A stretch of 64,000 nucleotides of DNA from Candidatus Hydrogenedens sp. (GTDB taxonomy: Bacteria > Hydrogenedentota > Hydrogenedentia > Hydrogenedentales > Hydrogenedentaceae), in NCBI GenBank assembly GCA_049968235.1, contig JBMFRC010000001.1, positions 160,001-224,000 of the forward strand, written 5' to 3'. The notes under the pieces are model-generated. The model was given only the letters and a program-made list of their open reading frames with translations, ran no database searches and had not been told where the DNA came from. Below are positions 1 through 64,000 of the stretch, in pieces (the first letter of the stretch is position 1; every line of letters begins with the position of its first letter). The translations under genes and the position numbers were made by a program.

Positions 1-2867
1 AATAAAAACCGTTGATTGAAGATACCGAAAACATCAAAACCTAAACCTAATTGTATTGGTGGGTCTGACCACAAACTTAAATTGGTTACTCCATTCAACC
101 CTCTCCAATCATAAAAGGCAATATTAACAATATCAACCGCGTGATTCGATATATGGATAGGTTGTGTCGGATGAATATAAGTTTCCCTACCGAAGGTATT
201 ATCAGTACTATATGTTAATACAAGGTCATGTACTTCAAAACCTACTCTTTGTGGCTTTACATTATCCTGAGTGTGAGAGCGTTCCGTCCACCAGGGACTA
301 TTTATTCTACGACTTATCTCAGATGTAGAACCTGAAGGATATACTTCATCAATCCATTCCGTATCTTGAACATATTTTTTCTTCCAATCAAGATACATGT
401 TAGAAAACCATATTCCTCCATCCCAGTGTCCACCATCCCTCGGATTCCACCGTCTCGGCTCTATAAATGCACGGAAATCACCACCAAATAGTCCTCCCGG
501 GCCAGAGGTTCTTCCGGACAAATCTTTTCTCCCACTATTAGTTCTTAATACTATAAAATAATCCGGTTTCTCAATAGCAGTAGTAGAATAACCGAAATAA
601 TCTATTTTAGATTCAAAATATCCTGTAGGTGTCTCATTGGGACGACATCTCCTCCTACCCCCTGCAAATCTCAATCGCACCTTCCACCATGGGTCTCCTC
701 CTCCCGGTGGAAATGGTTCATACTCCCATGAAATTACTGTATCAACCATTCCTCCCTGGTCTTTAGAAGCAGGAATCATAGGATAATCAAGAAATGAAAT
801 CCCATAACTATTTCCAGAACTATCTAAAGGAACTGGTGGGTTAAATATCCCATTTCCTTCTTCTGTATCATAAGTATCATGATACAACCATGCCCCATTA
901 AAAGAATAATCATTTTGAACAGCAACAGAACAATCACCAGCATATGAAGTTGTTATGGGATCTAAGGCATAATTAGGATTAAACCCGCCATTACCCGGAG
1001 GTCCAAATGGGTCACCCCCAATATCTGTCAGGATAAGGTTTACTTCCCAAATCTGTGCATTTGGACTTCCATGAGCATTAATTCCTATTACAGGAATCCA
1101 TGAATCTACTGGCAAGACCTGTCGCAGGTCCATTATTTCTCCAGTAACTGCTTCAATAAAGGTATTAGAAATATCCCATCTCGGTCTTGTGTGCTCTGCT
1201 ACAGGGGTATACATAAAAAAGGGCCATCCCGAAAGATTGCAATTCTCTCCAGGACTATAATCCCCTGTTAAATCATATACATTAAAATGTGATTCATAGA
1301 ACTTTCCTTCATCCAAAAAATCTCCTTCATAAAAATTAGGACTATATGAATCTACAGGTTGCCCATTATTCTGCGTAAGGAAGGAACCAACTCCATAATT
1401 CCAGAATGGGAAAGGAACATTGCTTACTATTGATGAAAGAGTGGGACCTGTATAAGGTTGCATGCGGGCAGCGTTAACACGAACCCCGATTCTATTAAAA
1501 TTTTTCCATCTGTATGTCAAGCGAACCGCAACTATATAACCTGCCCCCGGGTCAGCACTTGCTGTTACCCATTGTTTTAAGATTCCCTCACTGGTATCTA
1601 CCCCATCATTGGTATTTGTAGCGACATCTAAATTTTTTACTTTTACAAACGGAAACAATTCTGTGGGAGGGGTATTTCTTGCTCTTACAGCGTTAAAAGG
1701 GTCCGTAGGGTCATAGTGTGGGCTTTGAGGATTCATTGTAAAATTAAGATTATAATTTAAATCCCTTGAGAAATTACCTTGAGCATTTGGCATTTCGTAA
1801 GGGAAACCATACCTATCCCATGTTAACATCGGTTTTCCAGGTTCGATACGGAAAGCATTGGGACTTCCTTGCAGATACACTAATCTACCATCATAATTGA
1901 AATCCAATACTTCATCTGGTTTGCCTTCAGGACCCGAGTCACAAAACAATCCGAATTCCAAAATATCCTCAGGCTCTATTGAAGGGGGCACTGTTTGAGG
2001 GTCATCATTCCTCAATGCTGCATACAAATGGTAACTCAATTGGACTAAAGTTCTTGGGGCAGGTTGGTCTGGGTTATATTTCATATTAAAATAAAAAAGA
2101 GGGACCCAATCGTTAAGAGGGACGAGACCCTGACCATCTTCTATTAAATCTTTTACTTCCATTGAAGCAGAATTGACTTGCGTGTCCTGGCGAACAATTA
2201 CATAGTCCTCTTTATAAGTAGGTTGTTCATTAAGAGGGGGGCAATATCTGTATTCCCCAGGATTATCCGGGTTTTCAAGTCGAATCCGCATCCCTATTGT
2301 ATATCTTCCTCCTGTCTGGAAATATTGGGAATTTTGTCCTCCAATGACAAAGACTTGTTGGTCGGGTGCAACACGAGGGTCATACTGCTGTTCTACCTGG
2401 AATTCCCATGCAAAGCCTGTAGTTCCAGGTATTCCACCTGTGTTACGACTGATATACCATGTGATATTTGTTATGTTTGGCATATCATTTGCATCAAATC
2501 CAGATAGTTCATATATCAGTCTAAATCCTACAGATAGAGGCGCTGCACCATCCGTCGGGTTTGCTATGAATCTTGCTGATAATTGGTCACATGTCGGATA
2601 AACAAGATTTGCAATTTGTCCTGGAACCAAAGAAGGTAGAATACCTAACAGAGCATCTGTCGGAGCAGAAGATGCAACTTGTATCCTCTTTTCCTGTTTC
2701 GGAATATCCGTATTCGTCATCTTATCATTAGAAGTATGTGGAAAAATAGATGGTTTTTCTGAATAAGTATTTTTACTCTCTTCCCCTGAAAAATAAAAAT
2801 TTACACCTAAAAGAAATGCACAACCTATTATCACGATAAATTGAAACGCCAAATAAAATTTATTCAT
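1..2867 (-). CDS. Large secreted or outer-membrane hypothetical protein, 5' end in the window and 3' end beyond the window start (at least 955 codons)
   Basis: This ORF is not in the ORF track, probably because it is incomplete. The minus-strand ATG is at 2867-2865. It is followed by a clear signal peptide (MNKFYLAFQFIVIIGCAFLLGV). I translated by eye down to position 1 without meeting a stop. The frame at the window edge (codon phase 2 mod 3) matches the frame of the ATG. No competing long ORF on the plus strand appears in the track for 1-2177. The protein is rich in aromatic and Gly residues. Confidence 0.6.
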   Translation of the reverse strand, partial: MNKFYLAFQFIVIIGCAFLLGVNFYFSGEESKNTYSEKPSIFPHTSNDKMTNTDIPKQEKRIQVASSAPTDALLGILPSLVPGQIANLVYPTCDQLSARFIANPTDGAAPLSVGFRLIYELSGFDANDMPNITNITWYISRNTGGIPGTTGFAWEFQVEQQYDPRVAPDQQVFVIGGQNSQYFQTGGRYTIGMRIRLENPDNPGEYRYCPPLNEQPTYKEDYVIVRQDTQVNSASMEVKDLIEDGQGLVPLNDWVPLFYFNMKYNPDQPAPRTLVQLSYHLYAALRNDDPQTVPPSIEPEDILEFGLFCDSGPEGKPDEVLDFNYDGRLVYLQGSPNAFRIEPGKPMLTWDRYGFPYEMPNAQGNFSRDLNYNLNFTMNPQSPHYDPTDPFNAVRARNTPPTELFPFVKVKNLDVATNTNDGVDTSEGILKQWVTASADPGAGYIVAVRLTYRWKNFNRIGVRVNAARMQPYTGPTLSSIVSNVPFPFWNYGVGSFLTQNNGQPVDSYSPNFYEGDFLDEGKFYESHFNVYDLTGDYSPGENCNLSGWPFFMYTPVAEHTRPRWDISNTFIEAVTGEIMDLRQVLPVDSWIPVIGINAHGSPNAQIWEVNLILTDIGGDPFGPPGNGGFNPNYALDPITTSYAGDCSVAVQNDYSFNGAWLYHDTYDTEEGNGIFNPPVPLDSSGNSYGISFLDYPMIPASKDQGGMVDTVISWEYEPFPPGGGDPWWKVRLRFAGGRRRCRPNETPTGYFESKIDYFGYSTTAIEKPDYFIVLRTNSGRKDLSGRTSGPGGLFGGDFRAFIEPRRWNPRDGGHWDGGIWFSNMYLDWKKKYVQDTEWIDEVYPSGSTSEISRRINSPWWTERSHTQDNVKPQRVGFEVHDLVLTYSTDNTFGRETYIHPTQPIHISNHAVDIVNIAFYDWRGLNGVTNLSLWSDPPIQLGLGFDVFGIFNQRFL

Positions 2868-3298
2868 TCGTTTCACGGCAACTTGCTCCTTATATTTTAT
2901 TCATATCCTTTTGCAATTCTTTAAATTTTATATGTATATCTTTAACTCTTTGCAGATGGAATATCTATCCTCCTACAAATATGTTGTATTAAAAGTATTT
3001 TACTACATACATAATATATATCTGAAACTTTTATCCTTTCTTAAAACCATTTTTTCGATAATAGTTTAACATTTATTAATAACCAATATACAATTTTTTA
3101 TTACATAAATTATAATATAATCTTATAATTATGTCAACAATTTATTTCATTTTCAAATTATTTTTGTCTTTTTATTCTACTTTTTTTAATAAATTAATTT
3201 TACAGCATATTTAACACACATTTGTCAAGAGAAATCTTTACTGAAAACTTTAATAAAAGGAACAAAATCGGATGTCAGATAAGAAAATCCTTTTAATT

Positions 3299-5197
3299 TT
3301 ATCGGGAATTATCCACATCACTCACAGACTTTAACATATCACGAACAAGGTCTACCAATTCTTGCCTCACCTGATAAACACCCTGTTTTCCCTCTTTCTT
3401 TGCCCAGCGATAACGCGAGTCCATATCGTTTATTGCACCTATATTTAATGTACCTGCCAGGATACTGGGAGTTTGTTTTTTCTCTGCAAGTTTAATAGAA
3501 ATGGTAAGTGTAATCTCTCCTATTTTTGTTTCATCCTCTTTTTGATTGCTCACATAACCTGCTGTTAAAGTTGACATATAACGAAGTAACCGAAGTAAAT
3601 CGCCCTGATTTGTTAATACTTTATTTTCAGGTTTTTTTATGGTCCATTGCCCATCAATCTGTGAAAACATAAATGATTGAGAATCTATGATAATTCCAAT
3701 TTCTTGAACTTCTGCCGGAGAAAATCGATATAAAAGTAAGCTGCGGAAACTCTCCGGGCGAACCCAGATTTGAGAAATAATTTCTTTTGAAATAATTCCA
3801 ACTTCTCCGGTGTCGTTATTAATGTAAGAGTGCAATTCATCATCAGGAACAGGGACATATCGGATTTCAAAGGTTTTTCCATCTTCCATAGTAAACCGTA
3901 ATATATCTTTTGATTTATTTAATCCTCGTTCTTCCCATGTTCCTCCGGGAAAACTTTGCACCTCTATGTTCTTTAATTTACCCAGATAATCATTTATAGT
4001 TAATACATCAATATCTTCTAACGGGGGGTCAGACATCACCCATCCTTTTTCTTTTGTTTTTTCAAGTATAAATACAGTTTGTTCACCTTCCATTCTTTCT
4101 ATTTTATTTACATTTGTTAGTTCATTTGTAAAAATTTTACGATTTCTAAAACTTTCGGGAGAACGAGGTAATAATTGCAAGAATTGAGGGTCTAATAAAA
4201 AGACAGAGTTCTGTCCTGATAATTTTGCGAAGACACCCGTACATTCCGATAATTTCAATCGTTTTCGTTTTTCTTTATCTTTCTCCTGAGTACTTTGTCC
4301 TGCGGTTTGCACTCCTCCTAAAAATAATGTTTGAGGTTTTTTGTATTTTGCATCCAGATAGGTTAATCGGCATCGAGGAGGGTCTAACCCATAATCAGAC
4401 AAACTTTCAGGATTATCTATAAAGTCTCTTGCAACACCGTATTGTATCTCTGATGCAAGAGCATTTACGGCTTCCTGGTCTGCAAGTCCTTGACTCGGTG
4501 CTATAATTTTCCATGGAGATTTTTCATTTTCCCGTTCCATTATAACCGCAGTGGATTCTTCACCAATTTTGGGCGTGTAATTTGCGTCCTGGATGTTATC
4601 ATCTTCGGTCCATATCCGCGTATATTCGATACGAATCAAAGGAGTTTCTCGCTCTGTAACTAAAAATCGGAATCGCAAATCTTCTAATGAACGATTTAAT
4701 TCAAAAAATTGTTTGTCATCCACTAAAAATACCGACTGTCCATCCATTGTTGTATAACGGTAAGTACTGGTAGGGTCAAGAAGTCCAAAATTTAGTTCTA
4801 TCGGTTCTTTCATTCCATCAATTACCGCTTTAACAGTCAAACTCGGTTTGTCCAGACCGTATGCAGTTTTATCATCCATTTTTGCAACCAGTGTTCTCTG
4901 ATTTTTTAGTTCGGCAAGATTTTTTGCAACCCGTTCCCACATCAATTGAAATGCTGGAATATCCGTAGAGGGTTTTATAAAACACCATTTCCCCTCCGTA
5001 TTTTTTTTAGCGATACATGCGAATTTTCCTGCCTGCTGTATATAAAGTTCGCGGACTGTCTGTGGCTCAAATGAAAAAACCTTCTTTACCTCTTCCCGAA
5101 TCGTTTGTTGCTCTTCCTTTTGCCAATCTAAGAACCAATAGAAAGAAAGGAGACATACCAGAATTATTATCAGAACTATGGTATTACGCCATTTCAC
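3299..5197 (-). CDS. DUF4340-like protein, the terminal gene of the GldG-type ABC operon. It has an N-terminal TM helix.
   Basis: The track ORF is 3299..5284. I prefer a GTG start at 5197 in the same frame. It sits 8 nt after a strong SD (AAGGAGGA) and overlaps the upstream TGA stop by 4 nt (GTGA). The N-terminus then reads VKWRNTIVLIIILVCLL, a TM helix. The position directly after a GldG-like gene is typical for the DUF4340 family. Confidence 0.55.
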   Translation of the reverse strand: MKWRNTIVLIIILVCLLSFYWFLDWQKEEQQTIREEVKKVFSFEPQTVRELYIQQAGKFACIAKKNTEGKWCFIKPSTDIPAFQLMWERVAKNLAELKNQRTLVAKMDDKTAYGLDKPSLTVKAVIDGMKEPIELNFGLLDPTSTYRYTTMDGQSVFLVDDKQFFELNRSLEDLRFRFLVTERETPLIRIEYTRIWTEDDNIQDANYTPKIGEESTAVIMERENEKSPWKIIAPSQGLADQEAVNALASEIQYGVARDFIDNPESLSDYGLDPPRCRLTYLDAKYKKPQTLFLGGVQTAGQSTQEKDKEKRKRLKLSECTGVFAKLSGQNSVFLLDPQFLQLLPRSPESFRNRKIFTNELTNVNKIERMEGEQTVFILEKTKEKGWVMSDPPLEDIDVLTINDYLGKLKNIEVQSFPGGTWEERGLNKSKDILRFTMEDGKTFEIRYVPVPDDELHSYINNDTGEVGIISKEIISQIWVRPESFRSLLLYRFSPAEVQEIGIIIDSQSFMFSQIDGQWTIKKPENKVLTNQGDLLRLLRYMSTLTAGYVSNQKEDETKIGEITLTISIKLAEKKQTPSILAGTLNIGAINDMDSRYRWAKKEGKQGVYQVRQELVDLVRDMLKSVSDVDNSR

Positions 5198-6858
5198 TTT
5201 AATTTCCTCCTTACAAAATAGACAAAAATTCCTGCGAACAAAACAATTTGAGGTGTCATCATCACAGCACACCAGAGCAACCATTGTTTTTGAGTGTTTG
5301 TAAGGACTATCGGTTTGTCTTCCTTTGTTGTCGGACGGATAGCAATAAGTTCATCGTGTTCCGTAAGCCATGCTAAACTATTTAATAGAAAATTAATATG
5401 TCCTCCGATACTAATCCGCTCATTGGTAATAAAATCTGCATCTCCCACGACAACAAAACGGCTTCGTTTTTTCGTTCCATCTGCCTGGTCTTTCGTTCGT
5501 ACTCCTGCTACCGCCACATAAAGTGGTCCTTCTTTCTCACCGGCCTCATACTTCACAGTTCCACCTTCTGCTAACCGAGAGAGGTCTGTTTCTGCCCAAT
5601 AATCGGGTGGTGTCCTGAGTAAAGGGAAAACCTGCAAATTCTCCGGCATTTTTTCAATAGGGTTAACAGTTCGCACTGCTCGCCATAGTAAAGGCTGGTC
5701 CATTCGTTGTGTAATGGGATGGTCAATACGCATGGAACCCCGAAAATCCATAAAGTCTTTTTCTACATTTTCAAAAGGCTGTGGGTCCGAACGGAATTCT
5801 ATTTCCCATGGATTTTTTCGCTGAATTGTAAAAGCAATATCCGAGCCGACATTGATACCCAATTGTTCCTTCAACCATGGACGCAAATTTTCTGCCCCAC
5901 TTTTGCCCAAACGAACACTTATCCATGGTTCAAATAAGATAAAAAGACGGCCCCCTGCATTTAGGAAATTTAAAATGGCATTCAATTCTTCACGGTTCAA
6001 ATCTCCTTTGGGATTATGAATAATAACTGCTTCATAACTTTTGGGAACTTCGGGCAATTCAATACTTATCTGGAAAGGCTCAATTTTATATGTCTCGCCT
6101 TCTATAATCTTTTTCGCTGTAGAAAGCCCGCCCGGACTGGTATCATCAATCGGTGTCTCATCATGTCCTGTTAAATATCCAATTTTTGTTTCGGTCTCTT
6201 TTAATACATTAATTAAAGATTGAGTGAAATCTCGTTCCTCCATGCGCGGATTAGCACCACTCAACATAATAACCCTCTGGCGAGTGCCACATTTTAATAC
6301 AATAGTTCCCTGAGTTGATGCGTGGGTTATTTCCAGTGCTTCCAGACGGGCACGGTCTATTTGCGGGTCCAAAATTTCTATATTTAAAAAGGGTGTATGT
6401 TTTTTACACTGCTCTAAAAAACGAAGGGTTTTATCTCGGGCAATTACCACAGATTCTTCGTCAATATTGATAAAGAAACACAATACTTTTACTTCTTTGT
6501 TGATTGACTGCAAAACTTTAATGGTTTGTGGGGATAATGTTCGACGACCTTCTTCTGTCAGGTCAACGGAAATATCCCATCGCAAGACGAAAGCATATAG
6601 AACTATGCAAATCCCTAAAAAAGTAAGTGTCGAAAGGACTGCATTTAAACCCGAAACAGCACGACCTGACCAACCTGATTCCATCACAATATTCCAGAAA
6701 ACTGTCCCTAACCAGATAATACCTGAAACAACAAAAACTCCTCCCAATAATAAAACCCACAGATTAAAAGCATCCTGCTTCCAAACAACATAATTTAAAA
6801 CAATCAGTAAACTGATGGCAGAAATAATACCGCTATAAGTCTTTAAATACCTTTTCAT
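5194..6858 (-). CDS. gldG: GldG-like ABC-transporter auxiliary protein (ABC-type uncharacterized transport system component)
   Basis: 554 aa with N- and C-terminal TM helices around a large periplasmic domain. It lies directly downstream of an ABC-2 permease and an ATPase. AGGAG sits 11 nt before the ATG. Confidence 0.7.
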   Translation of the reverse strand: MKRYLKTYSGIISAISLLIVLNYVVWKQDAFNLWVLLLGGVFVVSGIIWLGTVFWNIVMESGWSGRAVSGLNAVLSTLTFLGICIVLYAFVLRWDISVDLTEEGRRTLSPQTIKVLQSINKEVKVLCFFINIDEESVVIARDKTLRFLEQCKKHTPFLNIEILDPQIDRARLEALEITHASTQGTIVLKCGTRQRVIMLSGANPRMEERDFTQSLINVLKETETKIGYLTGHDETPIDDTSPGGLSTAKKIIEGETYKIEPFQISIELPEVPKSYEAVIIHNPKGDLNREELNAILNFLNAGGRLFILFEPWISVRLGKSGAENLRPWLKEQLGINVGSDIAFTIQRKNPWEIEFRSDPQPFENVEKDFMDFRGSMRIDHPITQRMDQPLLWRAVRTVNPIEKMPENLQVFPLLRTPPDYWAETDLSRLAEGGTVKYEAGEKEGPLYVAVAGVRTKDQADGTKKRSRFVVVGDADFITNERISIGGHINFLLNSLAWLTEHDELIAIRPTTKEDKPIVLTNTQKQWLLWCAVMMTPQIVLFAGIFVYFVRRKLK

Positions 6859-6873
6859 CGGCTAATAATACTC

Positions 6874-7704
6874 CTACTTTCGCCAGTTTCTCGACTCTAA
6901 GGAACGGAATGTCAAAAATATAAAGAAGGCTGTGCAAAGAAAGTAATAGGCTATGTCCTTCGGTTCGACTATTCCCAATGCCATATTCTTCGCATGATTA
7001 TCTAATGGTAGTTCTAATAATAAAGAACGAAATAGAACATATAACTTTTCAACAATATTTTTTAACATTAACGGGAAAGAATTGGGCAATGGGGCAGATG
7101 CAGGTAATTTCTCTGCAACATTTCCAATAATAAACATCATTAAATAAATTCCAAAACTTACTAAACCTGCCGTTATTGGATAGGTTATCAAGGAGGAAAT
7201 AAATAAGCCGACACTTAAGACAGCCATTCCCATTAAAAAGACAGAACATAGTCCAAATAATAAAACACTCCATTCAACATCAGTAAACGGGAGCAGTAAA
7301 CAAACATTTAAGCTAATAAGAACTGTTGCCAGTAATAACACCGCTAATGCGGAGCTGAATTTCCCAAAAATAATGTCCCTATCTCGTAACGGATAAGTCA
7401 ACATTAGTTCCATTGTTCCTCGATGATATTCCTCAGAAAGTAACCGCATGGTAATTATCGGCGATAAAAACATAATCATAATTCCACAAAATACAAAATA
7501 CGGACTTAAAAAAGTCTCCTCAAAATCAGGCACAGAGGAATAGCCAAACTGAAACGGTGACTGAGAAATTTGCACATATGTCAAAAATGACATCACGAAG
7601 GCTGTACCTGTCAATAACGCAATTAAACCTAAAATCACATACCCCGAAGGTGTTACAAAAAAACTCATGAATTCTCTTTTCCCGATGTTCCACACAGATT
7701 TCAT
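6874..7704 (-). CDS. ABC-2 family transporter permease (GldF-like)
   Basis: 276 aa polytopic membrane protein. It is translationally coupled to the upstream ATPase with a 4-nt gap. Confidence 0.75.
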   Translation of the reverse strand: MKSVWNIGKREFMSFFVTPSGYVILGLIALLTGTAFVMSFLTYVQISQSPFQFGYSSVPDFEETFLSPYFVFCGIMIMFLSPIITMRLLSEEYHRGTMELMLTYPLRDRDIIFGKFSSALAVLLLATVLISLNVCLLLPFTDVEWSVLLFGLCSVFLMGMAVLSVGLFISSLITYPITAGLVSFGIYLMMFIIGNVAEKLPASAPLPNSFPLMLKNIVEKLYVLFRSLLLELPLDNHAKNMALGIVEPKDIAYYFLCTAFFIFLTFRSLESRNWRK

Positions 7705-7708
7705 CGTT

Positions 7709-8425
7709 CTATCCTATCTCTTCTTTTGATATAGCCTTCAAAAATGCTTGTTCAATTTCTGCGGATGGCTGAAGAGGGTCAATTGGAATTCCTGCCACAA
7801 TCTCGCCTCTATTTAAAATTAAAGCACGGGAACACAACAATGATACTTCAGAAAGAATATGCGTACTTAATAGAACCGTATGTTTCTCACCTAAATTTTT
7901 TATCAACTCTCGAATCTCAACTACCTGTTGTGGGTCTAAACCAACCGTTGGCTCATCTAAAATAATTACAGGCGGAGAACCCAGTAATGCCTGTGCCAAA
8001 CCTAATCGTTGCCGATACCCTTTTGATAGAACACCCACCACACGGTTAAAAACCTGTTCTAAACCACAAGTGTGAACTACTTCATCCACCGCTGACCTCC
8101 ACTCTCCCCCTGAAATTCCTTTTACCTTTGCTACAAATTTCAGAAAAGATTTAACCGTCATTTCATCATACAAGGGGACTCGTTCCGGCAAATAACCAAT
8201 TAACCGCTTTGCCTCCAGAGGATATTCATGAATTTCATACTGTCCAATTTTCGCTATTCCATAACTTGCAGGCATAAAACCTGTAAGAATACGCATCATC
8301 GTGCTTTTCCCTGCACCATTCGGTCCTAACAATCCCACACGCTCCCCTTCTTGAATGGAAAAAGAGACATCCTTCAACGCACAAAATAAACCATAATATT
8401 TCGTTAACTTCTGCACATCAATCAT
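7709..8425 (-). CDS. ABC transporter ATP-binding protein (GldA-like)
   Basis: Walker A GPNGAGKST, signature LSKGYRQRL, and Walker B ILDEPTVGLD are all present. Confidence 0.9.
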   Translation of the reverse strand: MIDVQKLTKYYGLFCALKDVSFSIQEGERVGLLGPNGAGKSTMMRILTGFMPASYGIAKIGQYEIHEYPLEAKRLIGYLPERVPLYDEMTVKSFLKFVAKVKGISGGEWRSAVDEVVHTCGLEQVFNRVVGVLSKGYRQRLGLAQALLGSPPVIILDEPTVGLDPQQVVEIRELIKNLGEKHTVLLSTHILSEVSLLCSRALILNRGEIVAGIPIDPLQPSAEIEQAFLKAISKEEIG

Positions 8426-8767
8426 AATTAAAATCTCTGATTAATTTTATTTTATCTCTCATTTTTACTTACCTGTTTTACATCTGTTCTTTCATAAATT
8501 TCTTTAACAATATAATAATAGAGTATCGATTTGACAAAAACATATCTCAAACTGGTAATTTGTTGACATTATTATATAGATTTTCATATATCAATCGGCA
8601 TTTTTTTCTTACAGACAGGAACAGTTTTCCGATAAAAACGCCTCGCTTTTCAAATTATATGACCATACTCTATTGATTTTCAGTGTCTTAAATCAAATTT
8701 TTAGCTCAAAAAAAATATGGCACAAAATATGCTAACAATTGTATAGTAAATAAAGAAAGGATGTAGT

Positions 8768-8968
8768 ATGATAGTTCAATGTTGCGTATGCAGAAAAATC
8801 AGACACGATGCAGAATGGATAATACCTACCCGGTATCAACTAATGAATCAACAAATCAGCCATACTTATTGCCCTGCCTGTGCTCATAAAACTATTACCG
8901 AATACCGCAAAACCCATGCAACCCTTCTCCCCAACCTCACTCCTAAAACAACTCACCAATCCGCATAA
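8768..8968 (+). CDS. Small putative zinc-ribbon protein (66 aa)
   Basis: Two CxxC pairs (CCVCRK ... CPAC) are about 27 residues apart. An SD-like AAGGA sits about 6 nt before the ATG. The ORF lies in an otherwise non-coding 0.9 kb intergenic region. Confidence 0.35.
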   Translation: MIVQCCVCRKIRHDAEWIIPTRYQLMNQQISHTYCPACAHKTITEYRKTHATLLPNLTPKTTHQSA

Positions 8969-9312
8969 AATCCCTCAAACCAGCACAAGTAGTTTGAAAG
9001 CAAAAGTATAGATAAGTTGCTTATTTGAAATAAATTCCTTAATTTTCTGATTATCCCGTTCCGATAAGATATACTCTGATAAACTGCAAAAGTGCTTAAA
9101 AAAGATTTTATCCTTTTAATACAAGTTCACAATTACCAGAATAAAACTTTTTTCCTTTGCCCTTCCTGTAAATAATCTTTCATATACTATTTATTGTATT
9201 TGTTACATTCAGAGGACTCAAACATTTTGCCAGTTATTTTAATAATTAGGGTTTCTGTATAATTATCATAAATAATTTAAACAAATTAATTTTTCTTTAC
9301 AAGGAAACAGAT

Positions 9313-12279
9313 ATGGAACAACGGATTGGTTTTTGTTTTTTTGTATTTTTTATTTTTTTTGTTGGTTTGTTTGTATGGAGTAGTGCAGAGGTATCGGAAC
9401 TGGATTATGCAACTTCGCTGATTCGGTTTCCCGGACCGTGGCAATTTCAATTGCCTAAGGCAGGCATTATATTAGTGCGGGATGACGAACTGGATGCGTT
9501 ATGCAATCCTGACGCTGAGATTAATATAAGCGTTACTCGTGAGCCAAACATTACTACATTGCGAAAAATTTGTGAGAATGCTCAGGCAAGAGGTGTACGC
9601 ACTTTAACCATTGCATTTGACCATTTTTTTGCTCAGTACCGTCCCGGACAAAACAAACCCCGTGAATGGACACCGGATAAATCGGAGTATATTGAACGAA
9701 TAGCGAAGATAAGCCAATTCGCTCAGTCGTATGGGTTAGGTCTGGATTTAAGTTTTCTCACGCCTCTGGAATTAGGCACTGAATATCGTAAAGAAACGGG
9801 GGAATGTGGGGTATGGATGCATTTTGGGAAAGGGTTGCGGGACCCTGAAACGGGGAAATACAGTGTAGAATTGTGGAGACAGGAACGGTGGGCAAATAAT
9901 AAAGGTCCTATTGATGTTGAGTTTGCCGGAGTTCGAGTATTTGCGTTCAATGAAAATTCTTATGGGAGGCAATATAAGGTTGTTGCTCCCAACCAAATGG
10001 TAGAAATCAGCGAAACTGCACAAATTGAGGAATATCCATCGTTAAAGACAAACCATGGTGATTTCACTGCTACACGAATTCGAATTTATGGTAGTGGTGC
10101 AGTGGACAAGACGAAAGGGAACCGAATACTGGTCGTTGTTCATTATAAAACACCGGAAATGGATTATTTTAGCGACCATGCCTTAACCTACTTACAATCT
10201 TTGTGTGATAAATATATTAGTGCTGGTGTCAAAATTAATGCTCTCTATTCCGATGAGATGCATATACAGCAGGATTGGGCTTATTTTAATCATCATGATT
10301 TAGGTTCTTTTGCATTGCGTTATGTTAGTCCGGGGTTTCAAAAAGCCTTTGCTCAAAAATATGGTGAACAATATGCTGACCTTGCCCCTTATATGATTTA
10401 TTTTGTGCAGGGACAGGATGTATTTTCCAATGACCTTTTCGCTCATGAACCTATACAGCATATAATGTTACCGGGGACTGAGGGTATAATGAAAACGGTT
10501 TTGTTCCGGGCTCAATACTATCACTTCTTACAGAATGGTGTCGTTGACCTGTTTACTCAAGCCAAAAAATATCTTGAACAAAAAGTAGGATACAAGTTAG
10601 AAGCACGGGCTCATGCAACATGGGCAGAAAGTCCCACCTGTGATTTATGGCGGACAGAACGATGTCTGTATCGATTAAATTATGTTTATGAATATACATC
10701 TAATTTTATGTGGTCTAACACGGTTCATCAAGCGAGTTCCGCCTGTTATGATTATTTCAAGTGGGGTGATTTTTTAACAGGCAATGGGAATGATACCGCA
10801 GAAGGAGGTTTTCTCGACCGTAATTATTATGGTCTAGCTTTAGGGGCTTCTACCGGTGTAATTAATGATGTCCCGAACTCTTACTCTGCTCATTGGGGTA
10901 TGCCTCATGAAATTGCAGACCGACGGCAGGCAGTTTGCGATGTATATGGGAATGCCCCCTGGTTACCTTTTGCACTGGTAGAAGATTATGAACATCGCGA
11001 TACCGATGTTTTATTCTTATATCCCATTGACCTTGTCGCTTTTGATGAACGCTTCGGTAGTTTAACCATTCAATACGGCTATGGGAATTATATCACTGCG
11101 GAAAAACTTCTCGAATTAGGCTCTTTTGATAATGGTATTTGTCGTATTAAAAACCGTTCTTATAAAACATTAGTAGCATTATTTGAACCTACTCCGCCAG
11201 AAGGGCTTGTAGAAAAATTATCCTCTTTTGTAGAACATGGTGGGAACTTAATCTGGATAGGACCACCTCCTTACTTTGACTTTGCTGGAAATCCCATCCT
11301 TGATAAGTGGCAAAACTTGATGGGACTTAACTATCATCCTTCGCGGTTTTGCGGTTATTCTGCGGTTGGAATGGATATAGAATTTACAGGACCTCTTGCC
11401 CAATTATCACCTATGACTATATTAACCGATTTTCCCATAGATTCTATCTATCCTGTACAACCTCTTGAAAATACAACAACAATTGCAACATGCAAAGGAA
11501 ATATTGTTGGAACATATAAAGAGATACAAAAAGGCAAAGCAGTATTTTTAGGCTTCCGTCCACGGGACAATCAAAGTGCCAGTCTGGGAAAAGAAACTCG
11601 CTGGTTATTTGATATTTTATCTGCAATGAACGCATATCCACCTTCCGGTGTTTTTAACGGATATAATGATAATCCAGACTATTTATCGCGAAATAATCCT
11701 TATATGTTTTCCCGTTTCCCCAATGGAACTATCGCCGTGGCACCTCATTATAAGGATATTGAAGAGGGATGGGAAGGAGGTTTTGCTCGAAATCGTGGAA
11801 AAGATGAACAAATAGTCAAGGAACTAAACTTAAAACCTAATGTGATAGAATTGCAAGACTTTAAAGTTTGGGGGCATACCGTTACCTATCAAGGGAATAG
11901 AGCCATGGCATTCCGAATTGTGGATGGAAATCTACTTGCTTTTACAGGAGCCGGCTCAAAAGAGATATATATTGATGGACAAACTTTTACTTTTGCGGAC
12001 AATCCTGTGCACCACATTGCATGGGCTCCCGTTCCTCAAAACCGTTATGTTGAAAACGGAGCCGTTGCTATAGTTTTCGCAAATGGGAACGGTAATATTT
12101 ATATTCCATTCAAAGCACCTCAAAGTAAACCTTTTGAGATTATCGCAGAAGGGGCAACACCGGGAAGTACCGGTGAGAAAATACCTTTTGAATATTTAGA
12201 AACAGAAGGAATACTTACAATAGCCCTAACTCCTAATTCGCTCAACAGACTTCTGTATATAGTTCCATTGTCCCAATAA
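9313..12279 (+). CDS. Large secreted hypothetical protein (988 aa), possibly glycoside-hydrolase-like
   Basis: N-terminal signal/TM (FCFFVFFIFFVGLFVWSSA). I recognise no domain with certainty. Some segments resemble TIM-barrel GH folds and a GH42-like trimerisation or class I amidotransferase-like domain (LVALFEPTPPEGLVEKLSSFVEHGGNLIWIG). That resemblance is speculative. Confidence 0.6.
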   Translation: MEQRIGFCFFVFFIFFVGLFVWSSAEVSELDYATSLIRFPGPWQFQLPKAGIILVRDDELDALCNPDAEINISVTREPNITTLRKICENAQARGVRTLTIAFDHFFAQYRPGQNKPREWTPDKSEYIERIAKISQFAQSYGLGLDLSFLTPLELGTEYRKETGECGVWMHFGKGLRDPETGKYSVELWRQERWANNKGPIDVEFAGVRVFAFNENSYGRQYKVVAPNQMVEISETAQIEEYPSLKTNHGDFTATRIRIYGSGAVDKTKGNRILVVVHYKTPEMDYFSDHALTYLQSLCDKYISAGVKINALYSDEMHIQQDWAYFNHHDLGSFALRYVSPGFQKAFAQKYGEQYADLAPYMIYFVQGQDVFSNDLFAHEPIQHIMLPGTEGIMKTVLFRAQYYHFLQNGVVDLFTQAKKYLEQKVGYKLEARAHATWAESPTCDLWRTERCLYRLNYVYEYTSNFMWSNTVHQASSACYDYFKWGDFLTGNGNDTAEGGFLDRNYYGLALGASTGVINDVPNSYSAHWGMPHEIADRRQAVCDVYGNAPWLPFALVEDYEHRDTDVLFLYPIDLVAFDERFGSLTIQYGYGNYITAEKLLELGSFDNGICRIKNRSYKTLVALFEPTPPEGLVEKLSSFVEHGGNLIWIGPPPYFDFAGNPILDKWQNLMGLNYHPSRFCGYSAVGMDIEFTGPLAQLSPMTILTDFPIDSIYPVQPLENTTTIATCKGNIVGTYKEIQKGKAVFLGFRPRDNQSASLGKETRWLFDILSAMNAYPPSGVFNGYNDNPDYLSRNNPYMFSRFPNGTIAVAPHYKDIEEGWEGGFARNRGKDEQIVKELNLKPNVIELQDFKVWGHTVTYQGNRAMAFRIVDGNLLAFTGAGSKEIYIDGQTFTFADNPVHHIAWAPVPQNRYVENGAVAIVFANGNGNIYIPFKAPQSKPFEIIAEGATPGSTGEKIPFEYLETEGILTIALTPNSLNRLLYIVPLSQ

Positions 12280-12280
12280 T

Positions 12281-13102
12281 ATGCTTATACAAAAGTTAAA
12301 AGATTCTATTCCTAAAATATTTTTAGACCCCGACTGGCTCCTTGCATGGAAAAATATACTGCTACCTACCTATTGTATTCATTGCGATAGTCGTTTAATA
12401 ACAGAAGAAAATCCTTTTTATTGTCCAACATGCTGGGCAAGTCTGCCCCGTATTGAAAGACCCTTCTGTTCTATTTGTGGAATTCCCCATCCCATTGCAA
12501 TAGGTTTCGGAACACGCTCCAATTTTCCTTGCGAAAGTTGTAGATTTCATCCGAATCCCTATATAGACAGGATACAAAGCCCTCTCCAGTATAAAGGGAT
12601 TGCCCGTGATGCATTAATCACATTTAAGTTCAAAAAAGAACAACTTATGGCAGACCCGCTGGGAGCATTGCTTCGCGAATGGGTCGAAACAGAAATGGCA
12701 GAGGAACATTTTGATTTAATCATTCCCGTACCTTTACACCCATTTCGGCTCCATCGTAGAGGCTTTAACCAATCGCTCCTGCTTGCAGAACAAATTGTTA
12801 ACTTATTCGATGGTGCTATTTTATCCGAAGCACTCATCCGTGTTCGTCCTACATTAACTCAGACCTTACTTACCGTTGAGGAACGGAAGAAAAATATTCG
12901 TAATGCTTTTCAGGTGCGTAACCCTAATGAGGTAAAAGGGAAAAAGATATTGCTTGTTGACGATATTGTAACAACATCTGCTACAGTTACGGAATGTGCT
13001 CGTGTGTTAAAAAAGAACGGTGCCGTATCTATTTATGTTTTATCTGTGGCAAGGGCTTCACATTTACCTGATATAGATGATGTACTGGAACCTGTAATGT
13101 AA
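12281..13102 (+). CDS. comFC: ComF family protein / phosphoribosyltransferase (ComFC)
   Basis: N-terminal Cys4 zinc finger (CIHCDSRL ... CPTCW ... CSICG ... CESC). The C-terminal PRTase motif is ILLVDDIVTTSATV. Confidence 0.8.
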   Translation: MLIQKLKDSIPKIFLDPDWLLAWKNILLPTYCIHCDSRLITEENPFYCPTCWASLPRIERPFCSICGIPHPIAIGFGTRSNFPCESCRFHPNPYIDRIQSPLQYKGIARDALITFKFKKEQLMADPLGALLREWVETEMAEEHFDLIIPVPLHPFRLHRRGFNQSLLLAEQIVNLFDGAILSEALIRVRPTLTQTLLTVEERKKNIRNAFQVRNPNEVKGKKILLVDDIVTTSATVTECARVLKKNGAVSIYVLSVARASHLPDIDDVLEPVM

Positions 13103-13181
13103 ATCTATTCCCTGCGAACCTATAATGCACTACTACTATCCAATCCATTAAAATTAAATAAAATATAATTTAGATACTAAA

Positions 13182-14222
13182 ATGGAAATACATCAAAAGG
13201 ACATATCAAAAATTCTTATTATTCGTTTAAGTGCCATCGGAGATGTAATTCGAGTTATCCCTGTAATGGAAGCCATTCGAATTGCCTATCCCGATGCACA
13301 AATCGATTGGGTTGTTGAAAAAAAAGCCAGTGATGTAATTAACGGGCATCCTGCTTTAAATAACTGTATCGTTTTTGAACGCAGTGATAATATCTTCTCG
13401 TCATTAAAAAAATTTTTAACATTATGCAAAGAAATAAAAGAGAACCATTATGACCTCACTATTGATTTTCATGGTATCCTGAAGAGTGGAATTATTTCTT
13501 TTTTTTCCAGGGCGCCCTATCGGTTCTCTTTTGCACCTCCTCGGGCTCAGGAATTCAGTCATTTATTTGCCAACTATCAGGTAGCATTGCCTCCGGATAA
13601 AATCCTAACACGGGTAGAAGAAAATTTTATGCTTGCGCATGTTGTAGGAGTTGAAAAAATAGACGATTGGATAGGTATGTTTATTCCAATTGAAATTGAG
13701 GAAGAAATTCAGAACCTCATGCAGAAGATTTGTGAAACAAACAAAAAACTAATTGTAATTCATCCCCCTGTGGAACGACCTGAAAAGCAGTGGCCCCTTG
13801 GACATTTTGCACGACTTGCAGACCTGCTTATTGCAGACGGTAGGTTTGAAGTCTTATTTACATGGGGTCCCGGGCAACTTAATACCATCAAACAAATAAC
13901 AAAACAGATGCAATACCCCGTTCTTGTATCCCCGCAATTACCCACATTAAAACATTTAGCAAGTATAATTAATTATTCATCTGTTTTTATCTCCGGAGAC
14001 ACGGGACCCATGCATTTAGCGTGGTTATTACAACAGCCTGCAATTTGCCTTTTTGGAGGAACAAATCCTCAACAACACGCACCTCAGGGTCCACACTTTC
14101 GCGTACTTTATAAAGGACCGATCCCATTCCCACCCAAAATGTCAATATCTCAGGCACAGGAATACTTAAAAGAAATCACACCCGACGAAGTCTTTAAAAG
14201 TGTATTAGAATTAATAAGATAA
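13182..14222 (+). CDS. Glycosyltransferase family 9 (LPS heptosyltransferase-like)
   Basis: N-terminus ILIIRLSAIGDVIRVIPVMEAIRIAYP and the motif SGDTGPMHLA are both typical of GT9. Confidence 0.75.
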   Translation: MEIHQKDISKILIIRLSAIGDVIRVIPVMEAIRIAYPDAQIDWVVEKKASDVINGHPALNNCIVFERSDNIFSSLKKFLTLCKEIKENHYDLTIDFHGILKSGIISFFSRAPYRFSFAPPRAQEFSHLFANYQVALPPDKILTRVEENFMLAHVVGVEKIDDWIGMFIPIEIEEEIQNLMQKICETNKKLIVIHPPVERPEKQWPLGHFARLADLLIADGRFEVLFTWGPGQLNTIKQITKQMQYPVLVSPQLPTLKHLASIINYSSVFISGDTGPMHLAWLLQQPAICLFGGTNPQQHAPQGPHFRVLYKGPIPFPPKMSISQAQEYLKEITPDEVFKSVLELIR

Positions 14223-14324
14223 AGTGTCTTTTTACTCTAAGAAAAAAATGTTTTAACATAATTTATATTTAGAATTACTGTTTGTTATTTAAAAAATAAC
14301 GAGAAAAACAAAAAGGAGCCTCCT

Positions 14325-15545
14325 ATGAAAATCGCTATTACTTCAGATATTCATTTGGGAGATAATAATTCGAAACTCAACATGAATTCATCGGGGAATG
14401 ACATATTTTACAAATTCATGGAATTACTTTATGAGCACCCTCACCGGGGTCCAATTGATTATTTAATACTCAATGGAGATATTTTGGATTTTTCTATAAA
14501 TTCTTTTGAGAACTCATGCAACACTGCCAAAAAATTCTTCCGGGAAATTAAAAATACCCAAAAAGAAGGGCGAGATATTGTAAAGGAAATTATATACATT
14601 CCCGGTAATCATGATAAACATATATGGGATGCCGTTGAATGGGAAGTAAGTGTCATCAGGAGATTAAAAAAACATAAAGATGTCAAACCATTTAAAAGGA
14701 CACAACCGGGTATTATAGATTTATCAACAAATTCAGGGGACAAAAGATTAATATTACCCGGAGTAAGATACGTTGAAAGAAAAAGTAGATACGGAGACCT
14801 TTTTTTAGAAGGACTTTTCCAAGATGTAAATAACAAATTGCCCATAAATATAGTATATCCAAATCTCTATATCAAGGTAAATAACAGCATATATATAGTT
14901 ACTCATGGTCATATGTTTGACACGCCCTGGGTTTTATTATCTGAACTTTTAGAGGGTTGGGAAAATATTAAATGCACTGAGATTCAACATTTTGAGGAGT
15001 ACAATTATCCTCTTACATCTATGATTTGCACAGGTGTTGGGCAAGGAGGAGATGTTTTTGAATTACTTTACAGAATACTAATTGATATAAGAGAAAATAA
15101 AAAAACAACAAGGCTTGAACATACACTTGCTTATATGTTATCCCGATTATCAAAAAATTTAGGGGAAAATAAGTTCTTAGCCTTACTTAAATCCCAAAAA
15201 GTAGATACTTTTATCACTAAGATAATAATTGGATATTTTCTTAGAGGAAAGGGTATAGAAAATCCAAGAAACAATAAACAATATTTTGATATACAAAAGA
15301 ATTCAAATAAGAAAGAACGGTTGAAAAAATTTTACGAGGCAAGTTTTAATCAATTAAAACATATATCCGAGAATAATGAACAAGATAATTTTAAAAAAAT
15401 CAGTATTATCTTCGGACATACGCATATTGCTAATAAAGCTATTAAAAAAGATACCCTTTCATTGGATGGCATTAATTTAGATATATACAACACAGGGGGG
15501 GTGGTTAAAAGATACGGAAACAGGTGCAGAGATTTTCTTTTTTAA
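14325..15545 (+). CDS. Metallophosphoesterase (calcineurin-like), atypical long form. The gene is AT-rich.
   Basis: Motifs DIHLGD, GNHD and GHTH are present. In my samples the gene GC is about 30-32%, against about 44% in neighbouring genes. The protein is rich in K/N/I. Confidence 0.7.
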   Translation: MKIAITSDIHLGDNNSKLNMNSSGNDIFYKFMELLYEHPHRGPIDYLILNGDILDFSINSFENSCNTAKKFFREIKNTQKEGRDIVKEIIYIPGNHDKHIWDAVEWEVSVIRRLKKHKDVKPFKRTQPGIIDLSTNSGDKRLILPGVRYVERKSRYGDLFLEGLFQDVNNKLPINIVYPNLYIKVNNSIYIVTHGHMFDTPWVLLSELLEGWENIKCTEIQHFEEYNYPLTSMICTGVGQGGDVFELLYRILIDIRENKKTTRLEHTLAYMLSRLSKNLGENKFLALLKSQKVDTFITKIIIGYFLRGKGIENPRNNKQYFDIQKNSNKKERLKKFYEASFNQLKHISENNEQDNFKKISIIFGHTHIANKAIKKDTLSLDGINLDIYNTGGVVKRYGNRCRDFLF

Positions 15546-15589
15546 TGACAACGGCGAATTAACAAGTGAAAATATTAATGAGTATATGA

Positions 15590-16573
15590 TTAAATAAAAT
15601 GTTCATAACCTTTAATGGTAGGTTCAGCCCCATCGATACGGACACCTTTCCATTCATCCGTTACATAACCAATTGCAGTTAGCGAACATAAAAATTTTCG
15701 ATTAAATTTAGAACATGTTTGTTCCCAACTTTCCTTCGGAATAGTAACAAGTAATTGATATTCCTCTCCCCCACCAAGAGTAAAATTATCCATTTCAAGA
15801 TTGTATGTTCTGCAAAATTCCGTCAGTTCTTTTGAAACAGGTATATCCGATTTGCAGATATTTATTCCTACATGTGACATTTCTGCAATATGTTCTGCAT
15901 CTGAAATCAATCCGTCACTTATATCAATCATAGCGTTTACTTTGCCCTTTGCACACAACCATTTTCCTTCCTGCACACGCGGTATGGGGTACCAATGGGA
16001 ACGCCACAAAGCAGGAACGGGTAATTTTCGTAACAACGCTAATAATCCCGCCGACGAATTGCCCAATGTACCTGTAACAGCAAGAATATCTCCCGGTTTA
16101 GCACCGGAACGGGTAACAAATTTTTTTCGTTCAACCTCACCCACAACAGTTACATCAATAACAATACTATTGTTAGAGGAAGTAGTCGTATCTCCGCCAA
16201 TAATTGCACCATTTACAAATTTCGTTGCTTCTAACATCCCTCTATATATACTTTCTACCCTTTGCACAGAAATACTTTCTGGAAGAGCCAGAGAAACCAC
16301 TGCCCATCGAGGTTGTCCTCCCATTCCAGCAATATCGCTCCATGCAGATGCCATCGCTTTCCAGCCTATTGCAAATGGAGGAAAACCTTCTGTTAAAAAA
16401 TGTATATTTTCCACAGACATATCGGATGAAATTAGAAGGGAAGAAGAACCTATTTTCACCACAGCACAATCATCACCAATTGCTACCACAACATTTTTTC
16501 CGCCCGTTCTGGGAATGAGAGATTCTACTCTCTTTATGAATGATAATTCGCCTATATCTTTTAATCTAATCAT
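15590..16573 (-). CDS. thiL: Thiamine-monophosphate kinase
   Basis: AIR-synthase-related fold. The N-terminus after the preferred start, MIRLKDIGELSFIKRV...AIGDDCAVV, matches the ThiL consensus. The track ORF extends to 16618. Either start overlaps the upstream nnr-like gene by at least 8 nt. Confidence 0.8.
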   Translation of the reverse strand: MIRLKDIGELSFIKRVESLIPRTGGKNVVVAIGDDCAVVKIGSSSLLISSDMSVENIHFLTEGFPPFAIGWKAMASAWSDIAGMGGQPRWAVVSLALPESISVQRVESIYRGMLEATKFVNGAIIGGDTTTSSNNSIVIDVTVVGEVERKKFVTRSGAKPGDILAVTGTLGNSSAGLLALLRKLPVPALWRSHWYPIPRVQEGKWLCAKGKVNAMIDISDGLISDAEHIAEMSHVGINICKSDIPVSKELTEFCRTYNLEMDNFTLGGGEEYQLLVTIPKESWEQTCSKFNRKFLCSLTAIGYVTDEWKGVRIDGAEPTIKGYEHFI

Positions 16574-17480
16574 AAGGTTGTGGATCCAACTCCCTCCACA
16601 CCTGATGTAAAAAATCAAACAAATCGCCTGCTGTCATGCTCCGTGGATGTAATGCCTGTTCAGCAAGGTCTCCTGCTCTTCCGTGGAGCCACACACCTAA
16701 TTGGCTGGCATGATACGGAGACATACCCTGGGCTACAAGTCCCGCAATAAGCCCTGCAAGAACATCGCCTGTGCCACCTTTGGATAAACCATGCCCTCCC
16801 GTCGTATTTATAGCATACGCTCCATCAGGATTTGCAATCACCGTATGGTATCCTTTCAAAACAACAACCACACCCATTTGCCTTGCAAAATCAATAGCAC
16901 ATTGTTCCCTATCCTGCTGTATTTCCTTTATGGATTTTTTAATCAATCGCGACATCTCCCCGGGGTGTGGAGTAAGAACAGGTGTTCCTTCACACATCCG
17001 CAAAATACCGGGATTATCACTTATGGCATTCAATCCGTCTGCATCAATTATAAGAGGGGCTTTTATTTGGGGTAATACCTTTTTAACAAAATTTATAGTA
17101 GATGGATGCTGACTTAATCCGGGTCCTAATAATACAGCATTTTTATCTTTTGAAAATTCAATTATTCTATCTGCTCCCTCTTCGGCAAATGTTCCTTCCT
17201 TCGTTGATGGTAATGGGTAAAAAATAATTTCCATTAAACTACTTGCGATAACATCTATAACAGTAGCGGGAACAGCCAATGTAACTAATCCTACCCCGGA
17301 ATGCATTCCCGCATAGGCAGAAAGTTTCCCTGCACCGGTATAATACCGTGAACCTGCAATAACAAGAAGATGCCCAAACCTGCCCTTATGGTCATGATTT
17401 GACCGTACTGGCAAAATCTTCTTTAAATCATCTATATTTATTAAATTATTCATAACTATATTTCCTGTCTTTATACCCAA
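16566..17480 (-). CDS. nnrD: ADP-dependent NAD(P)H-hydrate dehydratase (YjeF C-terminal domain)
   Basis: The motif GSRYYTGAGKLSAYAGMHSGVGLVT identifies the YjeF_C carbohydrate-kinase fold. The protein has only this single domain. Confidence 0.75.
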   Translation of the reverse strand: MGIKTGNIVMNNLINIDDLKKILPVRSNHDHKGRFGHLLVIAGSRYYTGAGKLSAYAGMHSGVGLVTLAVPATVIDVIASSLMEIIFYPLPSTKEGTFAEEGADRIIEFSKDKNAVLLGPGLSQHPSTINFVKKVLPQIKAPLIIDADGLNAISDNPGILRMCEGTPVLTPHPGEMSRLIKKSIKEIQQDREQCAIDFARQMGVVVVLKGYHTVIANPDGAYAINTTGGHGLSKGGTGDVLAGLIAGLVAQGMSPYHASQLGVWLHGRAGDLAEQALHPRSMTAGDLFDFLHQVWRELDPQPYD

Positions 17481-17685
17481 TTATAAAACATATATTATTA
17501 CCCAGATAAACTCCAACAATAATCGTTATACTATTACAAATATTTTTTTATCCTGCTCAATTTTATGATTATTCCTTATTCATTGTCCATTATTTTCCTA
17601 TGCGAATTTTTTGAGGTTATCTGCTTCCCTTGCCGTTAATAAATTGTACTTTTATTTATGAGAATAATCGAAGGGGAAATGAGTT

Positions 17686-20600
17686 TTACTGCATGTATCC
17701 GGTGGCTTTTAACTGTTCAATTAGTTCCTGAGGTAAGGTTGTCTGTTCAGGTACTTTTTTATCAGTCTGTTCTTCTTTGTTTCTTTTCACCATATCCATT
17801 AACTGCAATAAATCCTGTTTTATAATTAAATAATCATTATTGGTGGACAGGTTATTTTTTTCTTTGGGGTCTTTTGATAAAACATACAGTTCTTCGGGTT
17901 TTAAGCCACGAGGATTGTCCGGATTGGCAAGGATAAGTTTTTGGTCTTTTCTTCGTATTGATTGCATAATTTGCCCTTCAGTCTCATTTTCCGCCCATGA
18001 AATAACTTCTTCGTGCTTTATGATTTTCCCATCCTTTGATAGTAAAGGTTTACCTGTAAATGTTTTGGGTTGCGTTATCCCGGCTATTTCTGTCAAAGTT
18101 GCGGATAAATCAATATGACGCACCAATCCCTCTACTTTTTGATTGGTATTAATCTCTTCAGCATAGACATCCGGAACTTTTATTATTAATGGGACATGTA
18201 GCATTTCTTGATATAGGGTAAAACCGTGCCACCAACCTTGATGGTCTTCAAATTCTTCTCCATGGTCAGCGGTAAAAATGACATAAGAATTACTTAAAAG
18301 ACCACGCTTCTCAAGTTCATTTAAAAACTTCCCAAAATATTTATCGAGATATTCAATTTCTGCAATATAGGCATCTCGCATAAGGGGAGTTAAATGACTT
18401 TTAGGAGTATTTCCTAATAAAGCACGAGGATAAAAAGTTTTTTTCTCCGGATGAAAATATGGGTCATGGGTATCCATATAATGAAGAACTAAATAGAAAG
18501 GATGCTCTTTAAACGAACGATTATCTATCCATTGCAAGGCTTCCGATGTTACAATCTCTGCGGGTTGATAATACTCTCGCACATCTGGTGGTTTGTTTAA
18601 TATTTTTAAAATAATTGATGAAATTTTTCCATAAACACGTCGCAGTATTTCGTAAATTGTTAACCTGGCACTGGAATCCCCGGCAAAAAATACCCGCTTC
18701 GGTTGTAATTCTGTATATTCAATAAAACCTTTATTAAAACCAAACAAGGAATGCACATTGGGATTATTTGCAAACCCTTTGGTAAGGTAACCATTTTGGG
18801 ACAGGACATCTGCCACAGTAGGCAAATTTGAATTAATAATGGCATTTTTGGTCGTTGCATAATGTTGTGATGGGATGACACCTGTATAAATCGAAGCAAA
18901 GGCTGGTTTTGTCCATGAAGAGTGAGAATTGCAATCTTTAAATAAAATAGATTTTTCTATAAATTTATCTAATTCAGGGGTCTTTGTCTCTATATCCGGG
19001 TTATATGCGGGTAAATAATCAGCCCGGAGTGCATCCGCAATAATGAGGATTATATTGGGTGAATTGGGATGAGCATCTGCAAGTGAAACCCGATTTTCTT
19101 TTTTCCCTCCTGATGGAACAATAGATATATAGCATGCACCCAGAAAAAAAGGTAAGAAAAGACATAGAATAATTACGACATAAAAAAACTTTTTTGACCT
19201 GCGAGATAGGTAAAATAAAACGATATAAAATACTGCTGAAAAAATAAGCATAATCCCTAAGTAATAACAACTTAATGGTAGGAATACCTGATATGAAACA
19301 GGTTTCTGGAGTAAAATATCCCGCCAATATCGCCATAGAACCAGAACAAATCCGGTGGATAACAATGTTGCAGATACAGAAACTACATAGATAAAAAGTG
19401 AAGAGGGAAATTTTTTTATCAAGAGAGGGAACCATCCTCCTATAAAAATCCCTATACCTAACCCGATACCTGCGCAGGTTATACCATACATTAAAGGTCC
19501 CCACCACAGCATTTGATATTCATGAAGGTTTGTAAATTTGTATATTATCCATAAAGATTCTACAAACCCACAGAACGCTCCTGCAGAAAAACCACCGATT
19601 ATCCCATATAAAAGATTCCTAAAAATCTGATTCCGCATTGCAAGTAATTCCTGAGGGTTGAATTGTTGTGGCAAGCCCGTTGTAAAAGTAGCCTGCGATT
19701 GGATATTAGACATCTGTTTCTGTATTTCTTCTTTTTGGGGTCGCTTCCGCAAGACAAGGAAAGGAAGACCTATCAGAAAAGGAATCACATCTCCAATCCA
19801 CCAGCCTAAATGAGCAAAAGCAACTACCTTCAATGTGTTTTCTTTTCCCCCTAATAATGTGGCAAATACAATTTCACGAATCCCTTCTCCACCGACCGAA
19901 GGTCCCAAAACAGTTCCATAAATCATCAACGGACTTGCAAATAACACATCCCACAAACTTGTATTTTCAGAACGCAATGCCATCATTGTCCCGAAATACA
20001 TAAGACAAGCACTTAGATGAACAAATAAACCACATAATATCGCCAGTAATAAATATTTGCGGTGTCCAGCATAAGCAGTAGCGGAACTCCCTAATCGATT
20101 TAAGATATTCTTAATTTTTTTAGGTATTGGAACCGCATATAAAATAATCTGAATAATATAAGGCTGGAGTAACAGAGATAAGAAAAAAAGCACAGCAAAC
20201 CCCAAAATCATCAGAATAATTATAAGAAATAGCGTGTTAAACCGCAGTAAACGAAATCCGAGTGGAAAGGTCAAAAACACAAGTGTTGTCAGTGATATAA
20301 ATCCAATAATTTTTTCAATAAATATAACCGTAGCACAACGGATAACATCGCCTGTATATCTTACAGAATCATACAAGCGATAACCATCTAGACCAATTGT
20401 ACTGGGAAGGAAAATGCCAATGGTTCTGCCAATAAACCAACTTTGAGTCATATAAGTGAACGGCATGTATAAATTCTGACCGTTTAACAGGATTTTCCAT
20501 CGGACAACTCCACTCATAATCCCAGCCAGGCGTATAAGTAATGCAAATAAAACCCATGGAAGAGCATGGGATAAATTTAATGAACGGATTTCATTGATTA

Positions 20601-20748
20601 GGGCACCAGGTTTTACCCCTCCGAATGTATCCTCAGATAAGCCAAAAGTTTCTGGCCAGAAAAGTAACACAAAAAGACCTATCGTAACACTTGCCTTTAA
20701 GAGGATAGATATCATTCGCTTCATGAAGCATGAATTTCCTTGTATCAA
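17686..20748 (-). CDS. Polytopic membrane protein with an N-terminal flippase-like (lysyl-PG synthase TM-type) region fused to a C-terminal sulfatase/alkaline-phosphatase-superfamily domain
   Basis: 1020 aa with at least 12 predicted TM helices. The sulfatase-family motifs NIILIIADALRADYL and TADHGEEFEDHQGWWHG lie in the C-terminal third. Confidence 0.65.
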   Translation of the reverse strand: MIQGNSCFMKRMISILLKASVTIGLFVLLFWPETFGLSEDTFGGVKPGALINEIRSLNLSHALPWVLFALLIRLAGIMSGVVRWKILLNGQNLYMPFTYMTQSWFIGRTIGIFLPSTIGLDGYRLYDSVRYTGDVIRCATVIFIEKIIGFISLTTLVFLTFPLGFRLLRFNTLFLIIILMILGFAVLFFLSLLLQPYIIQIILYAVPIPKKIKNILNRLGSSATAYAGHRKYLLLAILCGLFVHLSACLMYFGTMMALRSENTSLWDVLFASPLMIYGTVLGPSVGGEGIREIVFATLLGGKENTLKVVAFAHLGWWIGDVIPFLIGLPFLVLRKRPQKEEIQKQMSNIQSQATFTTGLPQQFNPQELLAMRNQIFRNLLYGIIGGFSAGAFCGFVESLWIIYKFTNLHEYQMLWWGPLMYGITCAGIGLGIGIFIGGWFPLLIKKFPSSLFIYVVSVSATLLSTGFVLVLWRYWRDILLQKPVSYQVFLPLSCYYLGIMLIFSAVFYIVLFYLSRRSKKFFYVVIILCLFLPFFLGACYISIVPSGGKKENRVSLADAHPNSPNIILIIADALRADYLPAYNPDIETKTPELDKFIEKSILFKDCNSHSSWTKPAFASIYTGVIPSQHYATTKNAIINSNLPTVADVLSQNGYLTKGFANNPNVHSLFGFNKGFIEYTELQPKRVFFAGDSSARLTIYEILRRVYGKISSIILKILNKPPDVREYYQPAEIVTSEALQWIDNRSFKEHPFYLVLHYMDTHDPYFHPEKKTFYPRALLGNTPKSHLTPLMRDAYIAEIEYLDKYFGKFLNELEKRGLLSNSYVIFTADHGEEFEDHQGWWHGFTLYQEMLHVPLIIKVPDVYAEEINTNQKVEGLVRHIDLSATLTEIAGITQPKTFTGKPLLSKDGKIIKHEEVISWAENETEGQIMQSIRRKDQKLILANPDNPRGLKPEELYVLSKDPKEKNNLSTNNDYLIIKQDLLQLMDMVKRNKEEQTDKKVPEQTTLPQELIEQLKATGYMQ

Positions 20749-20947
20749 TATTAAACAAAATATAAATAATATGTTAAAGGATACTAAATCATAAACATTT
20801 TACTCAATTTTATGAAATTTACAATTACTTTATAATAACGACTGAAATTCGGATAGGTTGCGAAGTTTCAATATCTTTGAATACAATCTAACATACTTTT
20901 CCTTAAACTATATTGAACAAATTCAAACAAAAATTTAAGAGTTTTCA

Positions 20948-22387
20948 GTGTCTTCTCATTTACAAACATCTCAAATAAAGTGGAAAATATCTTGCTCCCT
21001 TCTGAAAAAGGTTCTGGAAACAATTCGTTCTCGTCGCATTCCGGAAGGGAAAATTGGATATGTTTATGTTCCTGTTGATACTCCTTATAATCTTCTGGAA
21101 GAATTGTCCTCAATTCAAGGGGTGGGTAGATATTATTGGGCATCAAAAGATGAACCTTGGGAAATGGCTGGCTGGGGTGAAGCAGATGTCATCGTTGCGG
21201 ATGAAGAAATCTACGATTTTTCATACACTTCAGTTATTCAGAAAATTGCAAATCGTTTATCATACAACTATCCGACAGTCCGATATTATGGAGGATTTAA
21301 GTTTCTACCTTTAGATAATCGTGGAAACCGTTGGAAATCATTTCGTGCATATCGTTTTGTGGTCCCACGAATTGAGTTATTGCGAACAAACACAGAAATG
21401 TATCTCATAATCAATATTATGGGAGGAGATATTGAGTATGAGTTAGAACAAATCAACTCTATTCTGGGTGCTCTCGATTTATGGATTCGGGGAGATACTC
21501 CTGAACAAACTGAACAGGAACCTATTTCTTTTCATCACCGCTTGGATTGCCCCTCAAAAACAGAATGGATAGAACTTATACGACGCACACTATCCCAAAT
21601 TGAGGCAGGTGTGTTTGATAAAGTAGTTTTAGCAAGAGAAACCACATTTGAAGCCAATCGTAGAATTGACCCTGTTCTTCTCTTAAAAGCAATGGTTGAA
21701 AATTACAGCCAGTGCTATCGTTTTTGTTTTAATCCTATACCGGAAAGAGGTTTTATTGGACTATCCCCTGAACGACTCTATAAAAGATTAAGCACTTATA
21801 TTGAAACAGAAGCATTAGCAGGAACTATTGCACGTGGTAAGGAAATAAATGAAGACGAATATCTAAAATCTTTGTTAATGAATAGCCTCAAGGAACGCAA
21901 AGAACATGAGATTGTCGTGAATATGCTGAGGACAAATATGGAGCGATTGTGTTCCACTTATGAATATGATGAGCATCCTAAAATAGTCTCTTTGCCCATA
22001 GTGCATCATCTCTATACCCATTTTAAGGGGATATTGCAACCTTTAGTAGGAGATGAAGAAATTTTAGAACAACTACATCCAACACCGGCTATAGGTGGTT
22101 ACCCACGAGGTTCGGCATTAGAGTGGATTAAGCAGGAAGAGCCTTTAGACCGTGGCATTTATTCCGGACCGGTCGGTTGGATTTCATATAGTTCTGCAGA
22201 ATTTTGTGTGGGAATTCGTTCTGCACTATTGCAAGGAGATAAAATATCTTTATATTCCGGAGCAGGAATTGTTAAGGGTTCTCAACCTGAAGCGGAATGG
22301 AATGAATTGGAATATAAAATTATGGGTTATCTAAATGTACTAACAAAAAGGAATCCTTACGAGAAGTGTATTGGAGAAAAACAATGA
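20948..22387 (+). CDS. menF: Isochorismate synthase (menaquinone pathway)
   Basis: C-terminal chorismate-binding domain (GIYSGPVGWI, GAGIV). The track start is a GTG; the real start may lie further downstream. Confidence 0.75.
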   Translation: MSSHLQTSQIKWKISCSLLKKVLETIRSRRIPEGKIGYVYVPVDTPYNLLEELSSIQGVGRYYWASKDEPWEMAGWGEADVIVADEEIYDFSYTSVIQKIANRLSYNYPTVRYYGGFKFLPLDNRGNRWKSFRAYRFVVPRIELLRTNTEMYLIINIMGGDIEYELEQINSILGALDLWIRGDTPEQTEQEPISFHHRLDCPSKTEWIELIRRTLSQIEAGVFDKVVLARETTFEANRRIDPVLLLKAMVENYSQCYRFCFNPIPERGFIGLSPERLYKRLSTYIETEALAGTIARGKEINEDEYLKSLLMNSLKERKEHEIVVNMLRTNMERLCSTYEYDEHPKIVSLPIVHHLYTHFKGILQPLVGDEEILEQLHPTPAIGGYPRGSALEWIKQEEPLDRGIYSGPVGWISYSSAEFCVGIRSALLQGDKISLYSGAGIVKGSQPEAEWNELEYKIMGYLNVLTKRNPYEKCIGEKQ

Positions 22388-24168
22388 CTTCTATCATCCC
22401 ATCACCCAATATGAATCATCTATGGGCAAGATTATTAGTTGAGGAACTTTATCGAAATGGAGTAAATGGTTTTTGCATTTCCCCCGGGTCTCGTTCTACC
22501 CCTCTGGCTCTGGCGGTATCACGACAAAAAGAGACTGTTCATCACATTCATGTGGACGAGCGTGGTATGGGCTTTTATGCATTAAACTGGGCAAAAACAC
22601 TGGGGAAACCTATTGCTTTAATCTGCACTTCCGGTACCGCTGTTGCAAATTATTTTCCATCTGTAGTTGAGGCATCTCTATCACGGGTACCCCTGATTAT
22701 TCTTACCGCAGACCGTCCACCGGAACTTTTACAATGTGGAGCCAATCAGGCTATTGAACAGTCCGATATTTTTGGGAATTATGTCCGCTGGTCATTCACT
22801 CTGCCCTGTCCGGATTCCGCCATTACTCCTACCGTTGTATTAACTACCGCAGGACATGCAGTATATCAATCCTGTCGACCTCCTGCGGGACCTGTTCATA
22901 TCAATTGTATGTTTCGCGAACCCTTAGAACCTATCGAAATAGATGGGGATATTCCTGAAAATTACACACAACCTTTTGATAACTGGTTAGCGAATAAAAA
23001 ACCTTTTACTCGCTGGAATTTGCCCGAACCCAGACTTACAACAGAACAGGAAATCTTTGTTCTGGACAAAATAGAAACTGTTCGGGAAGGGCTTCTTATA
23101 ATAGGAGAATTACGCAAAGAACAGGAAATCAAGTCCGCCTATAATCTGGCTCAATCACTGCACTGGCCTGTATTCCCGGATGTTACTTCGGGTTTGCGGT
23201 TGGGCAACAAAACAAATTTTTCTGTCCCTTATTATGACCAGATGCTCCTTCTTCCCGAATTTTCAGAAAAATTCAATCCTAAATTCATATTACATATAGG
23301 TGGAACTATTACTTCAAAACGGCTCCTTGAATTTTTAGAAAAGAAACGACCTGAATATATGCTTGTAACTGACCACCCATTACGCACAGACCCTATCCAT
23401 CGTGTTACCTATCGCTTTGAAACGGATTTGAGTTCTTTCTGCTCATGGTTAGCACCTGCTATGCGACGACGAGATGTTTATCCATGGGGGTCGGAAATTG
23501 TTGAATGGTCTCAAAGGATAGAACAGGTTATAGACACATGGACAGAGAAACAGGGGAACCTGAATGAAATTACTGTTGCTCGATACATATCTCAATGGAA
23601 ACCTGTCGAATCAGATTTATTTTTGGGTAATAGTATGCCTATTCGTGATGCGGATATGTACGGTTCTATCAACGGGACAGGAGGATTGGTTTTTGCAAAT
23701 CGTGGAGCCAGTGGAATTGATGGTACCATTGCAAGTTCTGCAGGCTTTTCTTTTGCCCGCAAACGAATTGTTACTGCCGTTATTGGAGACCTGTCTGCTC
23801 TTCATGACCTTAATTCCATACCTTTGTTATCCTGCGACGGCGTAAAAGTAATACTAATTATCATTAACAATGATGGAGGTGGAATATTTTCGTTCCTTCC
23901 TATTTCTGCATATCCCGAAACATTCGAAAGATACTTTGGTGTTCCTCACGGTTACCATTTCGGGAATGTTGCCAAGATGTTTGGGATTGACTATTCCATC
24001 GTTCAAACACTTAATGAATTGAAAAAAACCTATCAAAACGCCCTAAAAAAAGATGTATCAAAAATTATTGAAGTTTCGACTAATCGTCCTGAGAATCTAA
24101 AACTTCACAAAGAATTACAATATCAAATAAAAAAAGAACTCATAAAACTCATTCAAAAAAATAACTAA
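22384..24168 (+). CDS. menD: 2-succinyl-5-enolpyruvyl-6-hydroxy-3-cyclohexene-1-carboxylate synthase
   Basis: ThDP-dependent enzyme with the N-terminal motif CISPGSRSTPLALA. The ATG at 22384 overlaps the menF stop as ATGA. The track ORF starts 18 nt earlier. Confidence 0.8.
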   Translation: MTSIIPSPNMNHLWARLLVEELYRNGVNGFCISPGSRSTPLALAVSRQKETVHHIHVDERGMGFYALNWAKTLGKPIALICTSGTAVANYFPSVVEASLSRVPLIILTADRPPELLQCGANQAIEQSDIFGNYVRWSFTLPCPDSAITPTVVLTTAGHAVYQSCRPPAGPVHINCMFREPLEPIEIDGDIPENYTQPFDNWLANKKPFTRWNLPEPRLTTEQEIFVLDKIETVREGLLIIGELRKEQEIKSAYNLAQSLHWPVFPDVTSGLRLGNKTNFSVPYYDQMLLLPEFSEKFNPKFILHIGGTITSKRLLEFLEKKRPEYMLVTDHPLRTDPIHRVTYRFETDLSSFCSWLAPAMRRRDVYPWGSEIVEWSQRIEQVIDTWTEKQGNLNEITVARYISQWKPVESDLFLGNSMPIRDADMYGSINGTGGLVFANRGASGIDGTIASSAGFSFARKRIVTAVIGDLSALHDLNSIPLLSCDGVKVILIIINNDGGGIFSFLPISAYPETFERYFGVPHGYHFGNVAKMFGIDYSIVQTLNELKKTYQNALKKDVSKIIEVSTNRPENLKLHKELQYQIKKELIKLIQKNN

Positions 24169-24375
24169 ATATATAAACAATACTATTTCCCTTTGTAGAC
24201 ATACTGAATAATAGATGCTATCTTCATATTTATTTGTCCCGTCCATTCCATCTGCATCATCTATTATATTTACCTTATTATTTAGCCTTATCTACACCAT
24301 TTTACCTATATTCATTTTGTAACTTTAAAACAAATCATTTAAAATCTATAAAACTACAATCAATCAAATACAAAC

Positions 24376-25302
24376 TTGCGAAAGGAAACTAAAATGATAA
24401 CAAGCGACGATTTATCTCGTAGACGATTCTTATATGCCAGTGGTTCTTTTGTTTTAGGTTCAACCTTACTCCAAAAAAACCTTCTAGCACAATCGGGAAA
24501 CAACACTTATCCCCGCCTAAAAAAAGCCGTTCAGTGGAATAATCTTCCCAAAAATTTATCCGAATCTGACCGTTGTAAATTAGCTAAAGATTGTGGCTTT
24601 GATGGTATCGAGATACCTCCCTTTACTGACAATAATGAAGCAAACAAAGTTCTAGAATCTGCACAAAAAAATCAATTAGAAATTCATTCCATTATTTACG
24701 GTGGCTGGGATAAGCCTTTATCACACCCCAATCCTTCCGTAGTAGAGGAAGGAAAACAACGCATTAGCAACGCATTGGAATTGGCGAAACATGTTAGTGC
24801 CAGCACCGTGCTATTAGTCCCTGCGGTTGTTAATGAACAGGTTCGCTACCAGGAGGCGTGGGAACGTTCCCAACAGCATATTCGCGAATTGATTCCTGTA
24901 GCAGAAAAAAATCAAGTTATTATCGCGGTGGAAAATGTTTGGAACAAATTCCTTTTAAGTCCTTTAGAATTCCGTCAATATATTGATGAAATAAACAGTC
25001 CTTTTGTTCGTGCTTACTTCGACATGGCAAATGTAGTGATATTCGGCTACCCCCAGGATTGGATACGAACCTTAGGCAATCGCATTGTAAAACTACACAT
25101 AAAAGACTTTAAACGCAATGGTTATCAATGGTGTAATTTGCCTTACGAAGGGGATATAGATTTTGCAGAGGTTCGATTAGCCTTGAATGAAGTAGGTTAT
25201 ACCGGTTGGGTTACAGAAGAATTTCCTGCTGGAGATGAGAATTACTTAAAAGAACTTTCTCGACGGATAGATTTGTTCATCCAGGGAGCGAAAAAACCGT
25301 AA
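24376..25302 (+). CDS. Sugar phosphate isomerase/epimerase (xylose-isomerase-like TIM barrel) with a twin-arginine signal
   Basis: Tat motif SRRRFLYASGSFVLGSTLL near the N-terminus. The true start is probably MITSDD at about 24397. Confidence 0.7.
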   Translation: MRKETKMITSDDLSRRRFLYASGSFVLGSTLLQKNLLAQSGNNTYPRLKKAVQWNNLPKNLSESDRCKLAKDCGFDGIEIPPFTDNNEANKVLESAQKNQLEIHSIIYGGWDKPLSHPNPSVVEEGKQRISNALELAKHVSASTVLLVPAVVNEQVRYQEAWERSQQHIRELIPVAEKNQVIIAVENVWNKFLLSPLEFRQYIDEINSPFVRAYFDMANVVIFGYPQDWIRTLGNRIVKLHIKDFKRNGYQWCNLPYEGDIDFAEVRLALNEVGYTGWVTEEFPAGDENYLKELSRRIDLFIQGAKKP

Positions 25303-25778
25303 CTTACTATCAGTTTTTATGTGTAAATTATAGAAACATCCACCTATATTATTTCCATACCAGAAATTACCCTGGCTAGTAACAATTTTTTTGAGATAAA
25401 TCTTTTTTAACCTCTTAACGCTCCCGTTACAGAAAACTTTTTTCTGCAAAAACAGAGACACTCTCATCACTTGTTGCATTACAGAAATGGGCATTTTATC
25501 CTCGATTATTTTTAGTCATTCACAGGAATAATTTATAGAAACAACAACTCACTCCTAAGACTGGAATGAAGCCCCTCCGGTTTTAATGACAAACAACTTA
25601 AAGGCTAAATATGCAGACTTGCTATTCCGTCAGTATGGTTATATATATAATTTGGATAATATTGGGAAGGAATTTTAATATTCTGTATTCTTAAATGATT
25701 TTAATATTCTTTTTACTGTAAAATAATACCCTTGTAGTTCCATTAAAAAAAAACAAAAAACAGAGAAGGATATGTTTT

Positions 25779-26645
25779 ATGCAAACTGCAATGGTTTTTG
25801 CTCCACATGCGGATGATGCGTCTGCATTTTGTGGAGGAACACTGGCAAAATGGAGTGCAAATGGCTGGAATATTATATTAATACGGGTAACAGATGATGC
25901 GCGGGACTCTGTAGGATTAACGATGGAGGAAACGAAACGATGTAATCGGGCTGAATTGGAAAAGTCATGTAGCATTTTAGGAATTAAGGAGATTGTAGAT
26001 CTGGATTTTCCAACTGATACTCTGGCTGATATACCTTTGACAAAGTTACGTGAACGATTTGTATATTTAATTCGTAAGTATAAACCGTATGCCATTTTCT
26101 CATTTGACCCCTATGCTCATTTTGAACCAAATATGGACCATGTTCGTGTAGCAAGGGCTGTGGAAGAAGCCCTCTGGGTATCCTGTTTCGAGCTTCATCA
26201 TCCGGAACATTTTCAGGAAGGGCTGGAACCTTTTTCGGTGTGTGAACGGTGGTATTTTGCTCGATATTTAGAAAAGATTACCTGTGCAGAAGACATAACA
26301 GAATTTTTCCCTCAAAGGGTTCAGGCTCTTTCTGCACATAAAACAATGTTGCGGAATATATTAAATCAGTTTCGTCTTCAATTGAAGACATGGGGGTATC
26401 GTGTACCTATCATTGAAGAGGCTTATACAGGTGATTATAGTGCTCTTCTGGAACAGGTGGTTTATATGCAATGTTCACAAATTGCAGAAGAATGTGGTAT
26501 GCCGGAAGGGACATTGGCGGAAGGTTTTCGTGTAGACCGTTTTGGCGATATGGAAGCATTTTTTCAGCAGTTTGCAGAACCCCTCAAAGATATTCCTCAG
26601 GGACCCAAAAGGGCTTTTTTAGATAAATATTGGCCTGATAATTAA
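25779..26645 (+). CDS. PIG-L / LmbE family N-acetylglucosaminyl deacetylase
   Basis: N-terminal motif MVFAPHADDASAFCGGT (AHPDDE-type). Confidence 0.75.
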   Translation: MQTAMVFAPHADDASAFCGGTLAKWSANGWNIILIRVTDDARDSVGLTMEETKRCNRAELEKSCSILGIKEIVDLDFPTDTLADIPLTKLRERFVYLIRKYKPYAIFSFDPYAHFEPNMDHVRVARAVEEALWVSCFELHHPEHFQEGLEPFSVCERWYFARYLEKITCAEDITEFFPQRVQALSAHKTMLRNILNQFRLQLKTWGYRVPIIEEAYTGDYSALLEQVVYMQCSQIAEECGMPEGTLAEGFRVDRFGDMEAFFQQFAEPLKDIPQGPKRAFLDKYWPDN

Positions 26646-26791
26646 TTCTCAATACATTCTGGGAAATAAAACGAAAATATTTTATAAGGGCTTCGTCGTC
26701 AGAAAATTGATTCTAATCGTTTTGATAGTGGCTTTTGTTTGTATTTTTTAGTATGTATAACGGTGTTTGATAGAATGTATAACAACAAGAA

Positions 26792-28417
26792 ATGTTCGGC
26801 AAAGGTTTATTGCAAATGTCAAAACTACATATAATAAATTTGTTATTCCTCTTGGGTATATTGTTTCCTTCTTTTGTTCTTAATTCCCAGCAAACATCAC
26901 CCGTTGTTCATGATGCTAATTCCAATCCTTTAGGAATACATTTATCCCGTAAGGTACCAAGGGAATATAATCCGGGAAATCCATTAGAAATTGTTGTTAA
27001 CATATATTGTGATGCTCCAGACCCAAATTATCCTGTTACTGCAATAGGTTTATATGAAATGTTACCTGCGGACTGGACTTTTATAGGTATGCGTGGGATA
27101 ACAACAGAACCCCCTCCAATAGCACCCGCACAAGGCACAGCAGGCACTTTACAATTTGCATGGATTACACCTCCAGCATTTCCCTGCACTTTCGCTTACA
27201 CGGTTCAGGTCCCGGAAGGGGCTGTTGGTGTTAAAACATTCTCCGGACAGGTTGAATATCGAACGAATGGACCCCGGCTGGTATCACCACCGGAAATAAC
27301 TGAAATTAATGGAATAGACCGTGTTCCACCTGAAATCTCGCTTCTGGGTGATAATCCATATACAGTATACCAGGGTACCGAATATCGTGAACCCGGTTAC
27401 AAAGCCACGGACAATGCAGATGGAGACATCACTTCCCGTGTTCAGGTAAGCGGAAATGTGGATACAACTCAACCCGGAGAATATACCCTCACATATACTG
27501 TGCGGGACAATGCGGGCAATAATTCATCAGCGAATAGAATTGTTCGTGTATTAGAACGGGAAACACAAACACCGACTTCCGGGGGAACTGTAACAACACC
27601 TGTCAGCGGAGGCTCTGTTATCGCACCTACACCGGTCCCAACAACACGCATCAATCGACCTACTCAGACAACGACAAATCAACAACAGGCTCCACCTACA
27701 GCAACCGTTCCCACATCAACAAGTAAAACACAAACACAAAAACCCGAAGAGGTTACTTTCCCAAGACCTGATTTACTGGCAGGTAACTTTGTAAAACCCA
27801 ATTATCAGGGAAGTAATACATCAAAAACGACCCTGCCTGGGGGAAATCTCACAAAACCAAACCTCCCCAAAGAACTCCGTAAGCCTCAAGGAATAGCCAG
27901 TGGACAACCACTAAAACCGTTTGAAATACCTAAAGAAATTAGAGGGGGGGCCAGACCTCCTTCAACTTTTGAAAAAAATAAAATCCCTACAACTGTTGGA
28001 GCAAAAACAGCGGAGAAAAAGCCATCGGAAATTACAGGGAATACGATTCCTATTGCGACAAAACCTCCTACAGACCATATCGAGCAAACACCGAAACAAG
28101 ATTTTGTAATAACTACCGGAACTGAAACATCTGCATCATTAGCAAGTAAAGAAAATACAAGCCCTCTCGAAATGGCACCAATAAAAATGAATAGTGGTGG
28201 CACAGGAAGTTTACCATCATTTTTAGGTGGATTTACAGATTGGTGGACAAACAAAACACAAACAGAACGACGGAATTTGATTGGAATGTTGGTTTTGCTG
28301 GGACTGTTAACTTTGCTCTGCTTTATAACGGGGAGAACTGCTTATCAGGGAATAACTCCGCAACCTCGTAAAAAGAAGGAAGAAATAGTAAAAACAGAAA
28401 CCGGTGTGGAAAATTAG
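26792..28417 (+). CDS. Cell-surface protein. It has a signal peptide, a DUF5011 Ig-like domain, a long Pro/Thr-rich linker and a C-terminal TM anchor.
   Basis: The segment PPEISLLGDNPYTVYQGTEYREPGYKATDNADGDITSRV...YTLTYTVRDNAGN matches DUF5011. It is followed by a P/T/Q-rich low-complexity region. The C-terminus is LIGMLVLLGLLTLLCFITGR followed by RKKK. Confidence 0.65.
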   Translation: MFGKGLLQMSKLHIINLLFLLGILFPSFVLNSQQTSPVVHDANSNPLGIHLSRKVPREYNPGNPLEIVVNIYCDAPDPNYPVTAIGLYEMLPADWTFIGMRGITTEPPPIAPAQGTAGTLQFAWITPPAFPCTFAYTVQVPEGAVGVKTFSGQVEYRTNGPRLVSPPEITEINGIDRVPPEISLLGDNPYTVYQGTEYREPGYKATDNADGDITSRVQVSGNVDTTQPGEYTLTYTVRDNAGNNSSANRIVRVLERETQTPTSGGTVTTPVSGGSVIAPTPVPTTRINRPTQTTTNQQQAPPTATVPTSTSKTQTQKPEEVTFPRPDLLAGNFVKPNYQGSNTSKTTLPGGNLTKPNLPKELRKPQGIASGQPLKPFEIPKEIRGGARPPSTFEKNKIPTTVGAKTAEKKPSEITGNTIPIATKPPTDHIEQTPKQDFVITTGTETSASLASKENTSPLEMAPIKMNSGGTGSLPSFLGGFTDWWTNKTQTERRNLIGMLVLLGLLTLLCFITGRTAYQGITPQPRKKKEEIVKTETGVEN

Positions 28418-28431
28418 TAGATACGAAAGCA

Positions 28432-29667
28432 ATGACTAAAAACGTTGGAATTTTTCATCCAAGAAAGAAAACATATTCGGTCCGTGTTCGGAATTGTTTT
28501 ATAGGTGGGGAAGCACCCATTGTTGTTCAAGCAATGACAAATACAAACACGGAAGATGCAGAGGCAACAGCCAGACAGGTAGCAGACTTATTCCAGGCAG
28601 GTGCAGAAATTGTTCGAATTACTGTTAACACACCCTTGTCGGCAAAGAGTGTTCCGGAGATAAGAAAACGACTGGAAGATATGGGGTTAGATGTTCCGTT
28701 AGTAGGAGATTTTCATTATAACGGACATACTTTATTATCTAAATATCCCGAATGTGCTCAGGTTCTCGATAAGTTTCGTATCAATCCGGGAAATGTAGGT
28801 CTCAAAGAAAAAAAAACAACTCATTTCCTTCAAATATGCAAAATTGCAAGGGACTTAAATAAACCCATTCGGATAGGGGTTAACATTGGTTCTCTCGATG
28901 CTGACCTTGTTATCAAGCAAATGGAAATCAATGCAAAATCTACTCATCCTAAAACCAGCAGTGAGATATATGATGAATGTATGGTCCTATCTGCCCTGCA
29001 ATCTGTGGATATGGCACAAAAAGCAGGTTTGAAACCTGAACAAATTGTAATATCCTGCAAAAGTAGTTCACCGATACAATTAATCCGTGTATATCGAAAA
29101 TTATCTGAACGGACACAACAACCACTTCATTTAGGACTAACAGAAGCAGGTTCAGGTATGCGTGGAATTGTCTGGTCATCAACCGCAATGGGAATACTTT
29201 TATCGGAAGGGATAGGTGATACAATTCGTGTGAGTTTAACACCTTCATCAGTAAATGACCGTAGAGAAGAGGTTTATTCCGCACAGGAAATTTTGCAATC
29301 GTTAGGTATTCGTCAATTTGCACCTCAGGTTATATCCTGTCCCGGATGTGGTCGTACTTCCAATCATACCTTTCAGAAAATAGCGGAACAGGTTCAAAAA
29401 TATATACGGGAACATTTACACTACTGGCGTAAAAAGTATAATGGGGTTGAACAAATGAATATTGCTGTTATGGGATGCATCGTCAACGGACCCGGTGAAT
29501 CGCGTTTCGCCAATATAGGGATTAGTTTGCCAGGGAACGGTGAACATCCCCAATGCCCTGTTTACATTGATGGTGAAAAAAGAACTATATTGAGTGGGGA
29601 TGCAGATGAATTAGCAAGCCAATTCATCAAGTTAATCGAAGAATACATTCATACACATTACTTATAG
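28432..29667 (+). CDS. ispG: 4-hydroxy-3-methylbut-2-enyl diphosphate synthase (MEP pathway)
   Basis: GcpE family with the [4Fe-4S] motif SCPGCGRT. Confidence 0.9.
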   Translation: MTKNVGIFHPRKKTYSVRVRNCFIGGEAPIVVQAMTNTNTEDAEATARQVADLFQAGAEIVRITVNTPLSAKSVPEIRKRLEDMGLDVPLVGDFHYNGHTLLSKYPECAQVLDKFRINPGNVGLKEKKTTHFLQICKIARDLNKPIRIGVNIGSLDADLVIKQMEINAKSTHPKTSSEIYDECMVLSALQSVDMAQKAGLKPEQIVISCKSSSPIQLIRVYRKLSERTQQPLHLGLTEAGSGMRGIVWSSTAMGILLSEGIGDTIRVSLTPSSVNDRREEVYSAQEILQSLGIRQFAPQVISCPGCGRTSNHTFQKIAEQVQKYIREHLHYWRKKYNGVEQMNIAVMGCIVNGPGESRFANIGISLPGNGEHPQCPVYIDGEKRTILSGDADELASQFIKLIEEYIHTHYL

Positions 29668-29700
29668 GATTCTGTAACCATTAGGAAATAAGAGTATTTC

Positions 29701-30098
29701 TTAGGCACAAATTTGTTCCTTCATCTTTATAAATTTATCTTTATATAAATAATCAAAAGAAATATCTACATCTACCAGTCCATTTTTGATAAGGTGAGCA
29801 TTTAAAATGTTTTTTTTAGATACAAACACACAAGAAGAATCCCTTCAAAATTATATTTTCTCGTATCATATTTCAGAAATACTTTTTGATTTTTGAGTTT
29901 TTGAGTTAAGAACTTTATTGCATCTTGTTCCTTTTCCCTGTTTGTTTTAACTCCTAATAATCTCACTTTTAAGCCATTATTTAGAATTAATTCTTCCGGA
30001 CTGATAACCTCTTTAACGCTGATGTACTCTTCTCTTGTATATTCATTGTCTATGTCAATTTTAGAGCTGAATTTAAGTAATTTAGGATTGATTTTTTT
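29701..30098 (-). pseudogene. Start-less ORF remnant (about 132 codons) with a staphylococcal-nuclease (SNase/thermonuclease) fold signature
   Basis: My own translation, not in the ORF track: ...EEYISVKEVISPEELILNNGLKVRLLGVKTNREKEQDAIKFLTQKLKNQKVFLKYDTRKYNFEGILLVCLYLKKNILNAHLIKNGLVDV... This aligns to the SNase pattern v.RViDGDTi.v...vRLlGIDaPE...A...l...l.gk.V.l..d..D.YGR.L.yv...n.eLv..GlA.v. The Ca-binding and catalytic residues are substituted (DGDT to SPEE, DAPE to KTNRE). There is no ATG, GTG or TTG between the upstream in-frame stop and the body. Coordinates are accurate to about 2 nt. Confidence 0.4.
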
Positions 30099-30151
30099 TC
30101 AAAATGAACAGGGTCTTTAAATATATATGGTAATTTTTCAATTTCATTATC

Positions 30152-30927
30152 CTAATTTCCATCTAATACATTTCGATAAAAGATTTCAAAATCGGCTTCT
30201 GAAAATAACAAGTTTTTCTCAATGCCGAGTTTGTCTTTGATAATAGGGAAAATTTCCTTATTTATTTCATATCTAACTGAATTGCAGAATAAGTGTTTTG
30301 CAGATAAAATAGTTGTTCCACTCCCTAAAAAAGGGTCTAATACAGTGTCCCCGATAAAACTGAACATTTTTATTAATCGTTTTGGTAATTCTTCGGGAAA
30401 CATTGCCAAATGTTCCGTCTGTTTTTCCCCGTTAAAATTCCAGTGTCCAGAAAAGTATTTGTTCCATTCTTCTTTACTTAATTTTATTTCTTTAGGCACA
30501 GACGGAGGATTGCCCGGTTTTTTGAACACCAGTATAAATTCATAGTCTATTTTGATAATCCCATTCCTTGGATAGGGATAACTTCCCATCACAGAAGTAC
30601 TGCCAGTAGTATTCATCGTTGTGGGTTTCTGCCATATAATTGCCCCCATATAATCAAAACCAATAGTTTCGCAAAATTTTATAATTTCAGTTCGTATTGG
30701 GATAATCTTATACCTGCCATAATATATTGGTCATCCACATTTATACACAATCGACAGCCATCTTGTAATACTCTATAACATTCATTCCATACCAGATTAA
30801 GATAATTGATGTATTTTTCGTAAGAGTCATTAAAACCAATCTGTTGTTCTACTCCATAATCTTTCAATTGCCAATAGGGAGGAGAAGTTATGATAAGATG
30901 AATGCTTTTATCCTGGATTTCATTCAT
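30152..30927 (-). pseudogene. N-4/N-6 DNA methyltransferase (PF01555-type, motif IV before motif I), split into two ORFs by a frameshift
   Basis: The N-fragment (30679..30927) carries IITSPPYWQLKDY. The C-fragment (30152..30649, open in frame up to about 30731) carries VLDPFLGSGTT and ...ETIGFDYMGAIIWQKP. The two frames overlap around 30680-30731. There is no homopolymer at the junction. Confidence 0.7.
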
Positions 30928-31038
30928 CTTCGTAAATCACCGATAATGATTTTTGAAATGTTTTCATAGGAATTATTTTTTGTTCAACGGAATTGTTGTA
31001 TCAGATATATTATAAGACACCTGTAAAACAAATGACAT

Positions 31039-32124
31039 TTATCTTGTTGGACTATTAACAATCTCTTTCCATGCGGAGGTTGGTTGTTCTTTGAATTGAG
31101 TTTCGTTTATAGGGTAGATAAAAAGGGCAGGGATGTGTTTTTCTTCGGCGAAGCGAAATGCTTTTTCTTTTCCCATGACCATGAAAGCAGTGGCGTAGGC
31201 ATCTGCATAGGCACAAGTGGGATGAATAACACTAACAGAAGCGATAGTATTCGGTACAGGATAACCTGTATGCGGGTCTATTTCATGGGAATATTTCTTC
31301 CCTTCCCAGAAGTAAAAATTTCGATAGTTTCCGGAGGTTGCCATTGCCAGGTCTTTGAGTTTTATTGCAAGAAAGGTAGAATGCTCCATAGAAACCGGCC
31401 TCTCAATTCCGATGTTCCACAAATTCCCGGGGATTTTCTCTCCTTTCACACGCACTTCCCCACCAACTTCTATCATATAACTATTGAAAGAGTTTTGGTC
31501 TAATAGTTCTGCTACCTTATCGACTGCATATCCTTTGGCAACTGCAGAAAAATCACACTGTATTTCGGGGTTATGTTTTTTTATTCCTTCGGGGAGAATT
31601 TCTATTTTTTGATAATCTACTTTCATTTTAGCATCTTCAATCTGTTCTCTTGTTGGGGGTTGGTCAACAAGTTTCGGTCCAAATCCCCAAATTTGAACAA
31701 GAGGAAAAACGGTAATGTCAAGTGCTCCACCTGTCTGCCGGGCTATTTCAAGAGAAATTTCAAACACCTCTCGTGTCTCTGGAGAAACAGGGAAAGGTAG
31801 ATCGTCTTTATACTGATTAAAACGACTTAACTCCGAATCGGAGTTATAGGTGGACATTAAATTATCTATTTTTGAGAGGCAGTTATGGATTTTTTCACCA
31901 ATACCTTCCGGGAGAATTTCCCCCCGGGGTAAAACAATTTTAACCTGATAAGTTGTCCCCATAGTATTGCCTGAAAAAGAAAAAATACTATACGGAGGGA
32001 CTTTTGTTGAACAGGAAATAAGAAGGCAGAGTATAAATAAAACTTCTCCCCATCGCAGGATGGGAAGAAGTTTTTTATTATTCTTACGAATATATCTGTG
32101 ATTATCCAAAGTTATCGTAAGCAA
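31039..32124 (-). CDS. apbE: FAD:protein FMN transferase (flavin transferase for NqrB/NqrC). It is a predicted lipoprotein.
   Basis: ApbE family. The lipobox is LLISCSTK. It is the last gene of the nqr operon and its start overlaps the nqrF stop. Confidence 0.8.
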
Positions 32125-33325
32125 TCATATCATCCTCCACACCTAAACTGTGAAGCATGTTCAGACATGCGGACAACATAAGAGGAGGTCCGCAAATATA
32201 GTATTCAATATCTTCCGGTGCGGGATGGTTCTTCAAGTATTCATCATGTAAAACTTGATGAATAAAGCCTGTTAGTCCTGTCCAGTTATCTTCGGGCAAT
32301 GGTTCGGAAAGGGCAATATGCCAGCGGAAATTTTCATTCTCTCTTTGTATCATATTAAAATCATCTTCATAGAAGATTTCTCGCTTGCTTCTTGCACCAT
32401 ACCAGAAGGTTACCTTACGCTTTGTTTTCAGCCGTTTGAACTGGTCAAAGATATGAGAACGCATAGGAGCCATACCGGCACCACCACCAATAAAACACAT
32501 TTCTCGATTGGTTTCTTTCGCAAAGAATTCACCGAAGGGACCGGAGATAGTAACCTCATCACCGGGTTTTAAACTGAAAATATAGGAAGACATAATTCCG
32601 GGCGGTATTCCTTTTGCATTCGGTGGGGGTAATGCAATACGAACATTGAGCATAATAATCCCTTTTTCATCGGGATAATTTGCCATTGAATAGGCACGCG
32701 TTACATGTTCATCATTAACTGCAGTAATGTCCCATAATTTAAATTTATCCCACACATCACGGAATTGAGGTTCAATATCAAAATCTTTGTAGGAAATTTT
32801 ATAAGGTGGGCATTGAATCTGAATGTAGCCACCAGCACGGAACGGAACTTCTTCTCCTTCCGGCAATTGTAGTACCAATTCTTTGATAAAGGTTGCTACA
32901 CTGCGGTTGGATTTTACTTTACATTTCCACTGGCGAACTTCAAAAATTTCCGGAGGCAATTCAATCTTCATGTCTTGCTTGACTTTTACCTGACAGGCAA
33001 GACGGTAACCTTTCTTGGCTAAACCGCGATTAATATGCGTTTGCTCCGTAGGAAGCAGTGCCCCTCCACCTTCTTTAACAACTACTTTGCAAACACCACA
33101 ACTTCCTTTCCCTCCACAGGCAGAAGGAATAAATATTTTCTGGTTTGCAAGGGTGTTTAAAAGAGTCCCTCCGACAGGAGCACTTAATGCTTTGTTGGGG
33201 TCATCATTAACGATAATTTTTACGCTACCTGAGGCTACTAATTTTGCTTTTGCAATCATCAGTAAGATAGCCAGCGTTAACACAATTAATGAGAACATTA
33301 ACATTCCAAGCAATACCGTTTGCAT
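32102..33325 (-). CDS. nqrF: Na+-translocating NADH-quinone reductase subunit F
   Basis: N-terminal TM helix. The 2Fe-2S ferredoxin motif is [12 protein letters not shown]. An FAD/NAD-binding domain follows. Confidence 0.9.
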
Positions 33326-33383
33326 GCTTGTAATTCCTTAATCCTTAAGTTTATTCAAATTAAATATTACCTTGTTCATCTGT

Positions 33384-34001
33384 TTATAGTTGAATCCCTG
33401 AGAATGCTAAGAAACCCAGAGCCATCAAACCGGTTAAAATAAAAGCCAGCCCCAGACCTCTTAATCCCGGAGGAACATTACTATATCTTAATTTTTCTCG
33501 TATTGAAGCCATACCAATAATGGCTAATGCCCATCCGATACCGGAGCCAATGGCAAAAACTAATGCATCGCCGAAGGCATAATCCCGCTGTTCCATAAAG
33601 AGAGCTGCACCCAATATGGCACAATTAACTGCAATTAATGGGAGGAATATCCCCAGAGCCGAATATAAAGTAGGAACGAAACGGTCTAAAAACATCTCTA
33701 CCAGTTGCACCAATGCGGCGATAGCACCGATATATGCAAGGAAACTTAAAAAGCCAAGGTCTACATTGGCAAGACTGGGATGTATCCATGCCATAGCCCC
33801 TTCACGAAGTAAGTAATTAAAGATAAGATTGCTGGCAACAACAGCAAGTACAAGAACAAATATGACTGCTGTTCCCAGTCCGATGGCTGTCTCGACCTTT
33901 CGTGATACTGCCATAAAAGAACACATACCTAAAAAGAAAGCCAGTGCCATATTCTCGATAAAAGCACTTTTTATAAATAAACCTGCATAATGCTCAAACA
34001 T
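33384..34001 (-). CDS. nqrE: Na+-NQR subunit E
   Basis: 205 aa polytopic membrane protein at the conserved position in the operon. Confidence 0.85.
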
Positions 34002-34008
34002 GGTAGAA

Positions 34009-34644
34009 TTACTCCTTCTCTTGCTGTTCAGGTTTCCATGTCCGAAGTAACCAGATAAGCATTGCTATCATAAATAAGGCTCCCGGAGCCATAAGTAAGA
34101 TACCATTCGGATAATACCAACCCCCTTCATTGACCGTTTTTAACACCGTATACCCCAAAATCTTTCCCGACCCGAACAGTTCCCGGAAAATACCCAACAC
34201 AATTAATATCATGCTATAGCCCAAACCATTTCCTATACCATCTAAAAAACTTACCCAGGGAGGATTTTGCATGGCATACGCCTCTGCACGTCCCATAACA
34301 ATACAGTTTGTGATGATAAGCCCCACAAATACAGATAATTGCTTGCTAATTGTAGGCACAAATGCTTTTAATATTTGGTCCGCAATAATGACCAATGACG
34401 CTATAATTGTTAATTGGATAATAATACGGACATTTGTAGGAACTAAGTTTCGTATCAAACTAATAGATAAGTTGGAGAATGCAGTTACTACTGTAAGAGA
34501 GATTGCCATTACTATGGCTTTGTCCAATTTTGTCGTAACAGCCAGAGCAGAACAAATACCTAATATTTGTAATGCAATAGGATTATTGTTAAACAATGGG
34601 TCAATTAATGCAGAGCGTTCTTTTTTCCCTAAGATAGCACTCAT
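34009..34644 (-). CDS. nqrD: Na+-NQR subunit D
   Basis: 211 aa polytopic membrane protein, paralogous to NqrE. Confidence 0.85.
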
Positions 34645-34646
34645 AT

Positions 34647-35429
34647 CTATAAACTCCCTTGTTGTTTCTTATTCTTGATATATTTTCCATATCCACTATC
34701 ACTTAACCAGAAACGGATTAAGTTCGTAACACCTCGACTGGTCATGGTAGCACCGGATAAACCATCTACATGATACGGGTCAGAATCCGGAGAACCTGCC
34801 TGTCCTTTGATAACAGAAAGTTTGACTTCTCCTCCGGAATCATAGACCTTCCGGCCTACCCACAATTGACACCATTTGGGATTTTCAATTTCACCACCTA
34901 ACCCCGGTGTTTCTCCATGTTCATAGAAAATAATTCCGCGAACTGTATTTAAATCCTTATCTATCGCTAAATACCCATATAGCATAGACCATAAGCCCCG
35001 CCCTTGAATAGGTAATATAACTTCATCTATTTGCCCCTGCCGTTTTACCATATACACAAAGCCATACTTTGGCATATCAATCAAACCAGCAGAATTCGGT
35101 GGTGCTTTTTTACTCAGATTTGGGTCTTTCAATGCCCGTTTCGGGTCGAACGTATCCGGAGAAATATCTGTGGCATAGTCGCCTGTGTCAAAATTTACAA
35201 GTCTTACATCAATATTCTCTTTGAATTTACTCTGTATCCCTTCACGAGATAAACTTTCCGAAGGACTAACCAGACCGGAAACAAGTAATATTTTATGTTG
35301 CCGGTCTAAAATCTGGTTGATTTGTTGTCGTTCTTTTAATCCGACTGCCGCACTTGCTACAAGAATAGAACATATCCCACAAAGGACAGTCGTAAAAATA
35401 ATTGTATAAAGACTTCCTTCACGCTGCAT
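34647..35429 (-). CDS. nqrC: Na+-NQR subunit C
   Basis: FMN attachment motif [13 protein letters not shown]. Confidence 0.85.
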
Positions 35430-36690
35430 GGTGCGTCAATCTCCTTTTAATGTTCGATTGCATTACAAAGTAATCTGTTAATGGAGCAAAAATGTTGGCA
35501 AATAAGATAACCAACATGGTTACTTCCGGATATGCAGGGTTTACTGTTCTTAATAAAACTACAAAGGAACCTATAAATAAACCATAAATCCAGCGACCGG
35601 TATCTGTAAATGGTGAGGAAACAGGGTCAGTAGCCATAAATACACCCCCAAAGGCTAATCCACCAATAACCCAATGCCAAAGCGGTCCTGCCTGGAAAGC
35701 AGGGTTTGTTGGAGAATGGTAAAAACTTAACAAAAGAGCCATAATTCCCGAACCTATAAACACTCCCGCAATTGTTCGCCATGAACCAACGCCGGTATAA
35801 ATTAAAATTAGAGCACCAATCAGGCATGCAATCACAGATGTTTCACCCATAGACCCCGGTTCCAATCCTATAACCGATTCCAGCCAACTGGTAACCCCAT
35901 CATGTAGATTGATGGAGAAAACACCTGCACTCTGTAGTGATTCAACTCCTTTGTCTTTTATCACGGCGAGACAAGTTGCTCCACTATATCCGTCAACTGC
36001 AACCCATACTTTATCACCACTAATCTGTGCTGGATAGGCAAAATACAAAAAGGCACGAGCAGTAAGGGCTGGGTTTAATATGTTCATTCCTACACCACCA
36101 AAGATTTCTTTTCCTATCACCACACCGAAAATAATACCGATGGCTACCTGCCAAAGGGGTATCTGCGGGGGAAGGATTAGGGGGAATAAAAGACTGGTAA
36201 CCAGAAATCCTTCGCTGATTTCGTGTTTCCGCACAATTGCAAAAATAACCTCACAAATACCACCACAGGCTAAGGTAACGATATATATCGGGAAGAAATA
36301 TAAGGCACCGTAGAGAATACAGGAAATTACATTACTTGCATTAAAACTCAATCCCAGAGCACGAAATACGCCAGCACGCCAGCCTGGTACTTGTTCCGGG
36401 GATAATCCCATACTTTCAATACCTAAAAACGCCTGCAAACCTGTATTGTATAAAGCCATGATTACACACGGGGTTAAAGCAACTACGACGGTTATCATAA
36501 GTCGTTTCAAATCAATGGCATCTCGCACATGAGGAGCACCTTTTGTTACGGTTCCCGGCGTATAAAGAAAGGTGTCATTCGCTTCCCACAGAGGATAAAG
36601 CCACGCCAACTTTCCTCCGGGTTCAAACATTTTTCCCTGATGGTCTAAAATATTCCGAAGCCATTTCATATATTTATCCTTCCTTCTCAA
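35419..36690 (-). CDS. nqrB: Na+-NQR subunit B
   Basis: Polytopic membrane protein with FMN attachment motif [11 protein letters not shown]. Confidence 0.85.
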
Positions 36691-38059
36691 TCAACTCTAA
36701 ATTTCTTCTCAACATGGGACCAAAATCATTTTTACCGGGACATACAAAACTGCAAAGAGCAAGGTCTTCTTCTTCGAGTTCAAGACATCCCAATTGTTCC
36801 GCCCGTTCTACATCGTCCATTGCAAGAGAACGAAGTAAAAAGGTAGGAATAATATCCAGAGGCATTACTTTTTCATACAAACCTATAGGGATAATTGCCC
36901 GATGTCCTCCGTGCATTGCAGTTGTAAAATCAAACTTCTTATTTTTTCCACCGAACCATGATGAAGCAAAAAGGTTTAACACCGAAAATTTATTCTTACC
37001 CGGTGCTAACCATCCTAAAAATTCTCGTTCTCTACCTTCCGCAAGTACAGAAATCTGTTGATGATAGCGACCTAAATAACCGAAAATATCACCTTGCGCA
37101 ATATTTCCCGACCATACAGAACCGGAAATAACCCGTTGTTCACCCGCATTGAGTTCATTTGCAACCAACTCATCTATACTGGCACCTAAACGGGTCTTTA
37201 TATATCTCGGTTTCTTAACCCCGGGACCTGCAAGAGTAATGACACGCTGTAAATCTAAAAGTCCCGTTTTAAATAAATAACCTATTACTGCTACATCCTG
37301 TAATGCTATATACCATACTGTTTTGTTACGGTCCACCGGGTCAAGGAAATGTATATGTGTTCCGGGCAAACCACTGGGATGTGGTCCCTCAAATTCCTCC
37401 ACCTGCACTTTTCCATCACTTTTCACTCCAAAATTCGAACCCGGTGATTGACAGAAAAATACCTTTCCCTGCGTCAAACGCTTTATTACTTCTAAACCTA
37501 AAGATATATCTTCTTTTCGGTCTTTTATACACAATTGTAAATCTGGTGCTAATGGATTACTATCCATGGCTGTGATAAAAATAGAATGTGGGATACTATC
37601 AACTACAGGATTTTTTCCAAATGGGCGTGTCCGAAATGATAACCACATTCCGGATTCAATAAGTAAACCACGAATTTCATCATCTGACAAATTAGCAATT
37701 GGTTTCCCTTTGTAATTTTCAAATGAAATTTGCTCTTCAGCAGATGGTCTTCCAGAAATATCGCTTTCTTCAATTTCAATGACAACACTCTGTAATGCTC
37801 TTCGTTCACCGCGATGAATTGCTATAACCTCTCCTTTTGCGAAACTGGTATGAACGACACCTGGTAATTTTTTGTTTTCAAATAAAATTTGTCCGCGTTT
37901 TACTTTTTCGCCCACAGTAACCTTAAAAGAGGGACGCATACCAATGTAGTCATTCGCAAGTATGGCAACCCTTTTAACAGTTTTGTTTGTATCAATGACG
38001 GGTTCCGGTGAGCCTGTAATAGGTAGGTCTAACCCTTTTTTAATTGTGTATTTGCTCAT
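36674..38059 (-). CDS. nqrA: Na+-NQR subunit A
   Basis: 461 aa soluble subunit. It is the first gene of the operon, upstream of nqrB, with a 17-nt overlap. Confidence 0.85.
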
Positions 38060-38301
38060 AAAAACAAAACCTGCCTGCTCGAAATAAGTTTGAGTTTATT
38101 GTATTGTAATTACATAGAGAGAAAAAATTAAACATAAATATAAAAAACTTCTATAATAATAGTCAAACTCAAAATTAGAATAAAACTGATGTAAGTATAT
38201 ACTTACTGTTCGTTAAATTGCAAATTGCAAACCTTATCTCTTTTATTATTAAAAATTTTTTGTGTCTCATTGCTTTTTTGTGGAGAAAATTTATTTTTTT
38301 T

Positions 38302-39060
38302 CTATGTTGCTATGAAGCCACCATCCACAATTAATTCCGCACCTGTCATCCAGCTGGATTCATCGGATGCAAGAAATAGTGCGGTATATGCAATATCTTC
38401 AGGTTTGCCAAGCCGTTTTAATGGCAAACTATCACCAATGGCTTTTTTCTTCTCAGGTGTCAAATAAGGTTCTTGTAAAGGCGTATCAACCATCCCCGGA
38501 TGAATAATATTACAACGAATATTGTCGGGACCAAATTGTACCGCTAATGATTTTGCTAATGAAATTAACGCACCTTTGGCACAGGTATAGGAATCCTGAG
38601 CCAATGTAAATCCGACCAATGCAGAGATTGAACCTACAAGGATGATGGACCCACCACCTGCTTTCTGCAAATATGGAATGCCATGTTTTGTCAGGAAAAA
38701 AGCACCTTTTAGATTTATCGCCTGCACAATATCCCAGTTTTCTTCGGTAGTTTCGATAACAGATTTATCACGGTCTTTCCATAATACGCCCGCATTGGCA
38801 TACAAAATATCCAATTTCCCGAATTGCTTTACAGCCTCTTCCACTCCTGCTTTTACATCTGCTTCCTTGCTTACATCACCAATAAAGACTGCACACTTAC
38901 CACCTTCGGATTTTATGATGTTTTCTGTTTCACGAGCTGCTTTTTCGTTCATATCAAATATCAATACACTGGTACCTTCGCGTGCAAAAAGTACTGAACC
39001 CGCACGACCCATACCCAGACCAGCACCCGTAATAATAGCGACTTTATCTTTTAATCTCAT
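38302..39060 (-). CDS. Short-chain dehydrogenase/reductase (SDR) family oxidoreductase
   Basis: Motifs TGAGLGMGRA (Rossmann) and YTCAKGAL (YxxxK). Confidence 0.85.
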   Translation of the reverse strand: MRLKDKVAIITGAGLGMGRAGSVLFAREGTSVLIFDMNEKAARETENIIKSEGGKCAVFIGDVSKEADVKAGVEEAVKQFGKLDILYANAGVLWKDRDKSVIETTEENWDIVQAINLKGAFFLTKHGIPYLQKAGGGSIILVGSISALVGFTLAQDSYTCAKGALISLAKSLAVQFGPDNIRCNIIHPGMVDTPLQEPYLTPEKKKAIGDSLPLKRLGKPEDIAYTALFLASDESSWMTGAELIVDGGFIAT

Positions 39061-39148
39061 AAAAATACTCCTTTTCCTTTTGGGTTATGTGTAACGAAAT
39101 TGAATGGGAATACATATCATATATGAATTGAATAGGTAATTTAAATTT

Positions 39149-39952
39149 TTATCTTTTTTCAGGAACATTCAATTTAATCATATCAACATAAAAGGCATCT
39201 CCTTCCGTTCTGACATGATAAAATTCTGGGGAAAAATCCTCAAAATTCCAATTTAGTGAAGGAAGTATAAAAACGGGCGTTTCTTCTATAATATACTTTT
39301 CCTTTTTGTGCAGGTGTCCACAGAACATAGCATTGGGTTTATATCTTTTAAATATCTCGCTCAATGCTTTCTGGTCATTAGAAGAAAGATACATATTTTC
39401 CGCTTTCCCTTCAATATTAGGGGGAATATGTGCAAATACAAAAATAAAAGGAACTTGTTTCCTATCTACATTTAGTTCGTGTTCTAACCAATCTTGTTGT
39501 TCCTTTCCTTTAATTCCTTCGGATTCAAAATGACCAATATGGTCACCCGTATCGGATGCATCACAAAGGGCAATACATTTCACTTGCTTATAACTAAAAG
39601 AATAGAAATCCTTATCCGTAAAATCCTCTGGAAACATTTTGGCTAGTATTTTCCTATCTTCTCTTTTTTCATGATTTCCAAAAATAACATGAAAGGGTAT
39701 TGTAGGTTTTAGTTCATTAAATACTTTTTCAAACTCTTTCGCATGAATATCCCCCGTAACGACTACAAAATCTGGTTTCGGTCTTAATTCATCTAATTGT
39801 TTCACAAAGGTAGTGAAATGTTTCGTTCCGTCCTTCTCCGCCATGTGTAAATCCGATACTACAACAAATGAAACTTCTTCCGCTCTTGCAAATGTTACGA
39901 TAATGAAAAATATTGTGAGAGTTAATAGTAAATTTACTTTTAAATGTTTCAT
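39149..39952 (-). CDS. Secreted metallophosphoesterase (calcineurin-like)
   Basis: Signal peptide MKHLKVNLLLTLTIFFIIVTFARA. Motifs DLHM, GDIH, GNHE and GHLHK. Confidence 0.75.
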   Translation of the reverse strand: MKHLKVNLLLTLTIFFIIVTFARAEEVSFVVVSDLHMAEKDGTKHFTTFVKQLDELRPKPDFVVVTGDIHAKEFEKVFNELKPTIPFHVIFGNHEKREDRKILAKMFPEDFTDKDFYSFSYKQVKCIALCDASDTGDHIGHFESEGIKGKEQQDWLEHELNVDRKQVPFIFVFAHIPPNIEGKAENMYLSSNDQKALSEIFKRYKPNAMFCGHLHKKEKYIIEETPVFILPSLNWNFEDFSPEFYHVRTEGDAFYVDMIKLNVPEKR

Positions 39953-40044
39953 GATTAGTACTCCATTTATATCCGTTTGAAATAGAATGAGATTTATTAT
40001 ACCCGTGTAAGAAGAAAGAATAAAAAGGGGTATATGAGTCGTAT

Positions 40045-42114
40045 CTATTTTGGGTGTCCAAAAAGGATTTCCGCATCCTTTCGGGCTTTTTGAATAAGGT
40101 TCAGGTCACGGGTAAAATTGATGAATTTTAAGTCGCTTTCACCGGACTGGCGAAGTCCTCCAATCTCTCCATGCCCCCGTATGATTAAATCTTTTTCCGC
40201 AATTTCAAAACCGTCGTTTGTTGCACAAAGTATTTTCAACCGCTCCATACTAGTTTCATTGTTTGAAGCAGGTAGCAGGAAACAATAGGAAGGATGAGGA
40301 CCACGTCCTACCCTTCCTCGCAATTGATGTAGTTGAGCGAGTCCAAAACACTCTGCATTTTCGACCACAAGATTTGTTGCCCTTTGCACATCTATTCCTA
40401 CTTCAATAACTGTGGTCGAAAATAAAACATCAATTTCCCCTTGAGCAAAACGGTTTATTACATCAGCTTTTTCGCTAAACGAGAGGCGACCATGTATTAA
40501 GTCTGTTCGTAAGGAGGAGAAGGGACCATAACGAAGTTTTTCGTAAACCGCCAGTAAGGGTTTCAAATTTTCTTTATGTGTGGATTCTTCGATACTTGGG
40601 CAAACCCAATAGGTAGCAAAATCCTTCTGTGCCTGCTGGATAATAAATTGGATTAAACCTTCCCGTTTCTTTTCCATGATAATATAAGTTTTAACAGGCG
40701 AACGTCCCGGAGGCATCTCATCAATAACACTTATATCCATACCACCATATATGGTCATCGCAAGAGAACGCGGTATTGGCGTTGCTGTCAGATAAAGAAG
40801 ATCCGGGGCGGTTCCTTTCATTCGTAATTTTCGCCTTTGCATAACACCGAAACGATGTTGTTCATCAATAACAACAAGTCCTAAATTATGAAACAGTGTT
40901 GCTTCCTGTATGAGTGCCTGTGTGCCTACAACAATATGTATCTCTCCCTGTGCAATTTGTTTTCGTATCTCTTTTGCATTTTTAATGGAATGGGTTAATA
41001 ATTCAATCCGAATAGGCAGGGGAGATAAGAGTTTTTTAAGATTTAAATAATGTTGTTCTGCTAATATCTCCGTAGGAGCCATTAATGCTGACTGGTAACA
41101 ACTATCCACGCAGGCACAAACAGCATGGAGAGCAACCAATGTTTTACCGCAACCAACATCTCCCTGAATTAAACGAAGCATCTGTTTGGGAGCGGATAAA
41201 TCATGGAGGATTTCATCAACAACCCGTTGCTGTGCAGAAGTCAGGTTGAAAGGCAATTGACGACGGAAGGTCGTTAGATTTTCACCGTTTGTCCTATGAA
41301 TACAAACAGATTTATTTTTAACATTTTCCTCCTTCCAAATCCACCATTCTTTCTGGATTTTTAATACCTCATTATAAGCGAGCCGTTTACGTGCTTCTTC
41401 TACCTCTTCTAATGTTTCAGGGAAATGTAACTTTTGAAAGACTTCATACATGGGTATTAGCCCACGAACTTTTAGAAACTCCTCTGATAAATCATCTTCA
41501 ATGTGGACACTTAATATTGTTTCATATACCCACCGGCGAAATGAGCGAAGGGAAATACCTTCACAGAGAGTATATATCGGGACAATACGCGCAGTATGTA
41601 TATTTGTTTCTTCATCTATATATTCCTCATATTCAGGATTGTTCATTACAAAACGAGCATTCATCCTTTCTACAGAGCCATAAAGGAAAAATCTCCTACC
41701 CGGTTGGAATAAGTGTCGCGTAAGGTAGGGGCGTCCCCAAAATATTCCTTCTATGGTTCCTGTGTTGTCCTTGAAGATTACCCGTGCCTGAGATAGCCCC
41801 TTTCGCAGGTAAACCTGTCTTGTATGTTCTACTACTACAGACAGTGTATATTTCTTACCTTCTTCTAATGTCTGTATGCTTCTCAAACATCTACGGTCTT
41901 CATATCTACGAGGTGGATAAAGAAGTAAATCCTGAACTGTTTTTATACCTATGGAATTTAATTTTTTTTCGCGTCCGGGACCCACCTCCGGTAGAGATGA
42001 AACAGGAACATCCCAAAATTGTGGATAAGTAGTTTTCTGTTTCTTCTTAGCAATCATATAGATATTCCTGAATATATAATGGGATAAGTAATGTGCGTTT
42101 TCAGAAAGTATCAT
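40045..42114 (-). CDS. recG: ATP-dependent DNA helicase RecG
   Basis: Walker A GDVGCGKT and DEQHRFG. The N-terminus matches the RecG pattern (LYPPRRYEDR). The true start is possibly MIAKKK, 19 codons in. Confidence 0.85.
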   Translation of the reverse strand: MILSENAHYLSHYIFRNIYMIAKKKQKTTYPQFWDVPVSSLPEVGPGREKKLNSIGIKTVQDLLLYPPRRYEDRRCLRSIQTLEEGKKYTLSVVVEHTRQVYLRKGLSQARVIFKDNTGTIEGIFWGRPYLTRHLFQPGRRFFLYGSVERMNARFVMNNPEYEEYIDEETNIHTARIVPIYTLCEGISLRSFRRWVYETILSVHIEDDLSEEFLKVRGLIPMYEVFQKLHFPETLEEVEEARKRLAYNEVLKIQKEWWIWKEENVKNKSVCIHRTNGENLTTFRRQLPFNLTSAQQRVVDEILHDLSAPKQMLRLIQGDVGCGKTLVALHAVCACVDSCYQSALMAPTEILAEQHYLNLKKLLSPLPIRIELLTHSIKNAKEIRKQIAQGEIHIVVGTQALIQEATLFHNLGLVVIDEQHRFGVMQRRKLRMKGTAPDLLYLTATPIPRSLAMTIYGGMDISVIDEMPPGRSPVKTYIIMEKKREGLIQFIIQQAQKDFATYWVCPSIEESTHKENLKPLLAVYEKLRYGPFSSLRTDLIHGRLSFSEKADVINRFAQGEIDVLFSTTVIEVGIDVQRATNLVVENAECFGLAQLHQLRGRVGRGPHPSYCFLLPASNNETSMERLKILCATNDGFEIAEKDLIIRGHGEIGGLRQSGESDLKFINFTRDLNLIQKARKDAEILFGHPK

Positions 42115-42171
42115 ATCATGTTGTAAAGGAGGCAGACAGGTTAGATAAATTGGACATTAAAGAGTACTTCT

Positions 42172-45100
42172 TTAATTATCCATTTGTATTTCAACAGATA
42201 ATCTGCCTCGGTAGATTGTTTCCGCCCATACCTTAACTATTTCAGGTACAATACGGCCTTCTGACTGTATCCGGGGAGTTTTGTACTTCGGAAGAATCTC
42301 AAAAGAAAAGGTTCCATAAGCAGGACCGGGTTTCTTCCATTCTGCAACTACCAAAAACCACTCATCTTTAATGGCATTCACCTTCACACTCCATCTATTA
42401 TCATCTGCTTTGAGTTCTGGCAGTCCACCTCGTTGCATGTGCAATAAAAAGTTTACTTTGTTCAAAGTACTTTCTTTTGTTGAAGGAATTATTTGTATCT
42501 TTTTTGTACTTTCAATAATATTTTCTTCCTTTTCTGGTTGTGATGCATCATATATTTTTACTACGACTTTATTTCTCGGTTTATACAGGAACAACTTTCC
42601 GGGTTCAATTTTTATTTTATTTTTTCCTTCCATGGCATATACCCAGACCTTACCTCCTTCATCCTGATGAAATTCGGGGACAACTGCAATGGCAAATTTA
42701 GGGGAGATGATTCGAACAGAAGGTGAGATAAGTGTTCCGAATACAAATTGAGTATCATTTGTAAAATTTCTTCCCTGAATAAAAACGACATTACCCCCTT
42801 CTGCAAATGCTTCGGAAGGTTCAATTCGTGTGATAATCTGCTTCCCCAGAACAGGAACAGGAGAAACATCTGCACCATCCCAAATACCATCTCCATCACT
42901 ATCATTACATGTTGGGTCAGTTTCATTTTCATCCCATATTCCATTGCGATTTCGGTCTTCATTTCCGTCTGGAATACCGTCTCCATCACTATCTTGTACA
43001 TAAAGATTTGTTTCTCCTTCATCTACTATCCCGTTTCGGTTGCGGTCTTCTACAATATCAAATAAGCCATCTCCATCCGTATCTTCGATGCCCATTTCTG
43101 AATAGGTCAATCCCTGAAATAAATTTATTGCAAAAGATTTATTATCATTATTAGGTAGATTTATAGAACTCAATGGTGTTCGTGCTGATAGAATTACAAT
43201 TTTCCCATACCCGTAATTCCTTGAAAGACAAGCGACCTGTTTCGCCGTTGATACGGAATCTTTGTTTGGCGGTGGAAAAGCATAATTTGCTGAGGAAATA
43301 GACTTCAATGTTCCACCTCCGATAATAGAAAATTCTTTCCCTTCAAAGTCCGGAATATTGGCTATTTCGACAGGCAATTTCCCATCAAACCTTTGTTTCG
43401 GATTATAGGATACACCCAGAGGCGTAAGCCAATAATTAAATAAATCAGAGTCGCCCTCAGGATAATAGTCCCCCAAGATAAGAAGTCTTCCTCCCTGAAA
43501 AACATAATCCAGTAAATCTTTAATATTAATCATTCCACTTGCAATTGCTTTCGCTTCAATAATTACAATCCCATAATTTGTAAGCACATCTTTCTCTATA
43601 GGCTCGGAAATTTCTTCACACGAAAAAAAGTAAGGGGCACCGGACAATATTTCTACCAGAAGTTTTATTTCACGCGGGTCTTTATGGCTACGAAATGATT
43701 CTGGAATGGATTGAGCCCATACAAACAAAATTCTACGAAGATTTATACTGTTTCTAACTACATGAACCCGTACATAATGGTTTGAAGAAACAGAAAAATT
43801 ATTATTTACAAGTTCCTGATTTACAATGGGCTTAATATTAAGCCATACAGAAGGAATATATTTGGACCAGGAATAAGGTATCAGCCCCAAATAGAGGTAG
43901 GTATTGTCAAAATAATTATTTCGATACCATAATAGCCAATCCACGGGATTGTTAATATATGTAATTTCCCAATCAATAATTGCGGGGTGTTGTTTGCCTA
44001 ACAAAATTCCACGGACATCCTTTCCGGCACGCTCACTTTGAAAGTATAATTCATCGATAACAATTCCATTTTCAGTTTCATCAGTAGGAAGAGAAGGATT
44101 CTTCGGGGCAAGTGGAAAAAGATATTTAATGAAGCCTGTGTTTGTAAGTAGCCATTCTTTCTTGCTTTTATCATTGACATTTATTTGTATCAGTCTCCCC
44201 CCCATTCCCACATTAAGCGTTGTATCAGATAACCAGTTTAAATAAGTAATTGGCTCTTCAAATTTGTCCACCCATGATATATCAAAAGGTTCTCCTACAA
44301 TCTCCAGGCGGTTATTATATGCTACCGCAACAATTTTTTGTGATGGGTTAACAGATATTTGCCATGAATCCTCAATACCACTAAAAGAATATTCTAATTT
44401 TTTTTCCCATCCTCCGATAGGTTCCCACTTTGCAAAGGTTAAATAACCAAATCCCTCTGAAAAAGATGTTGTCTTTATCCAAAAACCATCTATCGCAGGG
44501 TATATATTTTTCTCCTGAATGTTTCCTTCTCCATATAGGGTCAGTGGCTCATTAAGTTTAACCCCATTTTTTGTATCAAACATAGATATTTCACTCTTAT
44601 TTCCCCGTGAACTTCCATTATCCCAACAACTCGTCATTACTATAAAAAAGGAATCCTGTATCGGGAATATTTCCTGAACCGAACATTCTTCTAAAAATAC
44701 ATCTGACAAAAAGGGACGACTCATTTTTAAGTATCCATCAACGATATAAAATTGAGGAGTTCCCCAAAAGTTGGATTTTTCTATTACCCACATCCCCTTT
44801 TCATTAAAAGGACTAACTATATCCGGGGCAAAAGGTATCGGAATCTCACTTTTTGGTGTTTGTATAAAACGATTATCATCCAGAACAAAGAGCAATACTC
44901 TCCCTAATGATATATTCCCGCTCTCATTTTTCTGAAATATTGCATACTGTCTTAAACTGTTTATCGGCTCTGTATAAGGATATACTTGCATTACTTCCCA
45001 ATTCGGTCCTGTAACAAAAAATCGAACATCCTTAATTCTACCTGAACTATCAATAAGGGTATAGTAAATACCGTCTTCCTGCAAAGAATCTTCCTTTTCC

Positions 45101-45372
45101 GAAAAGGAATAAGTAAATAATTCTACAAGTTCGTTCTCGTGATTGTTTAATGGGAATACATCTATAATTTTTTTACCGGGAAGAATTTGTAGGAAGGAAT
45201 TCCACTCTTTTTGAGTTCCATCAAAATAAAATGCTTCCCCACATACACGCACTGTCTCGTTATTACTTGTTTGGGTCGTTGTAAGCAAAAAAATATTTTC
45301 TGCCCAAACAATTATTGGTAAAAAGAAAACAATTTTTATTAAAATTATCCTAGAAAGTCTATTAATATACAT
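42172..45372 (-). CDS. Large secreted protein (1066 aa) with thrombospondin type-3 Ca-binding repeats and an IPT/TIG domain
   Basis: Signal peptide. The TSP3 repeats are DTDGDGLFDIVEDRNRNGIVDEGE, DSDGDGIPDGNEDRNRNGIWDENE and DSDGDGIWDGAD. They are followed by an IPT-like segment ITRIEPSEAFAEGGNVVFIQGRNFTNDTQFVFG. Confidence 0.7.
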   Translation of the reverse strand: MYINRLSRIILIKIVFFLPIIVWAENIFLLTTTQTSNNETVRVCGEAFYFDGTQKEWNSFLQILPGKKIIDVFPLNNHENELVELFTYSFSEKEDSLQEDGIYYTLIDSSGRIKDVRFFVTGPNWEVMQVYPYTEPINSLRQYAIFQKNESGNISLGRVLLFVLDDNRFIQTPKSEIPIPFAPDIVSPFNEKGMWVIEKSNFWGTPQFYIVDGYLKMSRPFLSDVFLEECSVQEIFPIQDSFFIVMTSCWDNGSSRGNKSEISMFDTKNGVKLNEPLTLYGEGNIQEKNIYPAIDGFWIKTTSFSEGFGYLTFAKWEPIGGWEKKLEYSFSGIEDSWQISVNPSQKIVAVAYNNRLEIVGEPFDISWVDKFEEPITYLNWLSDTTLNVGMGGRLIQINVNDKSKKEWLLTNTGFIKYLFPLAPKNPSLPTDETENGIVIDELYFQSERAGKDVRGILLGKQHPAIIDWEITYINNPVDWLLWYRNNYFDNTYLYLGLIPYSWSKYIPSVWLNIKPIVNQELVNNNFSVSSNHYVRVHVVRNSINLRRILFVWAQSIPESFRSHKDPREIKLLVEILSGAPYFFSCEEISEPIEKDVLTNYGIVIIEAKAIASGMINIKDLLDYVFQGGRLLILGDYYPEGDSDLFNYWLTPLGVSYNPKQRFDGKLPVEIANIPDFEGKEFSIIGGGTLKSISSANYAFPPPNKDSVSTAKQVACLSRNYGYGKIVILSARTPLSSINLPNNDNKSFAINLFQGLTYSEMGIEDTDGDGLFDIVEDRNRNGIVDEGETNLYVQDSDGDGIPDGNEDRNRNGIWDENETDPTCNDSDGDGIWDGADVSPVPVLGKQIITRIEPSEAFAEGGNVVFIQGRNFTNDTQFVFGTLISPSVRIISPKFAIAVVPEFHQDEGGKVWVYAMEGKNKIKIEPGKLFLYKPRNKVVVKIYDASQPEKEENIIESTKKIQIIPSTKESTLNKVNFLLHMQRGGLPELKADDNRWSVKVNAIKDEWFLVVAEWKKPGPAYGTFSFEILPKYKTPRIQSEGRIVPEIVKVWAETIYRGRLSVEIQMDN

Positions 45373-45437
45373 ATTTATCTTTTCTTATTATTTCAATAAA
45401 TATAAACGCTTTATATATACAGAATAAAACCAATTTT

Positions 45438-45917
45438 ATGGAACATATACCCGCATATCCCAACTGGGAACATTTGAAAGAATTACTGGAAGAATGTTCT
45501 ACCTCAGACAATATTTCTATATCAGAATCGAAAACTGAGAAAAAAATTACTTTTTCAGAGAATAATTTTTCTGCCCCCAATTGTAAAGAAGAAACAGAAC
45601 CCAGTAATGATATAACAGAAATTATAAATAAAATAAAGAAACTGGAGGAAACCGTTAAAGAACAGAATCAGATTATACGGGTAAAAAATGCATATATTAA
45701 TGTATTAGAACAAAAGTTAAAAAAATTAAAAGAAAAACAGATTTCGGTGGAAGATACCACAAGTATTTCTATTACGGACAACCTTCCTCCCGATATTGAC
45801 TTAGATGATGAAATTGAAGTAAAAAATCCTATTGAGAAAATTGCAGATTTGCATCATTATTTACAAGAGATACACAAACAGATCCGTCTCTTAAAAAAGC
45901 GCACGGAGAATCAATAG
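45438..45917 (+). CDS. Hypothetical coiled-coil protein (159 aa). It is K/E-rich and AT-rich.
   Basis: This is the only ORF in the gap. It has heptad-like K/E/L patterns. Confidence 0.4.
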   Translation: MEHIPAYPNWEHLKELLEECSTSDNISISESKTEKKITFSENNFSAPNCKEETEPSNDITEIINKIKKLEETVKEQNQIIRVKNAYINVLEQKLKKLKEKQISVEDTTSISITDNLPPDIDLDDEIEVKNPIEKIADLHHYLQEIHKQIRLLKKRTENQ

Positions 45918-46062
45918 GTTTATAAAATAGATTTAATTCTCCGTAAGAGATAACGAGAAAACTGTTAAAATGTTCCATAATTTATTTTCTATAATATTTT
46001 GTGATTGAATAAAACAAATTAGTTGTCTTTTTATCCTCGAAAAACTCGTCTGATTATATTTT

Positions 46063-47796
46063 ATGATTCCACAGGTCATTATTATTTACCAGCAAAAAGA
46101 GTGGCACTTTGAAAAGCCATTAGAAGTGATAGTTGCTTCTCGTATAGAGGAGATAGTGCCTTCCTTACGAAATGTTCAACAGAGGGTTGAACAGGGTAAA
46201 TATGCTGTAGGATGGGTTACATACGAATCAGGACCCGCTTTTGATAGTGCTTTTCCACAACAAAAACTATCTATTCCGGACTTGCCATTTGTTTGGTTTG
46301 GGATATTCGATGAACCGACTCAGCATCTACTTTCTCCTTGTCGTAATAAAGTGGAGAAACCTCCTATAGAATGGCAACCTCAGGTATCTAAGGAAGAATA
46401 TAAAAAAGTTATTGAGGATATTCATAAAAACATTTCTTACGGGAATGTGTATCAGGTAAATTACACATTTTCTTTCCATAGTAATTGGAATAATAATCTT
46501 ATCTCCCTTTTTTACCATTTATGTTTCGCACAGGGAGAAGGATATTTTGTCTACATACAAACAGATAATTATACGATTCTTTCCATATCTCCCGAATTAT
46601 TTTTTCATTATAAAAACGGGAAAATAACGCTAAAACCGATGAAAGGCACCCGTCCTCGTGGTAGATGGAATATAGAAAATAAGAACAATTTCTATGAACT
46701 ACAAAACGACCCCAAAGACCGTGCAGAAAATCTCATGATTGTGGATTTACTAAGGAATGATGTAGGAAAGATAGCCAATTTGGGGAGTGTTGAGGTGCCG
46801 GAATTATTTACTTGCGAACCTTATCGTACTGTCTGGCAGATGACTTCTACTATAAAGGCAAAAACAGATAAAAGTTGGGTAGATGTGATTCAAGCACTTT
46901 TCCCTTCAGGTTCGGTTACAGGTGCTCCAAAAATATATGCGATGAAACTCATCCAGCAATATGAACCATTTCCTCGTGGAATATATTGTGGAACTGTTGG
47001 ATGGATAACACCCCAAAATGAAGCGGTCTTTAATGTCGCTATACGGACTTTATTGTATCATCATAAGTCACAAACTGCTCGTTATTATGTTGGGAGTGGT
47101 ATTGTGTGGGACTCCGACCCAGACAAGGAATGGGAAGAATGTATTACTAAAGGGGCTATACTTAATAAGTTTCCGTCATATTTTGAACTCATTGAAACCA
47201 TGCGGGTCGAGAATGGAGAAATATTCCTGTTAGATTATCATCTCCGTAGACTCCAGGAAAGTGCCGACCGTTTTCTATTTCCTGTTTCTATCCCTCAACT
47301 AAAAGAAAAACTGCTTAATTATGTAAATACAGTAACTGACACTTTGTATCGAATGAAATTATCCATTTCGCCTGATGGCAAATTTTTTATTGAACACAAT
47401 TCTTCCATAGGTCCTGTAAAATTACGAGTAGGTCTGGCAAAAAATCCAATAAATTCGCAAAATTTGTTCCTATACCACAAAACCAGTTATCGCACAATAT
47501 ATGAGCAGGCACGGCAGGAACGACTGGACTGTGATGATGTCCTGTTATGGAATGAAAAAAGATATGTTACAGAGAGTACAATTGCCAATATTATTGTGCA
47601 ATTCGGTGACAGGATGTTCACACCGCCGATACATTGTGGATTATTGCCCGGAACCTTCCGTCAATATTTACTGGACACTCATCAAATAGAGGAACGGGAA
47701 ATATCTATAGAGGAACTGTATAAAGCGGATGCGATGTATCTGGTTAACTCAGTTCGTAAATGGATAGAAATTGTATTAGTAGAGACAAAATTATGA
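46063..47796 (+). CDS. pabBC: Aminodeoxychorismate synthase component I fused to aminodeoxychorismate lyase (PabB-PabC fusion)
   Basis: Chorismate-utilising motifs ADRENLMIVDLLRNDVGKI, GSVTGAPKIYAM and PRGIYCGTVGWI. A C-terminal domain of about 200 aa looks like a class IV aminotransferase or ADC lyase. Confidence 0.65.
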   Translation: MIPQVIIIYQQKEWHFEKPLEVIVASRIEEIVPSLRNVQQRVEQGKYAVGWVTYESGPAFDSAFPQQKLSIPDLPFVWFGIFDEPTQHLLSPCRNKVEKPPIEWQPQVSKEEYKKVIEDIHKNISYGNVYQVNYTFSFHSNWNNNLISLFYHLCFAQGEGYFVYIQTDNYTILSISPELFFHYKNGKITLKPMKGTRPRGRWNIENKNNFYELQNDPKDRAENLMIVDLLRNDVGKIANLGSVEVPELFTCEPYRTVWQMTSTIKAKTDKSWVDVIQALFPSGSVTGAPKIYAMKLIQQYEPFPRGIYCGTVGWITPQNEAVFNVAIRTLLYHHKSQTARYYVGSGIVWDSDPDKEWEECITKGAILNKFPSYFELIETMRVENGEIFLLDYHLRRLQESADRFLFPVSIPQLKEKLLNYVNTVTDTLYRMKLSISPDGKFFIEHNSSIGPVKLRVGLAKNPINSQNLFLYHKTSYRTIYEQARQERLDCDDVLLWNEKRYVTESTIANIIVQFGDRMFTPPIHCGLLPGTFRQYLLDTHQIEEREISIEELYKADAMYLVNSVRKWIEIVLVETKL

Positions 47797-47933
47797 TAAA
47801 ATAAGTATTTATATTTAATCCTGTTATAATTGTAAAAAAATTGTAGTTATGAGAAACAAGAAGTTTAAATTCATTTGCTATATTTGATAAAGTATTAGCA
47901 AGTAGGAAAAACTGAATATAAAGGGAATGACTT

Positions 47934-48530
47934 ATGGCGCTGAGCAAGAAACAGCAGAAAATTGTTGATGTGTTAAATAAAAGAGTGGAGTTATGCCGGG
48001 AATTTTTAAATGACTGGCTTTTATTTAATCAATTAATTAATGCATATCCGAGTCCGGGGGCAAATAAAGCTCAGTTGGAAAACCAATTTTTAAAGATAAA
48101 AAGTAAGATAGCCCGCACTCATAAAGTATTAAAAGAGATGCTGATGGAAGACTATCAAATCGATGCCAATCTGATGAATATCGTTTCTGCATCTACCAGT
48201 CTGGAAGCGATTTATAGCCAGTCGGAAGTTTCCGTAAAAAAGATGCAACAGGAGTGGCATCGTGCATTTATAAGTATTAATGAAACTTTAGGTCTGCTGG
48301 AAGATAAAAAAGCCCGTGCAGAAGCCGGTGAAAAGGTAAATGTAATGATGATGGGCGAAGGTGGACTTATCGGCGGTGGCGGTGGTGGTCTTTCGGATAA
48401 TCAGAAGACATTTCTAATTATTGCTGCGGTAATTGCAGGACTTGTTGCGGTTTATTTTATTGACCCATTTGGAATTGCTACTCTCTGGTTAAATTCGCTG
48501 AAGAGTCTTGCGGGTGTTCCTATTCAATAA
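47934..48530 (+). CDS. Hypothetical tail-anchored protein. It has a soluble N-domain, a poly-Gly stretch and a C-terminal TM helix.
   Basis: 198 aa. The poly-Gly stretch is GEGGLIGGGGGGLSDNQ and the TM helix is FLIIAAVIAGLVAVYFI. Confidence 0.5.
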   Translation: MALSKKQQKIVDVLNKRVELCREFLNDWLLFNQLINAYPSPGANKAQLENQFLKIKSKIARTHKVLKEMLMEDYQIDANLMNIVSASTSLEAIYSQSEVSVKKMQQEWHRAFISINETLGLLEDKKARAEAGEKVNVMMMGEGGLIGGGGGGLSDNQKTFLIIAAVIAGLVAVYFIDPFGIATLWLNSLKSLAGVPIQ

Positions 48531-48615
48531 GTTTTAATATCAAACCTAAAAAATTCCGCCCTTCTTTTATGAAATTTTGTTTTTTTTGTCCAAAATGTAT
48601 ATGCTCTTCCCGTTT

Positions 48616-48624
48616 TGATAGAAT
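48616..48624 (+). promoter_or_regulatory. Candidate extended -10 element (TGaTAGAAT) upstream of tatC
   Basis: TGnTAGAAT at 48616-48624, about 60 nt upstream of the tatC ORF. The -35 is weak. Confidence 0.25.
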
Positions 48625-48686
48625 AGATTTAAGTTTGTGTTATGAAATAACCAATAAAAAATTTCGATAAATTTTTATCATCCATT

Positions 48687-49541
48687 GTGATGCGAAAGGA
48701 TGGTCTGCCCGTGTGGGAAGATGAAAAGAAAATGACATTTACGGAACATCTGGCGGAATTGAGAATACGGATCATCCGTTCAGGGGTAGCAGTAATTATT
48801 GCTATGGTCGTGTGTTATATCTTCTCTAACACTATTTTAGAGGGATTACAAAAGCCACTGACTTTACTAAAAGATTTAGGAATAGTTATTTTTGCTGATA
48901 ACGAAACAAAAAACCATACGGAAAATCCCACAGGAAAGGTAGAAAATAATACAGAGAACAAAGGCAGTTCTGATGAAATAAAGATGGTTGTATTAAACCC
49001 CTTTGAAATTGTGATATTAAAAATTAAAGTTGCAGGTTATGGAGGGTTAATACTGGCTTTACCCTATATAATATGGCAGGCATGTGCTTTTGTTTTTCCG
49101 GGACTAAAACCAAATGAGAGAAAACTGGTAAAAATTATACTATTTGGTTGCAGTTCTCTGGGTATTATTGGCGTTGTTGTTGCGTATTTTGGTGTAATAC
49201 CTCTCGTTATTCCTTATCTGTTGCAATGGATACCTCCAGGTTGGGATATCCAGTTACGGGCAAATGAAACCCTCTCTATAATCGTTTTACTGCTCTTTGG
49301 CTTTGCCCTTGCTTTTCAATTCCCTATGGTAATATTAGCATTAGTATATCTCGATTTGTTAAATCCAGACACTTTACGGAAACTACGTAAATATGTTATT
49401 GTTGGTTTAAGTATAGTATCTGCTATATTAACTCCGCCTGACCCCATCTCTATGATAATAATGTTGGTACCCCTTGTGGTTCTATATGAAATCAGTATCT
49501 GGGCATCATATTTAATCCGTAAAACACCACAAACCACATAA
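48687..49541 (+). CDS. tatC: Sec-independent protein translocase TatC
   Basis: N-terminus MTFTEHLAELRIRII (the likely true start is at about 48732). It has six TM helices. An unusual insertion of about 40 aa that is Asn/Thr/Glu-rich lies between TM1 and TM2. Confidence 0.85.
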   Translation: MMRKDGLPVWEDEKKMTFTEHLAELRIRIIRSGVAVIIAMVVCYIFSNTILEGLQKPLTLLKDLGIVIFADNETKNHTENPTGKVENNTENKGSSDEIKMVVLNPFEIVILKIKVAGYGGLILALPYIIWQACAFVFPGLKPNERKLVKIILFGCSSLGIIGVVVAYFGVIPLVIPYLLQWIPPGWDIQLRANETLSIIVLLLFGFALAFQFPMVILALVYLDLLNPDTLRKLRKYVIVGLSIVSAILTPPDPISMIIMLVPLVVLYEISIWASYLIRKTPQTT

Positions 49542-49558
49542 CAAAAGGAGCATTCCTG

Positions 49559-50116
49559 ATGGTAGGCATTGGTTTTACAGAAATGATAATCATTGCAGGG
49601 ATTGCTCTGGTTGTTCTTGGACCGGAAAAATTTCCAGAGTTCGCAAAGATTGCTATTCGTGCTATCCGTGATATACGGGGTTACTTTGAAGAAATAAAGA
49701 CAGAGATTGCCAAAGAGGTAAAACCTTTAGAGAAAGAATTGAATGAGTTAACCAAAAAGAGTAATGAACTATATCGTGAAATACTTACAGAAACCGACCC
49801 ATCTTATACCTCTAAAGGATATACACCGTCAACGAATTATATGGAACATTCTTATCATACGGATATAGAAAAGAAGGAAGAAAAACAGGACAACATTACT
49901 TCGGAAGGGGTATCTGAAGATACAATAGGTGCAGAAAGTGACACTACTAATAATCATGAAATAGAAGAGCCTTATGACCCGGATATCCCACAGGCTGATT
50001 TACAAGAAAAAAGACGGATAACTCCTCATAATGATGAAGAATTTCATGAGACACATGAAAAAGACGATATTAATAACGGGAGTGATATTCAATTCCCCGA
50101 ACGATTAGACGGCTAA
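49559..50116 (+). CDS. tatA: TatA/TatB family translocase component (TatB-like, with a long acidic tail)
   Basis: N-terminal MVGIGFTEMIIIAGIALVVLGPEKFPEFAK followed by an amphipathic helix. The C-terminus is acidic, about 100 aa. Confidence 0.8.
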   Translation: MVGIGFTEMIIIAGIALVVLGPEKFPEFAKIAIRAIRDIRGYFEEIKTEIAKEVKPLEKELNELTKKSNELYREILTETDPSYTSKGYTPSTNYMEHSYHTDIEKKEEKQDNITSEGVSEDTIGAESDTTNNHEIEEPYDPDIPQADLQEKRRITPHNDEEFHETHEKDDINNGSDIQFPERLDG

Positions 50117-50168
50117 AACATTACTACTGGACTCAATAATGGGGGTATTTTCGAATTTTTATTTTTCC

Positions 50169-50669
50169 TTAATCTCTTTTCCGACTTCGGCTTTGACGAA
50201 TAGCATTTGCCTTATAGAACATGGCTGGCTCAATTATCGGGTCATGCAACCCTTCCGTTTCAATTCCACCAAAACAAACCCGCCCACGATAAGTGCGATT
50301 GGAAAGGATAATGGATATTGCCTGTCGAGACCATTTCTTCCCTTGACGGGTAAAAATCCCTTTAGAGTGCAGATAATCTACAACCCTGCCCGTGCTACGC
50401 GTCCGTATATATTCTCGGAAAATCATGCGAACAATTTCTGCTTCATAATCATCAACAACTAAAGGTTTTTCTCCTTCTTCACCACGGCGATAACCATACG
50501 GAGCCGGACCGGTTCCATATCTTCCCTGTTGAACGGAAGCAATTTGTCCACGACGCACCCGCTCTCCATGAGTTAAAAGATTTTTTACTGATGATTCCGG
50601 TTCTTTTATGGAAACTATCTCCGTAATGCTTCCTTTATGTTTCATTTCCTCTTTGCGCAACTTACTCAT
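50169..50669 (-). pseudogene. Internal fragment of a large serine recombinase (Recombinase domain only)
   Basis: GPAPYGYRR...LVVDDYEAEIVRMIFREYI...VDYLHSKGIFTRQGKKWSRQAISIILSNRTYRGRV...HDPIIEPAMF matches the linker plus PF07508 region of large serine recombinases. The N-terminal resolvase catalytic domain is absent. A stop lies 4 codons upstream of the Met and only 176 bp of intergenic DNA follow. The C-terminal zinc-ribbon and coiled-coil region is also absent. Confidence 0.65.
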
Positions 50670-50845
50670 ATTTCCGTCCTATTCCTACTTATTTTTATTA
50701 TGTATGCCAACTATTTATTATCCTTTATGCCCAAATTTATAATTTCGATTTGTAATCTTATGTATATAGTTTATAACATTTTTACATAAATGTCAAGAAA
50801 AAATCCAGTTTAATTCCTAATTTTATTAGAAAAAATTTCACTTGT

Positions 50846-51874
50846 TTGGTTTCAAAAATGATTGCAAAATATTTCAATCTTATAAGTCAGGTAATACATA
50901 GTGCTGTTATACTACTTTGCTCTTATATTGTTGCAGTGTACATTGAACCTATCATTTATATAATAGGTTATCTGCCTATCGAAACAGGAAAAATATTCTG
51001 GGTGTATTTTTCAATAATATCTGTCTTTTGCCTTATCCAGATATTATTTCGTGGACTATTACAACTGCTATTTTCTGCACCAATGATAACAACATCCTTT
51101 GTGGATATCCTATCTTTTTCCCCCTGCCTCATTCTGATTGGAGATATGAGCGGATACTTCTCTGAAATTCCGTATATACCCGAACGGATTGCTCCTCTTT
51201 TTTATTTGTGTATTTTTACTGCATTGCATCTCTTTTTGAAGTTAATAACTTTATTTACATCCATATATGGTAAAGCCGATTCCCGCTGGTATTCATTGGG
51301 TTGGTTTCTTATTGTCTTTTTACTTACATATACATCATTGGTAGGATTTATACAATGGAAGTATAGTCTTATACAACATCGTTTTTTCCAGGTTAAAACA
51401 TCGGTTGTGATTTCAGATAACACTGGCAAGATAACAACTACAGAAGTTCCCGAAGGAAGTTTTTTAATACAACCAACTTCAGTTTCAAGCAAAGATAATT
51501 GTCAATGGTTTATCCGTGCGGGAAATAAATTTTTATCCACAGCGAATATTTACCTGTATATTATATTTCTCGACAATCGATTGTCCCCGTGTATTCTCCC
51601 CTTACAGGTTTTGCGGGATACATGGATAGAAATATGTATAGATGATTGCCTCCCTGAATACAGGTCAAATTTCATTATTTCCTGGTCAAGTTATCGATTG
51701 CCTGTTTTTATTGTTCGGCATGGATTAACACCTCAATTTTCATTGAAATCATTAGAAGAGGCTCGTAATTTTTTATTTTCCTCACAGAAAACCGAAAAAG
51801 CGATATATAAATCTATTTACATCGATGGACCTTATTGCCCAAGAGAAGTAACTGGTGAAGTTACAATTAAATAA
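50846..51874 (+). CDS. Hypothetical polytopic membrane protein with a C-terminal soluble domain. The gene is AT-rich.
   Basis: About 6 TM helices followed by a Cys-containing C-terminal domain of about 170 aa. GC is about 30% in my sample. The track start is a TTG; the likely ATG is at 50858. Confidence 0.5.
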   Translation: MVSKMIAKYFNLISQVIHSAVILLCSYIVAVYIEPIIYIIGYLPIETGKIFWVYFSIISVFCLIQILFRGLLQLLFSAPMITTSFVDILSFSPCLILIGDMSGYFSEIPYIPERIAPLFYLCIFTALHLFLKLITLFTSIYGKADSRWYSLGWFLIVFLLTYTSLVGFIQWKYSLIQHRFFQVKTSVVISDNTGKITTTEVPEGSFLIQPTSVSSKDNCQWFIRAGNKFLSTANIYLYIIFLDNRLSPCILPLQVLRDTWIEICIDDCLPEYRSNFIISWSSYRLPVFIVRHGLTPQFSLKSLEEARNFLFSSQKTEKAIYKSIYIDGPYCPREVTGEVTIK

Positions 51875-51949
51875 GGTAAGAATTTATTCTAAAAAATTCA
51901 TTATAATTAAAGCACAGCACACATATAATTATAGAATTAGGTAATAGAT

Positions 51950-52834
51950 ATGAATTTAGTTTCTCTTTATAAACAAGGTAAACCTGTAGTTTCGTTTGAA
52001 TTTTTTCCGCCAAAGACATGGCAGGGTATTGCAGAACTGTATGAGCATTTTCGCGAATTGATGAAATGTAATCCTGGCTATATTACCTGCACTTATGGGG
52101 CAGGTGGTAATACAACCCTCAATGAAGCTCAAAAGCGAACATTGGAAGTGCTTCGCTGGGTAAGAGGGGATTATCCGGATATTCCTGTGGTTTCTCATTT
52201 AACCTGTGTAAATGCAACACAAATGGACTTACGAAACTATTTGTGTAAGGTAAAAGAGTTGTCAGTTTCAGGGGTTGTGGCTTTGCGAGGAGATGCGCCC
52301 GGTAATATACATAGGTTTATTCCTACTCCGAATGGTTTTCGATATGCAGTAGAATTGGTTCGATTGATTAAATCTGAATTTCCAGAGTTTAATATCCTTG
52401 TTGGAGGATACCCGGAAAAACATCCGGAGGCTCCCAGTCTGGAAGAGGATATACGACACTTAAAAGAGAAAGTGGATGCGGGTGGTGAAATTATTCTTAC
52501 ACAACTATTTTACAACAATGAAGATTTTTACCATTTTCGTGATTTATGTGAAAAAGCGAAGATTTATGTTCCGATTGTCCCCGGCATATTACCTGTGACC
52601 AATTTGGCTCAGGTAAAAAGGATTACATCTTTGTGTGGTGCGAAATTAACACCTGTCTTGTTGGAACGATTGGAGAAACATGAAAAAGATGAAGAAGGAC
52701 AATTTTCGGTGGGGGTATATTATGCCACTCGACAGGTAGAAGATTTAATTCAACAGGGAGTACCGGGTATCCATTTTTATGTGTTAAATAAATCCCGGGC
52801 AGCAGTTCATATTTGTCGTGCCCTTACATTATAA
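51950..52834 (+). CDS. metF: 5,10-methylenetetrahydrofolate reductase
   Basis: N-terminal motif VSFEFFPPKT and the MetF FAD-binding TIM-barrel pattern. Confidence 0.85.
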   Translation: MNLVSLYKQGKPVVSFEFFPPKTWQGIAELYEHFRELMKCNPGYITCTYGAGGNTTLNEAQKRTLEVLRWVRGDYPDIPVVSHLTCVNATQMDLRNYLCKVKELSVSGVVALRGDAPGNIHRFIPTPNGFRYAVELVRLIKSEFPEFNILVGGYPEKHPEAPSLEEDIRHLKEKVDAGGEIILTQLFYNNEDFYHFRDLCEKAKIYVPIVPGILPVTNLAQVKRITSLCGAKLTPVLLERLEKHEKDEEGQFSVGVYYATRQVEDLIQQGVPGIHFYVLNKSRAAVHICRALTL

Positions 52835-52891
52835 TGATTGTCGGACCCGTCGGCTCGACGAACTCGTCAGACATAAAATAGGAAAAAAATT

Positions 52892-53920
52892 ATGGCATTT
52901 TTAGAGGTTGTAAAAAATTCTAAAAAAACATTATGTGCTCCTTTCGTTAGTTTCCCCGGTACTGTGTTCACGAATTCCACAGTAAAGGAAAATCTCAACA
53001 ATGGTAAATTACAGGCAACAAGCATCATCGCCCTTCAAAAAACTTGTAATTTTGATGTTATCTTTCCCATGATGGATTTGACTGTGGAAGCAGAAGCAAT
53101 GGGTGCCTGTATCAATTGGGAAATTGACGAACTCCCTGCTGTAACAGGGAAAACTGTCCTTGATACAAATGATGTAAAAAATCTACCAATCCCCGAAGTT
53201 GGAGAAGGAAATAGATTGGGCGTTTTTGTAGAGACATGTAAGGAATTAAGAAAAGAATTTTCGGACAAATGGGTATGGGGATATGTTCTTGGTCCCTTTT
53301 CTATTGCAGGTCGATTGATGGGAATGACAGAAATTTCCATTGCTATAAAACTGGAACCTGAACTTGTACATCAAATACTGGAAAAAGTAAACACATTAAT
53401 AGAAAAATATGCATCTGCACTACTTGCAATGGGAATCGATGGACTGGTAATACTGGAACCTGCATCGGGAATGCTGGACGAATATGACGCAAATGAATTT
53501 TCCAATAACTATATTAAGAGAACAGTAAACCTAATTAAAGACAAAGGGAAGATTCCCATTTTGCATAATTGTGGAAAAGTTCTTCATCTTGTTGAAAGTC
53601 TATGTGCCACAGGCATACAAGCGTTACATGTAGGTTCGGTAACAGAACCGTATGATATTTATCCACGCATTCCCGATGATATTGTGTTAATGGGAAATCT
53701 AAACCCGACAGAAATATTCTTGCAAGGAACGCCTGAGAAACTTAAAGATGCAACAATAACTTTGCTTAAACAGATGGCAGGATATAACCGATTTGTAATC
53801 TCCTCGGGATGTGATATTCCACCGGGGACACCTATAGAAAATTTAAAAGTATTTAAAGAAGTAGTAGATTCAATAAAGCATTCTATGAACAATGATTCCC
53901 AAAAGGGAATATCTCTATGA
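52892..53920 (+). CDS. Uroporphyrinogen-decarboxylase-family methyltransferase (MtaA/CmuA-like, zinc-type)
   Basis: URO-D fold. The pattern is GPFSIAG...GIDGLVILEPASG...LHNCGKV...GN...SSGCDIPPGTP. The candidate Zn ligands H-x-C ... C lie at MtaA-equivalent positions. Confidence 0.7.
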   Translation: MAFLEVVKNSKKTLCAPFVSFPGTVFTNSTVKENLNNGKLQATSIIALQKTCNFDVIFPMMDLTVEAEAMGACINWEIDELPAVTGKTVLDTNDVKNLPIPEVGEGNRLGVFVETCKELRKEFSDKWVWGYVLGPFSIAGRLMGMTEISIAIKLEPELVHQILEKVNTLIEKYASALLAMGIDGLVILEPASGMLDEYDANEFSNNYIKRTVNLIKDKGKIPILHNCGKVLHLVESLCATGIQALHVGSVTEPYDIYPRIPDDIVLMGNLNPTEIFLQGTPEKLKDATITLLKQMAGYNRFVISSGCDIPPGTPIENLKVFKEVVDSIKHSMNNDSQKGISL

Positions 53921-56475
53921 CACGCATCGGTGGGATAACAGTCGGTTTCCTATTCATTTTTATCCTCTTTCCTATTCTCTTATCCGCTCAAGTAGATGAA
54001 GCGGAAATGAAAGAGTGGATTGATGCTTCATCTTATAGAGACCTGGCTATTGTCATCCCCGAAAATGCTTCTCCCCTGCTTCTACACTCTGCAGAAATTT
54101 TCAAAAAATATTGGGAATCTTGCACACACCGTCCTATTGCAATCTCAACACTAAATCAAGGGGCTATTAATATCTGGTTAGGTGCGGAACTCTGCACTAA
54201 AGAATGGATTGACCCGGAAGAACTGGATAACCTCGGTGATGAAGGGTTTATTATACGGACCTATACACCCACACGGAAATATGCCCAAAAAGGTGTCGCA
54301 AAACAATTGCTCATTTGCGGGAAAACAGATATAGGAACTCTTCACGGAGTTTATACCTTTTTTGAACGTTATCTGAATGTTGCATGGTTATCCTCATCTT
54401 ACACGCATAAACCACCTTTAGGTTATCGGCTTAAAGAGATAGATTATAAATTTTCACCACATTTTGAATATCGCGTTTTTCTTTCTGACCTTCCGGAATT
54501 TAAGATGGAAGGCGATAGGAAAGAAGGACTCCATTTATCTCTTTTTACCCGAGAAGAAGATTTCATCCCTATACCTATTAACAAATATTTTAATACAGAA
54601 GAATACGCTCAAAATACAACAGAATTAAAAGCGAAGTCTCTTCTCCATAATCCGATATGTTTCTCTTCAGAAAAGATAAAACAGACCTTTATAAGTTTTA
54701 TAAAAAAACAAATGGAATTAAATCCCCAGCGGAAATTTTGGACGATTGAGGTTGGCGGCACAGAAATAAACTCCTGTCTATGCACAAACTGTCAGGAACA
54801 AATTAAATCTACAGAAACACCAGTAACTCCCTTATTAACAATGTTGAACGATGCAATTGAGATATTGGAAAAGATTTATCCGGAAAAAGAATTACAATTT
54901 TGCCTCTCCTTGAAAAATACTATGCGAAAAGCCCCACAGAATATACAGATCAATAAAAAACTGTTTATTGCCCTTTCGACAGATACCTGTGATATCGCCC
55001 GTACAATAGATGACCCTGTATCTCAACCCAATATATGCTTCCTTAATGATTTAAAAGGTTGGCGTAATCTTACACCTAATTTACTTATACGATATTATGT
55101 AGGAGCCAATTATTATTGTGGTTTATTTCATCAACCGGAGTTATTTAATTTCCAAAAAGACATTCAGACCTTTGACAGGTATCAGGTTCGTGGGATTATA
55201 ATTTGTACCCCTTCTCAGAAAATATTCCCATTTACTGAATTTGGTGAACTTAAATCATATATTTTAGCCCGCCTGATATGGGACCCCGACTTGATTATAG
55301 AAGAAGAGATAAATCGGTTTTTGAATTTATATTATGGTCCCGCAGGTGCTAAGTATGCAGAATTTTTCAATTATCAAAAAGACTTAATTAAGAAAAACAA
55401 TATCCGGTGTAATATTTACCAAAAAATCCCGTGGTGGAATGAAGAATATGCTTCCAATGCAGTAAAAATCATACAGCAAACGATAAACATGTCATATTTT
55501 GCTAAGGATATATACAATCATGTCTTACAAACTTCTATACCGCTCCATTATTCAGCCTTCATTTGTCCACCGAACATTGAGATTCAAAATGATAAATTTT
55601 TAGAAACACGTCCCGCTACAATTTCTGAAGAAGAGTTCTGGAAAAGTTTAGATAAAATAGAAACATTTTCAGCAAATGGTTCTTTCATACCGTATCGTGA
55701 AATTATCTCTAATATAAATTCTTTCAATCCGTTTCCTGAACGTTCCTCCTTATTCAAGAAATATGCCATGGAAAATAAACACTATACGTTATGGATTTTA
55801 CCGGAATATCAAGGAGCCATTATCCGCATGCAGGATAAAACATCAGGAATCGAATACCTACCGGCTTTTCAGAAAGGAATAAATCCTTATTTTGTCTGGA
55901 ATGAATATCAAGATATATCAGATACAGGTTATGGTCTTCCCTTTTCAGGGGATTACATTACAAAAGAGGTAGAGAGTAATAAAATTACTGTTGAAAGGGA
56001 AATTAGAAAAGGAGTCTTATTACAACGAAAAGTGACTATAGAAGATACCGGGGAAGTTATTTTGTACTATACTTGTGAAAATCGAAACTCTCAGGAAGAA
56101 AAAATTTCGTTTTATATTGTTCCACGATTTAGTTTAAGCAGTGATAATAAGGCGATAGAAATATGGACTAACCAAAATCCAAGATGGGGAAAAATACAAC
56201 AGATACTCATCTCATACCAGCCCTTTACCTATTCATTACAAGATATTCATCAAGAAAACGCATCAGGGGTAGGAATTCATTTTTGCGAGAAAGGAGTGTT
56301 CCTTCAACTAGAAGTGCAACAATTGTCCCCTGAAAACATTGACTTCTTGCTTGATTATTCTTACTACGATGGTTACATCGCTCCTATAATAAAGATTTAC
56401 CTACCCATAAAGTATCAACAAACCTATTCTTTTTCTCTTCATTGTAAAACTCAGAATACCAACACTTTTAAGTAA
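53917..56475 (+). CDS. Large secreted hypothetical protein (852 aa), possibly a DUF4838-like or GH-like carbohydrate-active protein
   Basis: Signal peptide MTRIGGITVGFLFIFILFPILLSAQ. The start overlaps the upstream stop as ATGA. I recognise no catalytic motif with confidence. Confidence 0.6.
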   Translation: MTRIGGITVGFLFIFILFPILLSAQVDEAEMKEWIDASSYRDLAIVIPENASPLLLHSAEIFKKYWESCTHRPIAISTLNQGAINIWLGAELCTKEWIDPEELDNLGDEGFIIRTYTPTRKYAQKGVAKQLLICGKTDIGTLHGVYTFFERYLNVAWLSSSYTHKPPLGYRLKEIDYKFSPHFEYRVFLSDLPEFKMEGDRKEGLHLSLFTREEDFIPIPINKYFNTEEYAQNTTELKAKSLLHNPICFSSEKIKQTFISFIKKQMELNPQRKFWTIEVGGTEINSCLCTNCQEQIKSTETPVTPLLTMLNDAIEILEKIYPEKELQFCLSLKNTMRKAPQNIQINKKLFIALSTDTCDIARTIDDPVSQPNICFLNDLKGWRNLTPNLLIRYYVGANYYCGLFHQPELFNFQKDIQTFDRYQVRGIIICTPSQKIFPFTEFGELKSYILARLIWDPDLIIEEEINRFLNLYYGPAGAKYAEFFNYQKDLIKKNNIRCNIYQKIPWWNEEYASNAVKIIQQTINMSYFAKDIYNHVLQTSIPLHYSAFICPPNIEIQNDKFLETRPATISEEEFWKSLDKIETFSANGSFIPYREIISNINSFNPFPERSSLFKKYAMENKHYTLWILPEYQGAIIRMQDKTSGIEYLPAFQKGINPYFVWNEYQDISDTGYGLPFSGDYITKEVESNKITVEREIRKGVLLQRKVTIEDTGEVILYYTCENRNSQEEKISFYIVPRFSLSSDNKAIEIWTNQNPRWGKIQQILISYQPFTYSLQDIHQENASGVGIHFCEKGVFLQLEVQQLSPENIDFLLDYSYYDGYIAPIIKIYLPIKYQQTYSFSLHCKTQNTNTFK

Positions 56476-56485
56476 AAAATAATTT

Positions 56486-57169
56486 TTACTTTTCTTTTCT
56501 GGTACCTCCGAATACAGCATATTTGTAGTATTTCCAAATAACATCTATATCTGTAAAACCTACTTCTTCGAGCCATTTAAGATGAGACATTAATTTTTCA
56601 GGATTGCCTCCTTTATGGTGTCTGCCCAACCATTTTTTATTTATTTCCTCATCAGAAATTGTTCGAGCCATAAAATCCTTCCAGTTTAACATATACAGTC
56701 CTTCAAGATATTCGTTAGACCCTATTACGACATCTGCATTGTAAAAAACACCTCCATCAGTCAAATTCTTAAATACTTTCTGATAAAATTGCTTTTTGTC
56801 TCTTCCTAAATGATGTAAAGATAAAGAGGAAAGGACAACATCGTATTTTTTGTCAAACTCAAATTGTGAAAAATCACATAGAATATATGAAATATCCCTA
56901 TAATCTGCCATCTTTGTCTTTGCCATGTTAATCATATTCTCTGCAAAATCGAGGCAAGTTATCTTTGCATTGGGAAATTTTTCTTTTACTTTTTTTGCTA
57001 TGGTCCCTGTTCCACAACCAACATCAATCACATGGACAGGCATATTCTTTTCATGCGGAATGGTTGACAGTAATGCTTCAATCATTTCCTCGTAATAGGG
57101 GATTAAATTTAAGACAATCTGGTCAAATTCTTTTGCTTCTTCTTCGAAATGTTCTTTCATTGTATCCAT
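56486..57169 (-). CDS. Class I SAM-dependent methyltransferase
   Basis: Motif I VIDVGCGTGTIAKKV and the post-I acidic residue CLDFAENM. 227 aa. Confidence 0.8.
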   Translation of the reverse strand: MDTMKEHFEEEAKEFDQIVLNLIPYYEEMIEALLSTIPHEKNMPVHVIDVGCGTGTIAKKVKEKFPNAKITCLDFAENMINMAKTKMADYRDISYILCDFSQFEFDKKYDVVLSSLSLHHLGRDKKQFYQKVFKNLTDGGVFYNADVVIGSNEYLEGLYMLNWKDFMARTISDEEINKKWLGRHHKGGNPEKLMSHLKWLEEVGFTDIDVIWKYYKYAVFGGTRKEK

Positions 57170-57407
57170 AAAGAATTTCCTTTACAGGTTTCTATTATTA
57201 AATGATTCTTACCCTATGGGAAACTTGTTTCCTCCTATTAGTTTTTATACGGGTCATGAATGATGGGTATTTTACCATTTGACCATATAAATTATAAACT
57301 TTTATTTGGTATTTGATTTGAAAGTAGTTATAATAGTATATGTTTTTGAAATGTAAATTTTATTGTATCTATCAATAACATTAACCACTAAATGAAGGGA
57401 GTGTTTT

Positions 57408-58577
57408 ATGGCTAAAAAGACTGTAAATGTAGCAATGGTCGGTGGTGCGTTCATGGGTAAAACACATAGCAACGCATGGCGTAAAGTAGCGATGTTTTTT
57501 GACCCACCTGTAAATCCTGTGATGAAAGTGATGTGCGACAAGGACCCCAATGCATTGAAGAATGCGGAACGGTATGGCTGGCAGGAGACCTCGGACAATT
57601 GGGAAGAGGTGGTGAATCGCCCGGATATTGATGTTATTGATATTTGTACACCGAATTTCCTCCATCCTCCGATTGCTATTGCAGCGGCTAAGGCAGGTAA
57701 AGCAATTGTTTGCGAAAAGCCATTAGCCAATACATTAGCAGAAGCAAAGCAAATGTGGGATGCAGTGAAAAAAGCCGGTGTTCGCAATATGTGTGGTTTT
57801 TCCTATCGTTTCGCTCCAGCAGTGCAAACAATTAAACAACTGGTCTCAAAAGGACAATTGGGTGATATTTTCCATTTTCGTGCTGCATATCAACAGGACT
57901 GGATTGTTGACCCTGATTTTCCAATGGTATGGCGTTTGAAGAAAAAACATACCGGTTCGGGTGCGTTAGGAGACATTGGTGCACACATTACTGATTTGTG
58001 TCATTTTCTTGTAGGACAGGTATGTGAAGTTGCAGGAACGATGGAAACCTTTATAAAGAAACGCGTTGTGCCAGAAAGTGATGTGGGAGCATGGGGAGCT
58101 AAAGGTGGTAAAGGGAAAAAGGTCTATGACACTGTTGATGTTGATGATGCAGCAGTATATGTAGCAAGAATCCAGGGGAAAAACACATTGGCAACTTTTG
58201 AAGCAACGCGTTTTGCTCCGGGCAGAAGAAATTACAATAGCATTGAAATTTATGGAAGTAAAGGTTCCGTATTATGGAATCAGGAAGAAATGAACGAATT
58301 TCATTATTTCAATCGTAGTGACCCACCCACCTTACAGGGCTTTCGTAAAGTTCAAGCCTGTGATATGGGTCATCCTTATGTGCATGCATGGTGGCCACCG
58401 GGTCATATTATTGGTTATGAACATCTTTTCGTTCATGAAATTTATGAATTTCTGTGTAGTTTAGCCAGTAAGAAGATAAATTATCCCACATTTGAAGATG
58501 CGGTAAAATGTCAGGCAGTGTTGGATGCCGTGGAACGTGCTTCTGCTTCGAAAAAATGGGAAAAGGTCATAATTTAA
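57408..58577 (+). CDS. Gfo/Idh/MocA family sugar dehydrogenase (about 390-aa class)
   Basis: Rossmann motif VNVAMVGGAFMGKTH and EKPLA. The C-terminal alpha/beta domain carries WWPPGHIIGYEH. Confidence 0.8.
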   Translation: MAKKTVNVAMVGGAFMGKTHSNAWRKVAMFFDPPVNPVMKVMCDKDPNALKNAERYGWQETSDNWEEVVNRPDIDVIDICTPNFLHPPIAIAAAKAGKAIVCEKPLANTLAEAKQMWDAVKKAGVRNMCGFSYRFAPAVQTIKQLVSKGQLGDIFHFRAAYQQDWIVDPDFPMVWRLKKKHTGSGALGDIGAHITDLCHFLVGQVCEVAGTMETFIKKRVVPESDVGAWGAKGGKGKKVYDTVDVDDAAVYVARIQGKNTLATFEATRFAPGRRNYNSIEIYGSKGSVLWNQEEMNEFHYFNRSDPPTLQGFRKVQACDMGHPYVHAWWPPGHIIGYEHLFVHEIYEFLCSLASKKINYPTFEDAVKCQAVLDAVERASASKKWEKVII

Positions 58578-58616
58578 GGTTTGGAAATAAAAACTTTAAT
58601 AAAAGGAGAATGAAAT

Positions 58617-59579
58617 ATGAAATTAGGTCTATTGACAGTGATGTTTGGTGGAACACCTTTAAAAGATGTTCTTGAAATTATTCGTCCATTAAAACTTCAA
58701 TGTGTAGAATTAGGAACCGGGAATTACCCCGGTGGGGCTCATGCTCCTTTGAAAGAATTGTTATCTTCAAAACCCAGGCGAGATGAATTAAAAGCGATGT
58801 TAAAAGGAGAAGGTCTGGAAATTAGTGCTTTGAGTTGTCATGGGAATTGTTTACACCCTGACGCGGATTTTGCAAAGAAAAATCGCGAAGTCCAAACAGA
58901 TACCATTCGTCTGGCTCACGAATTAGGTGTTAAGGTCGTTATCGATTTTTCAGGCTGTCCCGGTTCTGACCCTTCTGCAAAGAAACCTAACTGGGTTACC
59001 TGTGCCTGGCCTCCCGATTATCTGGATATATTGAAATGGCAATGGGAAGAAGTGGCTATCCCATATTGGTCAAAACAGGCGAAATTTGCCCGTGACCACG
59101 GAGTAAATCTTGCTTTTGAAATGCACCCCGGCTTTCTTGTGTACAACACAGAAACATTGTTAAAACTTCGCAAAACCTGTGGGAATAACATCGGCGCTAA
59201 TTTAGACCCCAGCCATTTATTCTGGCAGGGTATGGACCCCTGTGCCGTTGTCCGTGTATTAGGTAAAGCCATATTCCATGTGCATGCCAAAGATTCCAAA
59301 GTTGATGCAACGAACACAATGGTAAATGGTGTGCTGGATACGAAACATTATGGAGATGAGATTCATCGTTCATGGATATTCCGCACTTGCGGTTATGGGC
59401 ATAGTTTAGAATGGTGGAAGGATTTCTTCTCCAATCTACGCATGGTGGGTTATGATGGTGCTATTAGTATTGAACATGAAGATAGTTTAATGTCCAATCG
59501 TGAAGGTTTGACCAAAGCAGTTGAATTTTTGAAACAAGCCATTATTGCGGAAAAACCAACCGCAATGACCTGGGCATAA
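58617..59579 (+). CDS. Sugar phosphate isomerase/epimerase (xylose-isomerase-like TIM barrel), cytoplasmic
   Basis: 320 aa with AP-endonuclease-2 / xylose-isomerase-like motifs (FEMHPG, HVHAKD, SIEHED). No signal peptide. Confidence 0.75.
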   Translation: MKLGLLTVMFGGTPLKDVLEIIRPLKLQCVELGTGNYPGGAHAPLKELLSSKPRRDELKAMLKGEGLEISALSCHGNCLHPDADFAKKNREVQTDTIRLAHELGVKVVIDFSGCPGSDPSAKKPNWVTCAWPPDYLDILKWQWEEVAIPYWSKQAKFARDHGVNLAFEMHPGFLVYNTETLLKLRKTCGNNIGANLDPSHLFWQGMDPCAVVRVLGKAIFHVHAKDSKVDATNTMVNGVLDTKHYGDEIHRSWIFRTCGYGHSLEWWKDFFSNLRMVGYDGAISIEHEDSLMSNREGLTKAVEFLKQAIIAEKPTAMTWA

Positions 59580-59594
59580 AACTTTTTTGGAATA

Positions 59595-59645
59595 GGGAGA
59601 GTCTAATGTAGGCTCTCCCTTAACACTTTTTAAACTCTTTTTAAG
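59595..59645 (+). terminator. Intra-operon hairpin plus T-tract (candidate intrinsic terminator or attenuator)
   Basis: AGGGAGAG-tctaatgtagg-CTCTCCCT is a perfect 8-bp stem. It is followed by taacactttttaaactcttttt and then the SD AAGGAGG of the next gene. Confidence 0.45.
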
Positions 59646-59656
59646 GAGGATTCTCC

Positions 59657-60655
59657 ATGGCTATCCAGGTAGGTATTGTAGGACTGGGAATGATGGGTAA
59701 AGTGCATTTTGATACCTATAACAAATTAAAGGGTGTCAAAGTGGTGGCAGTGTGTGATGCCGATGAAAAGAAACGAAAAGGGAATATAGGTCCGTTTGGT
59801 ACTCTTGACCTGAGTAAGGTAAAAGTCTATTCCCGAGTAGAAGAAATTCTCAATGACCCTCAGGTGGATGTATTAGATATTACATTACCCACACCTGCTC
59901 ATGCTCCGATTACAATACAGGCATTTCAAGCAGGGAAACATGTCATATGTGAGAAGCCCATGGCTCGAACCTCCGCCGAAGCACTGGAGATGATAAAATC
60001 GGCAAAGAAATACAAAAAACATTTATATATCGCACATTGCATTCGATTCTGGCCCTCTTATATCATTGCAAAAGAAATGGTTGAAAGCGGGAAATATGGC
60101 AAAGTACGTACCGCAAAGTTCAGTCGCATTAGTCCACTTCCCGGTTGGAGTTGGCAAAATTGGCTTCAATCCGCACAACATTCCGGCAGATGTGCTCTTG
60201 ACCTTCATATTCACGATGCGGACTTTGTCCGCTATTTATTTGGGAAACCCCGGACCGTTCAAAGTTTAGGAGTAAGTCTCGCACTAGGAGGTATTGACCA
60301 TATTATTACCAGTTATAATTATCCAGACCGCCATTGGGTCGTTGCAGAAGGAGCATGGGAATATAGCACTACCTATCCTTTCTCAATGACTTTTACTATT
60401 GCGATGGAACAGGGAACTTTAGAGATGTCTCGCGATTTATCGCTGACTTATTACCCCAATCGAGGCAAACCCAAGCAGATTAAAGTTCTCAAAGGAGATG
60501 GCTACGAAGGGGAATTAAGACATTTTCTTGAATGTTTACAAAAAGACCGTGATTCGGATATTATTCCCTCAGAAGAAGCGTATAAAACACTACTTCTAAT
60601 TGAAGCAGAGATTGAATCGGTTAAAACACAAAAACCCGTGTCCGTTCGTGGATAA
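59657..60655 (+). CDS. Gfo/Idh/MocA family oxidoreductase (about 330-aa class)
   Basis: IQVGIVGLGMMGKVHFDTY and EKPMA. Confidence 0.8.
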   Translation: MAIQVGIVGLGMMGKVHFDTYNKLKGVKVVAVCDADEKKRKGNIGPFGTLDLSKVKVYSRVEEILNDPQVDVLDITLPTPAHAPITIQAFQAGKHVICEKPMARTSAEALEMIKSAKKYKKHLYIAHCIRFWPSYIIAKEMVESGKYGKVRTAKFSRISPLPGWSWQNWLQSAQHSGRCALDLHIHDADFVRYLFGKPRTVQSLGVSLALGGIDHIITSYNYPDRHWVVAEGAWEYSTTYPFSMTFTIAMEQGTLEMSRDLSLTYYPNRGKPKQIKVLKGDGYEGELRHFLECLQKDRDSDIIPSEEAYKTLLLIEAEIESVKTQKPVSVRG

Positions 60656-60662
60656 AATTTAA

Positions 60663-60699
60663 GGGCTGGACTCGTCAGTCTTATCGAACCTGTCCAGCC
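60663..60699 (+). terminator. GC-rich stem-loop after the operon (weak terminator or REP-like element)
   Basis: GGGCTGGAC-(20 nt)-GTCCAGCC. The downstream U-tract is poor. Confidence 0.3.
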
Positions 60700-60721
60700 T
60701 AAAAGTTTAACAAAGTTTACC

Positions 60722-62932
60722 TTGATGGACCCTTATTCACTGGAAATTCCATTTACACCAAAAGAGTTCGGACCCGAAGAAATAGAGGGACTTATTGAAC
60801 AAATCGTTTATGAACATGCATCCAGTGGTTTTTTTGTTGCCCGTTTACGACGCAAGGACACAAATCATTTAATCACTATCGTCGGTAAATCTCTTCCTAT
60901 ATCTCAGGGAACAACAGTTCGCATTTCAGGGCATTGGATTAACCACCCTCGTTTTGGTCCACAATTTCAAACCCAAAACATGGAATTAATACAACCTTCA
61001 TCTGTGGAAACCATTACCCAATTTCTTGCTTCCGGTGCTATACCCGGTGTGGGATGTGGATATGCTGAACGGATAATAAAAACATTCGGAGCGGATACCC
61101 TCCATGTGTTAAATCATGAGCCGGAACGACTTGCCCTTGTTCGAGGCTTAGGGAAAAAGAGGGCACAAAAAATTCACGAAGTATGGAAAGAAAAGCAAGA
61201 ATTCATGGAAATGCTGATTACTTTACAGCAATATAATATCCCTATAGGGCTGGCAACAAAACTATATAAGCATTATGGAAATCAAACTTTAACTTATCTA
61301 AGAGAAGACCCTTATCAGATAGCATCAGAAATTCAGGGTATCGGATTTAAAACAGCAGACCGTATCGCAAAAGAATTAGGAATTAATCCAGAACATCCCA
61401 GCCGTATAGAAGCAGGGATTCGCTACACTCTTCATGATGCGGAAAATGATGGACACATTTTCTTACCCTATGATGAACTCATTCAATTAACTGCAGAACT
61501 ATTATCTCTGGACGAATCTCAGATTACCCCCATATTAAAGGAAATGATCGATGCTAATAAATTATGCATGGAAAATAACAACGTTTATCTCCCTTTCCCA
61601 TATTTCATCGAAAATGAGTGTGCCAAACATTTGAAGCGGTTATATTACTCACCTGGTAGTTTGCCCCCTAACTTGCCAGTAAAACAGTTCTTTTCTACTC
61701 CGCATAAAGAACTACCCGAACTAAGTATGGAGCAAAAGGAAGCCATACAAAAAATTTTTTCCTCTAAAATCACAATCATCACAGGCGGTCCGGGTACCGG
61801 AAAAACAACCTTAATAAAAACGCTTGTATATTTTCTGAGAGATTATCCTGTGCGTGTCGTTTTATCCGCACCAACAGGGCGTGCCGGTAGACAAATGGAA
61901 GCAGTTACAGGACATCCTGCGAGTACTATACACCGATTACTCGAATTTAATCCTCAAACGGCAAAACCCGGTCGGGACGAAATGAATCCAATTCCATGCG
62001 ATTTGTTGATTTTAGATGAATGTTCTATGATTGACCAGACCTTACTTTGGTATCTTCTTTGTGCGGTCCCATCTACTTCACATATCGTTTTCATTGGTGA
62101 TGTGGACCAACTTCCTTCCGTAGGACCGGGCAATGTCCTATTCGACCTGATAGCCAGTCAGGTATTTCCTGTTATCCGACTAAAAACCATATACCGTCAA
62201 TCCGCTCAAAGCGGTATTATTGTCAATGCACACCGAATTAATCAGGGTTTCTTTCCTGAATTCAATCAGAAAGATTTCTTCTTTATCCGTCGTGGAGATA
62301 GTCAATCCGCATTACAAACTCTTTTACACATTGTTCAGGAACGCATCCCACAACGATTCGGATATAATCCGGTGAAAGATATCCAAGTCCTTGCTCCTCT
62401 GCGTCGTGGAGATGGAGGTGTTCACCATTTAAACTATCGTTTACAGGAAGCACTTAATCCCAAAGGAAAACCGATACCGAATACCTCATTCCGTATTGGG
62501 GATAAAGTTATGCAGATAAAAAATAACTATGAGAAAGATGTTTTTAATGGAGATGTAGGTATTATCACAGCGGTAGATAATGAACAGGGCTATATTACCA
62601 TTACTTTTGAACCTGACCGTCCTGTTCTATATACCTACGAACAATTAGACCAGATTAGCCTTGCTTACTCGGCTACGGTGCACAAATCTCAAGGGAGCGA
62701 ATATCCCGTGGTTGTTCTCCTTTTACTACCCCAACATTATTTACTCCTACAACGTAATGTCCTTTATACTGCGGTCACACGGGCAAAAAAAATAGTAACG
62801 ATTATTGGTTCTCCTAATGCTATTCAAAAAGCAATAAAATCGACACAATCCATCCGTAGAAACACCATGCTTGCAGAACGAATTCGTAACATTTTTCATT
62901 TTAACATAAAAATACAAAATAGTATAGAATAA
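60722..62932 (+). CDS. recD2: RecD2-type ATP-dependent SF1 DNA helicase
   Basis: N-terminal RecD2 domain, HhH region, Walker A ITGGPGTGKTT, and the C-terminal motifs AYSATVHKSQGSEYPVVV and TAVTRAKK. Confidence 0.85.
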   Translation: MMDPYSLEIPFTPKEFGPEEIEGLIEQIVYEHASSGFFVARLRRKDTNHLITIVGKSLPISQGTTVRISGHWINHPRFGPQFQTQNMELIQPSSVETITQFLASGAIPGVGCGYAERIIKTFGADTLHVLNHEPERLALVRGLGKKRAQKIHEVWKEKQEFMEMLITLQQYNIPIGLATKLYKHYGNQTLTYLREDPYQIASEIQGIGFKTADRIAKELGINPEHPSRIEAGIRYTLHDAENDGHIFLPYDELIQLTAELLSLDESQITPILKEMIDANKLCMENNNVYLPFPYFIENECAKHLKRLYYSPGSLPPNLPVKQFFSTPHKELPELSMEQKEAIQKIFSSKITIITGGPGTGKTTLIKTLVYFLRDYPVRVVLSAPTGRAGRQMEAVTGHPASTIHRLLEFNPQTAKPGRDEMNPIPCDLLILDECSMIDQTLLWYLLCAVPSTSHIVFIGDVDQLPSVGPGNVLFDLIASQVFPVIRLKTIYRQSAQSGIIVNAHRINQGFFPEFNQKDFFFIRRGDSQSALQTLLHIVQERIPQRFGYNPVKDIQVLAPLRRGDGGVHHLNYRLQEALNPKGKPIPNTSFRIGDKVMQIKNNYEKDVFNGDVGIITAVDNEQGYITITFEPDRPVLYTYEQLDQISLAYSATVHKSQGSEYPVVVLLLLPQHYLLLQRNVLYTAVTRAKKIVTIIGSPNAIQKAIKSTQSIRRNTMLAERIRNIFHFNIKIQNSIE

Positions 62933-62982
62933 TGATACGGTAATAAGAATTTTTAGAATAGAAAACAAATAGGTTTATTGAT

Positions 62983-63519
62983 ATGAGTTTATTTACTGAA
63001 AATGGTTCCGAGTCGCAAATCAAAAGAGGTCCGGAACCTGGTGTTCGTGGTCTTCTACTACTTTTCTGTATTGTATTCATTTTCCTGACACCTTTCTTTG
63101 GAATTTATAACCTCATAAATGATTATCAGAATGCATCCGGTGATTTCGACTATATCCCCGGACTTCGGCTATTTTTAATTGTTGAGTCCGGGTTACGGGC
63201 TTTTGTAATATTATTCAGCATTCTTGCAGGAGCAAGTATTTTATCTCTATGGAATGGGGCTGTTCGGATAACAAAAGCCTATTTAATTTCCTTTCTGTGT
63301 TCCTTAGTTCTTGGAATGGCACTTCTATTCTCTCTGGTTGAATTTCCCCCCGACTACTATGAACTTGTATTAAGCAAGATAGCATACGAAACAATTGCTT
63401 CTTTAATCTACTTTATCGTCTGTTATCTATATATCAATTTCTCCAGACGGGTTCGAGTTACCTTTCCCGATTCTTTTCCTCAAACACACAAAAAGAAAAA
63501 AGAGGAGTCACAAAAATGA
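62983..63519 (+). CDS. Hypothetical 4-TM membrane protein
   Basis: 178 aa with a Lys-rich C-terminus. The stop overlaps the next start as ATGA. Confidence 0.5.
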   Translation: MSLFTENGSESQIKRGPEPGVRGLLLLFCIVFIFLTPFFGIYNLINDYQNASGDFDYIPGLRLFLIVESGLRAFVILFSILAGASILSLWNGAVRITKAYLISFLCSLVLGMALLFSLVEFPPDYYELVLSKIAYETIASLIYFIVCYLYINFSRRVRVTFPDSFPQTHKKKKEESQK

Positions 63520-64000
63520 ATTTTCGGATTGTTTCTTCAACCTTATCTCCGCAATTGTTAAAAAAGATAAAGAATGCCTTTAAAAATGACGATACCCCAA
63601 TAATTATAGATTCTCAAAACGAATCCGCCCTTCCTTCCGGAGTAATGATGACAATTGCACAAAGTTCCAGGATAGACACTGTAATTGATATTATGAACAT
63701 TGCTAAAAATGAATATGATTCTTTGTTCTATTTAATTTCAGATGCTATCGATGCTCGTGAAGGTATTCCTTTGGGGGGAGCAAAACGAATGGTAAAGATA
63801 GCAAAAGAAATAGGGAAGGTATTAGACCTTACAGAAAATCAATTGTGGATTTTAGAACACGGTTGTGTATTAAGAGATATTGGAAAACTCCGTATATCTA
63901 ACGAAATTTTACTAAAAAAAACTGTGCTTACCTATGATGAATGGGTCCTCTTAAAATCACATGTTCATATTGGAGCCCATATATTAAAAGAATATAATAT
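63516..64000 (+). CDS. HD-GYP-like domain protein with a degenerate HD motif (RD). It is partial, with its 3' end beyond the window.
   Basis: Not in the ORF track because it is incomplete. The motif GAKRMVKIAKEIGKVLDLTENQLWILEHGCVLRDIGKLRISNEILLKKTVLTYDEWVLLKSHVHIGAHIL matches the HD-GYP pattern, with HDIGK replaced by RDIGK. An N-terminal region of about 60 aa is possibly receiver-like. Confidence 0.5.
   Translation, partial: MNFRIVSSTLSPQLLKKIKNAFKNDDTPIIIDSQNESALPSGVMMTIAQSSRIDTVIDIMNIAKNEYDSLFYLISDAIDAREGIPLGGAKRMVKIAKEIGKVLDLTENQLWILEHGCVLRDIGKLRISNEILLKKTVLTYDEWVLLKSHVHIGAHILKEYN

What the first reader, a model, noticed from the sequence alone, without database searches (positions are those of the whole stretch)
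17686..20748. Unusual fusion of a flippase-like (MprF-type TM) domain with a sulfatase-family domain
- The N-terminal half resembles the lysyl-phosphatidylglycerol-synthase or flippase-like TM region. The C-terminal third carries canonical alkaline-phosphatase/sulfatase motifs (IIADALRADYL, DHGEEF).
- Known lipid-modifying sulfatase-fold enzymes (LtaS, EptA, MdoB) have 5-TM anchors, not a flippase-like domain.
- This architecture suggests an enzyme that both modifies and translocates an envelope lipid or glycan. It may be an undescribed envelope-remodelling activity.
Basis: partly seen in the sequence, partly recalled or inferred. Interest (0 to 1): 0.5.

Follow-up and report, generated by a model that had tools for sequence, protein, structure and literature searches.

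The report
Lipid-flippase module fused to phosphotransferase-like enzyme
This is a real, conserved three-part membrane protein (an MprF-type lipid-translocating block, a five-helix anchor and an outward-facing alkaline-phosphatase-fold domain) that is mislabelled as a sulfatase, probably flips a membrane lipid and then cuts or transfers its phosphate head group outside the cell membrane, and has never been studied.

Summary
Window 17686..20724 (-) is one uninterrupted gene (1012 aa; NCBI MGC8737133.1, Candidatus Hydrogenedens MAG). PF03706 (aa 22-300) and PF00884 (aa 564-891) both score above Pfam's cut-offs.

The interpretation needs three corrections.
- **Three modules, not two.** Between the 8-TM MprF-like block and the soluble domain lie five more TM helices. 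The protein therefore does have the LtaS/EptA/PbgA-type 5-TM anchor, and the flippase-like block is added in front of it.
- **Not a sulfatase.** The formylglycine box C/S-x-P-x-R is replaced by T-K-P-A-F. Thr is present in 262 of 263 relatives aligned, and the Asp / Asp-His metal ligands are retained, as in Thr-nucleophile phosphoryl transferases.
- **Not unique.** The fusion is in 52 of the 150 best 50%-identity cluster representatives, from MAGs labelled Hydrogenedentota, Myxococcota, Fermentibacteria and others. The 5TM+AP core also occurs alone, often next to a PF01663 gene.

Best reading, which is inferred: a self-contained "flip, then process outside" enzyme acting on a phospholipid or lipid-linked phosphate ester. 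Substrate and acceptor are unknown. No paper found describes it. I rate it a new variant of known kinds, of moderate interest.

The parts
17686..20724 (-). Whole gene, 1012 aa plus stop. The mechanical ORF extends to a TTG at 20748. The product is the three-module membrane protein, NCBI MGC8737133.1.
19750..20724 (-). Module 1, aa 1-325: the PplT / MprF-subdomain-1-like block. It has six spanning helices plus two re-entrant helical hairpins (PF03706).
20353..20460 (-). Re-entrant hairpin 1 (TM3a-loop-TM3b, aa 89-124). It carries the invariant residues G99, R100, G103, G111, L112, D113, G114, R116 and S120.
   Evidence: Conservation. Helix boundaries. The equivalent MprF hairpins line the central constriction between the two lipid cavities (PMC8131360).
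19852..19956 (-). Re-entrant hairpin 2 (TM7a-loop-TM7b, aa 257-291). It carries the invariant residues F262, P265, I268, P275, G281 and E284; G279 and R283 are nearly invariant.
19657..19749 (-). Cytoplasmic linker, aa 326-356. It begins with the basic stretch RKRPQK, and residues 343-354 are predicted disordered.
   Evidence: pLDDT <50 at 343-354. Charge count.
19120..19656 (-). Module 2, aa 357-535: five long TM helices. The conserved residues E389, W392, W408, Y413, R465, R468 and D469 all lie at the predicted outer-leaflet interface.
17689..19056 (-). Module 3, aa 557-1012: an alkaline-phosphatase-superfamily (sulfatase-fold) domain with an SGSH_C-like C-terminal subdomain. It is predicted to be extracytoplasmic.
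18895..18915 (-). Nucleophile box W604-T605-K606-P607-A608-F609-A610, standing where sulfatases have C/S-x-P-x-R. The T605 codon is 18910..18912.
   Evidence: Alignment to 5g2v. Thr in 97 of 100 locus ORFs and in 262 of 263 database proteins. Coordinates.
19012..19044 (-). IIADALRADYL. D564 is the first metal ligand. The second Asp of the sulfatase DD pair is Ala565.
   Evidence: Asp in 263 of 263
18250..18267 (-). DHGEEF. D820 and H821 are metal ligands. They are followed by the invariant H828 and H833.
18460..18483 (-). HYMDTHDP, holding the invariant H748, H753 and D754. These are candidate residues for a second metal site or for substrate binding.
   Evidence: The role is inferred only.

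Best explanation
The gene encodes a self-contained, three-module inner-membrane enzyme.

**Module 1 (aa 1-325)** is a PplT/MprF-subdomain-1-type lipid translocation block. I propose that it moves a glycerophospholipid or another lipid-linked phosphate ester between the leaflets of the cytoplasmic membrane. This step is inferred.

**Module 2 (aa 357-535)** is a five-helix anchor of the kind that precedes the catalytic domain in LtaS, EptA and PbgA. Its conserved charged and aromatic residues sit at the outer-leaflet interface. I propose that they hold the lipid head group there. This step is also inferred.

**Module 3 (aa 557-1012)** is an outward-facing alkaline-phosphatase-superfamily domain built on the sulfatase scaffold. 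Its active site has been converted to the Thr-nucleophile, metal-dependent type: D564, T605, D820-H821, plus conserved His residues. I propose that T605 attacks a phosphodiester or phosphomonoester of the presented lipid to form a phospho-enzyme intermediate. The phospho group would then pass to water or to an envelope acceptor such as LPS, a glycan or another lipid.

**What is shown.** The architecture, the folds, the active-site residue set and its conservation, the predicted topology, and the distribution of the fusion.

**What is inferred.** That translocation happens, the chemistry (phosphoryl rather than sulfuryl transfer), transfer versus hydrolysis, and the substrate.
For: - **Single conserved ORF.** Both Pfam domains score above their cut-offs.
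- **Active site.** T replaces the formylglycine Cys/Ser. Among relatives, Thr is present in 262/263, D564 in 263/263, D820 in 262/263 and H821 in 263/263. This matches the LtaS set (E255/T300/D475/H476) and the EptA set (E240/T280/D452-type Asp/H453) listed in PMC7576196.
- **Sulfatase features lost.** Of the features S1 sulfatases use to bind sulfate and calcium, the Arg of CxPxR is Phe and the second Asp of the DD pair is Ala. GFANNPN stands where I expect the GKWH box (placed by eye; pattern from PMC5066984). SulfAtlas states that Thr cannot give formylglycine.
- **Modularity.** The 5TM+AP core exists alone in many bacteria, with 5 predicted TM in 12 of 12 cases. It makes up 63 of the 150 best representatives, against 52 fusions.
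- **Selection on the translocation path.** Invariant residues of module 1 concentrate in the two re-entrant hairpins: 18 of 48 invariants fall in 72 of 340 residues. In MprF these hairpins form the gate between the lipid cavities (PMC8131360).
- **Topology.** Loops assigned to the inside carry K+R 19.0 against 11.0 outside, over equal loop length. This puts the AP domain outside.
- **Repeated association.** The fusion persists in four groups that are interleaved with unfused forms on the AP-domain tree. In L028 a stand-alone PplT gene of the same subtype (E=3e-50) overlaps a PF01663 AP-superfamily gene and lies 6 kb from a 5TM-AP gene.
- **Self-contained unit.** Fusion genes have no conserved neighbours.
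- **Background.** The MprF TM domain acts as a promiscuous lipid scramblase (PMC11980842, title and abstract).
Against: - No experiment exists for any member, and no paper was found.
- The PplT profile finds no MprF sequence in the PDB, with 0 hits at E<=10. MprF's R304-E280 gate and YRxxY motif have no obvious counterpart in TM8, so the translocation mechanism may differ or be absent.
- By sequence the soluble domain is closer to true sulfatases (E=7e-23) than to LtaS or EptA (E=1e-7 and 4e-3). It falls far below every NCBIfam cut-off.
- Sulfotransferase genes lie near family members in three loci (L081, L005, L028). This keeps a sulfur-related role alive.
- I could not read model coordinates or PAE. 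Whether the PplT periplasmic cavity faces the 5-TM block and T605 is therefore untested.
Confidence: 0.45

Rival explanations
1. The protein is an LtaS/EptA/PbgA-type extracytoplasmic enzyme whose PF03706 block is only an enlarged membrane anchor, oligomerisation platform or lipid-binding platform. No translocation takes place, and the catalytic domain works on lipids already in the outer leaflet.
For: - The 5TM+AP core is evidently functional without the PplT block in many bacteria.
- MprF's gate residues are not recognisably conserved.
- A sequence search with the PplT profile finds no MprF in the PDB.
Against: - Invariant charged and Gly/Pro residues cluster in the two intramembrane re-entrant hairpins (R100, D113, R116, P275, E284). 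That pattern fits a conserved polar pathway inside the membrane, not a passive anchor.
- The fusion is maintained down to 28-31% identity across phyla.
Confidence: 0.22
2. The protein is a PbgA/YejM/LapC-like non-catalytic sensor or regulator. In this reading the AP-fold domain and the TM interface bind LPS or another envelope lipid to report its level, rather than transforming it.
For: - PbgA also gives the longest, though weak, match to the 5-TM block.
- The host encodes a GT9 heptosyltransferase-like gene nearby, so it is probably an LPS-bearing diderm.
Against: - The full catalytic set (Asp, Thr, Asp-His and several His) is essentially invariant in 263 relatives. According to PMC7576196, PbgA has Arg451 at the position of the His of the Asp-His pair.
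- The NCBIfam LapC/YejM model scores 30.7 bits against a cut-off of 825.
Confidence: 0.08
3. The protein is a genuine sulfatase, or a sulfuryl-transfer enzyme, acting on a flipped sulfolipid or sulfated glycan.
For: - The best sequence and fold matches are S1 sulfatases.
- Sulfotransferase genes lie within a few kb of family members in L081, L005 and L028.
Against: - The defining (C/S)xPxR box is absent, and Thr cannot be converted to formylglycine (PMC5066984).
- The Arg of the box is Phe and the second calcium-binding Asp is Ala. GFANNPN stands where I expect the GKWH Lys/His box (placed by eye).
- No formylglycine-generating enzyme or anSME gene was seen among the annotated neighbours.
Confidence: 0.05
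4. The fusion is an assembly or annotation artefact: two adjacent genes joined by a sequencing error.
For: None beyond the predicted disordered linker at aa 343-354.
Against: More than 100 independent full-length orthologues from many samples and phyla share the same architecture.
Confidence: 0.01

Closest known systems
MprF (aminoacyl-phosphatidylglycerol synthase/flippase) and the wider PplT / UPF0104 / PF03706 domain proteins (YbhN, GpgF, AglD-type fusions)
   Same: - The design logic is the same: a lipid-translocating block is fused to a lipid-modifying enzyme.
   Different: - There is no aminoacyl-PG synthase (GNAT) domain, and no MprF subdomain 2 (TM9-14). A different 5-TM block stands in its place.
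- The enzyme partner is predicted to lie outside the membrane. The order of events would therefore be 'flip, then modify', not 'modify, then flip'.
- MprF's gate motif (YRxxY and Glu) is not recognisable.
- Sequence similarity to solved MprFs is undetectable by HMMER.
LtaS / EptA (MCR-1) / OpgB / GacH-type membrane phosphotransferases
   Same: - An N-terminal multi-TM anchor (5 TM in LtaS and EptA) is followed by an extracytoplasmic alkaline-phosphatase-fold domain.
   Different: - Sequence scores are far below the family cut-offs (30.3 bits against 970 for LtaS; 15.5 against 561 for EptA).
- The catalytic domain belongs to the sulfatase branch of the superfamily and carries an SGSH_C subdomain.
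- There is an extra PplT block at the N-terminus.
- The 5-TM block shows no detectable fold match to EptA's.
PbgA / YejM / LapC
   Same: - It is a 5-TM protein with a sulfatase-like periplasmic domain bearing Thr in place of the formylglycine residue.
   Different: - According to PMC7576196, PbgA has Arg451 at the position of the His of the Asp-His pair, and the same paper discusses an LPS-pathway role for it. Here the full catalytic set is invariant.
- The NCBIfam score is 30.7 against a cut-off of 825.
- PbgA has no PplT block.
S1 formylglycine-dependent sulfatases (SulfAtlas family S1)
   Same: - The first metal-binding Asp and the D-H-G motif are shared.
   Different: - The catalytic (C/S)xPxR box is T-K-P-A-F.
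- The second Asp of the DD pair is Ala.
- GFANNPN stands where I expect the GKWH box.
- The protein is membrane-embedded through 13 helix elements rather than secreted.

Membership tests
S1 formylglycine sulfatases | Catalytic box (C/S)-x-P-x-R, the site where formylglycine is generated | tested here: not met
   The query WTKPAF aligns to the SgPSR box of 5g2v. Thr is present in 97/100 and 262/263 relatives. The pattern definition comes from PMC5066984.
S1 formylglycine sulfatases | Second signature G-Y-x-T...G-K-x-W-H (sulfate-binding Lys/His) and the DD calcium-binding pair | tested here: not met
   The sequence reads GYLTKGFANNPN, with no K-W-H (this register was placed by eye). IIADALRAD aligns to mmtDDhttq, so the second Asp is Ala.
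S1 formylglycine sulfatases | Sulfatase alpha/beta fold with a C-terminal subdomain | tested here: met
   [not shown]
LtaS/EptA-type membrane phosphotransferases | Five TM helices directly preceding the catalytic domain | tested here: met
   AF2 helices 357-396, 405-436, 442-470, 478-509 and 511-535. Stand-alone relatives have 5 TM in 12 of 12 cases. This is a prediction only.
LtaS/EptA-type membrane phosphotransferases | Thr nucleophile plus Asp/Glu and Asp-His metal ligands in an AP-fold domain | tested here: met
   [not shown]
LtaS/EptA-type membrane phosphotransferases | Catalytic domain on the outer face of the membrane | tested here: met
   By analogy with MprF the N-terminus is inside, and there are 6+5 membrane crossings. 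K+R is 19.0 inside against 11.0 outside. This is a prediction, not an experiment.
LtaS/EptA-type membrane phosphotransferases | Score above the curated family models (NF053595 LtaS, NF007160 EptA) | tested here: not met
   30.3 bits against 970, and 15.5 bits against 561.
LtaS/EptA-type membrane phosphotransferases | Transfer of a phospho-alcohol from a phospholipid donor to an acceptor | not testable with these tools
   This needs biochemistry.
MprF | PF03706 subdomain 1 with two inverted-repeat re-entrant hairpins | tested here: met
   [not shown]
MprF | Subdomain 2 (TM9-14) and the C-terminal aminoacyl-PG synthase domain | tested here: not met
   [not shown]
MprF | Arg-Glu gate / YRxxY motif on TM8 | tested here: inconclusive
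   TM8 here (aa 297-325) contains no Arg, while E284 on TM7b is invariant. No residue-level alignment to MprF could be obtained.
PplT-domain proteins (sensu Hauser et al. preprint) | Presence of the cl04219/PF03706 domain, alone or fused to an enzyme | tested here: met
   Definition in the preprint 10.1101/2022.03.11.483950. Sulfatase-type partners are not named there.
PbgA/YejM/LapC | Score above NF038282, and the characteristic degenerate active site | tested here: not met
   30.7 bits against 825. The full Asp-His site is retained here.

The most novel reading that the evidence does not exclude
The fusion may define a previously unrecognised way of remodelling membranes. In this reading a PplT scramblase feeds an inner-leaflet lipid directly into an outward-facing Thr-nucleophile AP-superfamily enzyme within one polypeptide. 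That enzyme would generate a new outer-leaflet head group or decorate the envelope. This would be the mirror image of MprF: 'flip, then modify' instead of 'modify, then flip'. A further twist remains open. The repeated proximity of sulfotransferase and PF01663 genes to family members could mean that this Thr-bearing sulfatase-scaffold clade handles sulfated or phosphosulfated lipids or glycans by a chemistry not yet described.
Probability: 0.2. Interest if true: 0.7.

Novelty: new variant of a known kind. Interest (0 to 1): 0.42.

Why it matters
**PplT biology.** PplT/MprF-type domains are the only candidate general phospholipid translocators known in bacteria, and their function outside MprF is largely untested. 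A natural fusion to an extracytoplasmic enzyme gives a built-in read-out, because product should form only if the lipid is delivered outward. That could make PplT translocation directly testable.

**Annotation.** The case also shows that a large PF00884 clade is mis-annotated as 'sulfatase' or 'arylsulfatase A-like'. Thr replaces formylglycine in 262 of 263 relatives examined. This matters for sulfatase counts in metagenomic surveys.

**Envelope of uncultured phyla.** Hydrogenedentota is known here only from metagenome-assembled genomes (all family members found were MAGs), and I am not aware of any description of its envelope lipids. This protein is a conserved, phylum-wide envelope enzyme there.

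Tried and rejected
- **Literature.** 'LPG_synthase_TM + sulfatase' gave 0 papers. 'PF03706' gave one irrelevant paper. 'flippase / sulfatase-like / fusion / LtaS' gave nothing on this architecture.
- **Window gene in the contig index.** The look-up for P0001 was not on record.
- **Conserved gene neighbourhood of the fusion.** All-against-all comparison of ORFs around 14 fusion loci and the window found no shared neighbour.
  - Pfam contexts of four Hydrogenedentota members differ from one another.
  - Myxococcota fusions sit between FeoB and an amidase.
  - The window neighbours are ThiL, NnrD, MenF and MenD.
  - I therefore rejected any operon-based functional assignment.
- **Sequence link to solved MprF.** The PplT profile against PDB sequences gave 0 hits at E<=10. 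Residue-level mapping onto MprF's functional residues was therefore not possible.
- **AFDB Foldseek survey.** The library was not available.
- **Model coordinates and PAE.** Scripts cannot read them. Inter-module packing and the position of T605 relative to the PplT cavity could not be measured.
- **Missed stop or two genes.** Considered and rejected.
- **True sulfatase.** Considered and rejected.
Full report

Yes. The minus strand carries one uninterrupted ORF at 17686..20748 (1020 codons from a TTG). An ATG at 20724 lies 11-17 nt after an AAGGAA box. It gives a 1012-aa product identical to NCBI MGC8737133.1, named 'MAG: sulfatase-like hydrolase/transferase [Candidatus Hydrogenedens sp.]'.

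Pfam finds the following, in ORF numbering:
- PF03706 LPG_synthase_TM at aa 22-300: 61.7 bits against a cut-off of 33.4.
- PF00884 Sulfatase at aa 564-891: 148.4 bits against a cut-off of 25.
- PF16347 SGSH_C at aa 837-986.

The two quoted motifs are at 19012..19044 and 18250..18267. The 'two genes joined by a missed stop' escape is excluded. All 120 best database homologues listed (38-100% identity) are about 1000 aa, and all full-length ones carry both domains.

From here on, residues use the 1012-aa numbering.

**2. Anatomy: three modules, not two.**

The full-length AlphaFold2 model was built from a 36-sequence alignment (A1) and has mean pLDDT 82.9 and pTM 0.65. It shows:
- *Module 1, aa 1-325.* Six long TM helices plus two pairs of half-helices (89-103/112-124 and 257-273/282-291). 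This is the layout described for subdomain 1 of Rhizobium tropici MprF (PMC8131360).
- *Linker, aa 326-356.* It is basic and partly disordered.
- *Module 2, aa 357-535.* Five long helices.
- *Module 3, aa 557-1012.* An alpha/beta domain.

- LtaP gives 30.0, LtaS 28.1, EptC 28.1, EptA 27.6, MCR-1 26.8, and PafA/NPP about 26.

Topology was assigned by giving each loop a side according to the MprF subdomain-1 layout. Loops on the inside then carry K+R 19.0, against 11.0 outside, over 105 loop residues each (family means). This gives an N-terminus inside and an AP domain outside.

**3. The catalytic domain is not a sulfatase.**

In the HMMER alignment to the GlcNAc-6-sulfatase 5g2v, the box carrying the formylglycine precursor (…S-g-P-S-R…) aligns with W-T-K-P-A-F.
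- The nucleophile position is Thr, and the essential Arg is Phe.
- The second Asp of the sulfatase DD calcium site is Ala (IIADALRAD against mmtDDhttq).
- By eye, GFANNPN stands where I expect the GKWH signature.

SulfAtlas defines the catalytic pattern as …[CS]-x-[PA]-x-R…. It notes that about half of the PF00884 seed carries Thr instead, that Thr cannot yield formylglycine, and that such proteins must not be called sulfatases (PMC5066984).

The Thr is not a quirk of this one sequence.
- It is present in 97 of 100 AP-domain ORFs in 80 related loci.
- It is present in 262 of 263 database proteins aligned.
- D564 is present in 263/263, D820 in 262/263, and H821 and H833 in 263/263.

An Asp/Thr/Asp-His set is the metal-plus-nucleophile constellation of LtaS (E255/T300/D475/H476) and of EptA and MCR-1, as listed in PMC7576196. 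NCBIfam gives only far-sub-threshold hits to every curated family: choline sulfatase 134 bits against 433, LapC 30.7 against 825, LtaS 30.3 against 970, EptA 15.5 against 561. The domain is thus a Thr-nucleophile offshoot of the sulfatase scaffold, with no characterised member that I could find.

**4. Distribution and modular evolution.**

A scan of one genome per GTDB species returned 596 confirmed relatives, of which the best 80 were kept. I built my own HMMs of the three modules and searched those loci.
- *Complete fusion.* It is present in L001-L013, L016, L021 and L027. These are MAGs labelled Hydrogenedentota, Myxococcota/Polyangiales, Fermentibacteria, 'Proteobacteria TMED72', Deltaproteobacteria and Nitrospirales.
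- *5TM+AP protein alone (about 600-700 aa).* It is present in L014, L015, L017, L018, L020, L022, L025, L026, L029, L037 and L059, among others.
- A hydropathy count gives exactly five TM segments before the AP domain in 12 of 12 such proteins.

An exhaustive profile search of 1.84 billion cluster representatives returned 42,331 hits at E<=1e-30, mostly through the AP domain. Of the 150 best, 52 carry PplT+AP, 63 carry 5TM+AP, and 31 show only the AP domain at my threshold.

On a rough neighbour-joining tree of the AP domain, the fusions fall into four groups interleaved with unfused forms. This means either an old fusion with repeated loss of the PplT block, or repeated fusion. The tree is not robust enough to decide between them.

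**5. Genomic context.**

The window offers no functional hint.
- Downstream on the same strand are NAD(P)HX dehydratase and ThiL.
- Divergently upstream are MenF and MenD.
- A GT9 heptosyltransferase-like gene lies 3.5 kb away.

No neighbour is shared between the window and 14 other fusion loci. Four Hydrogenedentota contexts differ from each other:
- a sulfotransferase and a PMT_2 GT-C gene;
- GT4 and RhaA;
- a divergent GT2 with DegT;
- BamA upstream and a PF01663 gene downstream.

Myxococcota fusions sit between FeoB and an amidase. The fusion therefore behaves as a self-contained unit.

The unfused 5TM-AP gene behaves differently. It is directly adjacent (<70 nt, same strand) to a PF01663 'phosphodiesterase/NPP' family gene in ten loci. 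In L028 a stand-alone PplT gene of the same subtype (E=3e-50 to my module-1 HMM) overlaps a PF01663 gene. It lies in an island that also holds a second PF01663 gene, a GT2, a sulfotransferase, a 5TM-AP gene and a soluble Thr-'sulfatase'. PplT, the Thr-AP enzyme and PF01663 enzymes thus recur together in more than one genetic arrangement.

**6. Mechanism (inferred).**

The conserved residues of module 1 are enriched in the two re-entrant hairpins.
- 18 of 48 invariant residues lie in 72 of 340 positions.
- They include R100, D113, R116, P275 and E284.

In MprF these elements separate the cytoplasmic and periplasmic lipid cavities. I read this as selection on an intramembrane polar pathway, that is, on translocation, rather than on a passive anchor.

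The conserved residues of module 2 are E389, W392, W408, Y413, R465, R468 and D469. All lie at the predicted outer-leaflet ends of helices 9-11. I would expect an enzyme of the LtaS/EptA type to hold the head group of its lipid substrate there, beneath the catalytic domain.

The most economical model has three steps.
- The PplT block equilibrates or delivers a lipid to the outer leaflet. MprF's TM domain is reported to be a promiscuous scramblase (PMC11980842).
- The 5-TM block presents its phosphate ester.
- T605 forms a covalent phospho-intermediate that is resolved by water or by an envelope acceptor.

Loss of the cationic residues of the sulfatase site favours a monoanionic diester over sulfate or a monoester, but this is inference. 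Substrate, acceptor and the choice between transfer and hydrolysis remain open. My confidence in the general scheme is about 0.45.

**7. Rivals.**
- *PplT as a mere scaffold (0.22).* Supported by the viability of the unfused core. Weakened by the intramembrane conservation pattern.
- *PbgA-like non-catalytic sensor (0.08).* Supported by structural proximity. Weakened by the fully conserved catalytic set.
- *True sulfatase (0.05).* Contradicted by the missing formylglycine box, but three sulfotransferase neighbours keep it from zero.
- *Artefact (0.01).* Refuted.

**8. Comparison with what is known, and novelty.**

The protein works like a combination of two known kinds.
- One is the PplT-fusion proteins. 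The preprint 10.1101/2022.03.11.483950 counts 148 architectures and names aaPG synthase, GT-A/GT-B, kinase, HAD, O-antigen ligase, methyltransferase and 'phosphotransferases (cl37506)'. It does not mention sulfatase or AP-fold partners. I could not resolve what cl37506 is.
- The other is the 5-TM Thr-nucleophile AP-fold enzymes of the LtaS/EptA/PbgA type.

It is not a member of any curated family among these (section 3; see also the membership table). I found no publication on the architecture. I therefore rate it 'new variant of a known kind'.

A specialist would find the 'flip, then modify outside' arrangement interesting and experimentally useful, but not astonishing. I set interest at 0.42.

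Noticed in passing
L014, L017, L018, L019, L020, L025, L026, L029, L031, L059 (for example L014 9425-11314 plus 11307-12971): There is a conserved gene pair in other phyla. The stand-alone 5TM + Thr-'sulfatase-like' gene sits directly next to a PF01663 (type I phosphodiesterase/NPP family) gene, less than 70 nt away on the same strand. Two PF01663 subtypes occur: one has a Tat-like RRDFLA signal and one has no signal. The pair is rare next to the fused form, being seen only in L008 and L084.
   Followed up: partly
L028 734-16617: A Myxococcota MAG carries an island rich in alkaline-phosphatase-superfamily genes. It holds a stand-alone PplT gene overlapping a PF01663 gene, a second PF01663 gene with a GT2, a polytopic spermine-synthase-like protein, a sulfotransferase, a 5TM-AP gene, a DUF3604 gene and a soluble Thr-type 'sulfatase'. 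It looks like a split version of the fusion embedded in a larger envelope-modification locus.
   Followed up: partly
L081 6416-7432; L005 5583-6584; L028 8315-9319: PAPS-type sulfotransferase genes (PF00685/PF13469) lie within a few kb of family members in three loci, two of them Hydrogenedentota fusions. This could be coincidence, or it could hint at a sulfur-related substrate.
   Followed up: no
window 9313..12279 (+): This 988-aa ORF has no Pfam hit at E<=0.001. It lies just upstream of a ComF-like phosphoribosyltransferase gene and a GT9 heptosyltransferase-like gene.
   Followed up: no
window 3299..8425 (-): Four genes form a set: an ABC ATPase, an ABC-2 permease, an ABC_transp_aux (GldG-like) protein and a DUF4340 protein. 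This resembles a gliding-type or auxiliary ABC export system.
   Followed up: no
window 14325..15545 (+): A 406-aa calcineurin-like metallophosphoesterase gene sits between the GT9 gene and thiL. Its role is unknown, and it was not linked to the finding.
   Followed up: no
window 31039..34644 (-) and onward to about 38059: ApbE is followed by an NqrF-like protein (Fer2 + FAD + NAD domains) and two Rnf-Nqr membrane subunits. This is probably a Na+-NQR operon.
   Followed up: no
Database annotation of relatives: JGI names many family members 'arylsulfatase A-like enzyme', although the formylglycine box is absent in all of them. This is a systematic PF00884-driven mis-annotation of the kind SulfAtlas warned about.
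   Followed up: yes

What the first reader, a model, noticed from the sequence alone, without database searches (positions are those of the whole stretch)
29690..30930. Decayed restriction-modification or mobile module: frameshifted N4/N6 DNA methyltransferase plus a hidden start-less SNase-fold ORF
- The methyltransferase carries motif IV (SPPY) in one ORF and motif I (FLGSGTT) in another. The two frames overlap by about 50 nt, so a single indel has split it.
- Immediately 3' on the same strand is an open frame of about 132 codons that the ORF track misses. It has no ATG, GTG or TTG start.
- The translation of this frame threads convincingly onto the staphylococcal-nuclease fold (V.EVIS.EELIL..GLKVRLLGV...A..FL...L....V.L..D......G.LL.Y.Y......N..LI..G...V). 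The metal-binding and catalytic residues are replaced.
- A methyltransferase paired with an SNase-like partner between ispG and the nqr operon has no cognate intact endonuclease. That fits a relic of an R-M or ParB/MTase-type mobile cargo.
- The pseudogenisation of both genes is itself informative. It points to an orphan methyltransferase being lost after toxin loss.
Basis: partly seen in the sequence, partly recalled or inferred. Interest (0 to 1): 0.6.

Follow-up and report, generated by a model that had tools for sequence, protein, structure and literature searches.

The report
Dead remnant of CTAG restriction-modification system
The region holds one broken gene, not two: a DNA methyltransferase with a built-in nuclease-like tail, left over from a CTAG-type restriction-modification system whose cutting enzyme has been deleted. 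This is an ordinary case of gene decay.

Summary
The sequence features are real, but they belong to a single gene. Window 30967-29701 (minus strand) is collinear, across four reading-frame pieces, with one intact 432-aa protein of a related Candidatus Hydrogenedens genome (P0092; 85% aa, 84% nt identity). That protein is a beta-class N4/N6 DNA methyltransferase (PF01555) with a C-terminal SNase-fold domain.

In the relative the gene lies at the same place, next to apbE/nqrF. It is followed by an overlapping MjaI-family (CTAG) restriction endonuclease gene (PF09568).

In the window, homology stops 5 nt after the methyltransferase stop codon. The endonuclease gene is absent and the 3' end of ispG abuts instead.

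The methyltransferase carries five frameshifting deletions (-1, -1, -13, -1, -4), one TGG->TAG nonsense codon and an in-frame 12-nt deletion. Twelve of 158 family-invariant residues are replaced or deleted. Two other assemblies carry the same lesions, so these are not assembly errors.

The SNase fold is confirmed (Foldseek E 2e-7, TM about 0.7). Its canonical catalytic residues are absent across the whole family, so it is probably a non-catalytic accessory domain.

The R-M relic reading is supported. The "two genes", "single indel" and ParB readings are not. Interest is low.

The parts
29701..30967 (-). Whole pseudogene: MjaI/MthZI-type beta-class DNA methyltransferase fused to a C-terminal SNase-like domain. 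ATG at 30967-30965, TAA at 29703-29701.
   Evidence: Collinear with the intact 432-aa P0092 gene in L088 at 84% nt identity. tblastn against the L003 homologue gives four collinear pieces in three frames.
30155..30967 (-). Methyltransferase domain remnant (PF01555). Motif IV SPPY lies in ORF 30927-30679 and motif I FLGSGTT in ORF 30649-30152.
   Evidence: The joined translation matches PF01555 at E 4.4e-43 over profile positions 1-220 of 221. ORFs.
30953..30954 (-). 1-nt deletion (frameshift 1), five codons after the ATG.
   Evidence: Pairwise alignment with L088.
30930..30931 (-). 1-nt deletion (frameshift 2), between GD and TKMNEI.
30726..30727 (-). 13-nt deletion (frameshift 3). It removes the invariant R84 and S85.
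30485..30486 (-). In-frame 12-nt deletion (KEKS, including the invariant S170).
30152..30154 (-). Nonsense codon TAG where the family has TGG (W281).
30021..30151 (-). Conserved linker (EKLPYIFKDPVHFEKKINPKLLKFSSKID), carrying a 1-nt deletion at about 30098-30099 (frameshift 4).
29704..30020 (-). SNase-fold C-terminal domain remnant, broken by a 4-nt deletion at about 29807-29808 (frameshift 5).
   Evidence: Homologues at E 1.4e-37. The AF2 model of homologue P0001 matches SNase structures (E 2e-7, TM 0.66-0.73). Deletion.
29668..29700 (.). 33-nt spacer and rearrangement breakpoint. Homology to L088 ends at about 29696, where the MjaI-family endonuclease gene begins in the relative.
   Evidence: No R.MjaI homologue anywhere in the window (best tblastn E 0.73).
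28432..29667 (+). ispG (flank, convergent with the pseudogene).
   Evidence: PF04551/PF26540.
31039..32124 (-). apbE (flank, syntenic with L088), followed by nqrF at 32102-33325.
   Evidence: PF02424. 83% nt identity to L088.

Best explanation
Window 30967-29701 (minus strand) is one dead gene. It is the methyltransferase subunit of an MjaI/MthZI-type Type II restriction-modification system. The protein was a beta-class N4/N6 MTase domain joined by a conserved linker to a non-catalytic SNase-fold domain.

In the ancestor of this Hydrogenedens lineage, a low-GC, horizontally acquired M->R operon sat next to apbE. M presumably made m4C at CTAG and protected the chromosome from the co-transcribed MjaI-family endonuclease. 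This specificity is inferred from characterised relatives.

In the window's lineage, a deletion or rearrangement with a breakpoint about 5 nt past the M stop codon removed R and brought the 3' end of ispG alongside. Once R was gone, M was under no selection. It accumulated five frameshifting deletions, a nonsense codon, an in-frame deletion and replacements of invariant residues. It now makes no functional product.

Shown: the single-gene architecture, the lesions, the synteny, the absence of R and the SNase fold.
Inferred: CTAG/m4C specificity, the order of events (R first), and the non-catalytic role of the SNase-like domain.
For: - One-gene architecture: more than 100 intact homologues of 412-443 aa carry PF01555 plus PF00565. 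78 of 80 metagenome loci encode it as a single uninterrupted frame.
- Synteny: L088 (Ca. Hydrogenedens GCA_020216745.1) has nqrF-apbE-M(432 aa)-R(PF09568, E 5.5e-45). Window 33397-29696 aligns to L088 1-3739 at 84% nt identity and then stops.
- Lesions are mapped base by base.
- The same sequence occurs in two other assemblies, one identical and one with 1 mismatch in 1371 nt.
- Decay signals: 12 of 158 invariant columns are violated, against a mean of 0.58 (max 6) for intact members. The window branch has 26-33 unique amino-acid changes against 10-15 in the sister P0092.
- R is absent from the whole window.
- R follows M in 57 of 68 informative metagenome loci.
- The MTase domain is 35% identical (E 3e-43) to M.MthZI of pFZ1, which is encoded next to an annotated MjaI-family endonuclease. 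PMC5867850 describes M.MthZI as an experimentally characterised 4mC CTAG MTase.
- The M and R genes are a low-GC island: 30.5-30.8% against about 40% in the flanks.
- SNase fold.
- Catalytic-residue mapping: D40->K, R87 variable, E43 not conserved.
Against: - dN/dS against the intact orthologue is still low (0.076, against 0.12 for apbE). Most of the divergence therefore accrued under selection, and inactivation must be recent. The number of indels is high for so short a neutral period.
- The former presence of R at this exact locus in the window's own ancestor rests on parsimony: the sister locus plus family-wide M-R linkage. No R remnant survives beyond the bases that overlap the M coding sequence.
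- The next closest genome with ispG (L007, 78% IspG identity) is not syntenic. No empty-site or intermediate state was seen.
- CTAG specificity was not measured for any fused member.
Confidence: 0.9

Rival explanations
1. There are two separate genes: a frameshifted methyltransferase and an independent start-less SNase-like nuclease partner (toxin or restriction subunit), both pseudogenised.
For: - A stop codon (30154-30152) and a frame change separate the two parts in the window.
- Some database entries are SNase-only fragments annotated 'thermonuclease family protein'.
Against: - In more than 100 intact homologues the two parts are one 412-443-aa polypeptide with a conserved linker.
- The stop aligns to a conserved Trp codon, TGG->TAG.
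- The SNase-only hits are contig-end or split fragments.
- The real nuclease partner in relatives is an MjaI-family REase.
- SNase catalytic residues are not conserved in the family.
Confidence: 0.03
2. The gene is intact in the organism and the frameshifts are sequencing or assembly errors.
For: Two of the 1-nt deletions lie next to homopolymer runs: the A-run at about 30099 and an A-run at about 30931.
Against: - The lesions include 13-nt and 4-nt deletions and a G->A nonsense substitution, which are not homopolymer errors.
- The same sequence is found in two other MAG assemblies.
- 12 invariant residues are replaced or deleted.
- The endonuclease gene is missing altogether.
Confidence: 0.02
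3. The methyltransferase is functional but phase-variable or recoded, and is expressed through slippage at homopolymer tracts or programmed frameshifting.
For: An A8 tract coincides with one frameshift (about 30099). Phase-variable MTases with simple repeats are well known (general knowledge).
Against: - Six independent disabling lesions of different kinds would all need correction.
- Intact homologues have no such tracts as obligatory features: 78 of 80 loci are a single frame.
- Invariant catalytic-region residues are lost, for example G79->D in the IGDQF motif and R84/S85 deleted.
Confidence: 0.02
4. M was always an orphan at this locus in the window's lineage. R was never present here, or was added later in the L088 lineage, and M decayed as an unneeded orphan.
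For: - 11 of 68 informative loci carry the fused M without a detectable R, so orphans of this family exist.
- No R-specific remnant survives in the window.
Against: - In L088, M and R overlap by 8 nt and share the same low GC (30.6 and 30.8%). That fits acquisition as one unit.
- The more distant P0096 locus (L089) also has the M-R pair.
- Homology between the window and L088 ends exactly at the M/R boundary. This looks like a breakpoint and not an insertion of R plus several kb of unrelated genes.
Confidence: 0.08

Closest known systems
MthZI restriction-modification system of Methanothermobacter plasmid pFZ1 (CTAG; M.MthZI, 355 aa, m4C)
   Same: - The beta-class PF01555 MTase domain is 35% identical over residues 1-256 of the intact orthologue (E 3e-43).
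- The partner endonuclease is in the same Pfam family, PF09568 (26% identity, E 5e-10).
   Different: - M.MthZI has no SNase-like C-terminal domain and no conserved linker.
- M and R are convergent in pFZ1 but co-directional and overlapping here.
- The window copy is a pseudogene without R.
MjaI system of Methanocaldococcus jannaschii (MJ0984/MJ0985; CTAG)
   Same: - The endonuclease family is named after it (PF09568).
- R uses a GTG start, as reported for MjaI and MthZI (PMC2615612), and so does the R gene of L088.
   Different: - According to PMC5867850, the characterised M.MjaI, M.BfaI and M.MthZI are 303-364 aa, shorter than the 426-439-aa fused family.
- No direct sequence comparison with M.MjaI was possible here.
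HVO_0794, orphan CTAG m4C methyltransferase of Haloferax volcanii (PMC5867850)
   Same: It is a CTAG-type beta-class MTase that persists without a cognate endonuclease. This is the orphan stage the window's gene probably passed through.
   Different: HVO_0794 is intact and active and has no SNase-like domain. The window's gene is dead.
Staphylococcal nuclease and catalytically inactive SN domains (for example Tudor-SN)
   Same: - Same fold (Foldseek E 2e-7, TM 0.66-0.73, rmsd 2.2-2.6 A).
- The R35 equivalent is kept and D21 is replaced by Glu.
- As in eTudor SN domains, catalytic residues are mutated (PMC7641849 for eTudor).
   Different: - D40->K, R87 is variable and E43 is not conserved.
- The domain is fused to a DNA methyltransferase.
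- No nuclease role is expected.

Membership tests
MjaI/MthZI-type Type II R-M system (CTAG) | Beta-class N4/N6 MTase (PF01555) with motif IV (S/DPPY) N-terminal to motif I (FxGxG) | tested here: met
   The reconstructed translation matches PF01555 at E 4.4e-43 over the full profile, with SPPY upstream of FLGSGTT.
MjaI/MthZI-type Type II R-M system (CTAG) | Sequence relationship to an experimentally characterised CTAG MTase | tested here: met
   The orthologue P0092 (85% identical to the window's reconstruction) is 35% identical to M.MthZI (E 3e-43). M.MthZI is characterised as a 4mC CTAG MTase according to PMC5867850.
MjaI/MthZI-type Type II R-M system (CTAG) | Adjacent MjaI-family endonuclease gene (PF09568) | tested here: not met
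   No homologue in the 64-kb window (best tblastn E 0.73). It is present in the syntenic relative L088 (E 5.5e-45) and in 57 of 68 informative metagenome loci.
MjaI/MthZI-type Type II R-M system (CTAG) | Intact, translatable MTase gene | tested here: not met
   Five frameshifting deletions plus a TAG nonsense codon.
MjaI/MthZI-type Type II R-M system (CTAG) | m4C methylation and cleavage at CTAG | not testable with these tools
   Inferred only from family membership. CTAG observed/expected is 0.13 in the window, which is compatible but not specific.
Staphylococcal nuclease / thermonuclease (PF00565) | SNase (OB-type) fold | tested here: met
   AF2 model of homologue P0001 has pLDDT 80. The top 50 Foldseek PDB hits are all SNase (E about 2e-7, TM 0.66-0.73).
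Staphylococcal nuclease / thermonuclease (PF00565) | Pfam gathering score (21 bits) | tested here: inconclusive
   The window's reconstruction scores 19.9 bits, below the cut-off. Intact homologues score 22.4-37 bits, above it.
Staphylococcal nuclease / thermonuclease (PF00565) | Ca2+-binding and catalytic residues D21, D40, T41, R35, E43, R87 | tested here: not met
   Profile alignments map D40->K, T41->E/T, R87->variable and E43 to a non-conserved position. Only the R35 equivalent and an acidic residue at D21 are kept. The N-terminal part of the alignment has low confidence.
ParB-MTase mobile cargo | ParB-like nuclease domain fused to or adjacent to the MTase | tested here: not met
   No ParB family among the Pfam hits of the window's translations or of the intact orthologues.
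Phase-variable methyltransferase (phasevarion) | A single reversible simple-sequence-repeat frameshift in an otherwise intact gene | tested here: not met
   Six independent lesions, including 13-nt and 4-nt deletions and a nonsense codon.

The most novel reading that the evidence does not exclude
The interest lies in the intact family the pseudogene belongs to, not in the pseudogene itself. A large subfamily of CTAG-type methyltransferases is very highly conserved: mean column identity is 81% across 55 members whose source names span Hydrogenedens, WOR-3, Verrucomicrobiia, Bacteroidia and Thermodesulfovibrionia. These proteins carry a conserved, predicted-disordered linker motif (KLPYxFKDPxxFDKKIDPKKLxFGSKID) and a catalytically degenerate SNase-fold domain. 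The characterised M.MthZI lacks this extension, and M.MjaI and M.BfaI are reported at sizes too short to hold it. I found no paper describing it. The module could be a new DNA-clamping or target-recognition element. It could also be a device that couples M to its MjaI-family endonuclease.
Probability: 0.4. Interest if true: 0.35.

Novelty: new member of a known kind. Interest (0 to 1): 0.18.

Why it matters
The window adds one well-documented example of the usual life cycle of a restriction-modification system. The steps are horizontal acquisition, loss of the endonuclease, an orphan methyltransferase stage and then pseudogenisation. An intact syntenic sister locus dates and maps every lesion.

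For annotation, ORFs 30927-30679, 30649-30152, 29966-29802 and 29829-29701 should be merged into one pseudogene. They should not be called as methyltransferase or nuclease genes.

The only wider point is that the SNase-like extension of this abundant CTAG-methyltransferase subfamily is uncharacterised.

Tried and rejected
- **"All family members are split."** Searching with the SNase part alone returned only fragments of 233 aa or less. P0041 proved to be split by an in-frame TAG inside a CTAG site. For a while this suggested a conserved recoding or split architecture. A search with the full reconstruction found more than 100 intact 412-443-aa proteins, and 78 of 80 metagenome loci are a single frame. 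The pattern was an artefact of the word index plus one independently decaying copy.
- **Looking for the empty or ancestral ispG/apbE junction.** The genome-contig scan with IspG gave only one Hydrogenedens relative (L007, 78%). It is not syntenic downstream of ispG, so it is uninformative. The informative relative (L088) came from the methyltransferase itself.
- **dN/dS as evidence of decay.** The value is low (0.076), so it does not show relaxation on its own. The relative-rate test and the invariant-column count do.
- **Literature.** Searches for a described MTase-SNase fusion found nothing relevant.
- **CTAG depletion as evidence of past MjaI-type restriction.** It is real (O/E 0.13) but not specific. 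Five other 4-bp palindromes are depleted to a similar or greater degree.

Full report
**What is in the sequence.** The genes of the finding lie on the minus strand, between ispG (28432-29667, +; PF04551) and apbE (31039-32124, -; PF02424). apbE is followed by nqrF-nqrA.
- ORF 30927-30679 contains SPPY and ORF 30649-30152 contains FLGSGTT.
- Joined, they match PF01555 over the whole profile (E 4.4e-43).
- Downstream, a frame reading KKINPKLLKFSSKID...LYLKKTF and a second frame reading NILNAHLIKNGLVDVD...EQICA* together resemble SNase only weakly on their own (PF00565, 19.9 bits, below the 21-bit cut-off).
- The joined frames nevertheless have strong homologues (E 1.4e-37, 59% identity). Many of those also carry PF01555.

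**One gene, not two.** A search with the full conceptual translation found more than 100 intact proteins of 412-443 aa with PF01555 plus PF00565.
- The best hit is P0092: 432 aa, 85% identical, from a Candidatus Hydrogenedens MAG.
- The window's sequence is collinear with such proteins in four pieces over three frames.
- The 'SNase-like partner' is therefore the C-terminal domain of the methyltransferase. It is joined by a conserved linker (KLPYIFKDP..FDKKI.PK.LKFGSKID).
- An early impression that every family member is split (one search returned only fragments of 233 aa or less) was an artefact of the word-indexed search. In addition, 78 of 80 metagenome loci encode the protein in one frame.

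**The syntenic intact copy and the missing endonuclease.**
- In L088 (GCA_020216745.1) the order is nqrF - apbE - M (432 aa) - R (210 aa). R matches PF09568 RE_MjaI (E 5.5e-45) and has a GTG start overlapping the end of M by 8 nt. Unrelated genes follow.
- Window 33397-29696 aligns to L088 1-3739 in a single 84%-identical block. The block ends 5 nt after the M stop codon.
- Beyond that point the window has a 33-nt spacer and the 3' end of ispG.
- No MjaI-family homologue exists anywhere in the 64-kb window (best tblastn E 0.73).
- The more distant homologues P0096 (L089) and P0041 (L003) also have R immediately downstream.
- Among 68 metagenome loci with enough downstream sequence, 57 have an MjaI-family gene just after M on the same strand.
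- In L088, M and R share 30.6-30.8% GC against about 40% for their neighbours. The window's pseudogene has 30.5% GC. This marks a horizontally acquired island.

**The lesions.** The base-by-base alignment with L088 gives the following:

| Feature | Window position | Notes |
|---|---|---|
| Start ATG retained | 30967-30965 | |
| 1-nt deletion | about 30954 | frameshift |
| 1-nt deletion | about 30931 | frameshift |
| 12-nt deletion | about 30486 | in frame |
| TGG->TAG | 30154-30152 | nonsense |
| 1-nt deletion | about 30099 | frameshift |
| 4-nt deletion | about 29808 | frameshift |
| Stop TAA | 29703-29701 | |

- The same sequence occurs in two other assemblies. GCA_049969095.1 is identical over 1371 nt and GCA_049971155.1 has 1 mismatch. 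Together with the multi-base deletions, this rules out assembly error.
- Twelve of 158 family-invariant columns are replaced or deleted in the window, for example G79D, G128S, R237C, G241R, G310S and Y390C. Intact members violate 0.58 on average, with a maximum of 6.
- With an outgroup, the window branch has 26-33 unique amino-acid changes against 10-15 for P0092. By my own binomial estimate this gives p of about 0.002-0.06, depending on the outgroup.
- Overall dN/dS against L088 is still low: 0.076, compared with 0.12 for apbE and 0.015 for nqrF, at dS of about 0.8-1.0. Inactivation is therefore recent relative to the split of the two lineages. As a rough inference, it falls within the last few per cent of the divergence.

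**What the system was.**
- The MTase domain of P0092 is 35% identical (E 3e-43) to M.MthZI of plasmid pFZ1. That gene lies next to an annotated MjaI-family endonuclease.
- M.MthZI is an experimentally characterised 4mC CTAG methyltransferase. M.MjaI and M.BfaI are listed as characterised CTAG m4C beta-class enzymes of 303-364 aa (PMC5867850).
- MjaI is a CTAG-specific endonuclease with a GTG start (PMC2615612).
- The L088 R protein is 26% identical to the pFZ1 enzyme (E 5e-10).
- The ancestral locus was therefore most probably a CTAG-specific Type II R-M operon. Specificity is inferred, not measured.
- CTAG is strongly depleted in the window (10 observed against 79 expected). GATC, AGCT, GGCC, ACGT and GCGC are depleted too, so this is not specific evidence.

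**The SNase-like domain.**
- An AlphaFold2 model of homologue P0001 (pLDDT 80) matches staphylococcal nuclease structures. The top 50 Foldseek hits are all SNase (E about 2e-7, TM 0.66-0.73, rmsd 2.2-2.6 A).
- A profile of 33 domain sequences finds SNase chains in the PDB at E 7.5e-4.
- Profile alignments map SNase R35 to a conserved R/K and D21 to a nearly invariant Glu. D40 maps to Lys, T41 to Glu/Thr, R87 to a variable position, and E43 to a non-conserved position.
It is a property of the whole intact family, not a sign of decay.
- The domain is most likely a non-catalytic nucleic-acid-binding or structural module. This is an inference.
- In a full-length model of P0092, the two domains are confident. 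The conserved linker (residues 298-321, with invariant K301, P304, F309, G310, S311 and D314) is predicted to be disordered.

**Most likely history and mechanism.**
- Shown: a low-GC M->R operon lies next to apbE in the sister lineage, the same M lies next to apbE in the window, R is absent, and M is disabled many times over.
- Inferred: R was lost first, or together with the rearrangement that brought ispG alongside. Loss of M while R is active is lethal, by the general principle of post-segregational killing by R-M systems.
- Inferred: M then persisted briefly as an orphan and decayed once it was no longer needed.
- Orphan and half-decayed stages of the same family exist elsewhere. Eleven of 68 loci have M without R, and four have only R fragments (L138, L140, L143, L150). 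In L003 both M (TAG) and R (TGA) carry one nonsense codon each.

**Rivals considered.**
- Two separate genes: contradicted by the fused architecture.
- Assembly error: contradicted by the lesion types and by three concordant assemblies.
- Phase variation or programmed frameshifting: contradicted by six heterogeneous lesions and the loss of invariant residues.
- M was always an orphan here: possible but unparsimonious, given the overlapping M-R pair of equal GC at the same locus in the sister lineage.

**Verdict.** This is a single pseudogenised fused methyltransferase of an MjaI/MthZI-type system, with the endonuclease deleted. It is an ordinary outcome and of low interest. The only open question it points to is the role of the SNase-like extension in the intact family. 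I found no literature on that extension.

Noticed in passing
window 1-64000: Several 4-bp palindromes are strongly avoided relative to a trinucleotide Markov expectation: GATC 10 observed / 186 expected, CTAG 10/79, AGCT 16/102, GGCC 15/80, ACGT 20/97, GCGC 13/48. CCGG, AATT and TTAA are at expectation. This suggests long exposure of the lineage to many 4-cutter R-M systems.
   Followed up: partly
L003 4380-6424: A different organism carries a second, independently decaying MjaI-like system. The fused M gene has one in-frame TAG (4983-4985, inside CGCTAGAAC, where the window has CAG). The downstream MjaI-family R gene has one in-frame TGA (6194-6196). The same sequence was seen on 7 contigs from several samples.
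   Followed up: partly
L093-L172 (metagenome loci of the intact family): In 57 of 68 loci with at least 650 nt downstream, an MjaI-family endonuclease gene follows the fused methyltransferase on the same strand. Eleven loci have none: L096, L100, L101, L108, L114, L139, L142, L146, L160, L168 and L170. L138, L140, L143 and L150 keep only fragments of R. These are orphan-M intermediates.
   Followed up: partly
P0092 residues 288-321 (= window about 30130-30021, minus strand): The linker between the MTase and SNase-like domains carries family-invariant residues (L288, Y290, F292, D294, P295, K301, P304, F309, G310, S311, D314). AlphaFold2 nevertheless predicts residues 298-321 as disordered (pLDDT below 50). 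Three invariant loops of the MTase domain (82-93, 119-145, 185-203) behave the same way. They may order on DNA or on a partner.
   Followed up: no
window 29600-30350: GC drops to 26-28% against about 40% in the flanking genes. The intact M and R genes in L088 show the same low GC of 30.6-30.8%. This is a compositional signature of horizontal acquisition.
   Followed up: yes
L007 4445-7539: The nearest genome contigs relative by IspG (Candidatus Hydrogenedens sp., 78% identity) has a different gene (619 aa, + strand) downstream of ispG and maf upstream. The ispG neighbourhood is therefore not conserved within the group.
   Followed up: partly

What the first reader, a model, noticed from the sequence alone, without database searches (positions are those of the whole stretch)
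57408..60700. Gfo/Idh/MocA - TIM-barrel isomerase - Gfo/Idh/MocA operon with an internal attenuator-like hairpin
- The gene trio mirrors the logic of the 3-keto-sugar pathways: oxidise C3, cleave or eliminate with a xylose-isomerase-like TIM barrel, then reduce. Examples are levoglucosan LgdA/LgdB/LgdC and glycoside-3-oxidation deglycosylation.
- The 389-aa first dehydrogenase is in the LgdA size class.
- A perfect 8-bp GC hairpin followed by a T-tract lies between genes 2 and 3. The next gene has its own strong SD, which suggests transcriptional polarity control.
- A second, Tat-exported TIM-barrel paralogue sits at 24.4 kb.
- The substrate is unknown and may be a novel anhydro- or glycosylated sugar.
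Basis: partly seen in the sequence, partly recalled or inferred. Interest (0 to 1): 0.5.

Follow-up and report, generated by a model that had tools for sequence, protein, structure and literature searches.

The report
Keto-sugar pathway genes in Hydrogenedentota
Three neighbouring genes in an uncultured Hydrogenedentota bacterium most likely open a sugar ring or glycosidic bond by oxidising the sugar instead of hydrolysing it; this is an uncharacterised variant of the known levoglucosan / 3-keto-glycoside pathway, with unknown substrate.

Summary
The three ORFs, their Shine-Dalgarno sites and the hairpin are all real. The window comes from a Candidatus Hydrogenedens (Hydrogenedentota) genome.

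- **Gene 1 (389 aa):** it falls in the levoglucosan-dehydrogenase branch of Gfo/Idh/MocA but is not an LgdA equivalog. It scores 382 bits on NCBIfam NF052479 against a cutoff of 650, where a true LgdA scores 743. It is 40% identical to PpLgdA. It belongs to an uncharacterised sister clade that includes PDB 4H3V.
- **Gene 2 (320 aa):** it belongs to the LgdB2 / 2-hydroxy-3-keto-glucal hydratase TIM-barrel family. It is 57% identical to the syntenic LgdB2 orthologue in a Weizmannia lgd cluster. AtHYD (8RO4) is its closest characterised structure.
- **Conserved core:** the gene 1–gene 2 pair recurs in at least five phyla, in places with sugar ABC transporters and a 3-keto-glycoside β-eliminase.
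- **Gene 3 (332 aa):** it is a generic Gfo/Idh/MocA protein, joined to the pair only in the closest relatives. Its role as the final reductase rests on adjacency alone.
- **Hairpin:** it keeps its pairing through compensatory changes. Relatives that lack gene 3 have a GC-rich hairpin at the same position after gene 2, so I read it as the old terminator of the pair, now leaky. It is not a demonstrated attenuator.
- **Inositol catabolism:** not supported.
- **TIM barrel at 24.4 kb:** unrelated.

Verdict: a new variant of a known kind, of moderate-to-low interest.

The parts
57306..57334 (+). Sigma-70-type promoter of the unit (TTGGTA, 17 nt, TATAAT)
   Evidence: It matches 10 of 12 consensus positions. 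The -10 block TATAATAGTATAT is almost invariant (one mismatch in L003) and the -35 is nearly invariant across seven orthologous loci, while the flanks diverge.
57408..58577 (+). Gene 1: 389-aa cytoplasmic NAD-type Gfo/Idh/MocA dehydrogenase of the 4H3V clade, sister to levoglucosan dehydrogenase LgdA; proposed sugar C3-dehydrogenase
   Evidence: - NF052479 scores 381.7 bits over the full length, against a cutoff of 650.
- PDB hits: 4h3v 396 bits, 6a3f 302 bits.
- Identity is 46-47% to 4H3V and 40% to PpLgdA.
- The EKP motif and the GDIGAH catalytic His are conserved.
58617..59579 (+). Gene 2: 320-aa metal-dependent TIM barrel of the LgdB2 / 2-hydroxy-3-keto-glucal hydratase family
   Evidence: - PF01261.
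- 57% identical to the syntenic LgdB2 orthologue in Weizmannia locus L070.
- Both termini match those encoded by the BsLgdB2 cloning primers.
- E168, D197, H223 and E286 are invariant.
59594..59620 (+). Conserved 12-bp stem-loop directly after gene 2: probable ancestral terminator of the gene 1–gene 2 pair, now a leaky terminator or 3'-end stabiliser
   Evidence: - Fold energies are.
- All 10 consensus pairs are kept in 7 loci, and 4 pairs show compensatory double changes.
- Relatives without gene 3 have a GC-rich hairpin at the same place.
- The site is not called by the consensus terminator scan.
59643..59649 (+). Shine-Dalgarno site AAGGAGG of gene 3
   Evidence: Read from the sequence. It is conserved as GGAG in all seven loci.
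59657..60655 (+). Gene 3: 332-aa Gfo/Idh/MocA oxidoreductase with no specific family; proposed (inferred) NADH-dependent 3-keto-sugar reductase
   Evidence: - Pfam and NCBIfam give only generic matches below 130 bits.
- PDB matches reach at most 91 bits.
- It sits next to the pair only in L001-L006.
- Relatives elsewhere are 37-50% identical and lie in unrelated contexts.
60663..60700 (+). Hairpin after gene 3 (9-bp stem GGGCTGGAC/GTCCAGCCT, 20-nt loop), a possible terminator before recD2
   Evidence: The region folds at -25.6 kcal/mol. The sequence is not conserved in the orthologous loci.

Best explanation
The unit is a cytoplasmic 'cleavage by oxidation' module, transcribed from a conserved promoter at 57306-57334.

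1. **Oxidation (inferred from homology).** Gene 1 uses NAD+ to oxidise the C3 hydroxyl of an imported gluco-configured sugar, either an anhydro-sugar or a small glycoside.
2. **Elimination and hydration (inferred from family membership).** Gene 2 is an LgdB2 / AtHYD-type metal-dependent TIM barrel. It hydrates the 2-hydroxy-3-keto-glucal intermediate to 3-keto-glucose. Like Bacillus smithii LgdB2, it may also carry out the preceding beta-elimination, because no separate eliminase is present here.
3. **Reduction (inferred from adjacency only).** The keto group is reduced back with NADH, by gene 3 in this lineage or by gene 1 itself where gene 3 is absent.

The net reaction would be redox-neutral, like a GH4 glycosidase split across separate proteins.

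The evolutionarily conserved unit is the gene 1–gene 2 pair. The stem-loop after gene 2 is the pair's old terminator. Gene 3 is probably expressed by read-through at a lower level.
For: **Gene 1**
- Its best family is levoglucosan dehydrogenase, end to end.
- PDB ranking is 4H3V > LgdA 6A3F > 4GQA, all far above inositol dehydrogenases.
- The catalytic EKP motif and His are conserved.

**Gene 2**
- It is 57% identical to the TIM barrel that follows lgdC in Weizmannia locus L070.
- That locus holds an LgdA scoring 743 bits on NF052479. Its gene order matches the B. smithii accessions LgdA 822, LgdC 826, LgdB2 827.
- The BsLgdB2 primers encode KLGVFTVLY...EEMWWA*, which matches the family termini.
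- Its size fits the roughly 325-aa LgdB2 class rather than the roughly 275-aa LgdB1 class.
- Foldseek gives 2ZDS 1e-18 and AtHYD 1e-16, against about 1e-12 for generic epimerases.
- The E-D-H-E metal ligands are invariant.
- B. smithii LgdB2 alone converts 3-keto-levoglucosan to 3-keto-glucose when Mn2+ is present.

**Genomic context**
- Gene 1-type dehydrogenases sit next to gene 2 homologues in Hydrogenedentota, Phycisphaerales, KSB1, Clostridia and Chloroflexia.
- In the KSB1 locus L014 the pair lies between an AtOGE / AL1-like beta-eliminase and a sugar ABC transporter (8BVK E = 2e-20).
- In the Chloroflexia locus L068 the pair follows LacI, a solute-binding protein and two further ORFs, of which the one scanned is an ABC permease.
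- 54 of 80 loci have a Gfo/Idh/MocA gene directly beside the gene 2 homologue.

**Hairpin.**
Against: - No activity has been measured for any member of the gene 1 clade.
- No transporter, regulator or eliminase lies near the unit in this window. The neighbours are housekeeping genes.
- In published lgd clusters, LgdB2 always co-occurs with LgdB1. LgdB1 is absent here.
- In gut Clostridia the gene 2 family sits beside a glycosyltransferase and a B12/radical-SAM gene. That looks biosynthetic.
- Genes 1 and 2 are 70-80% identical across much of the phylum, which is unusually tight for an accessory catabolic pair.
- Gene 3's link rests only on adjacency in seven closely related genomes.
- The hairpin lacks an adjacent U-tract.
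Confidence: 0.55

Rival explanations
1. It is a genuine levoglucosan (1,6-anhydroglucose) utilisation operon. Gene 1 would be LgdA, gene 2 LgdB2 and gene 3 a functional stand-in for LgdC.
For: - Levoglucosan dehydrogenase is gene 1's top family hit, over the full length.
- Gene 2 is in the LgdB2 family.
- LgdB2 can do both elimination and hydration.
Against: - Gene 1 scores 382 bits against a cutoff of 650, while a true LgdA scores 743.
- It is 40% identical to PpLgdA, whereas true LgdA proteins share 70% or more.
- Clade-specific loops differ: WWPPGHxxGYEH in the gene 1 clade against LWPIPALGIGYGET in LgdA.
- LgdB1 accompanies 253 of 265 LgdA genes and is absent here.
- Gene 1-clade loci carry SBP_bac_1/8-type transporters. 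The Weizmannia lgd locus instead has a Peripla_BP-like binding protein, read by eye and not scanned, with a fused ATPase.
Confidence: 0.1
2. The pair makes or remodels a keto- or deoxy-sugar for a cellular product, such as an envelope glycan or glycolipid. It would not be catabolic.
For: - Genes 1 and 2 are very highly conserved across Hydrogenedentota.
- The pair sits among housekeeping genes, with no transporter or regulator.
- The Clostridial gene 2 homologues lie beside GT2 and B12/radical-SAM genes.
Against: - The nearest characterised relatives of both proteins are catabolic.
- The gene 1-type pairs in KSB1 and Chloroflexia sit in transporter operons, one of them LacI-regulated.
Confidence: 0.2
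3. It is ordinary myo-inositol catabolism, with IolG-type dehydrogenases and an IolE-type dehydratase.
Against: - All these scores are far below the curated cutoffs: 120 and 126 bits against 355, and 48 against 290.
- LgdA-branch and AtHYD matches are much stronger.
- None of the 26 window ORFs scanned with Pfam is an iol-type gene. The other roughly 30 ORFs were not scanned.
Confidence: 0.03
4. The hairpin is a regulated attenuator or riboswitch-like element that controls gene 3.
For: The stem-loop is conserved. In the window, L001 and L002, a second weak AU-rich helix could cover gene 3's Shine-Dalgarno site.
Against: - There is no Rfam match and no leader ORF.
- The second helix is not conserved in L003-L006.
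- A GC-rich hairpin occupies the same position after gene 2 in genomes that have no gene 3.
Confidence: 0.07

Closest known systems
Levoglucosan pathway LgdA / LgdB1 / LgdB2 / LgdC (Bacillus smithii S-2701M; Paenarthrobacter)
   Same: - It starts with a roughly 390-aa Gfo/Idh/MocA C3-dehydrogenase of the same branch.
- It contains an LgdB2-family TIM barrel of about 320 aa.
- A further Gfo/Idh/MocA gene lies downstream.
- All proteins are cytoplasmic.
   Different: - Gene 1 is a sister clade, not an equivalog (40% identity, 382 bits against a cutoff of 650).
- There is no LgdB1 eliminase and no ABC transporter.
- Gene 3 is 332 aa and only about 26% identical to the LgdC-like protein of L070.
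Agrobacterium tumefaciens 3-keto-glucoside pathway (GlycDH, AtOGE 8BVK, AtHYD 8RO4, Gfo reductase)
   Same: - It follows the same oxidise, eliminate, hydrate, reduce logic.
- The last step uses a Gfo reductase.
   Different: - The A. tumefaciens oxidase (GlycDH) is not a Gfo/Idh/MocA enzyme (FAD-dependent, from my own knowledge).
- Gene 2 and AtHYD share only about 21% identity.
Bacteroides / Alistipes BT2156-2160 / AL1-AL5 broad-specificity pathway
   Same: It oxidises C3 with a Gfo/Idh/MocA enzyme, then eliminates and hydrates.
   Different: - Those enzymes are periplasmic and carry signal peptides. Hydration there is done by a DUF1080 protein.
- Genes 1 and 3 score only 29-53 bits on the BT_2158 and BT_2159 models, against cutoffs of 650-750.
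- The three proteins here show no signal-peptide-like N-termini by inspection. No predictor was run.
PDB 4H3V (Kribbella flavida) and 2ZDS (Streptomyces coelicolor SCO6571), structural-genomics proteins deposited without a functional name
   Different: The depositors' names give no function for either ('Oxidoreductase domain protein', 'Putative DNA-binding protein'), so they do not inform on substrate.

Membership tests
LgdA (levoglucosan dehydrogenase, NCBIfam NF052479 equivalog) | Score at or above the curated cutoff of 650 bits | tested here: not met
   Gene 1 scores 381.7 bits. The control LgdA in L070 scores 742.9, and other gene 1-clade proteins score 372-430.
LgdA (levoglucosan dehydrogenase, NCBIfam NF052479 equivalog) | At least about 60-70% identity to characterised LgdA proteins (the criterion of Kaur et al. 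2023) | tested here: not met
   Gene 1 is 40% identical to PpLgdA (6A3F) and 42% to the L070 LgdA. True LgdA proteins are 70% or more identical to each other.
LgdA (levoglucosan dehydrogenase, NCBIfam NF052479 equivalog) | Catalytic EKP motif and active-site His (E103 and H193 in LgdA numbering) | tested here: met
   CEKPL and GALGDIGAH align with the LgdA motifs.
LgdA (levoglucosan dehydrogenase, NCBIfam NF052479 equivalog) | An LgdB1 eliminase in the neighbourhood (253 of 265 cases) | tested here: not met
   There is no OGE- or LgdB1-like gene anywhere in the 64-kb window. The only other PF01261 protein found among the ORFs scanned is unrelated.
LgdA (levoglucosan dehydrogenase, NCBIfam NF052479 equivalog) | Levoglucosan-contacting residues and levoglucosan oxidation activity | not testable with these tools
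   The structure paper (PMC6231136) is not held.
LgdB2 / 2-hydroxy-3-keto-glucal hydratase (AtHYD-type PF01261 TIM barrel) | PF01261 protein of about 325 aa, as opposed to about 275 aa for LgdB1 | tested here: met
   Gene 2 is 320 aa with PF01261 at 122.5 bits.
LgdB2 / 2-hydroxy-3-keto-glucal hydratase (AtHYD-type PF01261 TIM barrel) | Sequence relationship to B. smithii LgdB2 | tested here: met
   The test is indirect.
- Gene 2 is 57% identical to the gene that follows lgdC in the syntenic Weizmannia cluster.
- The termini encoded by the BsLgdB2 primers, KLGVFTVLY and EEMWWA*, match the family.
LgdB2 / 2-hydroxy-3-keto-glucal hydratase (AtHYD-type PF01261 TIM barrel) | Closest solved fold is AtHYD, not an eliminase, epimerase or C-glycoside deglycosidase | tested here: met
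   - Foldseek: 2ZDS 1e-18, 8RO4 1e-16, others about 1e-12.
- The model has mean pLDDT 83.7.
LgdB2 / 2-hydroxy-3-keto-glucal hydratase (AtHYD-type PF01261 TIM barrel) | Divalent-metal ligands of the TIM-barrel family (Glu, Asp, His, Glu) | tested here: met
   E168, D197, H223 and E286 are invariant in 28 sequences spanning 55-92% identity. They align with the ELHPG, DPSH, HVKD and LEWE motifs of AtHYD.
LgdB2 / 2-hydroxy-3-keto-glucal hydratase (AtHYD-type PF01261 TIM barrel) | Hydratase or eliminase activity on 2-hydroxy-3-keto-glucal or 3-keto-levoglucosan | not testable with these tools
   This needs an enzyme assay.
LgdC (glucose 3-dehydrogenase / 3-keto-glucose reductase) | Gfo/Idh/MocA protein of about 385-390 aa similar to BsLgdC | tested here: not met
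   Gene 3 is 332 aa. It is 26% identical (69 bits) to the LgdC-like protein of L070, whose N-terminus matches the BsLgdC primer.
myo-Inositol catabolism (IolG / IolE) | Scores above the TIGR04380 (355) and TIGR04379 (290) cutoffs | tested here: not met
   The scores are 119.6, 126.1 and 48.2 bits.
Canonical intrinsic terminator | GC-rich stem immediately followed by a U-tract | tested here: inconclusive
   The stem is present and conserved. The U-run starts 7 nt after the stem in the window and is absent in L005 and L006. The scan does not call the site.

The most novel reading that the evidence does not exclude
The gene 1–gene 2 pair may be a self-sufficient, two-protein, redox-neutral bond-cleaving system. 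A 4H3V-clade dehydrogenase would both oxidise the substrate and re-reduce the product. An LgdB2-type barrel would both eliminate and hydrate. The system would act on a still unidentified common sugar, would be near-universal in Hydrogenedentota, and has spread to at least five phyla. It would be distinct from the levoglucosan system.
Probability: 0.3. Interest if true: 0.55.

Novelty: new variant of a known kind. Interest (0 to 1): 0.35.

Why it matters
Non-hydrolytic, oxidation-driven cleavage of sugars has only recently been recognised as widespread. Examples are the levoglucosan, Agrobacterium and Bacteroides pathways.

This locus shows that an LgdB2 / AtHYD-type hydratase is far more widespread than lgd clusters: 369 clusters at 50% identity reach E <= 1e-30. 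It is regularly paired with a distinct, uncharacterised sister clade of levoglucosan dehydrogenase that already has a solved structure (4H3V), deposited without a functional name.

Finding the substrate would give that structure a function. It would also add a carbohydrate route for the poorly known phylum Hydrogenedentota. The pathway logic itself is already known, so the gain is incremental.

Tried and rejected
- **Inositol pathway:** rejected on curated cutoffs.
- **BT / AL periplasmic system:** rejected. By eye, the three proteins have no signal-peptide-like N-termini.
- **24.4-kb TIM barrel as a partner:** rejected. BLASTP gives E = 0.24. Its best PDB match is UlaE at 37 bits. It follows menF and menD.
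- **Hairpin as a repeated REP-like element:** rejected, because it occurs once in the window.
- **Known RNA family in the spacers:** none found.
- **Context of gene 3 relatives in metagenomes:** this gave only housekeeping neighbours and no functional clue.
- **Levoglucosan-binding residues:** I could not obtain them. Sugiura 2018 and Arya 2022 are not held.
- **Structure prediction:** I used a shallower alignment of 72-83% identity instead.


Full report
**Observation**

The window holds three same-strand ORFs at 57408-58577 (389 aa), 58617-59579 (320 aa) and 59657-60655 (332 aa). The spacers are 39 and 77 nt, and each ORF has a strong Shine-Dalgarno site. Pfam assigns Gfo/Idh/MocA domains to the first and third and the xylose-isomerase-like TIM barrel PF01261 to the second.

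Close homologues are named Candidatus Hydrogenedens or Hydrogenedentota. The flanking genes have no evident link to sugar metabolism apart from a secreted DUF4838 protein of unknown function. They are a pabB-pabC fusion, tatC and tatA, MTHFR, a URO-D family protein, the DUF4838 protein, a divergent methyltransferase and recD2.

**Gene 1**

- Its best NCBIfam family is levoglucosan dehydrogenase NF052479, matched end to end. The score is 381.7 bits against a curated cutoff of 650.
- As a calibration, the LgdA in the Weizmannia acidilactici locus L070 scores 742.9 bits. Other dehydrogenases that sit beside gene 2 homologues score 372-430, and an LgdC-like protein scores 194.
- In the PDB the order is 4H3V (Kribbella, function unknown, 396 bits), LgdA 6A3F (302), 4GQA (227), 4FB5 (196) and scyllo-inositol / L-glucose dehydrogenase (187). 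All lie far above DgpA, GFOR and the inositol dehydrogenases, which score 90 bits or less.
- Identity is about 46% to 4H3V and 40% to PpLgdA. True LgdA proteins share 70% or more with each other.
- The EKP motif and the catalytic His are conserved.
- Two loops differ by clade. The gene 1 / 4H3V clade has HPYVxxWWPPGHxxGYEH and EATRFAxGR. LgdA has HPYGEGLWPIPALGIGYGET and EATRNA(H/W)GRNN.

Gene 1 is therefore a member of a sister clade of LgdA, not an LgdA.

**Gene 2**

- By sequence it matches only SCO6571 (2ZDS, 74 bits) and the A. tumefaciens 2-hydroxy-3-keto-glucal hydratase AtHYD (8RO4, 46 bits). AtOGE, IolE and the epimerases are at noise level.
- The link to LgdB2 comes from locus L070. 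That locus encodes a binding protein, an LgdA 70% identical to 6A3F, an ABC ATPase, a permease, a 389-aa Gfo protein and then a TIM barrel 57% identical to gene 2.
- This order matches the B. smithii accession series LgdA BCB28822, LgdC BCB28826, LgdB2 BCB28827.
- The published cloning primers for BsLgdB2 encode KLGVFTVLY at the N-terminus and EEMWWA-stop at the C-terminus. The family consensus is MKLGVFTVLF...MxWA, and the L070 protein ends in DEMWWA. The BsLgdC primer encodes EKIKVGII, identical to the L070 Gfo protein.
- LgdB2 proteins are about 325 aa and LgdB1 proteins about 275 aa.
- The metal ligands E168, D197, H223 and E286 are invariant.

Gene 2 is therefore an LgdB2 / AtHYD-type enzyme. 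B. smithii LgdB2 is Mn2+-dependent. On its own it converts 3-keto-levoglucosan to 3-keto-glucose.

**Gene 3**

It has only generic matches. UDP-GlcNAc 3-dehydrogenase and IolG score about 126 bits, and the best PDB match is 91 bits. It is shorter than LgdC and about 26% identical to the LgdC-like protein of L070.

**Synteny**

- The full trio occurs only in the six closest genomes, L001-L006.
- More distant Hydrogenedentota keep gene 1–gene 2 as a bicistron in changing housekeeping surroundings, without gene 3 (L007-L009 and L161-L163).
- Dehydrogenases of the gene 1 type, closer to 4H3V than to LgdA, lie beside gene 2 homologues in Phycisphaerales, KSB1, Clostridia and Chloroflexia.
- In the KSB1 locus L014 the order is a 258-aa TIM barrel, the gene 1 type, the gene 2 type, two ABC permeases and a solute-binding protein. 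The best solved relatives of that 258-aa barrel are the O-glycoside beta-eliminase AtOGE (2e-20) and the AL1 / BT1 3-keto-glucoside lyases.
- In the Chloroflexia locus L068 the pair follows LacI, a binding protein and two further ORFs, of which the one scanned is an ABC permease.
- An OGE-like gene also precedes the gene 2 homologue in the Clostridial loci L026 and L027.
- Overall, 54 of 80 loci have a Gfo/Idh/MocA gene directly adjacent to the gene 2 homologue.
- Relatives of gene 3 elsewhere are only 37-50% identical and sit among unrelated genes.

The conserved functional unit is the pair. Gene 3 is a lineage-specific addition.

**Regulatory features**

- *Promoter.* A sigma-70-like promoter (TTGGTA, 17 nt, TATAAT; 57306-57334) is nearly invariant across seven orthologous loci, while the surrounding sequence diverges.
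- *Hairpin.* The hairpin at 59594-59620 folds at -19.2 kcal/mol. The orthologous hairpins fold at -18 to -27 kcal/mol. All ten consensus pairs are kept in all seven sequences, and four pairs show compensatory double changes. The seven sequences represent only about three independent lineages, so this evidence is suggestive rather than strong.
- *Genomes without gene 3.* They carry a strong GC-rich hairpin at the same place after gene 2. This identifies the element as the terminator of the ancestral bicistron.
- *U-tract.* The U-run is displaced by 7 nt in the window and missing in L005 and L006. The consensus scan does not call the site.
- *Attenuator features.* I found no Rfam family, no leader ORF and no conserved alternative helix.

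I read the hairpin as a leaky terminator or a 3'-end stabiliser that lowers gene 3 expression relative to genes 1 and 2. This is inference.

**Mechanism proposed**

1. Gene 1 oxidises C3 of an imported gluco-configured sugar. This is inferred from homology.
2. Gene 2 hydrates the enone intermediate and probably also forms it. This is inferred from family membership, from the bifunctionality of BsLgdB2 and from the absence of an eliminase here.
3. Gene 3 or gene 1 reduces the keto group. This is inferred from adjacency only.

The substrate is unknown. Levoglucosan itself is unlikely for three reasons: gene 1 fails the equivalog tests, LgdB1 is absent, and the gene 1-clade loci use a different transporter class.

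**Caveats**

- There is no transporter or regulator at this locus.
- Both proteins are very highly conserved within the phylum.
- The Clostridial contexts with GT2 and B12/radical-SAM genes keep a biosynthetic role open.

**Verdict**

The finding is a new variant of a known pathway type, not a new kind of system. Its interest is moderate to low.

Noticed in passing
window 20948-25302: The Tat-signal (RRRFL) PF01261 TIM barrel at 24376-25302 lies directly downstream of menF-like (chorismate-binding) and menD-like (TPP enzyme) genes. It shares only the superfamily with gene 2.
   Followed up: partly
L014 1509-7974 (KSB1 MAG MZGM01000036.1): This is a compact cluster on one strand. It holds an AtOGE / AL1-like beta-eliminase, a 4H3V-clade dehydrogenase, an LgdB2-type barrel, two ABC permeases and a solute-binding protein. 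It is the most complete version of the module seen and a good target for substrate discovery.
   Followed up: partly
L016 297-6969 and L018 2661-6969 (gut Clostridia MAGs): Here the gene 2 homologues (57-59% identical) sit after a GT2 glycosyltransferase, a 261-aa TIM barrel and a roughly 365-aa Gfo/Idh/MocA gene. In L016 a MurQ-like SIS protein and a B12/radical-SAM enzyme also lie upstream. In L018 a radical-SAM gene lies downstream instead. This looks biosynthetic rather than catabolic.
   Followed up: no
L070 6001-6969 (Weizmannia acidilactici PP-18): The LgdB2 orthologue in this otherwise intact lgd-like cluster carries an in-frame stop codon after residue 218. It is either a pseudogene or a sequencing error.
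   Followed up: no
window 57321-57341 and orthologous loci: Just beyond the -10 hexamer, the block TATAATAGTATAT is nearly invariant in seven loci (one mismatch in L003) and partly palindromic (ATATA / TATAT). It could be an operator that overlaps the promoter.
   Followed up: no
window 50169-50669 (-): A 166-aa ORF carries only the PF07508 Recombinase domain. It is probably a fragment of a serine recombinase or mobile element.
   Followed up: no
window 46063-47796 (+): A single 577-aa protein fuses a chorismate-binding (PabB-like) domain to an aminotransferase class IV (PabC-like) domain.
   Followed up: no
window 17686-20748 (-): A 1020-aa protein combines an LPG_synthase_TM membrane domain with a sulfatase / phosphodiesterase domain.
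   Followed up: no
window 9313-12279 (+): A 988-aa ORF has no Pfam match at E <= 1e-5.
   Followed up: no
gene 2 residues 233-259 (window 59313-59393): This is the only low-confidence stretch of the model (pLDDT < 50), yet it is packed with invariant residues (N233, G238, D241, T242, K243, Y245, E248, R251, W253, F255, R256, G259). A similar motif, R-x-(W/G)-x-F-(R/V)-(T/S)-x-G-x-G, is present in 2ZDS and AtHYD. It is probably a subfamily-specific active-site lid.
   Followed up: partly
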